A stretch of DNA of 43,979 bases from Candidatus Heimdallarchaeota archaeon. Its GTDB lineage: Archaea; Asgardarchaeota; Heimdallarchaeia; JABLTI01. The stretch covers positions 1-43,979 of the forward strand of contig JABCTZ010000023.1 of assembly GCA_018238155.1 (NCBI GenBank). Reading direction: 5' to 3'. The translations under genes were made by a program, and so were the position numbers. Below the pieces are notes generated by a model. That model had not been told where the DNA came from and did not search any database. It saw only the letters and a list, made by a program, of their open reading frames with translations. Of this stretch, positions 1 through 43,979 are shown piece after piece (the first letter of the stretch is position 1; each line of letters begins with the position of its first letter).

Positions 1-481
1 TTGAACCATTTTCTTGTGCTGAAGTCCAATAAAGAAGCTTTCCTTTCCCTTGTGTGTAGAACAACATCATTCCGAAAGGAAGTAAAGCATTCATACAATT
101 CCGGATGAAGTTTTCAGTTGCTAGTAATTGACGATTGGATGACTCTTGAATAGCTGTTTGCGATTCTTCTTCACTAATATCTGTCCAATCTGGTAAAGAA
201 ATGATCTCTAAAATGGCTATTTGATTATCAGATGGAATGTTTGATTCACTTTGATAATTAAGATTAGCAGATGTTCTGAATTTATTTTTTCTCTTGATAT
301 ATCGAATAGTTAAAACTGCTCCCAGAATAAAAATCAAGATGATAAAAATCCAAAAAACCCAGGTGAAAAATGATTTGAACGCTGTATTAATCTCTGTTAC
401 TGATATTGAGAATAACACCACTAACGCTATTAAGACAACAATAATTATGAAACCATCTGAACCACTACTCTCATCAGTCAT
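1..481 (-). CDS. Membrane-anchored protein, N-terminal part only (runs off the left edge of the window)
   Basis: Manually translated from ATG at 481-479 (MTDESSGSDGFIIIVVLIALVVLFSISV...WVFWIFIILIFILGAVLTIRYIKRK...). Frame is open to position 1 and has two hydrophobic helices. Absent from the ORF track because it lacks a stop. Confidence 0.7.
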   Translation of the reverse strand, partial: MTDESSGSDGFIIIVVLIALVVLFSISVTEINTAFKSFFTWVFWIFIILIFILGAVLTIRYIKRKNKFRTSANLNYQSESNIPSDNQIAILEIISLPDWTDISEEESQTAIQESSNRQLLATENFIRNCMNALLPFGMMLFYTQGKGKLLYWTSAQENGS

Positions 482-640
482 CTTTGCTTAGCAACCTGTA
501 CTACTCGTACACGCTACTAGTTTGTTGCTGACGACAAAATAAAAAGACCACAGAAAAAAGAAATTTTAGTAATTAATCTTGAAATTCCATGAATTGATTT
601 GAATCTAGTAAAGTTATAATGTAATTAGTAATGCTTCATT

Positions 641-1690
641 TCAAGCTTTGTTTTCATCATCTTTTACTTTGTTTAAAGATAATTCTAACAATATTGCATA
701 AGCGTGGTAATGATAACTCACAGATATGTAATAGATGATAAAAGTTAACATTTGCAGTTGCTGATTGATTTTTGTAAATTGTTCATAACTAAATTTCTCT
801 GATTCTTTTGAATTATAATTAATTAGAACATAATCATCAATTATTTCACATTTTCCTTTTTCATCTAGATGATGTATTACTAAATTTCTTATTTTATTAA
901 TTCCCTTTTTACCATATACCCATTCGTAGATCATCAGAATTTTCAGAAGAGTAGGCTTATTTGAAAGATAATCTTTTAACATTGGATGATCTTTATCCAT
1001 TTTACGTGTATGGTATAATTGACTTTTTTTTAGTTTCTTACCATTTTTTAGTGACTTCTCTAGATATTTGGAATCATGTGAATTTAATTTTCTAATTAAT
1101 ATTAAAATTAGTGTTGAAAGTAGAATGAAAGTTTCATATGTTTGGCTTAATTTTGCAAACAAATCAATAAAATATTCTTTTAATTCAATTGAAGAAACTG
1201 TTCGAGTTTCAACTTCATCCTTATATTCAATCCATTCTATAGGTAATGGATCTTTCTTCCATTCTTCTTTTAATTTTCTTAATTTTAATCTGTATTCTTC
1301 AATACTTTCGGGTCGCATTTTTGTTATTCTATCTATATTTTCAAAATAACTAATCACTTTTGTTTGTTGAATATTTTGTTCATCAATTAATGAAAAGTCA
1401 TCCAATTGTCTTTTAGTAAATCTGTGAATTTTTAATCTCTTACCAAATTCCAAAACTGCTTCAGTTAAATCAATAGTATCTCTAATCTTAAACTGAGTGT
1501 CAAACAAATTGTTAAACAATTGCATTATTAAACTAGCAAATTCCTGATGAGTATTTTCTTCTAAGAGAATCTCTCTACCAAATGTTTCTTCAATAATAGC
1601 TAAATAAAAATCCCTGTATTGTTTCAATAGTGTTATACTTTCTTTTATTGAATTTAATTCATTTTCTTCCTTATTATTCATTGAAATCAC
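641..1690 (-). CDS. Helical protein with C-terminal HEPN-like RNase motif
   Basis: 349-aa ORF. INKIRNLVIHH matches the HEPN R-x4-H motif in an all-alpha context. Confidence 0.55.
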   Translation of the reverse strand: MISMNNKEENELNSIKESITLLKQYRDFYLAIIEETFGREILLEENTHQEFASLIMQLFNNLFDTQFKIRDTIDLTEAVLEFGKRLKIHRFTKRQLDDFSLIDEQNIQQTKVISYFENIDRITKMRPESIEEYRLKLRKLKEEWKKDPLPIEWIEYKDEVETRTVSSIELKEYFIDLFAKLSQTYETFILLSTLILILIRKLNSHDSKYLEKSLKNGKKLKKSQLYHTRKMDKDHPMLKDYLSNKPTLLKILMIYEWVYGKKGINKIRNLVIHHLDEKGKCEIIDDYVLINYNSKESEKFSYEQFTKINQQLQMLTFIIYYISVSYHYHAYAILLELSLNKVKDDENKA

Positions 1691-1740
1691 ATTTGATTAT
1701 ATTTAATCATGCAAAAAAATCTTGCCTCTTAAGTGAAATC

Positions 1741-1863
1741 CTTCCCGAAATGGTCTTCTAGCCCTTCAAGAAGAAGCGAGGGCCGTAGATTCTACAAAAT
1801 AATTATCAGTTATTTTTTATTTTCTTTTACTAACCCCTATAACCTCAGGTGAGGCTAGGATTA
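1741..1863 (+). repeat. Interspersed palindromic element, copy R1 (lacks 3' block)
   Basis: CCCGAAATGGTCTTCTAG..CTTCAAGAAGAAGCGAGGG..GTAGATTCTAC..CCCTATAACCTCAGGTGAGGCTAGG; near-identical to 21048-21226. Confidence 0.95.
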
Positions 1864-2099
1864 ATGAAAGCTTAATAATTAGATCTATTTCTAGTAATAA
1901 AAGCCAATTTGAAGAGGTATTCATTCCTTTTCGAATTTTTATTGCTTTTCATTATCAGAAAATTGCTTTTTCCATCTACACGAATCTTTCATGTATTGCC
2001 TTTTATGAAAAACTCACAAACAAAACCTTTAAACCTTCATTTAAGTAAATGAATTAGGATAGAACAATCCGAAAAGGAAAAGATGGAAGTATAAGTACA

Positions 2100-2924
2100 T
2101 TGGGGCGAATAAAATTCATCCGTTATCCTGGTGGAAAACAAAGATTACTAAATCACTTACTACTATATTTACCTACAGCTGTTGAAATTCAAGGTAGATA
2201 TATTGAACCTTTTGTTGGTGGAGGTTCTGTTTTCTTTTCAATCAATCCCAAAAATGCTATATTATCCGACATAAATAAAGAGTTAATCGACTTATTTCGA
2301 GGTATTAGATATGCTCCTAAGAAAATATGGGAATTATACTCTAATTTTCCATCAACAAAAGTAGGATATTATAAGATTCGAGACGATTTCAATTATATTG
2401 ATTTAATTTCAAGAGCAGCTAGAACCTTATTTTTGAATAGAACTTGCTTTAAAGGTATGTGGAGACATAATTCACAAGGTAAATTTAACATTGGATATGG
2501 TGGACAAGATAGACGTTGGGTAATTTGTGAAGAAGATATTAAAGAAGTATCAAATAGACTCAAAGGTGTTAAATTATTATATTCAGATTTTCAAGAAATA
2601 ATTGACAATAGCAAGAAAGGAGATTTCATTTTTCTAGATCCACCATATAAACCAAATGAAATTGAGTGTTTGAATGAACACTATTCCTATGGGTGTTTTA
2701 CTTTTGAAGATCATATCAGGTTATCCATCTCATTGCAAAAAGCTAGTGACAGAGGTGTAAAGTGGGCACTAACAACTTCATCACATCAAAAGATAATAGA
2801 TTTATTTGATTTGAATAATGTTGTTAATTTTCCTGTTGGTACAGGACCCAAACCAGGAATTCTGACAATAAATTCTGGTGAAGTATTAATTCTAAACTAT
2901 AAAGAAAAGGAAATTGAAAACTAA
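2100..2924 (+). CDS. Dam-family (D12 class) N6-adenine DNA methyltransferase
   Basis: YPGGK, YIEPFVGGGSVFF (motif I), SDIN, FLNRTCFKG, FLDPPY (motif IV). Confidence 0.92.
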   Translation: MGRIKFIRYPGGKQRLLNHLLLYLPTAVEIQGRYIEPFVGGGSVFFSINPKNAILSDINKELIDLFRGIRYAPKKIWELYSNFPSTKVGYYKIRDDFNYIDLISRAARTLFLNRTCFKGMWRHNSQGKFNIGYGGQDRRWVICEEDIKEVSNRLKGVKLLYSDFQEIIDNSKKGDFIFLDPPYKPNEIECLNEHYSYGCFTFEDHIRLSISLQKASDRGVKWALTTSSHQKIIDLFDLNNVVNFPVGTGPKPGILTINSGEVLILNYKEKEIEN

Positions 2925-4918
2925 TGAAGAAATTACTCGAAGATACAAAATATCAAGAGCATCAAATTCGACCTTTGATTGATTTTTTAGATCAAGAAAA
3001 GAAATTTGAACAAGCTGAAATTTTTGAACAAATGCGTTTTGCTGGTTATGTACTAGATATTAGTTATGATAAAGTAACTATTATTACATCTGATCCATTC
3101 AAGAAGCTTGTTGGAGGTATACCTAGAAATTCTCTACTAGTTATGATTCCTGATAGTTTTGAAGAAATGCCACCGCATTTTACACTATTAAGGGTACTAG
3201 AAGCTGCTGCAACTCCTCTAAAAAAAGAGGTTCAACAAACATATTTTGAACTGCAGAAAAGCTCAATGCCCGAGTTAGATATTTTTACTCAATCGGAACT
3301 TCAGTGGGGAGCTTTAAAAACCGATGTTATTGGTATGTTTTATCCTCATCCAGATAGATTGAATAAAATTGAATTCTCCGGGGACATAAATAATTTTGTG
3401 AGTGCTCATATGTATAAGGTTTATTCACCAAACAAAGAGTTGCTAAATCTTATTATAAATAGTTCTGTTGAAGAAGAACAATCTTTTCCCCTTGGTAAAC
3501 TAAGGTTTACTGAATGTAGATTGAATCATCAAAGCTGTGAATATTCAGACTTAGATGTTTCTATTTCACCTAGAGATTTTCTAGCAACAAGAACAGCAAT
3601 GTTTGGAAAAACCAGATTAGGAAAAAGTAATATTGTAAAAATTATTGCACAAAGCTTAGTCGAAACAACCAACGAAGAAAGAAATGTTGGACAATTAATA
3701 TTTGATATAAATGGGGAATATGCAAATGATAACCCACAAGATGATAATCTGTCATTGGCAAGTGTTTATGAGCAGAATTGTGTCGTGTATGCATTAACCC
3801 AAAAACCAAATACACCTTCACGATCATTACGGATTAATTTTTATGAATATCCAGAAGTGTCTATGACAATTTTATCAAGATTAATTAAATCCACGCGAGG
3901 TAGTTTATCTAATTATATTGACAATTTTATTAACTGTAATTTACCTTCATTGGAGGATTTATCAGATAATCAATTAGAACATAATATTCGACTAAGATCC
4001 AAAAGAAGGATATTGATGTATTGGGCTTTATTGTATAAAGCAGGTTTTACGGTTGACCAAAATGCTCTGATACAATTGATGCGTGATCATTCCACTGTTA
4101 GGGGTGCCCCATTGGACCCTGGATATAGACGAGAATTGCGAATTGCGATGTATTCTAGCACGCCACCTCAAATTACTAATTTAAATGAATTAGTTACTGA
4201 ATTTGAAACAATATACCAGTTTTTCAGAAACAATAGATCCGCTGAAGAGCTGAGATCTGCAAATGGTAATTTATTAGTTACAAATGATGATGAATCAATA
4301 TTATATATGTTAAATCCACCAACAGGTTCAGGATATAGAATTCTCCCCCCATATCGTGATTATCATGATCAAAATGCTGGAGAATTTATTCAAGAAATAA
4401 TCAATTTACTTGAAGATGGATTAACAGTGATTATTGATTTAGGAAATGCTCCTCCTGAAATAATGAATTTCTACTCAGATCAATTGGCAAGAGCGTTATT
4501 TAACAATCAAGTTAATAAATTCTCTAGAAATGAATTAGGAGATCATTATATACAATTATACTTTGAAGAAGCACACAATCTATTTCCAAATCAAGATGAT
4601 TATAATAAGGATATATACAGAAGATTAGCTAAGGAAGGAGCAAAGTATCATATTGGAATGGTTTACTCAACTCAATCTGTTACAACTATTAATCAAGATT
4701 TATTAGCACAAACTGAAAATTTCTTTGTTGCACACTTGTCTTCAAAAAATGAAGTAAATAGGTTAGCAAATATAAATTCAGCTTTTGATGGGTTGCAAGA
4801 TGATATTTTAAGATCGAAAACAGTTGGCTTCATCAGATTATTAACTAGGTCTCATAGATTCGTAATTCCAGTTCAAGCTAAAAAATTTAGTTTGATTGAG
4901 TCAAATGGTGAGGAATAA
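2924..4918 (+). CDS. herA: HerA/FtsK-family (DUF87) ATPase
   Basis: Walker A FGKTRLGKS, IFDINGEY, Walker B FEEAHN, AKEGAKY, STQ. Translationally coupled to the methylase (TAATG). Confidence 0.9.
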   Translation: MKKLLEDTKYQEHQIRPLIDFLDQEKKFEQAEIFEQMRFAGYVLDISYDKVTIITSDPFKKLVGGIPRNSLLVMIPDSFEEMPPHFTLLRVLEAAATPLKKEVQQTYFELQKSSMPELDIFTQSELQWGALKTDVIGMFYPHPDRLNKIEFSGDINNFVSAHMYKVYSPNKELLNLIINSSVEEEQSFPLGKLRFTECRLNHQSCEYSDLDVSISPRDFLATRTAMFGKTRLGKSNIVKIIAQSLVETTNEERNVGQLIFDINGEYANDNPQDDNLSLASVYEQNCVVYALTQKPNTPSRSLRINFYEYPEVSMTILSRLIKSTRGSLSNYIDNFINCNLPSLEDLSDNQLEHNIRLRSKRRILMYWALLYKAGFTVDQNALIQLMRDHSTVRGAPLDPGYRRELRIAMYSSTPPQITNLNELVTEFETIYQFFRNNRSAEELRSANGNLLVTNDDESILYMLNPPTGSGYRILPPYRDYHDQNAGEFIQEIINLLEDGLTVIIDLGNAPPEIMNFYSDQLARALFNNQVNKFSRNELGDHYIQLYFEEAHNLFPNQDDYNKDIYRRLAKEGAKYHIGMVYSTQSVTTINQDLLAQTENFFVAHLSSKNEVNRLANINSAFDGLQDDILRSKTVGFIRLLTRSHRFVIPVQAKKFSLIESNGEE

Positions 4919-4920
4919 AA

Positions 4921-6228
4921 ATGCCCTATAAAGCTGGAAAATCACTTCCAGGGGAGCGAGCTAGTAAGCTAGGTCATTTGGAAGTATTAGATAGTGAATT
5001 AATAAATGAGCTTCTTGATGAATTTAATACTGAAATTGATGTTACAGAAGTAGATGAAATTGATTGGACTGAAATTTCTAGTGAAGCTACTCCTTTGAGT
5101 TATATTTTTAGTGTAGATGGTTCCTATCAAGAGATAAAACTACAAAGATATAGTCCTGAAAAAATAATTACTTATGTAAAAACAGCTATTCTGAAATTTG
5201 ATCAAAAAGCTATAGAAAAAATAAATAAAAAATATCCTCACCCAATGGAATTAAGAAATGTATTAAAGGGAAGTTCATCATTTCATGCGACAGTATTTCC
5301 TCTGAAAAATGTATCAAAATCTGATCAAAATGTCTATAACACAAACAGAGAAATCATTTTTCGTTCATTACAGGACCCTCTACTAGAAAATTTACCATTT
5401 GAAACATTTAAATGGTTAGCTTATGAAAAATGGTCAAATGAACAGAAATCATTGCCTTTATTTGATTGTCCTCATTGTAGAGAAAAAGTTGCTACATTAG
5501 CATATGATCAAAATATTGGACAATGTTCAGGATGTGGTAATGATATTTATGTTACAGATATGTTAGGATTTCATTTAGATATGAATGATAATTGGGCACC
5601 AACTCAAATTGCTAGTACATACATGTTGTTGCATGAAACATTCTTGTTATTTTCCGGAATAAAATACTTTTGGGAGAACAATAAAGAAATTTTAACTGAA
5701 TGTTTATTTTTAAAGGATGGTCCTCTGTATATTCGTGCTCAATATTCTAAACTTGTAGCACCCATTAGACGATTTTTAGCTCATGCACGTAATGAGGGAT
5801 ATGAAATTCATATAGCAGGGCAAGAAAAAAGTGGTCGCTTCTTTGACTATCTTGAGATAATTGCCAAGGATTTGAATACTCCAAGCTTTTTCATACCAGA
5901 TAATAGATATATACTTGAAGATATCCAACATAGACCAATAACTAGTATGCCATATGGTAAGGATACAAATTATGGCGCAAAAGTCTTTGTTATTGTAGAT
6001 AAAAATCACAAATTTGTTCTAACTATACCAACTGGTGAATTCAATGAAACTCCTACACATACTTCAATAATTGGATTTGATAGAATATTAGCTACTTTAC
6101 CTAAGATTTTGAGTTATAAATTCGAAGGAGCTCTATTGCCAATTGAATTAGCAAATAAAATAGCCTCTTTATCAACATATCCATCCGCTCAGATTCTAAA
6201 GTTGTTTACAGAATCTAAAGGTCTATAG
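4921..6228 (+). CDS. nurA: NurA-family nuclease with CxxC...CxxC insertion
   Basis: SVDGS, LKDGPL, GQEKSG and PIELANKIASL NurA motifs; CPHC/CSGC pair; directly follows herA. Confidence 0.85.
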   Translation: MPYKAGKSLPGERASKLGHLEVLDSELINELLDEFNTEIDVTEVDEIDWTEISSEATPLSYIFSVDGSYQEIKLQRYSPEKIITYVKTAILKFDQKAIEKINKKYPHPMELRNVLKGSSSFHATVFPLKNVSKSDQNVYNTNREIIFRSLQDPLLENLPFETFKWLAYEKWSNEQKSLPLFDCPHCREKVATLAYDQNIGQCSGCGNDIYVTDMLGFHLDMNDNWAPTQIASTYMLLHETFLLFSGIKYFWENNKEILTECLFLKDGPLYIRAQYSKLVAPIRRFLAHARNEGYEIHIAGQEKSGRFFDYLEIIAKDLNTPSFFIPDNRYILEDIQHRPITSMPYGKDTNYGAKVFVIVDKNHKFVLTIPTGEFNETPTHTSIIGFDRILATLPKILSYKFEGALLPIELANKIASLSTYPSAQILKLFTESKGL

Positions 6229-6240
6229 ATAATTAAGTCA

Positions 6241-8487
6241 TTAAACGAACCAAGCAATATTCTGGAATCCGTGAGGATAAATTCCTAATTCATTATATTT
6301 TTCAAGCATTAATTTTGGATAGTGTATTGTAATTGGTAATTTTGATAGACCATGAGTAACATGCTGATTAACTCTTGCGAGCATATGAATTCTTTCAATT
6401 ATTTCTTTTGTTAATTCTTCATCATTTGGATACTTAAGTTCAATCTTTATTGGTTTTGGAGTTCCCTCTCTAACTAATTCAACTGAGCTAGCTAATAACC
6501 CATTTCTTGAATCTAAAATTACATAAGATCCAGTTTGTGGTTTCTTATCATTCATACTTCTATCGAATAATCTTATTGGACCAATATTATCTTTTACTAA
6601 AATTATCCTTCTTGGATTCAATATCTCAATAATATCATTTAATTCATCGAAAATTTCACCATGCCAATGAATCTCAATTTGACTTTTCACCTCTAAGGTG
6701 GTGATTTTTTGATTTAATCTCACTAATGTTTCTCTTATATTCTCTACCTTCTCTATTAATCCATATTTCCATTCGCCATAATGACCCACAACTGATATCA
6801 TCATCAGTTTAATTTTATTATCATATTTTAAACCGATTGAAATATAATCCATTTTCTTACTTAGATGCCAACTATTTCTACCAAGATTATGATAAAGACC
6901 AAGAGAAATATTCCTAAGTTTGCCTAAATAACGTGTTCTATTATTATCAGGAATTGTACATTGAACACCAATTTGTTCCTCAAAGCATTTCTTATAGATT
7001 TTACTTTTTATATTATCAGATTTACTGCTAATAACTGCAAAAACAACTTGATTGTCCCCATCCTTTTTAATCTCGTCTATATTTGTCAAATATTTTACAG
7101 TAATTTTTTGAAATTTGAACATTTTTTGTAAACCATGAAATTTCTGTTTTTCAGCATTTCTAGGTACTCCATATATTAGATCATTAACAATATCATCACA
7201 TTTTTCTGTAGATATAACAATCAATTCAAGTGTTTTATTCAAGTTTTCACTATAATCAATAGGTCCGTATTTATATAGTGAATAATAAGGGTCATCAACA
7301 TTTTTTGATTTGCCAATCTTTCTTTTTGGTATATCTAGTATACCATTATTAATTCCATTATAGAGGGTTTGATTAAACCCAAGAATTCTTCCAAACGATT
7401 CAAATTCTTTTAGAATTTCCAATTGTTTTAGAATTCCAAATCTTCGTTCATCGGGGCTACTTCTTAGAAAGTCCATAATTTCTTGTCTATCTTCTCTTTT
7501 TTTGATTTTTCTAAAATCTACTTTCTCTCTTAATCTTTCTAAAGGAAATGTATATTCTCTACCCTTATAGGTTTTTACAATTGCTAGTGGTGGAGAATTC
7601 GAAATGAAATCTTGAATTATATTTAATTTACATTCTTCTTGAGCAAATTCTAAAATTGTTTTGCCTGAATCCTTTGGTTTAAAATCATGTGCACTTTTTG
7701 AATAATCAAACTTGCTTAAATAGTAAGAACTAGTTTTTGTTAATGGTGAAAGATTACAGGGATTTTCAGCAACAAATTTACATTTAAAATTCGGACAACA
7801 ATCCCAAAATTGTATTCTTTCTCCATTTTTCACTCTTCTTTCTAAATTATTTAATTCATTTGGTTCTAAATCTTTCAGTGTTCTCTTGATAATCATTAAA
7901 TTTGATCTATCAATGGCAATACCATATGAATTATTGTAATTAGTGATTCTAAAAATGAATCCCGGATAATGTAAAACTGTTTCTAAATTCTGAATCTCAT
8001 ATGGGTCCCTAATTTCAAAATCTATTTCTTCAATATTAGGATCAATCCATTGATTGAAAAATCGATTACTTCCAGTTAAAATGTAGCCAGCATTATTTAG
8101 TTTCTCCCCTATAATTCTTTTTAAAATATTTTTAATATTGAGTATTGAATCATTTTTTATGTTCTTATTAGATTTTAACCAAACTAAGTTACAATTACTA
8201 TATAATGTTCTAATATCATTTGAAATTTTACTCAAAAGCCTTTCATCATGACGAATTATAATGTGTAAAACAAGATTCTTTGGATCGTTAGAAATTAAAT
8301 ATTCCTCTTTCTCAATTATTTTAACAAGTTTCTCTCTAATTTGTTTTAAATGTTCATTCTTTTCATCCCAGCTGATATGTTTGTTTTTTAAATCTGCTTT
8401 AAATTGAATATGTTGTATATTTAATTCATTAAAATCTTCATTTAGTAATGATATATTTGTTTCAATATTAGTATTAATTTCCATCAA
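6241..8487 (-). CDS. ago: Long prokaryotic Argonaute, catalytically inactive PIWI, Cys-rich PAZ region
   Basis: L1 (YPGFIFRI..GIAID), PAZ end (YTFPLERL), L2 (LYKYGP), MID (IGVQC..NISLGLY..LG..W.L), PIWI C-terminus (GTPKPIKI..LARVN..SKLPITIHY). Catalytic GID and RDG positions are replaced by GLK and WHG. Confidence 0.8.
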   Translation of the reverse strand: MMEINTNIETNISLLNEDFNELNIQHIQFKADLKNKHISWDEKNEHLKQIREKLVKIIEKEEYLISNDPKNLVLHIIIRHDERLLSKISNDIRTLYSNCNLVWLKSNKNIKNDSILNIKNILKRIIGEKLNNAGYILTGSNRFFNQWIDPNIEEIDFEIRDPYEIQNLETVLHYPGFIFRITNYNNSYGIAIDRSNLMIIKRTLKDLEPNELNNLERRVKNGERIQFWDCCPNFKCKFVAENPCNLSPLTKTSSYYLSKFDYSKSAHDFKPKDSGKTILEFAQEECKLNIIQDFISNSPPLAIVKTYKGREYTFPLERLREKVDFRKIKKREDRQEIMDFLRSSPDERRFGILKQLEILKEFESFGRILGFNQTLYNGINNGILDIPKRKIGKSKNVDDPYYSLYKYGPIDYSENLNKTLELIVISTEKCDDIVNDLIYGVPRNAEKQKFHGLQKMFKFQKITVKYLTNIDEIKKDGDNQVVFAVISSKSDNIKSKIYKKCFEEQIGVQCTIPDNNRTRYLGKLRNISLGLYHNLGRNSWHLSKKMDYISIGLKYDNKIKLMMISVVGHYGEWKYGLIEKVENIRETLVRLNQKITTLEVKSQIEIHWHGEIFDELNDIIEILNPRRIILVKDNIGPIRLFDRSMNDKKPQTGSYVILDSRNGLLASSVELVREGTPKPIKIELKYPNDEELTKEIIERIHMLARVNQHVTHGLSKLPITIHYPKLMLEKYNELGIYPHGFQNIAWFV

Positions 8488-8494
8488 AATTCAC

Positions 8495-9295
8495 TCATCT
8501 TGTTTTAAACTCAATGTCTGTTAGGTAGATTTTTCTATCAGCAAATCTCTCAATTTCCAACTCTACATCATTAGATTCTATATTATCTAATTGATAGAAA
8601 GCCCACCTTAATTCATACAATATTTGTAAAGCTGAAAGTTTGATAAACGTTTTTATAAAATTCTTACCTCTAATTTTACGCAATTCTTCTATTGCATCAC
8701 GAAGATTCCTATTTACTGGTTTTAATATAATATTCAACCAAATTTCATATTTATCTTCATAGGATCTAAAACAAATACTTGCTTCACTTTCTAGCTCCAT
8801 AGGAATTTTTCTATCGTTATTTAAGAGAAGTTTTATTGCATTGTCTTGGTAATCGGAATTAAAACCTCTTTTAATAAGCAGATCAGGAATTATATTTATA
8901 TGATCTTTACTTATATCAAAATTCAAAGAGTAAGTGAAATTAATATATGGACTTTTTTTCTTACCCAATTTATCTCTTAATTCATTTAAGAGTCTAAAAA
9001 AATAAATTCCTTTATTTGTTAACTTAAATGGGTCTGTATGTTTTGTACCAATTTTTTCTATAAGATTCGTTTGCTTTAGAATTCTAATATGTTGGTTAAA
9101 TGCTTCTTTTGAGAGTTCTTTATCAATCTGATCTGCTATTTCGATATTCACACTATTCATTAATTCTTGAAATCTTAGTCCTGAACCGGATAATCCAAGT
9201 ATAGAGATAATTCTTCTTCGAAATATATTATTTGTGACTTCAAAGAACTCTACAAACATTTTTTCGGATAACATTGTGTAATTCAATATACACAA
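8495..9295 (-). CDS. Winged-helix (ArsR-like) transcriptional regulator with unknown C-terminal domain; true start may be a few codons downstream
   Basis: RRRIISIL..GLRFQEL..SKEAFNQHIRILKQTNLIEK..FKLTNKG wHTH pattern; 7 bp upstream of the inactive Ago. Confidence 0.75.
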   Translation of the reverse strand: MCILNYTMLSEKMFVEFFEVTNNIFRRRIISILGLSGSGLRFQELMNSVNIEIADQIDKELSKEAFNQHIRILKQTNLIEKIGTKHTDPFKLTNKGIYFFRLLNELRDKLGKKKSPYINFTYSLNFDISKDHINIIPDLLIKRGFNSDYQDNAIKLLLNNDRKIPMELESEASICFRSYEDKYEIWLNIILKPVNRNLRDAIEELRKIRGKNFIKTFIKLSALQILYELRWAFYQLDNIESNDVELEIERFADRKIYLTDIEFKTR

Positions 9296-9392
9296 ACTCT
9301 CTCTCTTTTTATACTTTTGTCTTAAAGTGTATTTTTAATTACAAACAATATTAATATATCTCATAAATCTATAGTATAAATGAGGAAAAATC
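9296..9392. promoter_or_regulatory. Divergent promoter region between the two Argonaute arms
   Basis: ~100-bp AT-rich gap between divergent operons, with TATA-like tracts (TTTTTAAT, TTAATATA) and GAGGA before ATG 9393. Confidence 0.55.
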
Positions 9393-9707
9393 ATGTCAAA
9401 ACACAAAAAAACCTCAATACATGACAAAAAAGTTCAGGCAACTACCTCTCGATATAAGCGTGATGGTTGGTCTGTTCGAGCTGATATACCTAACTACAAA
9501 CGTCCTAAACCTATTGGTAAATACAATAGGATACCTGATGTAGTAGCTAGGAAAGGAAAAAAAACTAGGGTTTTTGAAATAGAAACTCCTAGGAGTATGA
9601 AAACTGATCGTGCACAAAGAAGCACTTTCAAGAAACATGCAGCTAAGAAATTGAATACAAAATTCAAGGTAATAGTCGCAAAAAAGCCAAGAAAGAGAAA
9701 ACGTTGA
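9393..9707 (+). CDS. Small basic PD-(D/E)XK-like nuclease
   Basis: RIPDVVARKG..VFEIET resembles a PD...ExE variant of the restriction-endonuclease fold; RBS present. Confidence 0.6.
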   Translation: MSKHKKTSIHDKKVQATTSRYKRDGWSVRADIPNYKRPKPIGKYNRIPDVVARKGKKTRVFEIETPRSMKTDRAQRSTFKKHAAKKLNTKFKVIVAKKPRKRKR

Positions 9708-9759
9708 GTGGTTAAATTTAGATCATTGATCTTACACATCAATGGTCTGAACCACTCAA
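9704..9759 (+). other. Strong stem-loop (10 bp + 5-nt bulge + 12 bp, 7-nt loop) inside the Argonaute operon
   Basis: TTGAGTGGTT/AACCACTCAA pair perfectly; TAGATCATTGAT/ATCAATGGTCTG pair with two G-U wobbles. Confidence 0.8.
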
Positions 9760-9783
9760 TTTACCCATTTAGGTGAATAAAAA

Positions 9784-10044
9784 TTGAACAAAGAAAGTAA
9801 TAAAACTTTTGTTGAAAGCAACAATCAAAATTCAATCGATAACTTCCATGAAGAGAATCAAATTGCTTTTTTCATCAAGGAGATTTCCTTGAAAGGATCT
9901 CTTTACTTAGAAGATCTAAACTTCTCAAGTGAAAAATTGGAGGAAATAAAGAGTCAAGCTGCTGAAATGGATTTCATTATCCATTTATCTAAAATCGGAA
10001 TATTAATTATCGATCCTAGTTTCCTTGGAGGTAATTCAGAGTGA
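9784..10044 (+). CDS. Small acidic hypothetical protein coupled to Argonaute
   Basis: 86-aa ORF; AGGTGA RBS; stop overlaps the Ago GTG start (GTGA). Confidence 0.65.
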   Translation: MNKESNKTFVESNNQNSIDNFHEENQIAFFIKEISLKGSLYLEDLNFSSEKLEEIKSQAAEMDFIIHLSKIGILIIDPSFLGGNSE

Positions 10045-12170
10045 CAATTAATGATTCCGAACATGGAATTCTAGGAGTTCTTTTGGAATCTAGTACAAAG
10101 CTACTAGTTCAGATTTCTGATTTAATAGGTCTCAGATCTTCAGATAAGAATAAGCTTCACACAATAAATTACGCAAACTTGAAATCTCCTTTTCCTCTTG
10201 CAGCTTATGCTGCAAATGGAAATCATTATATTATTAGTTACCTTAATGAACAAATTCCTCGCACAAAGATTTCTTTTAGAAGAAATAATTTAATAATTTC
10301 CCCAGGAACAGTTTCCCAAATTGAATTAGACATCCATCAACAAAATTCTCGAATTGCACTTAATTCTTTACACAATAAAGTTGTTACAAATGCATTAACT
10401 AACGATGGATTTGAAAGAGCAAGAACGTTAGGTGGAAGAGACAAATCAAAACTTGCATCTAAGGAATTGATTGATACCTTATGCATGGATCATAGTTATA
10501 CTGATTTTGAAACTGGTAAACGAGAAATTGAAAAAGTTAATTATGAACTTCATAAAGCCATTAAGAAAAGCATGCAAATTCTTCCTTCTGGAAATATGCT
10601 TGTCACTCTAAATCCATCAACAATAATCATACGAGATGGATATGTTCCTTATACTTACTATCAGCTTCCAAATAAAGTAATCCGAAAATTTAATCCTTAT
10701 TGGAGAATGACAGGATTTAAAGCACTCAAAGAGTCAGAATATCCTTCAGCACTAATTGGAAACGAATTCGAAAATAGAGGATTTTCAATTCTTAATTCAG
10801 GTATTATTCATTTTCCCCTAAAAATAATTCAACTTCCTCCTCCTAAATTTGTCTTTGGTAAAAAGAAGAAACTGGTTCTAGAAGGAAATCAAAAAACTAG
10901 AGAGCTTATTAAATTAGGTTTGAAATCATTTGGACCAATATACAAACCACGAAAATTGAAGATACTAGTTGCTACTGATACTATTGAAATGATTGATCAA
11001 AGAAAACCACCAAAATATTTTTCATCTTGGCCTTTTGCATTCAAAAAATATATAAAATTAATTAGAAGAAAATTGGTGAAGGGTGATAAATCCTTATTCC
11101 ATGTCAATTCTGTTGATTTTGTTGGACCTGTTTATCTCAAAGGAGATCCTAAAAGTTATTTGTCAATGCTAAGAGATTTGGCTAAGAAAGAATCTGTTGA
11201 TGCTATTCTTTATATTATTGCTGAATATAAAAAAGACAAAACAGGTATGCATGATCTAATTAAGGAATATGTAAAAGATGTCCCTACTAAATGCATTTTG
11301 ATTAAGAAACTTAAGAAACATACTCCCAAATCAAAGGAAGGATATAGTCCATTATTTTTACAGATTGCTGATGATTTAGTAATTGGTTTATATTACGCAG
11401 CAACAAGATATTTCCCATGGTCTATTGAATCCAAACATTTTGATAGTGTAGTTGGAATTGATGTTCGACGGGATAAACAAACTCGTTACTATTGCATTAC
11501 GCTTACACTTTTCACAAACAAAGGTCTTATCCGAATATCTAACGGAAACAAAATGAAAAAGGGAGAAAATATACCCATTTCTGCACTTACAGATTCTATT
11601 GAAAAGCTTATTCTTCGAGTAAAAGAGCGGAATCTAACTTTTCAAAACACTCTCTTTCTTAGAGATGGTTTTGATTTTACTGATGAGAAAGAAGCAGTAA
11701 AAGATATTCTGGACAAACACAAAATTGAAGGGACTCTAGACGAGAAACATCAATGGATTTACTGTCAAATTATTAAAAATCCCGAATTACGAGTTATTCA
11801 TTCACCTTCATTAGATGAACCTTCAAGATGGGGGCAACCATCTCGAGGTATTGCATTTGTATTAGCAGATTTACCAGAATGGAAAGAAGGTTACATTGTT
11901 ACAACTGGATATCCTGATATTGGTAAAAAGACCAAATCCAAAGCATCTAATCAAGGGCTTTCTCAACCCATTTTCGTTCGCGAGCTAGAAAGATCTACTA
12001 ATAATTCTACAACTTTCCCAGAGGTGCTTGAAACAATTTACCATAGAACCTATCTTAATCCTAGTTTAACTCAAATTAGAGTTCCTATTGAGATTCCTGC
12101 TGCTGAAAAATACATGGAATATCTTAGCTATGGGCTAAGTACTGAAGAAATTCCTGGATATTTGGGGTGA
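10041..12170 (+). CDS. ago: Prokaryotic Argonaute with PAZ apparently reduced or absent and a putative catalytic tetrad D474-E509-D542-E689
   Basis: L2 (LPPPKFVFG..GLKSFGP), MID (PTKCI..LVIGLYY..FPW), PIWI VVGIDV, FLRDG, IIKNPELR, GLSQPI, RVPIEIPAAEK. Confidence 0.85.
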   Translation: MTINDSEHGILGVLLESSTKLLVQISDLIGLRSSDKNKLHTINYANLKSPFPLAAYAANGNHYIISYLNEQIPRTKISFRRNNLIISPGTVSQIELDIHQQNSRIALNSLHNKVVTNALTNDGFERARTLGGRDKSKLASKELIDTLCMDHSYTDFETGKREIEKVNYELHKAIKKSMQILPSGNMLVTLNPSTIIIRDGYVPYTYYQLPNKVIRKFNPYWRMTGFKALKESEYPSALIGNEFENRGFSILNSGIIHFPLKIIQLPPPKFVFGKKKKLVLEGNQKTRELIKLGLKSFGPIYKPRKLKILVATDTIEMIDQRKPPKYFSSWPFAFKKYIKLIRRKLVKGDKSLFHVNSVDFVGPVYLKGDPKSYLSMLRDLAKKESVDAILYIIAEYKKDKTGMHDLIKEYVKDVPTKCILIKKLKKHTPKSKEGYSPLFLQIADDLVIGLYYAATRYFPWSIESKHFDSVVGIDVRRDKQTRYYCITLTLFTNKGLIRISNGNKMKKGENIPISALTDSIEKLILRVKERNLTFQNTLFLRDGFDFTDEKEAVKDILDKHKIEGTLDEKHQWIYCQIIKNPELRVIHSPSLDEPSRWGQPSRGIAFVLADLPEWKEGYIVTTGYPDIGKKTKSKASNQGLSQPIFVRELERSTNNSTTFPEVLETIYHRTYLNPSLTQIRVPIEIPAAEKYMEYLSYGLSTEEIPGYLG

Positions 12171-12177
12171 TTAAAAA

Positions 12178-13128
12178 ATGGTTAATCTCTACGCTCGGGC
12201 TATGGCCCGTGTGAATATTTGTGAAGAAGCAGCAATAATACATGCTTTATTACAATATGCTGACCTAATGCCTGAGGATGTTTGGCATGGTTCTGAAGTG
12301 AAAAGAATAAAGGGTGCGCTTCTTCATGACATTTTCTTGGAATTGATTGGTCCAATAGGATGTTCGCTTATCTCTTCTTTTTTGGATAGAGGGATGTCAA
12401 AAAATAACGCAATGTTTGATACGTTAGATTTACTCTATAGGAATAGTTCATGGAAACCTTATGTTTCATCACTAATTGAAACAGAATACAATCAACCAAT
12501 TTCTCTATCAATAATACAAGAATATCTTTCACACAAAGAAAGCCTTGTTGAATTAGCTTTACCCTTATTAACCAGTTATAAAGGAGAGTTGTATCCAATA
12601 CAATTTGACAAAGAGGTCTATATTCAATATCCAATAACTCAGGAATTCACAATAGCCGGAAAAATCGATTTATTGATTATTCATACTAACAAAATCATTG
12701 TAGTTGATTTAAAGACTGGTAAAAAAAATATCAAAGATCATTTACAAGTTCAATTATATGTTGAAATGCTTCAGAATAAATTCCCTGACAGAGAAATAGT
12801 TGGACAATTGTGGTATATATCAAAAGATGATTCCATAAGAAAAACAATTGACTATGGTGAACCTTTACTACCAAAAATTCATTCTATTATTAATAAGTTG
12901 AAAGAAATTGACTCAATTGAATTCCTGGTTAAAAACAAAGGAAAAAGAAAGGATTGCAAATATTGCAAATTATGCGATATAGCTCAAACAGAATTAATAA
13001 TCACTTTGCCAGAAATAGCTGAAGGATTGTCAAAAGTTGATGCGCTACCCAATAATCTTTTAAAACTTGTAGGTTTAAGTAATGAAAATCTAATTCTAGA
13101 TAAAGAAGGTGAAAAGGAAATTGACTGA
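12178..13128 (+). CDS. Cas4/AddB-like PD-(D/E)XK nuclease with possible Fe-S cysteines
   Basis: GALLHD, GKIDLL..VVDLKTG, QVQLY (QxxxY), N-terminal Cys plus C-terminal CKYCKLC. Confidence 0.85.
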   Translation: MVNLYARAMARVNICEEAAIIHALLQYADLMPEDVWHGSEVKRIKGALLHDIFLELIGPIGCSLISSFLDRGMSKNNAMFDTLDLLYRNSSWKPYVSSLIETEYNQPISLSIIQEYLSHKESLVELALPLLTSYKGELYPIQFDKEVYIQYPITQEFTIAGKIDLLIIHTNKIIVVDLKTGKKNIKDHLQVQLYVEMLQNKFPDREIVGQLWYISKDDSIRKTIDYGEPLLPKIHSIINKLKEIDSIEFLVKNKGKRKDCKYCKLCDIAQTELIITLPEIAEGLSKVDALPNNLLKLVGLSNENLILDKEGEKEID

Positions 13129-13951
13129 AGTTGGAATATACATTTTATTGAGCATGATACTTGTTGTTGGAATAGCAATAATAATTTCTATCTGGTATTT
13201 ACAGAAGAAGAAACAACCAGATTTTGATCATCTGAATAATGAAATCTATAAAGTAGCTACAAATATGAATAGTGAAATTCAAAAACTATTTCATACTATC
13301 CAAATGAAACCAACTGCAACAGGTGCTTTTGGTGAGAATATTGCGGATATTGTTTTGTCACATTTGCCAAAAACTATGGTTACATCTCAATACAGACCAA
13401 AGGATATTCGAGGTAGCAAAATTGATTTCGTTGTAAAACTACCAAATAGTGATTTGCTTTTGCCTATTGATAGCAAATTTACTATTCCTGAGGATCTCGG
13501 TGATATTGAGAATCTCGATAAGAAGAAAATTAATGCGCTTAATAAATTTGCACTAAATCAAGCGAGCAAAATTGAGAAATATATTAGTTCTAAGGAAACT
13601 ACTGATTTTGTTCTGATGTTCCTTCCTGATTATGTTTATGGTATATTAGAACCCGATACCTTTGATAAATTAGCTCATAAGAAGGTCGTCCCAACTAATT
13701 CGAGTGGATTGCTTAGTACAATATTCATGATAAATATGCAGCATCGTTTCACTGAATTAAATAGTTCAGCTAGTAAATTTGCAGATATCCAAATGAAAAC
13801 ATCTCAAGGTTTGAAATCAGTAATCGATAATATGCAAAAAGGACTTACAAAGATACTGCAATGCCAAAACAATATTTCTGATGCAATGTCTGAAATTGTT
13901 GCTATAAAGAATATTGTTGAAACTTTAGAATCTGAGGAGGTGATAGATTGA
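13109..13951 (+). CDS. rmuC: RmuC-family nuclease with N-terminal transmembrane helix
   Basis: GAFGE, IDFVVKLP..LPIDSKF, TDFVLMFLP; hydrophobic N-terminus; coiled-coil C-terminus. Confidence 0.85.
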   Translation: MKRKLTEVGIYILLSMILVVGIAIIISIWYLQKKKQPDFDHLNNEIYKVATNMNSEIQKLFHTIQMKPTATGAFGENIADIVLSHLPKTMVTSQYRPKDIRGSKIDFVVKLPNSDLLLPIDSKFTIPEDLGDIENLDKKKINALNKFALNQASKIEKYISSKETTDFVLMFLPDYVYGILEPDTFDKLAHKKVVPTNSSGLLSTIFMINMQHRFTELNSSASKFADIQMKTSQGLKSVIDNMQKGLTKILQCQNNISDAMSEIVAIKNIVETLESEEVID

Positions 13952-14214
13952 AACAAATAAAAGATTTGATGAAATTCACGTTCACACGTATTGACAAAAG
14001 TGGTTATAGGAAAGTAAGACTAGTAGATATACCTGTTCATCGTATAACCGGAACAATTAAACAAGGTCGACTTCTTCGAAATGGTGATGTGGTTCATCAT
14101 AAGAATCAAAATAAATTAGACAATCGTTTAAGTAATCTTCAGATATTTAAAAACCAAAGTGCCCATATGAAGCATCATTGGAAACTTCGAAAACAGAAGA
14201 GTAAGAAAAAGTGA
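13948..14214 (+). CDS. Small HNH endonuclease
   Basis: VHR..VVHHKNQNKLDNRLSNL HNH motif; GGAGGTG RBS; TTGA overlap with rmuC. Confidence 0.85.
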   Translation: MKQIKDLMKFTFTRIDKSGYRKVRLVDIPVHRITGTIKQGRLLRNGDVVHHKNQNKLDNRLSNLQIFKNQSAHMKHHWKLRKQKSKKK

Positions 14215-14270
14215 TTGTAGATAATTCTACTTTTTCTTTCTTTTTCATTTTTTTTCATTTTTTTTACAGT

Positions 14271-14377
14271 ATGTCATTCCCAAAATGGATTTTTAGACCT
14301 TAAAGAGAACGTGAGTGGTGAAAATTCTACCTTTTTTCACTTTTTATTCCTAAAGCTTAGTTGAATTTTGGATTAAT
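14271..14377 (+). repeat. Palindromic element copy R2 (degenerate)
   Basis: CCCAAAATGGATTTTTAGACCTTAAAGAGAA..ATTCTAC..TTTTATTCCTA..GGATTAAT. Confidence 0.75.
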
Positions 14378-14436
14378 AATATTGATTAAATATTTTTATT
14401 TCAAAAGATATATATGAATACAATATAGGAAAGGAA

Positions 14437-15711
14437 ATGTTAAGGTTGATTAGGTTAGACAGTTTTGATGAAATCGAAAAAAGATTGGAATTTATTTCAA
14501 ATAAAATTCTTGAAGTTTATTCAAACCAATATGAGTCAAAATTTATCTCTCTAGTAAATTTATTAATTGAAGAATTTGGAATTACCAATATATTGCGAGG
14601 AGAAAGGAAATTATTTTATGTATCAAATTTGAATATAAAATCAAATCCATTAGATTTAGTCATTACTTTTTATAATGAGAAAAATCTCTGTAACAAAATT
14701 CTAGATGAAATCTGTCAAGAGCTGAAAAATAGAAGCCCTTCTGGAACAAATTTTTCAATTACAGAAAATAGAATAATAATTAATTTTCAAGATGAGAAAG
14801 CTGATTATTCAATTATATATGTTCCTAAAAGTGAATTTGAAAATCTAATACCATATTTTCAATTACTACCTGATAATATGGATTTACTTAATAAAGGAAT
14901 AGCATTGCTAAAATATTGGAATGAAAACGAAAATTATTCACTTCATTATTCTCACAACATAGAATATTATATTATTTCAAATAAATGGGTGAAGAATTTG
15001 TATACTATTATTGATAATTTCAATTATGATATGGATTATGAACACCTTGAAATAACTGAATGGTTAATATATAAATCAGATATTATTGGTGAGGAGTATA
15101 TATTGGTTGAAGAGGAAAAATTACTAACTAAATTAGCTAATAGATTAGCTCAAGAATCGCAAGAAAAATATGACTCTCGTTTTATTTCTGTTGTTAATAC
15201 ATTGCAGAATAATATGCAAGTATCTGAAGTAAGAAGAGGTGGCTCAAGAGCGAAACTAACCTACAATATAGGTAAAGGTGATCTTGATATTATTTTTACA
15301 ATCGTTAATACCACCAAAACTCATTTAGAAATTTTTGAAGAAACTAAGAAAACTCTTGAAGCAAATTTTGGAAAAATTGCCACAATAACCCCTCTAAGAG
15401 TTTCAGTTAAGTTGCACTTCATTGATGATAATCTTGATATTGATGTTGTTTATTTACCTTATTCTGAATACCTGACTAGTGTAAGGGATTTATTGAAAGT
15501 GAAAGAAACTTCCAAAATTAGACGTGATGCAATCCGCTTGATAAAATTCTGGAATGAAGAAAATAATCAGCGAAGAATTACACCAATGGATATTGAGAAA
15601 ACTATACTATCATGGAATTATAATTCATTGTATAATAACATCGTTCAATTCGGTGAATTAAATGGCTTTGAAATGATGGTCTATTTTTGGTTAGAAAAAC
15701 AAAAAATCTGA
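14437..15711 (+). CDS. Tandem two-domain OAS/CD-NTase-like nucleotidyltransferase (N-domain degenerate, C-domain intact)
   Basis: C-domain RRGGSRAKLT..GDLDII..IDVVYLP..IRLIKFWN. N-domain is an internal paralogue (YESKFIS/YDSRFIS, LDLVITF, IIYVP, IALLKYWNE) lacking GS and the full DxD. Confidence 0.75.
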   Translation: MLRLIRLDSFDEIEKRLEFISNKILEVYSNQYESKFISLVNLLIEEFGITNILRGERKLFYVSNLNIKSNPLDLVITFYNEKNLCNKILDEICQELKNRSPSGTNFSITENRIIINFQDEKADYSIIYVPKSEFENLIPYFQLLPDNMDLLNKGIALLKYWNENENYSLHYSHNIEYYIISNKWVKNLYTIIDNFNYDMDYEHLEITEWLIYKSDIIGEEYILVEEEKLLTKLANRLAQESQEKYDSRFISVVNTLQNNMQVSEVRRGGSRAKLTYNIGKGDLDIIFTIVNTTKTHLEIFEETKKTLEANFGKIATITPLRVSVKLHFIDDNLDIDVVYLPYSEYLTSVRDLLKVKETSKIRRDAIRLIKFWNEENNQRRITPMDIEKTILSWNYNSLYNNIVQFGELNGFEMMVYFWLEKQKI

Positions 15712-15725
15712 GAGATGAATAAGAA

Positions 15726-16352
15726 TTGGAATTGACAAAGGAAGAGAAGATACTTAATTCATATGGTAGTAAAATTAGAGATACAGAGACAGAATCCTTT
15801 GATTCAAAATATATCTCCATTTACAACAAATTAAATGAACACTATAAAATATCACAGGCAATGAAAGCTGGATCATTAGGAAAAGGAACAAAAATTGAAT
15901 TATATGGTGATCTCGATTTAACTTTCACAATTGATAAACCTTCTATCAAAAATGAAACTGAATTTCGAAAGGATTTGGAAATAAAGATGAAGAAATCTTT
16001 TCCAAATGAATTTGTTAAATTGTTAAAAATGTCAGTTTTAATTAAATTCAAAAGTGGTATCGAAATAGATGTTGTTTATTTACCTTTAAATGACTATAAC
16101 AAGACGAGAAAACAATTCAGGCACATTAAATCAATAAATGATAATATAAAAAATATCATTCGCTTAGTGAAATTTTGGAATTATAAGAAAAACAAGAAGC
16201 AATTTAAATCTTATAAAATCGAATGGAATGCAATTTATTCTGAAGCCAGTTCATATAATAAAAGATTAAGGGATACAATTTCAAAATCAGGTGGCGGAGA
16301 TACAACAAATGAAATTTATCAATTCATTTTGAATGAAGCTGAAGGAAGTTAA
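15726..16352 (+). CDS. Single-domain OAS/CD-NTase-like nucleotidyltransferase
   Basis: KAGSLGKGT..GDLDLTF..EIDVVYLP..IIRLVKFWN..SYKIE. Confidence 0.8.
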   Translation: MELTKEEKILNSYGSKIRDTETESFDSKYISIYNKLNEHYKISQAMKAGSLGKGTKIELYGDLDLTFTIDKPSIKNETEFRKDLEIKMKKSFPNEFVKLLKMSVLIKFKSGIEIDVVYLPLNDYNKTRKQFRHIKSINDNIKNIIRLVKFWNYKKNKKQFKSYKIEWNAIYSEASSYNKRLRDTISKSGGGDTTNEIYQFILNEAEGS

Positions 16353-17211
16353 GAACATGAATTTCTATTTAAAATTAAATGAAAATCTTTGCAATATAAA
16401 ACCTAAAATATTACAAATTTTAAAGGAACGGAAGATAATTGTTAGAAAAAAAGAAAATGATGATTTTCAAGTTTTTTGGGAAGATAACTCAGAGAAACCT
16501 TACATTCAAATAATTTCAGATCTCAAATTTGTTTTAGATGATTATATTGAGTTTCAGAATAGTATTGGCAGAGATATTTATGATTTGCTTTCACCATCTG
16601 AGGAAAGAAAATACAAGTCAATTTTAAATTTAGTAAGAAAGGATATTTGGTTTGATCCTAACGTTCATTCTCAATATAAAAAAGAAGATAATAAATTCTA
16701 TTGCTATTATAGGGGTAATATCCAAGAAAAATTCTTTGCGGAAACAAATTTAGATAAAGCTAAAGAAAGAATGATTAGAAATTGTAGAAATGAGCTGATT
16801 GATTCCTTTCAATTAAAATTTGATTCAATACTAGTATACTTAGATAATGAATTCAAAAGATTGGATATTATAATTAATCAAATGGTTAAAAATTCTGATA
16901 AAGCATCAAAAATCTATAATTATGGCTTAAAAATATTAGAAGACGACTCCACTATTGCAATGATTTTACTTGGAGTATCTCTTGAGTGCCATTTAAAAAT
17001 GAATTATAATGCAGATATTTTAGAAAAAGATTCACTAGGTAAGCTTATTGGTAGATTAAAAGAATCCAAAAAATATCCAAATTTAAATTATAAATTAATT
17101 AACGAAATCAATATTAAATATATCAAAGCTAAACATGAAAAAACTGCTGTAATCCCCTATTTAGACGTTGAGAAGTATTATCAAAAAGCTACAATTTTCT
17201 TTCAACATTGA
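16333..17211 (+). CDS. Hypothetical protein with C-terminal HEPN/DUF4145-like helical domain (alternative start 16357)
   Basis: AMILLGVSLECHLK..SLGKLIGRL..INIKYIKAKH follows the HEPN helix pattern, but the Arg of RxxxxH is missing. Confidence 0.5.
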   Translation: MKLKEVKNMNFYLKLNENLCNIKPKILQILKERKIIVRKKENDDFQVFWEDNSEKPYIQIISDLKFVLDDYIEFQNSIGRDIYDLLSPSEERKYKSILNLVRKDIWFDPNVHSQYKKEDNKFYCYYRGNIQEKFFAETNLDKAKERMIRNCRNELIDSFQLKFDSILVYLDNEFKRLDIIINQMVKNSDKASKIYNYGLKILEDDSTIAMILLGVSLECHLKMNYNADILEKDSLGKLIGRLKESKKYPNLNYKLINEINIKYIKAKHEKTAVIPYLDVEKYYQKATIFFQH

Positions 17212-17398
17212 GAAATGATATCATTGTTGAAAAGATTTTTGATCTTTGATAAACGAAGGATTTTCTTGAATTTGTAATGTTTTATATAATCATTTAACAC
17301 ATTTCAAATTGAATCTTTTATCTCTATATCCATTAGAACATTGATTCTATTAAACAAAACCACATTGCTGTAGATTTCACTCTACAATACCTTTCGAC

Positions 17399-17893
17399 TT
17401 GTCCACTATGATCACTAATGAACTAAAATCACTAAACCACAAAAATCGAATACGAATACTTAGCTATCTCAATGGTCATCCATCAGGAGAGAATTTTCTT
17501 ATTGCATTTTTAATTTCTCGCCTTTCCGATTTCACACCATTTAACAATTATCCTTATATTTACAGGTATGAGCATTTTGTTAGACCTCCTTACTCACAAT
17601 TTGGAAAATACGATTTAATTCTTACAAGTGGAAGAAAGTATTTCTTGGTTGTTGAAGCAAAATATTTCCAAGATGGAATAGCTAAATCAACAATTAAAAA
17701 TAAACGATCTAAAGTAAGAAAACAAGCTAGGAAATATAGAGGAATCTTTCAACAACATAATCCTTCTTTTATTGTTTATTGTACTACCATTACAAATAAT
17801 AAATCTTGGACAAATGAACATCCTGAGTTTCTAAAAGAATTTTCTAAATTTCAAACTCTAAAGCAAAAAGAATGGAAAAAAAGACTTTTCTGA
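17399..17893 (+). CDS. PD-(D/E)XK nuclease-family protein
   Basis: GKYDLIL..LVVEAKY..RKQARKY (D..ExK..QxxxY). Confidence 0.7.
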   Translation: MSTMITNELKSLNHKNRIRILSYLNGHPSGENFLIAFLISRLSDFTPFNNYPYIYRYEHFVRPPYSQFGKYDLILTSGRKYFLVVEAKYFQDGIAKSTIKNKRSKVRKQARKYRGIFQQHNPSFIVYCTTITNNKSWTNEHPEFLKEFSKFQTLKQKEWKKRLF

Positions 17894-17924
17894 ATGAATT
17901 ACACCACAAATTATCAGATTTCAA

Positions 17925-17998
17925 GTACTTACCTCCAAAGCGTGTCAATTACCGAAATGGTCTTTTAGACTTAAGAAGAAGTATGGTGGGAGTCATAC
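17925..17998 (+). repeat. Palindromic element copy R3 (5' block)
   Basis: GTACTTACC..AAGCGTGTCA.TTACCGAAATGGTCTTTTAGAC..AAGAAGAAG; shares an extended 5' flank with 23582. Confidence 0.85.
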
Positions 17999-18049
17999 TT
18001 TGTTTAAGAATGGTTCATCCACAATTTTATTAAAATGAAAATGTAAAAG

Positions 18050-20047
18050 TCAAACTGATAATATTGGTAATTTTTTGTCTTTCATTTTATTTCTGCATGA
18101 GTTTAGGAATTGAGATCTTTCTTCTTTAGGCAATTTATCTCTTTTGACAATATAATCTGTATATAGGTCTTTATTTTTGATTAATCTGTCTAATAATTTG
18201 TTTTTAATTTCCAAATATTTTGTTGGAATTTTCCTAATATATTTTTTGCCGATATAATTCAAGCAATGATCAAGTCTTTCAAAATAGATTCTTACTTTTT
18301 CCTCTTCTGGTAAAGTTATTCCAGGTAAACTTGTACTTTTAACTCTTTGATCTATTAAACCTAGAAAAGTAAGTTTGTTTAATAAAACATCAAAATATGA
18401 TGAGTATTTGCTTTCAATAGATGATATTTTCTCACACTTGAAGTCAATATCTTTGATAAAACTAATAGCAAATTCTTGGAGATTTACAACCCCTGTTGCC
18501 CATAATCTTATATGTTCAACAATTTCTTTACCGAAATCACGCAATGCGCTTAATATCAAGAGAATAAAATCACAAGGAAGTATTTCATTATTATCACATA
18601 AGGTTTTTCGATAGTCGATATTTTCTTTATCAATAATGCCATATATCTTTTCAATTAACTGATTCGTACTAATTTTTGGATTTGTATTAGAATAAACAGC
18701 AATAAATGAATTTTGAATAGAATCCTTTAGTATTCCCTTAATAATATTAGAAGCATTTAGAACTGAGCTAGAAATGGGTTTTCTTTCATCACCATCAATA
18801 AGATTCAGTCTGTTTTCATAATATGTTACCGATAATGTTAGAGGAGGTGGTGAAATAAATGAAAAGTCCAACATCAAATCCATTTTTTGATCTTTTATTA
18901 GCATATTTTCAGCCCGAATTCTACAAGGATATTCTTTCTCAAATAAGAAATAATTATTCTTTATAATAGGATCCAGGAATTTCATTTTTACTTGTAATAT
19001 TTCATTTGCAATATTACCTTGTATTGCTTGCAATCCAATGTTATTAGGTTTTTTATTACCTCTTGGGTTTCCGTATAATTTACAGTAAGCATCAAAATCC
19101 GTCCATTCTTCATGTATATTGGCTAAAAGTTTTGTGTAATCAATTGTAGCATTTTTCTTGCATTTTAATAGGAAATCTTTCATAGCATTCATTAACATAT
19201 AATTGGCTATGCGATTTTTTTTATCATATTGAATGGTTGAAATTAATTGGTATCGTGAATTAAGCAGATTTTCTGCAATATTAATTTTGTCAAGTTTTAA
19301 CTGTATGGCAATATTAACAGGAAAATCACTATCTTTCTTACCTTTAGTTTCCTTCAGAACAAATGAATCCGCGATTAGATCTATATCAATATTAACAGGT
19401 AATCCACAATGATAATTATCCCTTACTATGTAATCTACTTTATCGCAATCCAAATCTCCATCTATTAATTTGTGAAGTATTGAAATGTGTTTATATTTTT
19501 TTAATTCTCCTACAAGAAATTTTGAGATATTTGTATAATTTATTATCTTATGATTAAGAAGTTTTTTTAGTTCACTATTTTCTTTAATTAAATTGCTTGT
19601 GTAAATATCATGTGAGTATTTACCTCCAGGATACAAATTTGGATATCTTTGAAATACCCATTCTACAGTATGGGAAAAAGGTGGATGCCCTAAATCATGC
19701 AAAAGAGCTGCAATTCTAATGAACTGCAAAGTTGTTTCATAGCTTTTTTCATCACCTTCAATGATGAAATCAGCATATCTTTTTAACTTCTCAATTTTTT
19801 TTGCAATTTTATAAGCTACATGCATAGTACCTATAGAATGTTCGTATCTTGTATGAGTTGCACCAGAAAACGTGATATAAGCTAAACTCATTTGTCTGAT
19901 ATTTCTTAATCTTTTAAAAATATCAGTGTTAATTATCTCTTTCTCAATTTCTGTTATAGGAATATATTTCCAAACAGGATCATATATAAAATCAACAAAT
20001 TTTAACGGTTCCAAAATAACCCACTTTCCTTTGCAATTATAATACAA
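18050..20047 (-). CDS. HD-domain phosphohydrolase, SAMHD1/dNTPase-like, with long C-terminal extension (likely start TTG at 20014)
   Basis: IYDPVW, RLRNIRQ, HTRYEHSIG, LLHDLGHPPFSH, DCDKVDYIVRD. Confidence 0.9.
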   Translation of the reverse strand: MYYNCKGKWVILEPLKFVDFIYDPVWKYIPITEIEKEIINTDIFKRLRNIRQMSLAYITFSGATHTRYEHSIGTMHVAYKIAKKIEKLKRYADFIIEGDEKSYETTLQFIRIAALLHDLGHPPFSHTVEWVFQRYPNLYPGGKYSHDIYTSNLIKENSELKKLLNHKIINYTNISKFLVGELKKYKHISILHKLIDGDLDCDKVDYIVRDNYHCGLPVNIDIDLIADSFVLKETKGKKDSDFPVNIAIQLKLDKINIAENLLNSRYQLISTIQYDKKNRIANYMLMNAMKDFLLKCKKNATIDYTKLLANIHEEWTDFDAYCKLYGNPRGNKKPNNIGLQAIQGNIANEILQVKMKFLDPIIKNNYFLFEKEYPCRIRAENMLIKDQKMDLMLDFSFISPPPLTLSVTYYENRLNLIDGDERKPISSSVLNASNIIKGILKDSIQNSFIAVYSNTNPKISTNQLIEKIYGIIDKENIDYRKTLCDNNEILPCDFILLILSALRDFGKEIVEHIRLWATGVVNLQEFAISFIKDIDFKCEKISSIESKYSSYFDVLLNKLTFLGLIDQRVKSTSLPGITLPEEEKVRIYFERLDHCLNYIGKKYIRKIPTKYLEIKNKLLDRLIKNKDLYTDYIVKRDKLPKEERSQFLNSCRNKMKDKKLPILSV

Positions 20048-20257
20048 TTATTTGAATATTTATAATTTTTATTGTCCTAAAAAACAAAAATAGAGAAAAA
20101 AGGAAGATGAGGAATTAATTCTGAAGAAATTGAGAGATAAACCCATTATTTTCCCTTTTCAGAATCTAATTTCTTTAATTTTAGAAGCAAAGTTCTGAAA
20201 GATTTTCTTCTTATTTAAAATCCTTCTTTTTTTGTATACAATTTGCTGATTTAACTA

Positions 20258-20300
20258 TCTAATCCTTCAAGAAGAAGCGAGGGCAGAGAATCATACATTC
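20258..20300 (+). repeat. Palindromic element copy R4 (partial 5' block)
   Basis: CCTTCAAGAAGAAGCGAGGGCAGAGAATCATAC; same variant as 42117-42180. Confidence 0.85.
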
Positions 20301-20415
20301 TATCATTTACTTGTTTTCTTTTTTCCTTCTTTTATTCAACTATTGTTAGTAGAGGTTAGTGTTTGTGAATGTTTTTATAAAGATAGATTGCTTATAGTTA
20401 GTTAGTGATTATGTA

Positions 20416-20655
20416 TTGACCAGTGATTGGAAAGCACAAATAGCTTCAAAGGTAACCATCTGTCATGGGAAGGTGTGTATAAAGAACACTCGAGTGATGC
20501 TTTCTGTTATACTCGATTGTGTGGCAGAAGGGATGTCCGAAGAAGCAATTCTCAAAGAATACCCCTCTTTGAAGAAAGGGGATGTAAGCATTGCTCTGCA
20601 ATATGCTGCTTCTCTTGCTCGTGGAGAGACTATTCCATTAAAAATTGAGAGTTGA
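20416..20655 (+). CDS. DUF433 antitoxin
   Basis: ICHGKVCIKNTRV..ILKEYPSL..DV..ALQYA pattern; upstream of a PIN gene. Confidence 0.9.
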   Translation: MTSDWKAQIASKVTICHGKVCIKNTRVMLSVILDCVAEGMSEEAILKEYPSLKKGDVSIALQYAASLARGETIPLKIES

Positions 20656-20665
20656 AGGTGCATCT

Positions 20666-21031
20666 ATGAAATTTAAACTGGATGAGAACATTCCTTTTTC
20701 TTTGAAAAAACTTATTGAAGCGACAGGAGACCATCAAGTTGATAGTGTCTTTCATGAAAAGAAAACAGGAATAGATGATCATTCTCTACTAAAGCTTTGT
20801 TTACAAGAACAAAGAATTCTCATTTCACTAGATGCTGATTTTAATAATCCAATTATGCATCCACAAGAAACACTATTTGGGATGATTATTCTTCGACCTA
20901 CTTCTCAAGGTAAACAAGCTGTTTCTGATTTATTTACTAATTTCCTTGCTAGCTTTAAACTTGATGATGTAGTAAATAAAGTATTAATCGTTGAATACAA
21001 TAACATCACCATTCGTTGGGATTGTGTCTAA
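20666..21031 (+). CDS. DUF5615 PIN-like toxin (VapC45-type)
   Basis: MKFKLDENIP..GIDDHSL..RILISLDADF..GMIILR; GAAGGTG RBS before ATG 20666. Confidence 0.9.
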   Translation: MKFKLDENIPFSLKKLIEATGDHQVDSVFHEKKTGIDDHSLLKLCLQEQRILISLDADFNNPIMHPQETLFGMIILRPTSQGKQAVSDLFTNFLASFKLDDVVNKVLIVEYNNITIRWDCV

Positions 21032-21047
21032 TTTTATACAGAAATAA

Positions 21048-21226
21048 GTGTGTCCTCCCCGAAATGGACTTCTAGACCTTCAAGGAGAAGCGAGGGGCGT
21101 AGATTCTACAAGATAATTATCAGTTATTTTTTATTTTCTTTTATTTATCCCTATAACCTCAGGTGAGACTAGGGTTATTTGAACGAAAAAGGATCTACTT
21201 ATTTTTTAGTTAACTTGAAGAAGTAA
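21048..21226 (+). repeat. Palindromic element copy R5 (full length, reference copy)
   Basis: All blocks present: CCGAAATGG-CTTCTAGACCTTCAAG, GTAGATTCTAC, CCCTA-CTCAGGTGAG-TAGGG, GGATCTAC, TTAACTTGAAGAAGTAA. Confidence 0.97.
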
Positions 21227-21417
21227 CCATTCTCTTCTATTTGAACAACAAACTCATCATACCCTGAGCTGTTTGATAGAGCTCAGAATCTTCAATATTC
21301 CCTTGAGTGAATAGAAAATTCATTTCCCTATTACTTATGACAATAATTTTAATTATTGAAAGTTATAAATTAAATAACAAGAATTCAGAACCAAATTTTT
21401 AACTTGGAGAGATTTTA

Positions 21418-23466
21418 ATGGGAATGGTTAATGAGTACTTAAAGAAGAGTCTTGAGCAACTGTCAAGTGAATCCCTCCAAGAGAGAAGAGCTGCTGCGGT
21501 AATATTGGGTAAGATTGGGAATAATGATGCCGTTGCTCCTTTGTTAAAATGTTTGAATGATTCTAATCCCTCTGTACAGAAAGCTATCATTAGAGCTTTA
21601 AAGGAAATAGCTGATAGTAGAGCAATTGAACCTCTAATATCTCTATTCAAAATGACTTCTCTCACCAAAGTAAAAGCACAGATTGCTTGGGCATTAGGTT
21701 ATTTCATTTACGATGATTTTGATTTAGAATTCTTATTAGATTCTTTAAAAGAAGATAGTTTGTATCTTCAAGAAAAAATTGTTTTTGCATTTGGAAATAA
21801 GCGGTATAAAAAAAGCATTCCAGAACTTATCCAGATAATCGAATCAGCTGATACTATTTCCTTAAGACAAATGGCTATGTGGGCTCTTGCCAGAATGCCT
21901 GATAGTCAAGTTCTTGAACCTTTGATCAACGCACTAAATGATCCAAATGAAAAAATTAGACGACGTGCAACAAAATCGTTGTATTGTTCACCGTACACTA
22001 AAACACAGCTTGCTTCGATTTTCAATAGAATACATGACAAGAGTTTCTATGGTACTTCAAATGTTATTCACTTAATTGGTCAGCTAAGATATTATCCAGC
22101 TATACCCCATTTGATATCGATTGTTAGGAGCGAATCAAATCTTAGGCTAAGAGAAACCACTGTTCGAGCGTTAAGCCGTATGGGTGATGCTCAAGTATAC
22201 CGATTATTTGTTAAATTACTTGATGACCCCTCCATGAAGATTCGAGTTACTGTTATCAATTATATTAAATATGATCATAATCTTGAGGTAGAAATAATTG
22301 CTAAAGTAATTGATAAATTAGATGATGAGACAACAGAAGTTCGTTTAGCAATTGCAAGATTTATTCACGCAATAACAGGCACATTATCAATACCAATAGA
22401 GCTCTATAATAGAATGCCAAAATTACTCGCAATATCAGAAAATGATCGGGATAGACAGGTGAGGAATCAGTTACAATATGCACTTCTCCCTATAATTAAA
22501 GGACATGTTAGCAAAGAATTAAATGAAAATTTCAAATTTAGTTTTGGGTGTAAAAAAAATATCAAAAGAAGAAAACCTAAAGACCCATTAGATGAGCTAA
22601 CTTTTCCCAAAAAACCTGCAAGAATTACTAACCTTTCTTCTGAAATAATTAGAGATGTTGGCAAATTGCTCTCTATTATAGAGCAAGACACTTGTTGGTT
22701 ACAACGATGGAAAGCTACAGTAGCGTTGGCTAAACATTACAATAATCCAAGAATAATTGAGCCTTTAATTATTGCCTCTAAGGATCAACATACGAAAGTT
22801 AGATTAGCAGCAGTATATTGTTTACAGAAGACAAAAAATCCGAAAGCCCTTGAACCATTACTTGATGCGCTGAATGACATTGATAGGAGAGTTCGAAGAA
22901 CTGCATCCTACTCCTTAGATGCTATTTTTGATATCAAAGAGAAAGTGCCATCACTACTTGCAAACCTAAAAGATAAAACATTTCTGGGACGAGTTGAAAT
23001 TATTCGATTTCTAAAAGAGATGGAACCCGAGCTATATCTAGATACCTACCTCGAATTGCTTGTTACTGAGGAAGATCGAGATTTAATAAAAGCAATATTG
23101 TATGTATTTTATAATCATCGTAATGATAAAATTTTGAATGCTTTAATAGAAATAATGAATAACTCCATTGATGAATTCAGAGGAAATTGCTTGTCTATTT
23201 TACTCTATGGGCCACATCTCGTAAAAACAAAGAAAGAAGAACTGCTTAAACTATACAATGATTCAGAAAGCTATGGAAGGTATGAAATATTCTATCTTCT
23301 AGGAGGAGAAAATATTAAAAGAGCCATTTGTTCTGACAAATTTATTATCGAAGGCTTGTTTAGCGAACTCTTCTTTCTTAAAAGTGCTGCCAGAGAGTTA
23401 CTATTGTTTCACCAAAAAGGTTCTCTTCTTCCTAAGGATTACAATGAAGTAATTAGATTACATTAA
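21418..23466 (+). CDS. HEAT/PBS-lyase repeat protein
   Basis: Repeated RRAAAVILGKIG..AVAPLL..LND units; paralogue of 34804-37278. Confidence 0.9.
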   Translation: MGMVNEYLKKSLEQLSSESLQERRAAAVILGKIGNNDAVAPLLKCLNDSNPSVQKAIIRALKEIADSRAIEPLISLFKMTSLTKVKAQIAWALGYFIYDDFDLEFLLDSLKEDSLYLQEKIVFAFGNKRYKKSIPELIQIIESADTISLRQMAMWALARMPDSQVLEPLINALNDPNEKIRRRATKSLYCSPYTKTQLASIFNRIHDKSFYGTSNVIHLIGQLRYYPAIPHLISIVRSESNLRLRETTVRALSRMGDAQVYRLFVKLLDDPSMKIRVTVINYIKYDHNLEVEIIAKVIDKLDDETTEVRLAIARFIHAITGTLSIPIELYNRMPKLLAISENDRDRQVRNQLQYALLPIIKGHVSKELNENFKFSFGCKKNIKRRKPKDPLDELTFPKKPARITNLSSEIIRDVGKLLSIIEQDTCWLQRWKATVALAKHYNNPRIIEPLIIASKDQHTKVRLAAVYCLQKTKNPKALEPLLDALNDIDRRVRRTASYSLDAIFDIKEKVPSLLANLKDKTFLGRVEIIRFLKEMEPELYLDTYLELLVTEEDRDLIKAILYVFYNHRNDKILNALIEIMNNSIDEFRGNCLSILLYGPHLVKTKKEELLKLYNDSESYGRYEIFYLLGGENIKRAICSDKFIIEGLFSELFFLKSAARELLLFHQKGSLLPKDYNEVIRLH

Positions 23467-23580
23467 GTAGTTTCTAGTATAAACTTTACAAAAAACTCCG
23501 TAGTTGTATTCTCCCGTTTTATCTTTTCATAAAAATGAATTAAATCATTCAATACTCATTATTGCTAATTTTATCTAGTG

Positions 23581-23755
23581 TGTACTTACCACCTAAGCGT
23601 GTCATTACCGAAATGGACTTCTAGACCTTAAAGAAGAAGCGAGGGCCGTAGATTCTACGGTTTTTTATCTTTTTATCCCTACAATCTCAGGTGAGACTAG
23701 GGTTACTTGAACGAAAGAAGGATCAACATATTTTTTAGTTAACTTGAAGAAGTAA
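23581..23755 (+). repeat. Palindromic element copy R6 (full length)
   Basis: All blocks present with a shortened T-rich spacer. Confidence 0.97.
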
Positions 23756-23831
23756 TCACTCTTGGTCGAATTTTTTCCGAGTAATTTAATTTTTGACTCA
23801 TATATTCATGTATTTTTTTTGAAAGAAAGGA

Positions 23832-24656
23832 TTATTCATATTTCTGATGTGTTCTAAATTGCAGTATTTTTTGAAATGTTTCCCTAGTAATCTCTTGTAT
23901 TTCTCGCTTTTTAGATAAATAAGGTATTGTTCTATATCCATTGTATCGTAAGATTTCTAGCGGTTGGATTAGATTTCTATTCAATTCTCTTTTCAACCAG
24001 CTAAGATATTCTCTCACAAAGTGGAAACTATTTATTTCATACTCATCAAGTTTGCTAGCAATATCATCAATTTCTTCAAAATCTGGAGAATCTAGAGCTT
24101 CTAGAGAAGCTAGAAGCTTGTAATCAAAATATGCTATACAATTATTCGCAAACAAAAGAAATGCTTGTTTTGGGGTCATTTCCAAGCAATGGTCTAGGAG
24201 TATAACTTCTTCAATAATTGGTTCTCTAAATCCTTGGTTTATTTCTATTACAAAATGCGTCCAATTTTTCATTTGAATAGGCTGTTCATTTCTTATATTC
24301 ATCTCAAGTGAATATTGAAAATATTGGTTTTCAACACCAGCCCATAGTTCTAATAGAGAATAAACATTAGGTTTCTTATTTTGTGTGTTCTTTCGTATCC
24401 CATTGATAATTTTTTGTTGTTTCTCTCCTTGGAAAAATCGTCTGCATTCTACTGGAAAATCTTCTTCGAAGTTAGTATATAACCAAAGTAAAGAATTAAA
24501 TGCCCCTTGAATCTTATGGATAACATTCCATGGTCGATTATTAAACAGGAACTTATCGTTTATTATTGCAAAGATATTCGATCTATTATCGAAATCACTT
24601 GAGATAAGTAATGGAACAGAATAGTTCTTTGGTAGAGTATTATCTTCGTTTTTCAT
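23832..24656 (-). CDS. Uncharacterised paralogue family member 1
   Basis: Shared motifs PLLIS, IFAIIND, FNSLLWLY, MTPKQAFLLFANN, YLSWL.REL, PLE.L.YNGY. Confidence 0.8.
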   Translation of the reverse strand: MKNEDNTLPKNYSVPLLISSDFDNRSNIFAIINDKFLFNNRPWNVIHKIQGAFNSLLWLYTNFEEDFPVECRRFFQGEKQQKIINGIRKNTQNKKPNVYSLLELWAGVENQYFQYSLEMNIRNEQPIQMKNWTHFVIEINQGFREPIIEEVILLDHCLEMTPKQAFLLFANNCIAYFDYKLLASLEALDSPDFEEIDDIASKLDEYEINSFHFVREYLSWLKRELNRNLIQPLEILRYNGYRTIPYLSKKREIQEITRETFQKILQFRTHQKYE

Positions 24657-25636
24657 TGTATCAACTCCAAAGATTCTTCTTGATCATTACATAGATTTTC
24701 TATCAAAGTATCAATCTCAGCACAATCCTTAGAAGAAAGGATTTCTTTTTTATCTGTTTTATTACTTTGTTTTACTTGTTGGATTAACATTTTCGTATAT
24801 TCTTTATCCTTTATTTTTTGATAGAAAGAATAATATAAGAGTAATTCATTTTTTGGGATTGTATTGTATTGTTGTAATTTTCGAAATATTTCACAAACAA
24901 ACTCATGCACTGCTGATTGCTTTAATAAAAGAGATAAAGTATTATAACCGTTATGTTGCAAAACCTCTAGAGGTTTAATTACTCCTGCATCTAATTCTCT
25001 TCTCAACCAGCTAAGATATCCTTTTATAAAGTATCCAGTGAGTATTTTCTCTTCTTTTATTTCCCAAAGGTAATATCCATATTCAACATTATGTAAATTT
25101 CCATAATGAGCTATATAGTTATTTGCAAACAAAAGAAATGCTTGTTGTGGGGTCATTTCCAAGCAATAATCTAGTTGTATGACCTCTTCAATTAGTATAA
25201 TATTTCCTTGACGATTTGTTTCAATTACAAATTGCGTCCAATTCTTCATTTGGATGGGTAGTTCTTTATTCCTATTGATTTCTAGGGAATATTGGATGTG
25301 ATGAGATTTTGAACCATTTACATCCAATAGACAAAAGATATTAGGTTTTTGTTGTATCTCATTTTCCTCCCACTTTTCTCTAAAATAATCTAATTCTGGA
25401 TCATCTTCAAAGTGCTCTCTGCATTCTTCTGGAATGATTTCTCTAAAATGTGTATATAACCAAAACATCGAATTAAAATTCCAATTTCTATAAAAGTGAA
25501 CATCCCAACCTGGTTTCTTGAACAAAACTTCATCATTTATTATAGCAAAGATATTCTCTTCCTTTATGTTCCTCCCCCCCGAGATGAGTAATGGTATAGT
25601 AAATTTATCAGATATTTCATTATTATTTCCATTCAT
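24653..25636 (-). CDS. Uncharacterised paralogue family member 2
   Basis: Same motifs; ATGA overlap with member 1. Confidence 0.8.
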   Translation of the reverse strand: MNGNNNEISDKFTIPLLISGGRNIKEENIFAIINDEVLFKKPGWDVHFYRNWNFNSMFWLYTHFREIIPEECREHFEDDPELDYFREKWEENEIQQKPNIFCLLDVNGSKSHHIQYSLEINRNKELPIQMKNWTQFVIETNRQGNIILIEEVIQLDYCLEMTPQQAFLLFANNYIAHYGNLHNVEYGYYLWEIKEEKILTGYFIKGYLSWLRRELDAGVIKPLEVLQHNGYNTLSLLLKQSAVHEFVCEIFRKLQQYNTIPKNELLLYYSFYQKIKDKEYTKMLIQQVKQSNKTDKKEILSSKDCAEIDTLIENLCNDQEESLELIQ

Positions 25637-26020
25637 AAAACCAATCCCTGATATTTATTTCTAAGAAGTTTCTTCATATTTAAAATCTATGTTTTCATAT
25701 CATTATTTGACTTTCATTTATATAACTATAGAATAAAAGTAATAAAATCTCTGGAAGTTTTTACGCTATAAATAGAATATGTATATATATCTTAACATCA
25801 TAATTTTTCAAATTACCTATTGGAGGAAATATGGGGTTCTTACAATCCTTTCTTTGATTAATAGGTAACTATAGAATATAATATATCGAAATGGGGTAAT
25901 TTTTGAAAAAAAATAATAATACTAATAGGGTTAGCAATAGACAAAAAATTTATGTTTTGGTTCTTTGTTTTATAGTTCTTCTTTCTACTATACCACAGAG
26001 CAGCAATGCAAAAATAGCAG

Positions 26021-29000
26021 TTGAACATAAAAAAAAAGATAAAGTATAACAATAAAATTCTTAGTCTTTCTAAGGAAATAGACTATGATTCATGCAAGTC
26101 TAAAATGGATTTATTGTTAAAAGGTCTATTATGCAGTTATGACTTAGCATTTGAAACAAGGACTTATTTCGCAGCAATGGCTCCACAATTAGGTATAACT
26201 AGTGACAAGGATTTAAATCTCTTACTCACTGCATTCGAAATAGCTAAGATATATGATGCTAAAGTGCTGGAAGGGGAAAAGATGTTCCTAATTATCAAAG
26301 ACAATGAATGGTGTATTCTACTAGCACATGGCTCACAACATAGAAATGAGAAAATAGATAAAATTGCTAGTATAATGTCTGATACTTTTGAATTTGGTAT
26401 CCTAGGAATGTGTTATTCATCAAAATATGCACTCAGAAGCAATATCTGCGGATTTTCTTATGAAGTAACTATTACTGATGTGATAAAAAAATTACAATCC
26501 ATAACGGGTGAGAAAAAGAATCTTAATACAATACTCAGTTCTTCACTTAAGAATTATAAACTTACAGTTACTCCACAGTGTTTTTCTGTTACTAATGTAT
26601 TTGCAATAACTGGAATATTTGCATACATAACAGGATTAAAGGCATATTCAAAACACAAATTAATACCATATTCCAATATTCTAGTTCTGACTGAATTTGG
26701 GGCAGAACATATAAGTGGTTCAAGTTCGAATGTAGTAAATAGTGATATTGAATTAATATTATCTAATACTGATATACAAGGTGTTTATCGAGCTTGTATC
26801 CTAGTCATTTTTGACAGTTTATTGCATTTAGTAATTGCTAGATTTTCACTAATGGATGCAAAATCAATTACATATATCATAGTAGGACCAGAAAGACTGT
26901 ATGGAAATCCCAATCTTGTTATGAAAGGTCTAGAAATAAAAAATGCTGGAAAAATGATTAGTCAAGAAGAGTTAATCGGAGTAGTTACTATAGGTTTACT
27001 TCTCGCTAAGTTATGGAGTTATTTAAAAAATCATTATGGGAAAAGAATTAAAGAGGAAAGAATCATCTCTTCACCTAAACCAACTAGTGGATTGTTACAA
27101 GCTCCTGATTTAATTTCAGATTACATAGCAGCTGCTCCTCTTGGTGGCTATCCCAATAGATTCGCTCAAGATTTATGGGCTGAAATAACAACTTTACTTG
27201 TAAATGGTGCTGAATGGATTTATGGTGTTATACTATATATATATCGTACGGTAATAGTTCCTAGATTAAATCAAGTTCCTGAGATATTGCTAGGTTTAGT
27301 CGTTGTAGCAGTTATAACTGCGCTAACAGCTTTTGGAATAGAAGAACTTGCACATTTTGATATTCCTGTTGCTGTGTTATGCTTCTCTTTAGTTGGTTTG
27401 ATGACTAAAGATTACTGCACTGTGCACTACCCACAATTCCAAAACCCATATAATAATCATAATCTTCCAATTGAAACAAATAACATAGAAGAGGATGATG
27501 ATCAGGATGGAATCAGTAATTCCGTTGAGGAGTATTATTATAATTTGTATCCTACAATATCAAACGGTTACACCAATCCAATAACTTGGCTTGATGGGAG
27601 TTTGGATCCTGATAATGATGAATTATCAACACTTTTCGAAATATCATTTGAAGATTTGACTTTAGATCCATTCCTATCAGATACTGATAGAGATGGTGTT
27701 AATGATTTAGAAGAAGTTAGGAATTTATATCCAGAGAATACTGATACAGATAGCGACAATATACCTGATATGATTGAAATGGCTTACTTTGAAGTTGAAA
27801 TTGCAGGTACAGTAAATGAAAATTCTCTATTAGGACAAGAGAATACTTGGTTGGAAGCTTCTGTGGATTATGACGAAGATGGTCTTACAACATTAACTGA
27901 AATAACTGCCGGTTCAGATCCATTTATTGTTGATACTGACTGCGATGGACTAGATGACAATCAAGAAATTCTTGTTTTATCAGATGGACTTGTCAGTTTT
28001 TATTCAAATCCTTCATTAAAAGATAGTGATTTTGATGGGCTCTCCGATAAAACAGAACACATCTTAGAATTGGATCCTCTAAATCCAGATCAAGATGGAG
28101 ATTCATTACTAGATGGCTGGGAATATTTTGCAAGTGAAATTGGTTGGAATTCAGGTAACGATATAGTTGACTCAATATTTGCAGATCCAGAAACACCTTG
28201 CAGTACAAACTGGTTTGATATGGATATTGACAATGATGGATTATCAAATTCATGCGAATCTTTTGCGTTTACAAATCCATATTCTTCTGATACAGACGGA
28301 GACGGATTACGAGATGATGAAGAAGTAATAAATGGACTTGATCCTACAAGCTCAGTTGAAGGATTTCTTGATTTTGATGAAGATGGTCTATCAACATCAC
28401 TAGAAATTGAAATAGGTACATTTTATAATATTGCTGATTCCGATGGAGATGGATTAACAGATGGAGAAGAATATTTGGGCTATAGAACAGATCCTTTAGA
28501 CGTTGATACAGATAATGATAACGTTGAAGATGGGATAGAAATCTATATCTTACACTCAAATCCAAACAATCCAGATACTGATGGAGATCAATTGACAGAT
28601 GACCTTGAGCGATACTTTTCTACGGACCCAAATAATGAAGATACAGATGGAGACGGTCTTCTTGATTTCGCAGAGATTTACACCCATGGAACAGACCCAC
28701 TTGATGTGGATACCGATGGAGATGGTTGGAAAGATGGGTATGAGGTTTATAGTTCTGGTACCAATCCTCGAAATAAAGACACCGATGGCGATGGTATAGA
28801 TGATCTTACAGAGTTCAACTGGTGGAAAAACAGTTATGGTCAATCGGATACTTCAGCATTTAGTAAAATAAAAGACTACGACTCAGATAACGATGGGCTT
28901 TCCGATGGTTATGAAAAGAGTCATAATTACAATCCTCTTGATAATGATATGGACAATGATGGCCTAACAGATGGTCATGAAGTCAATGTTTCCCATACAG

Positions 29001-29122
29001 ATCCAAATGATGCTGACAGTGATAACGATGGATATTCAGATGGATATGAAGTCTGTCATGGTACTGACCCCAACGATTCAACCGATTATCCTGGTAGTGG
29101 TGATATTGGTTTTGATCCATGA
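26021..29122 (+). CDS. Large membrane/surface protein with C-terminal DxDxDG (thrombospondin type-3-like) Ca-binding repeats; start uncertain
   Basis: Many DTDGDGLxDxxE repeats in the C-terminal half; hydrophobic segments mid-protein. Confidence 0.8.
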   Translation: MNIKKKIKYNNKILSLSKEIDYDSCKSKMDLLLKGLLCSYDLAFETRTYFAAMAPQLGITSDKDLNLLLTAFEIAKIYDAKVLEGEKMFLIIKDNEWCILLAHGSQHRNEKIDKIASIMSDTFEFGILGMCYSSKYALRSNICGFSYEVTITDVIKKLQSITGEKKNLNTILSSSLKNYKLTVTPQCFSVTNVFAITGIFAYITGLKAYSKHKLIPYSNILVLTEFGAEHISGSSSNVVNSDIELILSNTDIQGVYRACILVIFDSLLHLVIARFSLMDAKSITYIIVGPERLYGNPNLVMKGLEIKNAGKMISQEELIGVVTIGLLLAKLWSYLKNHYGKRIKEERIISSPKPTSGLLQAPDLISDYIAAAPLGGYPNRFAQDLWAEITTLLVNGAEWIYGVILYIYRTVIVPRLNQVPEILLGLVVVAVITALTAFGIEELAHFDIPVAVLCFSLVGLMTKDYCTVHYPQFQNPYNNHNLPIETNNIEEDDDQDGISNSVEEYYYNLYPTISNGYTNPITWLDGSLDPDNDELSTLFEISFEDLTLDPFLSDTDRDGVNDLEEVRNLYPENTDTDSDNIPDMIEMAYFEVEIAGTVNENSLLGQENTWLEASVDYDEDGLTTLTEITAGSDPFIVDTDCDGLDDNQEILVLSDGLVSFYSNPSLKDSDFDGLSDKTEHILELDPLNPDQDGDSLLDGWEYFASEIGWNSGNDIVDSIFADPETPCSTNWFDMDIDNDGLSNSCESFAFTNPYSSDTDGDGLRDDEEVINGLDPTSSVEGFLDFDEDGLSTSLEIEIGTFYNIADSDGDGLTDGEEYLGYRTDPLDVDTDNDNVEDGIEIYILHSNPNNPDTDGDQLTDDLERYFSTDPNNEDTDGDGLLDFAEIYTHGTDPLDVDTDGDGWKDGYEVYSSGTNPRNKDTDGDGIDDLTEFNWWKNSYGQSDTSAFSKIKDYDSDNDGLSDGYEKSHNYNPLDNDMDNDGLTDGHEVNVSHTDPNDADSDNDGYSDGYEVCHGTDPNDSTDYPGSGDIGFDP

Positions 29123-29159
29123 TAAAAAGTAATCAGCTCACAATAATAAACTGAGTTAT

Positions 29160-29192
29160 GGCGAGGAGATACTTCGCCTGTCTTCCCTTTTT
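29160..29192 (+). terminator. Hairpin plus pyrimidine tract after the DxDxDG gene
   Basis: GGCGAGG-agata-CTTCGCC stem followed by TCTTCCCTTTTT. Confidence 0.5.
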
Positions 29193-29266
29193 CTATTTAA
29201 GGTTACTTCTAACAAAGTAGACTACTTTAACAGCATGCATTCTTCTTTCTAAAATAAGATTCATAT

Positions 29267-29368
29267 TTGAATCCATTAGACAAAGATTACGAGAATAATG
29301 GATTTGTAAATGGTCTAGATGTGAATACTTATGCTGCAAACTTAAATGACTCTGACTCTAGTGATTGA
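29267..29368 (+). pseudogene. Decayed DxDxDG-repeat fragment
   Basis: Translates LNPLDKDYENNGFVNGLDVNTYAANLNDSDSSD, which aligns with YNPLDNDMDNDGLTDGHEVNVSHTDPNDADSD of the upstream protein. Confidence 0.5.
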
Positions 29369-29664
29369 CTATAGTGTTTTTACACAAGTGATATTCAGTA
29401 TAGATTTAATTGTTTCATAAGATTATCAAGGATGTAATTGCTGAGGAAAAAACATACGAGTGTAGTAACAAATGTCCAACAACATTCTGTCTTTAAATAG
29501 TGAATTATTTAAAAGTCGAATAATAGCTTTTTCCTTATTTTAGAAAACAATCGAGTTGTTTGAATTTGATTTAAACATATAACAAAAATAAAATAATAAT
29601 AGATAATTTTTTTAATGATTTGAAGTTAAGAAATATGAATTACGACTTTAATATTGGGGATTTG

Positions 29665-30585
29665 ATGAGATATTTATCTAAAATTTAATTTATATTTATA
29701 GTAATCCAATTTAGTACCTGTAGTTATCATAACATTCAAGCAGATTTAGCTGTTGGTGATTTCTTTATTTATGAGATTGTAAGCGCAAAGCATTACTTTC
29801 AAATCGGTGATTTTACACATACTAATGATGGGTTCTCTTTTGGAAATCGAAATCTCGCCGTAAACACTCTTGTAAATGTAACAGTTGAATCTATTGAAGA
29901 TGCCATTGTTAAATTTAACTTCAGAGCCTATGGTGTTACACGGATTTCTTTTATAAGTATTGCTTGGTTAGATTTCTTTGGACCGATTTATAGTAATAAT
30001 GTTCTTTTTCATATTTATGAAATATTTTCTGATTCTTATTATGGTAATGCGCTAAATCTCTATTTATATCATATGAATCCTTCTCTTAATCCTGCTGTTA
30101 ATAGCTATCTTCTTTCACCTGAATCACTAGGTGAGGATATAGAATCTAACTTCAAAAATAATTCTCTTTATCCAGATGTTGATTGTTCGTATTTCACTTC
30201 CACAGAAAATGGAATAGTTTTTTTTGAGAGTTGGTTAGGTGGTAAAATTGATACTCAATTTGGTGAGCTAATTAATGATGGATCAAATTATCCTACTTCA
30301 ATTGAATTTGGCACTAGCTTTCACTACAAAATTGATGCTAGTACAGGAGTTACGTTAGGGCTAGGTCAAAGAGGTTGGGCTAAGGGAACTATCAATAATA
30401 CTAGTGTTAGAGCTTCAATGGAGATTGAATATATTCTGCAAGGAAATGAATTACCTGAATACGAATTCGGATAATACAGAGATTTCTCTTCAAAAAATAG
30501 TTTCTTATATATCTTAATTCCAGTTGTAAGTATACCTGTTGTTTTTATTCTAGCTAGCTATTTAATTGATCGGAAAAAGAAGTAA
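29665..30585 (+). pseudogene. Secreted, C-terminally anchored surface protein (choice-of-anchor-like) with two in-frame TAA stops
   Basis: One frame from ATG 29665: signal-like N-terminus, stops at 29686-29688 and 30472-30474, then TM anchor FLYILIPVVSIPVVFILASYLI and basic tail DRKKK. Confidence 0.7.
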
Positions 30586-30696
30586 ATTACAAACAATTGA
30601 GCTAACAACTATTTTCTAGTATGTTTGAAGAAAATGTTGTTTCTTAGATAGTAATTCTTTCTACAATAAAGCTCTGCCTTTTTTCTTTCTTTTCAT

Positions 30697-30773
30697 TCCT
30701 CAATGTGAATTGAGTCTATAATTACTTGATTGAAAAAAGGATCTACTTATTTTTAGTTAACTTGAAGAAGTAA
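30697..30773 (+). repeat. Palindromic element copy R7 (3' block)
   Basis: GAAAAAAGGATCTACTTATTTTTAGTTAACTTGAAGAAGTAA preceded by variant hairpin CTCAAT-gtga-ATTGAG. Confidence 0.85.
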
Positions 30774-30969
30774 CAACAATATCAATTTTCTTTGCTATAT
30801 TTTTTCCTCAGTTTGAGATAGGTAATAATCTAAACTGCAAATGAAGCAATTTAAATTGTTCATTATAATTAATTTAAAGTATAAACCTCTTTCGATATTA
30901 TTAGATAGTAAGTTTATTAAGTATCTTATTTCTAATTAAAAGTGTTAGTAAATATAGAAGAGGATTAGG

Positions 30970-31587
30970 ATGTCACAAAAAGTTTATGATAAAATAATAA
31001 AAGAATTTGAGATTTTTTCTGGTGGAAGTGATGGAATTGATAATTGGATAAATTCAGAAACTCACTCAAAAATACTAGAACGGTTAAGTAATATTTCTAA
31101 AAATCCTTTATCACTGAATCAATTCAATGAATTATTAGGTCTTTCTGGTGATAAAGTAATTTCACAAGGATTTTTCGAATACTATTGGCAAAAAGCAACA
31201 GAACATCCATATGATGTAAAGAAGATTGAAAAATTTAAACCTGAATATTTGAATAAAGAGAAAATAATTTCTTTAGATCACTTGTGGTGGGGTTTTTACA
31301 GAATATTCGTAGATGGATTATTATTTTCTGGAAATATCGCAAAATTTTATAAAAATTTTTGTATTAAGGATTTTGAATATCTTAAATCATATTTTGATGC
31401 AAAATGTTATAAAACTGATGAAATCAAAAATCGAGGACCAGCATTAGGTTTAATTGATATTGTGAAAGATAATAGATATCTGATTTCAGAAATGGCTTGT
31501 AAAACATATGATGCTCTTCCTGATTCCCAGAATGAATTTAAACAAGATATTCTTTCAGCTCTGCAACAAATTCCTTTGCTATCTTGA
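30970..31587 (+). CDS. Hypothetical protein, probably 3'-truncated
   Basis: 205-aa ORF with GAGGA RBS; last 50 nt overlap the convergent HEPN gene. Confidence 0.55.
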   Translation: MSQKVYDKIIKEFEIFSGGSDGIDNWINSETHSKILERLSNISKNPLSLNQFNELLGLSGDKVISQGFFEYYWQKATEHPYDVKKIEKFKPEYLNKEKIISLDHLWWGFYRIFVDGLLFSGNIAKFYKNFCIKDFEYLKSYFDAKCYKTDEIKNRGPALGLIDIVKDNRYLISEMACKTYDALPDSQNEFKQDILSALQQIPLLS

Positions 31588-31909
31588 GTTGTTTTTTGGC
31601 TTTAGATTCAGTTATAGCAAATCCTATAGAATAATCACTATACAATCGTTTATCATAAGCTTCATTGATTGCTTTTCCCAACTCTTTATCAAAAACACCT
31701 GTTTTTATAAAATATTGACCAAAGGAACTAATAACTCCTTTATGGGAGCTGGTTTTGATTTCTTCAGTTTGAAGAACAGCCTCTGCTAGATAGTACATTG
31801 CATAATAACATCTCGAAACACAAGTATCAAAATCACCATGTTCTAGAACCAATTCAGCTGTCTGTAAGAATTTCTCAGCTTTCTTAATCGAATTGGTTAT
31901 CTCTTTCAT
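31538..31909 (-). CDS. HEPN-domain toxin (MNT-HEPN TA)
   Basis: KAEKFL..SRCYYAMYY..SHKGVIS.FG..RLYSDY. Confidence 0.9.
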   Translation of the reverse strand: MKEITNSIKKAEKFLQTAELVLEHGDFDTCVSRCYYAMYYLAEAVLQTEEIKTSSHKGVISSFGQYFIKTGVFDKELGKAINEAYDKRLYSDYSIGFAITESKAKKQLKIAKEFVAELKEYLV

Positions 31910-32226
31910 ACAACTATCCCTTCCTCTTTCACATTCAAAATAAAAGATGAGTTATAATTTGCAAAAAATTCTTCTGGTAATACAACAACTGAGATGAGTT
32001 CTCCTTTATCCATGAATAAATCCCAAAGGATATCTCCAAGCTGTTTTCTAACTTCAAAAGGATCTAATGATTCATCAACAATTATAAGTAAATCAATATC
32101 AGACTCAGGAGTTGCTGTTTTTCTTGCATGTGAGCCATAGAGTATTACTTGTTTTATTTTTTCCCCATAAATTTGCATTGTGTATGCTTTTATTTCATGA
32201 ACAAGTTTTTTCACTTTCGCTTTCAT
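31906..32226 (-). CDS. Minimal nucleotidyltransferase (MNT) antitoxin
   Basis: ILYGSHAR..ESDIDLLII; ATGA overlap with HEPN. Confidence 0.9.
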   Translation of the reverse strand: MKAKVKKLVHEIKAYTMQIYGEKIKQVILYGSHARKTATPESDIDLLIIVDESLDPFEVRKQLGDILWDLFMDKGELISVVVLPEEFFANYNSSFILNVKEEGIVV

Positions 32227-32344
32227 TGTTTCTCATCTGTATTCATATATTTTCTCTTACTAATATAAAACCATTGATAGCAAATCTACTTTAGATGTTT
32301 TTTCAGTTTATTCGTCCCAACTAAACATATCTTTACTGAACCTA

Positions 32345-32505
32345 TCTTCTAGTCCTTCAAGAAGAAGCGAGGACCGTAGATTCTACGAAATAATTATCAG
32401 TTATTTTTTATTTTCTTTTATTCACCCCTACAGTCTCAGGTGAGAGTAGGATTATTTGATCGAAAAAAGGATCTACACTATCTATTTATTAACTTGAAGA
32501 AGTAA
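32345..32505 (+). repeat. Palindromic element copy R8 (near full length)
   Basis: CTTCTAG..CTTCAAGAAGAAGCGAGG..GTAGATTCTAC..CCTACAGTCTCAGGTGAGAGTAGG..GGATCTAC..TTAACTTGAAGAAGTAA. Confidence 0.95.
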
Positions 32506-32587
32506 TCATCCTATATCGAATTTTTTCACAACCTTTTTTTACACTATTGCTACATCCTAATTGAAATAAGGAATAGGAGAAAAGGAT

Positions 32588-33502
32588 TTGTTAGAGAAAA
32601 TACAAGAAGATAATCTTTCAGTATTTTTGATTATAGATAATGAAAACCATTGTTATGTTTTAAACAATCAATTAATAGTTAATAGAGAGGGAGGATGGGC
32701 TGGTCATTTTCCTTTTCGAGCTTTTGATTTACTAACCCATCTCTATAATAATCCAAATGCGCGAAATGCTATTCCCAAGCGTTTTCACCATTATTTTGAA
32801 TCTGGGTATAAAAGACCTGATTTTGAAATACTTCGTTACTTAATTGGTGAAGTAGATGAATATCCTTCGCATATTGTTGAATTAGAGCTTGCTTACTCAT
32901 CTAAAAATCCAACTGAAGTTCAATTTACCGATATTTACTACCATAATTATAATCCTAAAATTTATTTTGAACCGTTTGCTGTCACTACACAAGAAGCATT
33001 TCTTCTTTATTCCTCTATCTTATCCAATGATCGCTGTTATTTTTATAAAGAAGATATTATAGCAAATTACAATTCTTTTGCAGATTTTCCAATTTCAAAA
33101 GAGTCTCCTTTCCTTCATACTACCCATTTGGAATTGTTTGGTGAACAATATATGCAAATTGCTCGATTTGGGATTGACTATTTATTCTATTTACAAGAAT
33201 GTTTGCTAGATTAATCATTAACTCCTTATGAAATTGCTTTCTATGGTGGTATCAGAACATTATGCTTTCTTAGTCATTTGCCAGTTGTTCGAGAATTTAC
33301 TAAATCTATTCTTCAAAAAGTTGAAAACAATTATACTTTCCATCGCAATGAATTATTGGTTTCCTTTTGCTTTCTAAATGCTCTCAAATTTTATTCTCCG
33401 TTAGGAAAGAAATTAAAACTAAGCACTAATTCCTCTCTCAAACTTCTTGAAACGAAAACCTATAATCTCCGTCTCAAGTCTCCTTTCAAAAATCTAGGAT
33501 AA
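32588..33502 (+). pseudogene. Divergent paralogue family member 3 interrupted by an in-frame TAA (33212-33214)
   Basis: ORFs 32588-33214 and 33278-33502 are in the same frame. Read-through gives LLD*SLTPYEIAFYGGIRTL, matching PLEILRYNGYKTL; VTTQEAFLLY matches MTPKQAFLLF. Confidence 0.7.
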
Positions 33503-33504
33503 CA

Positions 33505-33577
33505 CCTACAACCTCAAGTGAGACTAGGGTTATTTGAGCGAAAAAAAGGATCTACTTATTTTTTAGTTAACTTGAAG
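33505..33577 (+). repeat. Palindromic element copy R9 (3' half)
   Basis: CCTACAACCTCAAGTGAGACTAGGGTT..GGATCTAC..TTAACTTGAAG. Confidence 0.92.
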
Positions 33578-33654
33578 TACCCACTAATGATCGAATTTTT
33601 GTTGTTCGAGTAATCATATTCGATTTTACTAACAGTGTTCTTTGCGATGGATGT

Positions 33655-34614
33655 TTAAAAAATTTTCAATTGTTTAGTACTTAGGTTTCTAAGAATATTG
33701 TCAATTTCTATTTCATCTTCAACTGAAAGTATTTTTATACTTTTTAATTCATTAGTTATTTTTCCCCATCGTCTTAAAATTTGGTAATATTTTCGACTAC
33801 GAAATTTACAATAAAAAGTATAATACAGAATTAATTCGAATTCTGTAAGCGTTTTATATTCCTGTAGTTTCCGAAAGATGTCCCATATCAAATCTTGCAC
33901 AACTGGATTATCCATTATATTGCATAGCGTTTTGTAACCATTATATCGTAAAATTTCCAGTGGTTTAATTTCTTTTTTATTCAAATTTCTCTTTAACCAT
34001 TCAATGTATTCTCTTGTGAAATCTAGAATAGTTTTTAATTGGTCATCTAGTTTATTAGTCACCTTATTGGATTCTTCTAAATCTGATTCCTCAAAGATTC
34101 CATGTGATTCAAAATATGCTACACAATTATTTGCGAATAAAATGAATGCTTGTTTTGGAGTCATATTTAGACAATGATCTATTAATAGTAATTTTTCATT
34201 CTTAATTGGATTCATTCTTTCTACCAACGATATTGAACAATTTGTTATTTGAATGGATTTTTCTTTGTTTTTGTTAATATCTATTGAATAGTCTAGATAA
34301 TAGGAGTCATATGCACGAAAAACTTCAACTAAATGGTAAGAACTGAATGTTCTATCTTGTGTTTCTTTATTTGTCGTTTTGTTAACATTAGATATTTCTT
34401 TTTTTCCTTTGAAATATTTTTGAATCTCCGAAGGCAATATTTCATCAAAGTTTTTGTATAGTAATAGAAGAGAGTTATAAGCACAATAAAGGTCATGAGC
34501 AACTCTCCAACTAGGGGAATAAAAAATCACTTTATCTCCAATTATAGTAAAAATATGTTCTTCGTTATCTCTTCCACATGATATAAGTAATGGAATACTA
34601 TAATCGGTTTTCAT
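33655..34614 (-). CDS. Uncharacterised paralogue family member 4
   Basis: YSIPLLIS, AYNSLLLLY, MTPKQAFILFANNC, PLEILRYNGY, LYYTFY. Confidence 0.8.
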   Translation of the reverse strand: MKTDYSIPLLISCGRDNEEHIFTIIGDKVIFYSPSWRVAHDLYCAYNSLLLLYKNFDEILPSEIQKYFKGKKEISNVNKTTNKETQDRTFSSYHLVEVFRAYDSYYLDYSIDINKNKEKSIQITNCSISLVERMNPIKNEKLLLIDHCLNMTPKQAFILFANNCVAYFESHGIFEESDLEESNKVTNKLDDQLKTILDFTREYIEWLKRNLNKKEIKPLEILRYNGYKTLCNIMDNPVVQDLIWDIFRKLQEYKTLTEFELILYYTFYCKFRSRKYYQILRRWGKITNELKSIKILSVEDEIEIDNILRNLSTKQLKIF

Positions 34615-34700
34615 ATACTCTCAATCCTACTTCCTTTCAATCTACAAACATTTTGTTCCTCTTCCTTATATTTCCTTTGGGAATTTTTTTCCATCTATGC

Positions 34701-34745
34701 ATGTCCTTCCCGAAATGGTCTTCTAGACCTTACAGAGGAAGAGAA
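34701..34745 (+). repeat. Palindromic element copy R10 (5' block)
   Basis: TGTCCTTCCCGAAATGGTCTTCTAGACCTT. Confidence 0.9.
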
Positions 34746-34803
34746 GACTGAATATTATCTGTTTTATTCAAATTAGCAAGTAATTTTTATTTGTTTATTT
34801 ATG

Positions 34804-37278
34804 CTAAAGACTTGTTTTTCTTACTTTATTGTAATCTTTTGGAATTAAATGATGTTTATTGTGAAAACCAAACATGTTTATGGCTATTCTCTTGATATAG
34901 AAATTTTCATCATATAAAGCGTCTTTTATGAAATCAGTTGAGACTAAAGTTTTACTTGGTGATTCACTGCATAATCGATAAAATGTCTCATATCTTCCGA
35001 AACTTGTCTTATCTTTAAATTTCTGAATTAGGTTATCTTTTACTGATTCCATATCGTGTGGACCATAGAGTACAACAGATAGAGCAGCTGATCTAACTTC
35101 TCTTACAGGGTCATTTAATGCTTCTACCAATATACTAGCCAATCTTTCATCTCTTTTATAATACACTGAATAAATAGCTGCGTGTCTTACTTTGAAATCA
35201 TGATCCTTCATCACAATCTCTATGATACTTGGAATACATTTTCTAAAATCGTTTCGAGAGAGTACACCTAGTATATTTGTTCTTCCAATATGATCCTTTA
35301 CTGCTAATTCTTTTATCAATCTATCTTCAGGAGTATTCTCCTTTAGAAAAGCTCTCAAGGCAAATGCTGCAAGTTGTCTAACTTTTCTTGAAGGGTCTTG
35401 CAAAGCAGCAATTATTGGTTCAACTACTTGTGTATTTTCTATTTTTCCTAAGGCAAAAACAGCTGCCTTTCTGATTTTTGTGAAGGATTCACCTAATGAA
35501 GAAATAAGTGGTTTGATTATTCGCTCATCTTCTGTATGTTTTGCTAAAGCAACTGCAGCTCTCCATCGGATTATTCTATTGCTGTCGTTTTGTAATAAAT
35601 CAATTAATTTTAGAACATCCCTTTTGTCTTCTTTTGAAATGTCTCTTCTCTTTTTCTTCTTCTTTTCTGGAAATAATTCCTCTATTTTTGTAGGTACATC
35701 CTGTCGATTTATCTTAATTGTTGGGAAATTTGTATGTAACAAGTACATTGCTGACTTACTTATTTTCTCGTCTTCATCATTAGTTAGCTCTTTTAATAAT
35801 TCAATTACCTTTGAACTTTTATCAGAAACTACTCGCCAAATAGCTTCCTGTCTTGTTAATTGATCTGTGCTGTTCTTAGCTATGTTGATTAACGCTTCCG
35901 AAATATACTCAGGTCTCTCTTTCCTTAAGAGAAATATTAATTCTAAATGTCCACAATGTTTCTCGTTGCATAATCCTTCTCTTATTAATTCCTTGTATTT
36001 GCTTAATTGTTCTGAATAATTCATTATTGTAAAGGCATTTCTTCTTACATCGATTGAAGGATTATTTAAATCATCAAAAAATGGTTGTAAATCTAAATTA
36101 AAACCCATTTTTTCTAGTGTATGAAAAGCAGTTAATTTTGCTCTCCCTGAATAATTCTTTACTACTTTTTGAAATGGTTCTATGATTCTTTCATCTCGAA
36201 TTCGACTTAATATAATTGCAATTTCTGCACGTTCATTATCATCTATATCTGATAATAACAAATCGATTAATTTAGGAATATTATCTGCTAACTCAATTGG
36301 ATAGTATGATGAACCTATAAGTGCTCTAATGAATCCTAATGCTGTTTTTCGAACTATTTTATAATCATCAAATATCGCATCAATAATATTTTGAAGTGTT
36401 TTATCGTCAAGATTATGATCATAATTTAAAGATTGGATTGCAATTGCTCGTATGCTCTGAGAAGGATCATTAATAGCATTTGCTAATGTTTTGTATGCTC
36501 GTGCATCTTTTAATTTACCAAGAACTTTAATTGCATTTTTTCGAATCAGAAAAGGTTCTAATTCATCTTCAAATATCTCAATTAGCTTTGGGACACAAAG
36601 ATTGGATGTTTGCCACCCTAATATGTGAATTATTTCTGCTCTTCCAAAATGTTCTTTGTTATCAAGCATCTCGACTAATTCACTAATTTTCGTTTTTGTG
36701 TATGGCAATCTTGCTAGAACTGATGCGCTTTTTCTTCTTATTTTGTGAGAAGGATCATTAAGGGAATGCAATAACGGTTTAAGAGCTTTTTTATCATTCA
36801 TTTGCCCTAATGCCCAGATTATTTTCTTTCGAATATTGATTTTACTTTCTTTCTTAAAAAGCTCGATTAGTTTTGGAATACATTTAGTATGTTTCTTGAT
36901 TCCTAACACTAAAAGGATTCCTAATTTCAAATATTCATTGTCATCATCTAATGCCCTGATTAAAATTGTAATATCAAAATCATCATCAATAAAATGACTC
37001 AACGCCCAAGCAATTCGAGCTTTAACTTTATTAGAAGTTTCAACATTAAATAGATCTAGAAGTGGTTTAATTGCTCTATAGTCATTTATTTCCTTTAATG
37101 AACGAATTATTTCCTTTTTCAAAGACAAATCAGTTGTTTTTAATTCTTTAATGAGATGTTCTACAGCAGTTGGATCTCTTAATTTCCCTAATTCTCTTGC
37201 TGCAGTTCTTCTCATGTACTTGTCTTCAGCTGATATTTCATGTAAATATTTATCAAGTAATTTATTTGTTTCTTGCAT
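34804..37278 (-). CDS. HEAT/PBS-lyase repeat protein
   Basis: Repeated RRTAARELGKLRD..AV..L units; collinear with 21418-23466 plus extra internal repeats. Confidence 0.9.
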   Translation of the reverse strand: MQETNKLLDKYLHEISAEDKYMRRTAARELGKLRDPTAVEHLIKELKTTDLSLKKEIIRSLKEINDYRAIKPLLDLFNVETSNKVKARIAWALSHFIDDDFDITILIRALDDDNEYLKLGILLVLGIKKHTKCIPKLIELFKKESKINIRKKIIWALGQMNDKKALKPLLHSLNDPSHKIRRKSASVLARLPYTKTKISELVEMLDNKEHFGRAEIIHILGWQTSNLCVPKLIEIFEDELEPFLIRKNAIKVLGKLKDARAYKTLANAINDPSQSIRAIAIQSLNYDHNLDDKTLQNIIDAIFDDYKIVRKTALGFIRALIGSSYYPIELADNIPKLIDLLLSDIDDNERAEIAIILSRIRDERIIEPFQKVVKNYSGRAKLTAFHTLEKMGFNLDLQPFFDDLNNPSIDVRRNAFTIMNYSEQLSKYKELIREGLCNEKHCGHLELIFLLRKERPEYISEALINIAKNSTDQLTRQEAIWRVVSDKSSKVIELLKELTNDEDEKISKSAMYLLHTNFPTIKINRQDVPTKIEELFPEKKKKKRRDISKEDKRDVLKLIDLLQNDSNRIIRWRAAVALAKHTEDERIIKPLISSLGESFTKIRKAAVFALGKIENTQVVEPIIAALQDPSRKVRQLAAFALRAFLKENTPEDRLIKELAVKDHIGRTNILGVLSRNDFRKCIPSIIEIVMKDHDFKVRHAAIYSVYYKRDERLASILVEALNDPVREVRSAALSVVLYGPHDMESVKDNLIQKFKDKTSFGRYETFYRLCSESPSKTLVSTDFIKDALYDENFYIKRIAINMFGFHNKHHLIPKDYNKVRKTSL

Positions 37279-37364
37279 TTTTTCTCCCCATTAACAATTA
37301 GATTTTTTTATATTAATATAAAAAGATAGCTGATTCTATCTAGAAAATGATATTCTTACTTCTT

Positions 37365-37425
37365 TGTATTCAATTCCAAGCTGGATTTCTAAACTTTACA
37401 GACACAGCGAGGTCAGAGATTCATA
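37365..37425 (+). repeat. Palindromic element copy R11 (degenerate 5' block)
   Basis: TGGATTTCTAAACTTTACAGACACAGCGAGGTCAGAGATTCATA resembles 42133-42175. Confidence 0.55.
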
Positions 37426-37441
37426 TTTGTTTACCAATTAA

Positions 37442-37750
37442 TTAGCAATTCTCTTAAATCCCAAAATCCTCATTTTAGATGAAGCTACATCGAGTGTAGA
37501 TGCATACACAGAAGCGATGATTCAAGAGGCTTTAGAGAAAATACTTGAAGAACGAACATCTATCATTGTTGCACATCGATTAAGTACTATTGTAAATGCT
37601 GATCGTATCATTGTAATGGATAATGGTGCTATTGTTGAGGAAGGAACGCATGAAGAACTTTTACATCTAAAAGGAAAATATGCTTCACTTTACAATCAAT
37701 ATTTCGTTCACCAAAGTCTAGAATGGCAGGAACAATCTTTCTCGAAGTAA
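37442..37750 (+). pseudogene. 5'-truncated fragment of an ABC exporter ATPase domain
   Basis: [20 protein letters not shown] (Walker B/D-loop) and VAHRLSTI (H-loop); in-frame TAA immediately upstream; no Walker A. Confidence 0.85.
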
Positions 37751-37866
37751 CTATGAATTTAGATAATCTAAAGCATTACTTGAAGAAGCTATAATTTTAG
37801 CATCTTTGAAATGAAAAAATAATTAGACTACTCATCAATATATACAAGTCAACATCTAAATCTGAA

Positions 37867-38225
37867 CTAAGGCAGCTCAACAATTCGCATATGAGTTTCG
37901 TGAACAACAGTAAATTTTCCTATTGGATTGAATTCCTTATCTCCAAGTATTTCTTTGATAATTGCTTTTATCTTTGCTGGGGATGTGGTGAAAATCTAAG
38001 CAAAACTATTCCTTTCGACTTGAGCCTCTCTTTGAACACTAACTGACCAAAATCTTTGTTAAAAGTGAGTATCACTAATTCCTTTTCAAAAGCATATTTC
38101 ATTACTTTCTTATCAAGCATTCCACTCTTACTAAGAGGGATACTTTCTATTGCATATCCTTCTACTCTTAGCTTCTGTATTATTAGGAGAGGAATATTTT
38201 CGTCAGCTAGATATCTGATCTTCAA
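37867..38225 (-). pseudogene. DUF5615 PIN toxin with frameshift near 37980
   Basis: YLADENIP..LTFNKDFG..GIVLLRF, then the expected C-terminus (PAKIKAII..GKFTVVHETHMRIVELP*) continues in another frame. Confidence 0.8.
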
Positions 38226-38460
38226 TCTTCACTGGTCGTAATTGTTCTTCTTTGATGATAATTCTTGCATAATCAATTGCTGCGAGAATGTCTGCTTTCT
38301 TTAGTTGCGGGTAATTCTCTAAAATAGCTTCATAGGTCCAATCATTTGCTAAAAGTTCTAATATGAATTCCACTGCAATCCTTGTTCCTTTTATAATTGC
38401 TTTTCCTGTTAGAATCTCGGAATTGACCTCTATTCTTTCATTTACTAAAGGAGTTGTCAT
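38203..38460 (-). CDS. DUF433 antitoxin
   Basis: ILTGKAIIKGTRIAVEFILELL..ILENYPQL..DILAAIDYA. Confidence 0.9.
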   Translation of the reverse strand: MTTPLVNERIEVNSEILTGKAIIKGTRIAVEFILELLANDWTYEAILENYPQLKKADILAAIDYARIIIKEEQLRPVKIEDQISS

Positions 38461-38598
38461 TCATACATCACTAATTACATTATCACTATTTTCTTATATT
38501 AACTCTTTCACAATTCATTTTTCTTGAAATAAATTTTTAACTAAAGGAATAAGGTTTTGTTGTAACGCGATGTTCTGCCAATGTGTTCTGCTCACCTC

Positions 38599-38685
38599 TG
38601 TGTTTCCTTCATGAACAGATTATCTAACTCCTACAAGAAGAAGCGAGGGTTGTAGATTCTACATAGTTATCAGTTATTTTTTCTA
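38599..38685 (+). repeat. Palindromic element copy R12 (5' half)
   Basis: CAAGAAGAAGCGAGGGTTGTAGATTCTACA..TTATCAGTTATTTTTT. Confidence 0.88.
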
Positions 38686-38731
38686 TTTACATTAAAGAGA
38701 GTGTGTTTATTTTTCAAATGCTGATTTTTTT

Positions 38732-39169
38732 TCAAAATAACACTCCAAAACAATCTGGCAAATCTGTTAAACCTTGTTTGTTAATACCAATTCTATAATG
38801 AACTGTTTTTGAGGTTAAACCTGAAGAAAAGTTTACTGTGTATATCACTGAAATGCCACCAAATGTCGTGTAATCGTACATTTCTGATTTCCTATCTTTA
38901 AAATTTGCAGACATTTTTGCGAAGAGTCTATAGCTATAATCGGGAAAAGTTAGCGTTACATTTTCTTCGTTGAGATTTAATATATCATAATCAATAGTGA
39001 ATTCAAAATTAGTATAATTTTCATTGAGGTAAAGATAATCTACTTTGGACCAAATTATATTTGTAATTGCTGTGTTGGGTGGTTTTTCCACCTCAACCGC
39101 TCCTAGTGAAACAACACTAAGAGCTAGTATCATAAGTAAGCAAACAAAAATTCCACTAACCTTTTTCAT
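38732..39169 (-). CDS. Secreted protein with signal peptide, possibly C-terminally truncated
   Basis: MKK plus hydrophobic stretch; beta-rich body with several N-x-S/T sequons. Confidence 0.65.
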   Translation of the reverse strand: MKKVSGIFVCLLMILALSVVSLGAVEVEKPPNTAITNIIWSKVDYLYLNENYTNFEFTIDYDILNLNEENVTLTFPDYSYRLFAKMSANFKDRKSEMYDYTTFGGISVIYTVNFSSGLTSKTVHYRIGINKQGLTDLPDCFGVLF

Positions 39170-39207
39170 ACTTTACTATTATTATAAAAAAAAATTAATT
39201 TTTCTAC

Positions 39208-43979: not shown

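Follow-up and report, generated by a model that had tools for sequence, protein, structure and literature searches.

A paired-Argonaute, Cas4-associated locus recurrent in Asgard archaea as a candidate defence module

Positions 6241-14214 of the window, the whole 43,979-nucleotide stretch of Heimdallarchaeote DNA analysed here, hold two Argonautes on diverging operons. We read them, as the somewhat better supported interpretation and with the steps of the mechanism drawn by analogy, as a two-Argonaute, Cas4-assisted defence module conserved in Asgard archaea. The recurrent parts are a full-length, predicted inactive Argonaute (Ago1), a second Argonaute of another lineage and a Cas4-family Fe-S nuclease, the last of these at most loci. 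Ago1 usually follows a gene for a small partner, in the window a winged-helix (wHTH) protein. The initial annotation had not recognised the architecture as a described system, and we likewise found no description of a paired-Argonaute operon in the searchable literature; to that extent the module looks undescribed. All eight open reading frames that had been drawn were recovered (Table 1), and the divergent gap, put at about 100 bp, measures 97 bp.

Table 1. Features of the two-Argonaute locus, in window coordinates
Feature	Coordinates	Strand	Basis or remarks
Ago1, 748 aa, full-length N-L1-PAZ-L2-MID-PIWI Argonaute, predicted inactive	6241..8487	-	PADLOC, AF2, Foldseek, VIA
wHTH protein, directly upstream of Ago1	8495..9295	-	N-terminal ArsR/HxlR-like winged helix and ~150-aa uncharacterised C-terminal domain
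Divergent promoter region, AT-rich, between the two operon starts	9296..9392	.	Sequence
AHJR-like PD-(D/E)XK mini-nuclease, 104 aa, very basic	9393..9707	+	Pfam 1.9e-4 (under cut-off)
Long hairpin, ~23 bp stem, AHJR-like gene/p86 interval	9703..9760	+	MFE -27.3 kcal/mol, z -6.7
p86, 86 aa	9784..10044	+	Stop overlaps Ago2 start
Ago2, 709 aa, N-L1-L2-MID-PIWI Argonaute, predicted PAZ-less	10041..12170	+	PADLOC, Pfam, AF2, VIA
Cas4-family Fe-S nuclease	12178..13128	+	PDDEXK_1 5.8e-12 and Cas_Cas4 3.6e-8 (Pfam), TIGR00372 1.4e-9
RmuC-family protein, N-terminal hydrophobic/TM helix	13109..13951	+	Pfam RmuC 2e-20
Small HNH endonuclease	13948..14214	+	Pfam HNH_3 1.1e-8

Both proteins proved to be Argonautes with the MID-PIWI fold proposed for them. 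Ago1 matches two PADLOC pAgo models (8.7e-29 and 1.6e-26), and its AF2 model (pLDDT 84.9, pTM 0.83) aligns end to end with TtAgo (VIA Z 33.4, 633 of 684 residues, model range 3..747) and over the same range with CbAgo (655 of 746 residues); its MID-PIWI lobe aligns with AfAgo at Z 31.4 over 343 aa (378..747). Siwi (4.5e-30) and CbAgo (5e-29) are among the best Foldseek matches. The sequence profile aligns to CpAgo/CbAgo from residue 222/217 on, and a language-model lead for PAZ/ArgoL1 (score 0.89) covers residues 150-345. Judged from the whole-chain model and the profile, Ago1 is predicted to carry a PAZ of the long form. Within this region, C231, C236, C244 and C286 (ORF numbering) are invariant in a 25-sequence alignment and probably form a metal site.

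The catalytic positions of Ago1 align as G-L-K and H-W-H-G, with no aspartates: lysine occupies the first aspartate position of the DEDX tetrad and histidine the second, positions at which the nearest relatives show Q/K/V/S and R/D/Q. Ago1 is accordingly marked as inactive in Table 1 as a prediction from the alignment, and both parts of the original description, a PAZ and no catalytic residues, hold. The MID pocket is also non-canonical, reading K-x3-Y where relatives have Y-x3-K, and a conserved WF motif closes the chain. Profile scores place Ago1 close to the long-A pAgos CpAgo (1.8e-44) and CbAgo (4.7e-43) and much further from the long-B RsAgo (~1e-9). Its neighbour, the wHTH protein, matches 3df8 of the HxlR family (2.2e-7) and Pfam HTH_45 (0.0035). 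Homologues adjoin the Ago1-like genes of eight of the related loci (numbered here with L: L001, L003, L006, L009, L011, L012, L013 and L049) and the homologue in L008 is divergent. The protein may be a regulator and could equally be a subunit.

Ago2 is matched by PADLOC pAgo (2.6e-19) and Pfam Piwi (2.4e-4). In its AF2 model (pLDDT 80.1, pTM 0.84) the MID-PIWI lobe, which begins at about residues 256-260, aligns with AfAgo 1ytu at VIA Z 31.9 (rmsd 2.9, 380 aa, 260..709) and with AfAgo 8ok9 at Z 31.2. The L1 strands of the model (124-198) run directly into the L2 helices (211-244), profile position 206 pairs with CbAgo residue 287, and 549-574 TtAgo residues are aligned compared with the 633 for Ago1, a deficit put at about 110 residues. 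It is this fold and profile alignment, not the chain length, that predicts a PAZ-less Ago2. TtAgo carries a PAZ at 685 aa, so 709 aa is not too short for one; the absence claimed in the initial annotation thus stands, but its argument that there was almost no room for the domain does not.

The putative catalytic tetrad of Ago2 is D474-E509-D542-E689, with columns assigned by sequence alignment. The first three residues are invariant in six partner Argonautes, and the fourth is E in the window, L001, L003, L008 and L049, H in L006 and Q in L009. In tested enzymes the fourth residue of DEDX is D, H or K, and E is not among them. The MID motif is H404/K408. Ago2 shows 69-75% identity with the L001 and L003 orthologues, and its nearest solved relatives by sequence are the long-A pAgos CbAgo (1.8e-26), CpAgo and KmAgo.

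The Cas4-like gene begins 8 bp beyond the stop of Ago2. Its product has one N-terminal and three C-terminal cysteines (C15, C260, C263, C266) and the nuclease motif D164, (D/E)xK179, all conserved, together with Q190 and Y194, in 12 of 12 homologues. The profile is closer to the DNA2 nuclease domain (1e-8) than to the 277-aa chain 9iac (4.9e-5), which we take to be ACE1, with Cas4 at 6.3e-4; on these profile scores it is at most a candidate member of the ACE1 clade. A nuclease of this type is a regular partner, found at most loci. The remaining nucleases of the initial annotation do not share this role: RmuC, HNH and the AHJR-like gene, together with p86, are variable accessories and not part of the core. 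RmuC is present in L001 and L009 and absent from L003, and HNH is present in L003 and L009 and absent from L001; of the three closest loci, only two have RmuC and only two have HNH. The AHJR-like gene, assigned by a language-model (atlas) score of 0.97 with 203 shared features, is limited to the three closest loci, its product being 65-78% identical in L001 and L003. Searches of Pfam, PADLOC and further family collections gave no family match for p86, whose L001 and L003 orthologues are 48-57% identical and which, beyond the three closest loci, has an 88-aa relative (27%) upstream of the Ago2-like gene of L008.

Comparison of the loci reveals two forms. In type A, to which the window belongs, the second Argonaute retains the first three tetrad residues as D-E-D and the wHTH gene is closely tied to that of Ago1; in type B, the commoner form among the loci examined, the second Argonaute is a protein of ~600 aa that has lost its catalytic residues. 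These shorter proteins still belong to the Ago2 family (hhalign probability 99.2%, E 7e-20, 543 columns). The six-gene core of the window recurs in L001, L003 and L010. An active-type Argonaute diverges from the wHTH and Ago1-like genes in L006 and L009, and L049 shares this arrangement, its second Argonaute gene being followed by a PDDEXK gene. L008 has the 88-aa protein, Ago2-like, Cas4-like and Ago1-like genes on a single strand with overlapping ORFs. The type B order is Ago1-like, ~600-aa protein and Cas4-like, again with overlapping ORFs (L014, L045, L047, L051, L052, L053, L055); L050 is also type B, and its sequence ends after the second Argonaute.

An Ago1-family gene occurs in 12 of 400 genomes of the host's phylum (11 full-length, one clipped by a contig end), and all ten strong Ago2-family matches in these 400 genomes (E <= 1e-120) abut such a gene. 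The pairing is thus recurrent and not a matter of chance juxtaposition, which would have told against the initial annotation. We consider it unlikely that the locus is instead two independent pAgo systems clustered in a defence island, one of the wHTH protein and dead Ago1 with some other effector, the other an APACE-like set of Ago2 and the Cas4-like nuclease, with no interaction or dependence between them. Such independence would fit the type A trees, which are incongruent: the L001 Ago1 groups with that of L009, and the L001 Ago2 with the window and L003 proteins, both groupings having support 1.0. It would also fit the much faster evolution of the left arm (22-38% identity, compared with 49-78% for the right arm) and the Ago1-family genes with no second Argonaute nearby in L011, L012 and L054, whose contigs are short or partial. 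Given the type A incongruence, the Ago1 arm may stand as a unit of its own. The constant adjacency of the strong matches speaks against independence, however, as do the overlapping ORFs that join the pair in one operon in L008 and all type B loci and the congruent trees of the two type B Argonautes; two dead Argonautes sharing one Cas4-like gene are hard to explain as separate systems. The trees show that the arms changed partners among type A loci and were inherited together in type B.

An obligate heterodimer, in which the PAZ of Ago1 handles the 3' end and Ago2 cuts, both acting on a single guide-target duplex or on the two strands of a duplex, seems to us similarly improbable. The window itself invites the idea, with PAZ and dead PIWI in one chain facing an intact tetrad without PAZ in the other, and the start-to-stop overlap of adjacent type B genes fits stoichiometric production. 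A precedent is AfAgo with AfAgo-N, a PAZ-less Argonaute made of two chains (8ok9; PMC10954474). The complementarity of an inactive, PAZ-containing and an active, PAZ-less Argonaute, central to the initial annotation, is nevertheless confined to the clade of the window and is not a rule: type B second Argonautes are dead too, and those of L006 and L009 have 731-759 aa and belong to a different clade. Arm exchange also speaks against a tightly co-evolved interface.

For the two-Argonaute defence module that we favour, we propose the following scheme by analogy with APACE1 and inactive long pAgo systems. The Cas4-like nuclease, aided in the window by the AHJR-like, RmuC and HNH proteins, would trim or degrade invader DNA into short 5'-phosphorylated guides, which Ago2 would take up to slice matching invader DNA. 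Ago1 would hold both guide ends without cutting, as a guide-dependent sensor or recruiter in the same pathway, and with its wHTH partner might direct or license the nuclease arm. In this scheme the two Argonautes probably work one after the other or associate loosely; a rigid heterodimer shaped by co-evolution would not fit the swapping of arms between loci.

A function in the repair or replication of DNA or within a mobile element, for example on recombination intermediates or in an integrated carrier element, is the reading to which we give least credence. RmuC, Cas4/DNA2-like, AHJR-like (a Holliday-junction-resolvase-related fold) and HNH proteins are all of DNA-metabolism families, L011 and L012 have a gene with an AEP primase domain in place of the second Argonaute (L054 has none), and in another Asgard archaeon HrAgo2 is surrounded by transposition/replication genes (PMC11217426). 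Yet the neighbours at several loci are typical of defence (methylases, HerA/DUF87, DruA, SMODS-like, Cap4-like nuclease, NOV_C, Schlafen AlbA_2), and those of the window include a Dam methylase with HerA, SMODS-like NTases and an HD protein. The patchy spread, with flanks that vary from locus to locus, is as expected of defence cargo, and no integrase or transposase was seen adjoining the core.

Among known systems, the candidate defence module invites comparison with cyanobacterial APACE1, a long-A pAgo with the Argonaute-associated Cas4-family enzyme ACE1, for which biochemistry has been described (PMC12094033). Both combine an Argonaute bearing catalytic residues with a Cas4-family nuclease of ~280-320 aa that has D...(D/E)xK and the 1+3 Cys Fe-S 'iron staple' (PMC12094033), and in the window this nuclease is co-encoded with a predicted active pAgo. 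The profile match to 9iac and the long-A relatives of Ago2 add to the likeness. Unlike APACE1, which has one Argonaute with a PAZ, the module has a predicted PAZ-less Ago2 with E at the fourth tetrad position, an Asgard host, and a second, dead Argonaute with a wHTH partner as a constant neighbour. For the long-B systems BPAN, BPAS and BPAM, the proposed principle is that target recognition by a dead Argonaute turns on a neighbouring effector (PMC10620215, PMC13535254); Ago1 is likewise a dead full-length pAgo beside nuclease effectors, but it is nearer to long-A by profile, has the four-Cys site in the PAZ region, and its constant neighbour is another Argonaute rather than a single effector.

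Ago2 resembles AfAgo with AfAgo-N and the SiAgo system in its PAZ-less assembly of N-L1-L2 plus MID-PIWI, and its MID-PIWI lobe is structurally most similar to AfAgo. Those systems are inactive and split, whereas Ago2 is a single chain with the tetrad present. Both window Argonautes have the N-terminal lobe in the same chain, which sets them apart from the short pAgo systems (SPARTA, SPARSA, SPARDA, SiAgo), and Pfam and PADLOC gave no APAZ, TIR or SIR2 match in the locus. More than one Argonaute per organism, in the Asgard-eukaryote lineage, is also seen in eukaryotic PIWI ping-pong and in HrAgo1/HrAgo2 of a Lokiarchaeon (PMC11217426), and the best fold matches of Ago1 include PIWI-clade structures such as Siwi. 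HrAgo1 and HrAgo2 lie in separate operon-like clusters with their own neighbours (PMC11217426), unlike the window Argonautes, which are side by side and both have sequence affinities with DNA-guided long-A pAgos.

Finally, we note two features of the DNA itself. An inverted repeat with 17-nt arms (9277-9293 and 9327-9343, 88% complementary) lies at the divergent region, and the hairpin downstream of the AHJR-like gene has orthologous counterparts in L001 (z -5.5) and L003 (z -6.5), where the stem sequences differ and the hairpin is kept.

In its Heimdallarchaeote host, an Asgard archaeon with an assembly of 4.08 Mb (completeness 90.7%), the locus at nt 6241-14214 comprises eight ORFs. They form two divergent operons with 97 bp between them.

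Genes of the two diverging operons, with strand, size and Pfam matches
Gene	Position (nt)	Strand	Product (aa)	Remarks
Ago1	6241-8487	-	748	left arm, after wHTH gene
wHTH protein	8495-9295	-	266	left arm
AHJR-like basic protein	9393-9707	+	104	right arm; AHJR-like 1.9e-4
p86	9784-10044	+	86	right arm
Ago2	10041-12170	+	709	start overlaps p86 stop; Piwi 2.4e-4
Cas4-like	12178-13128	+	316	PDDEXK_1 5.8e-12; Cas_Cas4 3.6e-8
RmuC protein	13109-13951	+	280	RmuC 2e-20; hydrophobic N-terminal helix
HNH protein	13948-14214	+	88	HNH_3 1.1e-8

Word-based homologue searches returned two relatives of Ago2 and none of Ago1, and phmmer with either protein against PDB sequences gave nothing useful; profiles did give matches. 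A three-sequence HMMER profile run against 1.84 billion representatives produced 164 matches, about 30 of them full-length Ago1 relatives. The initial annotation took the left-arm protein for an Argonaute with a PAZ domain and without catalytic residues; PADLOC classes it as a pAgo (8.7e-29). The AF2 model of Ago1, built on 25 relatives (pLDDT 84.9, pTM 0.83), matches the long Argonautes Siwi (4.5e-30) and CbAgo (5e-29) in Foldseek, and the fold match runs end to end: 633 of 684 residues of TtAgo align over positions 3 to 747 (VIA, Z 33.4), while chains consisting of MID-PIWI only begin to align at about residue 374-386. A language-model search with residues 150-345 points to PAZ/ArgoL1 clusters, with a score of 0.89 that serves as a lead only. 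The two aspartate positions of the PIWI tetrad are occupied by K and H, and are non-acidic in the closest relatives too. Four cysteines in the PAZ region, following the pattern C-P...C...C-x-L-S...C, are invariant in 25/25 family members (C230, C235, C243 and C285 in the numbering of P0004), and we infer that they form a metal site. In the MID motif, K-x3-Y...Q in this subfamily replaces the canonical Y-x3-K...Q of more distant members.

The right-arm protein, also a pAgo by PADLOC (2.6e-19), had been described as an Argonaute with intact catalytic residues and little room for a PAZ domain; its model (14 sequences, pLDDT 80.1, pTM 0.84) has a PAZ-less fold. The MID-PIWI part (approximately 260-709) superposes on AfAgo with Z 31.9; the secondary structure passes from the N domain through long L1 strands (124-198) directly to the L2 helices (211-244), and TtAgo aligns over only 549-574 residues compared with 633 for the Ago1 model. 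Because position 206 of the Ago2 family profile joins residue 287 of CbAgo, about 80 residues are missing at the PAZ site. Six partner Agos share D474, E509 and D542 without change, the fourth position is E689, and the tetrad of Ago2 looks intact. The MID motif is of the HK type (H404 and K408), nearly all members of the family having K408. By sequence, long-A pAgos (CpAgo, CbAgo and KmAgo) are closest to both Ago families; a comparison of the two family profiles detects no similarity (hhalign E 0.48), and the two are therefore not recent duplicates. A short-pAgo or SiAgo-like class can be ruled out for either protein, since both have N-terminal lobes.

The six-gene core recurs in three close orthologous loci, L001 (GCA_019058195.1), L003 and L010; among them RmuC is found only in L001, and HNH only in L003 and L010. 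The last of these, essentially identical to L003, was the one locus returned by a profile scan of metagenomes, and a scan of genome contigs with profile A2 gave no match. The pair persists but its arrangement varies in the more distant type A loci, those in which the second Ago keeps D-E-D. For example, in L008 the gene for an 88-aa protein and the Ago2-like, Cas4-like and Ago1-like genes share a strand and diverge from the wHTH gene; in L006/L007 and in L009, from a genome of the same genus (G084), an active 731-759-aa Ago diverges from wHTH plus an Ago1-like gene, and is followed in L009 by RmuC, a DnaQ-like exonuclease and HNH; and in L049 an Ago1-like gene with a 235-aa gene diverges from a 706-aa active Ago with a PDDEXK gene.

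The commoner operon form among the loci examined is type B, found in other Asgard genomes and in metagenomes. Here the order is a Cap4-like nuclease or a metallophosphatase, a ~230-aa protein, an Ago1-like protein, a 589-633-aa protein and a Cas4-like protein, and neighbouring ORFs overlap in L014, L045, L047, L051, L052, L053 and L055 (L050 is truncated). The upstream gene encodes a metallophosphatase of 433 aa in L052 and L053; the Cap4-like protein has 346 aa and in L047 matches Pfam Cap4_nuclease at 9.7e-10. The ~600-aa proteins belong to the Ago2 family (hhalign probability 99.2%, E 7e-20, 543 aligned columns) and have lost the catalytic residues; the ~230-aa proteins have no detectable similarity to the wHTH protein of the window (hhalign E 0.47).

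A less likely reading is that the two arms are independent neighbouring systems. A survey of 400 genomes of the phylum supports co-occurrence over chance juxtaposition: all ten strong Ago2-family matches (E <= 1e-120) lie directly beside an Ago1-family gene, a count that is partly circular in that the Ago2 profile was built from Ago1 neighbours, and a whole-genome search of the 400 found no strong Ago2-family member away from an Ago1 gene. Ago1-family genes are present in 12 of these genomes, full-length in 11 (the host genome included) and cut by a contig end in one. In an eleventh genome (G056, locus L013) a different pAgo diverges from the Ago1-like gene, and in G157 (locus L054) no second Ago was found within the contig. 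Two Ago1-family genes (L011 3109-6239 and L012 1401-4570) have a DUF7347-type wHTH gene upstream and, downstream, where the second Ago would be, a protein of ~294 aa that carries the small-subunit domain of an archaeo-eukaryotic primase (DNA_primase_S 2.8e-12).

A different rival is that Ago1 and Ago2 form an obligate complementary heterodimer. In the type B clade, which is monophyletic, the well-supported groupings agree in both Ago trees. Among type A loci they differ: the Ago1 of L001 groups with that of L009, whereas its Ago2 falls with the Ago2 proteins of the window and L003, and the second Ago of L009 groups with that of L006, each with support 1.0. The arms have therefore been exchanged among type A loci. 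Taken together with the agreeing type B trees, the exchange speaks for a functional partnership in which partners can be swapped, and makes a tightly co-evolved heterodimer less likely. What the trees show also accounts in part for the difference in conservation between the arms: across the three closest loci, identity is 69-76% for Ago2, 65-78% for the AHJR-like protein, 49-57% for the Cas4-like protein and 48-57% for p86, but 23-38% for Ago1 and 22-30% for the wHTH protein.

The Cas4-like protein has four cysteines, one at the N-terminal end and three at the C-terminal end, as well as D164, (D/E)xK179, Q190 and Y194, and all are kept in 12/12 homologues. Its profile matches the nuclease domain of DNA2 (1e-8), a chain of 277 aa (9iac, 4.9e-5) that we take to be ACE1, and Cas4 (6.3e-4). 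ACE1 of the cyanobacterial APACE1 system pairs with a long-A pAgo as a heterodimer, and it generates siDNA guides or trims them (PMC12094033). The 104-aa protein is assigned a stand-alone AHJR-like PD-(D/E)XK fold in a language-model atlas (score 0.97, 203 shared features), and its profile gave no significant match to PDB sequences. The N-terminal domain of the wHTH protein is ArsR/HxlR-like (2.2e-7) and its C-terminal 150 aa match nothing; p86 belongs to no family and has one distant relative, in L008. RmuC, HNH and a DnaQ/RNase_H_2-like exonuclease recur beside the active second Ago in varied combinations (L009 3026-4642, L003 13118-16179), which suggests a shared pool of accessory nucleases.

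The analysis shows the two folds, their residues, the neighbouring positions of the genes and the exchange of arms; the function and mechanism that follow are inferred. The module is probably a pAgo defence system built around two Argonautes, and the reading best supported draws on two precedents. The right arm looks like a unit of the APACE type, in which a slicer Ago is paired with a guide-processing Cas4-family nuclease, and the left arm resembles inactive long pAgos, which sense targets and leave action to their neighbours; we therefore propose a single pathway. The nucleases would produce guides, Ago2 would cut, and Ago1 with its partner protein would sense or recruit. In type B, with both Agos dead, the effector role would pass to the Cas4-like protein and the upstream Cap4-like nuclease or phosphoesterase. 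A third rival is a non-defence role; the downstream cassettes (14437-20047), a SMODS-like nucleotidyltransferase (weak, 9.1e-4) with no-family neighbours and a 665-aa HD-domain protein, are consistent with a defence island. More speculatively, and in our view improbably, cleavage products of Ago2 trimmed by the Cas4-like protein might be handed as guides to the PAZ-bearing, metal-binding Ago1, amplifying or storing the response in a prokaryotic counterpart of eukaryotic ping-pong-like logic. If so, a multi-Argonaute small-nucleic-acid pathway would already be present in Heimdallarchaeia.

To our knowledge, the pAgo systems characterised so far all rely on one Argonaute, which acts by itself or together with an effector that is not an Argonaute. 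The Heimdallarchaeia are one group of the Asgard archaea, which are believed to have given rise to eukaryotes. The initial annotation did not recognise the architecture as a described system, and in the non-subscription literature we found no conserved operon with two pAgos, short of proof that none is described; the name 'PprPIWI' likewise had no literature match. Bastiaanssen et al. (2024; PMC11217426) report that Asgard Agos fall into 15 clades, and assign HrAgo1 and HrAgo2 to different operon-like gene clusters; PAZ-less Agos of Asgard archaea are noted by Leão et al. (2024), who mention no pairing. A conserved module with Argonautes of two different lineages, one of them dead, with a PAZ and a likely metal site, and the other without a PAZ and either active or dead, would be a new architecture, and its occurrence in Asgard archaea bears on the origin of multi-Argonaute silencing pathways. 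The active second Ago of type A and the dead one of type B offer a natural experiment on the interconversion of slicing and effector immunity, and, as candidate tools, the locus offers a predicted slicer that is compact and lacks a PAZ, together with a Cas4 nuclease associated with an archaeal Ago.

On the Ago1 side of the locus, at 2100-6228, the genes for a D12 methylase of the Dam type (2.8e-42) and a HerA/DUF87 ATPase (4.1e-13) are tightly packed with a 435-aa gene. The block stops 12 bp short of the Ago1 stop; its three genes also flank the L003 locus, but not L001. A 17-nt inverted repeat, 88% complementary (arms 9277-9293 and 9327-9343), covers the start of the wHTH gene and the promoter region between the operons, and is a candidate operator. 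Between the AHJR-like gene and p86 lies a hairpin with a ~23-bp stem (9703-9760), with orthologous hairpins in L001 (9670-9722) and L003 (9667-9726). Minimum free energies are -27.3, -23.0 and -23.3 kcal/mol in the window, L001 and L003 (z = -6.7, -5.5 and -6.5). No U-tract follows the hairpin, and a conserved AGGTGA lies downstream of it. The stem sequences differ while pairing is kept in all three, and the stem length is within the size range of an Argonaute guide duplex.
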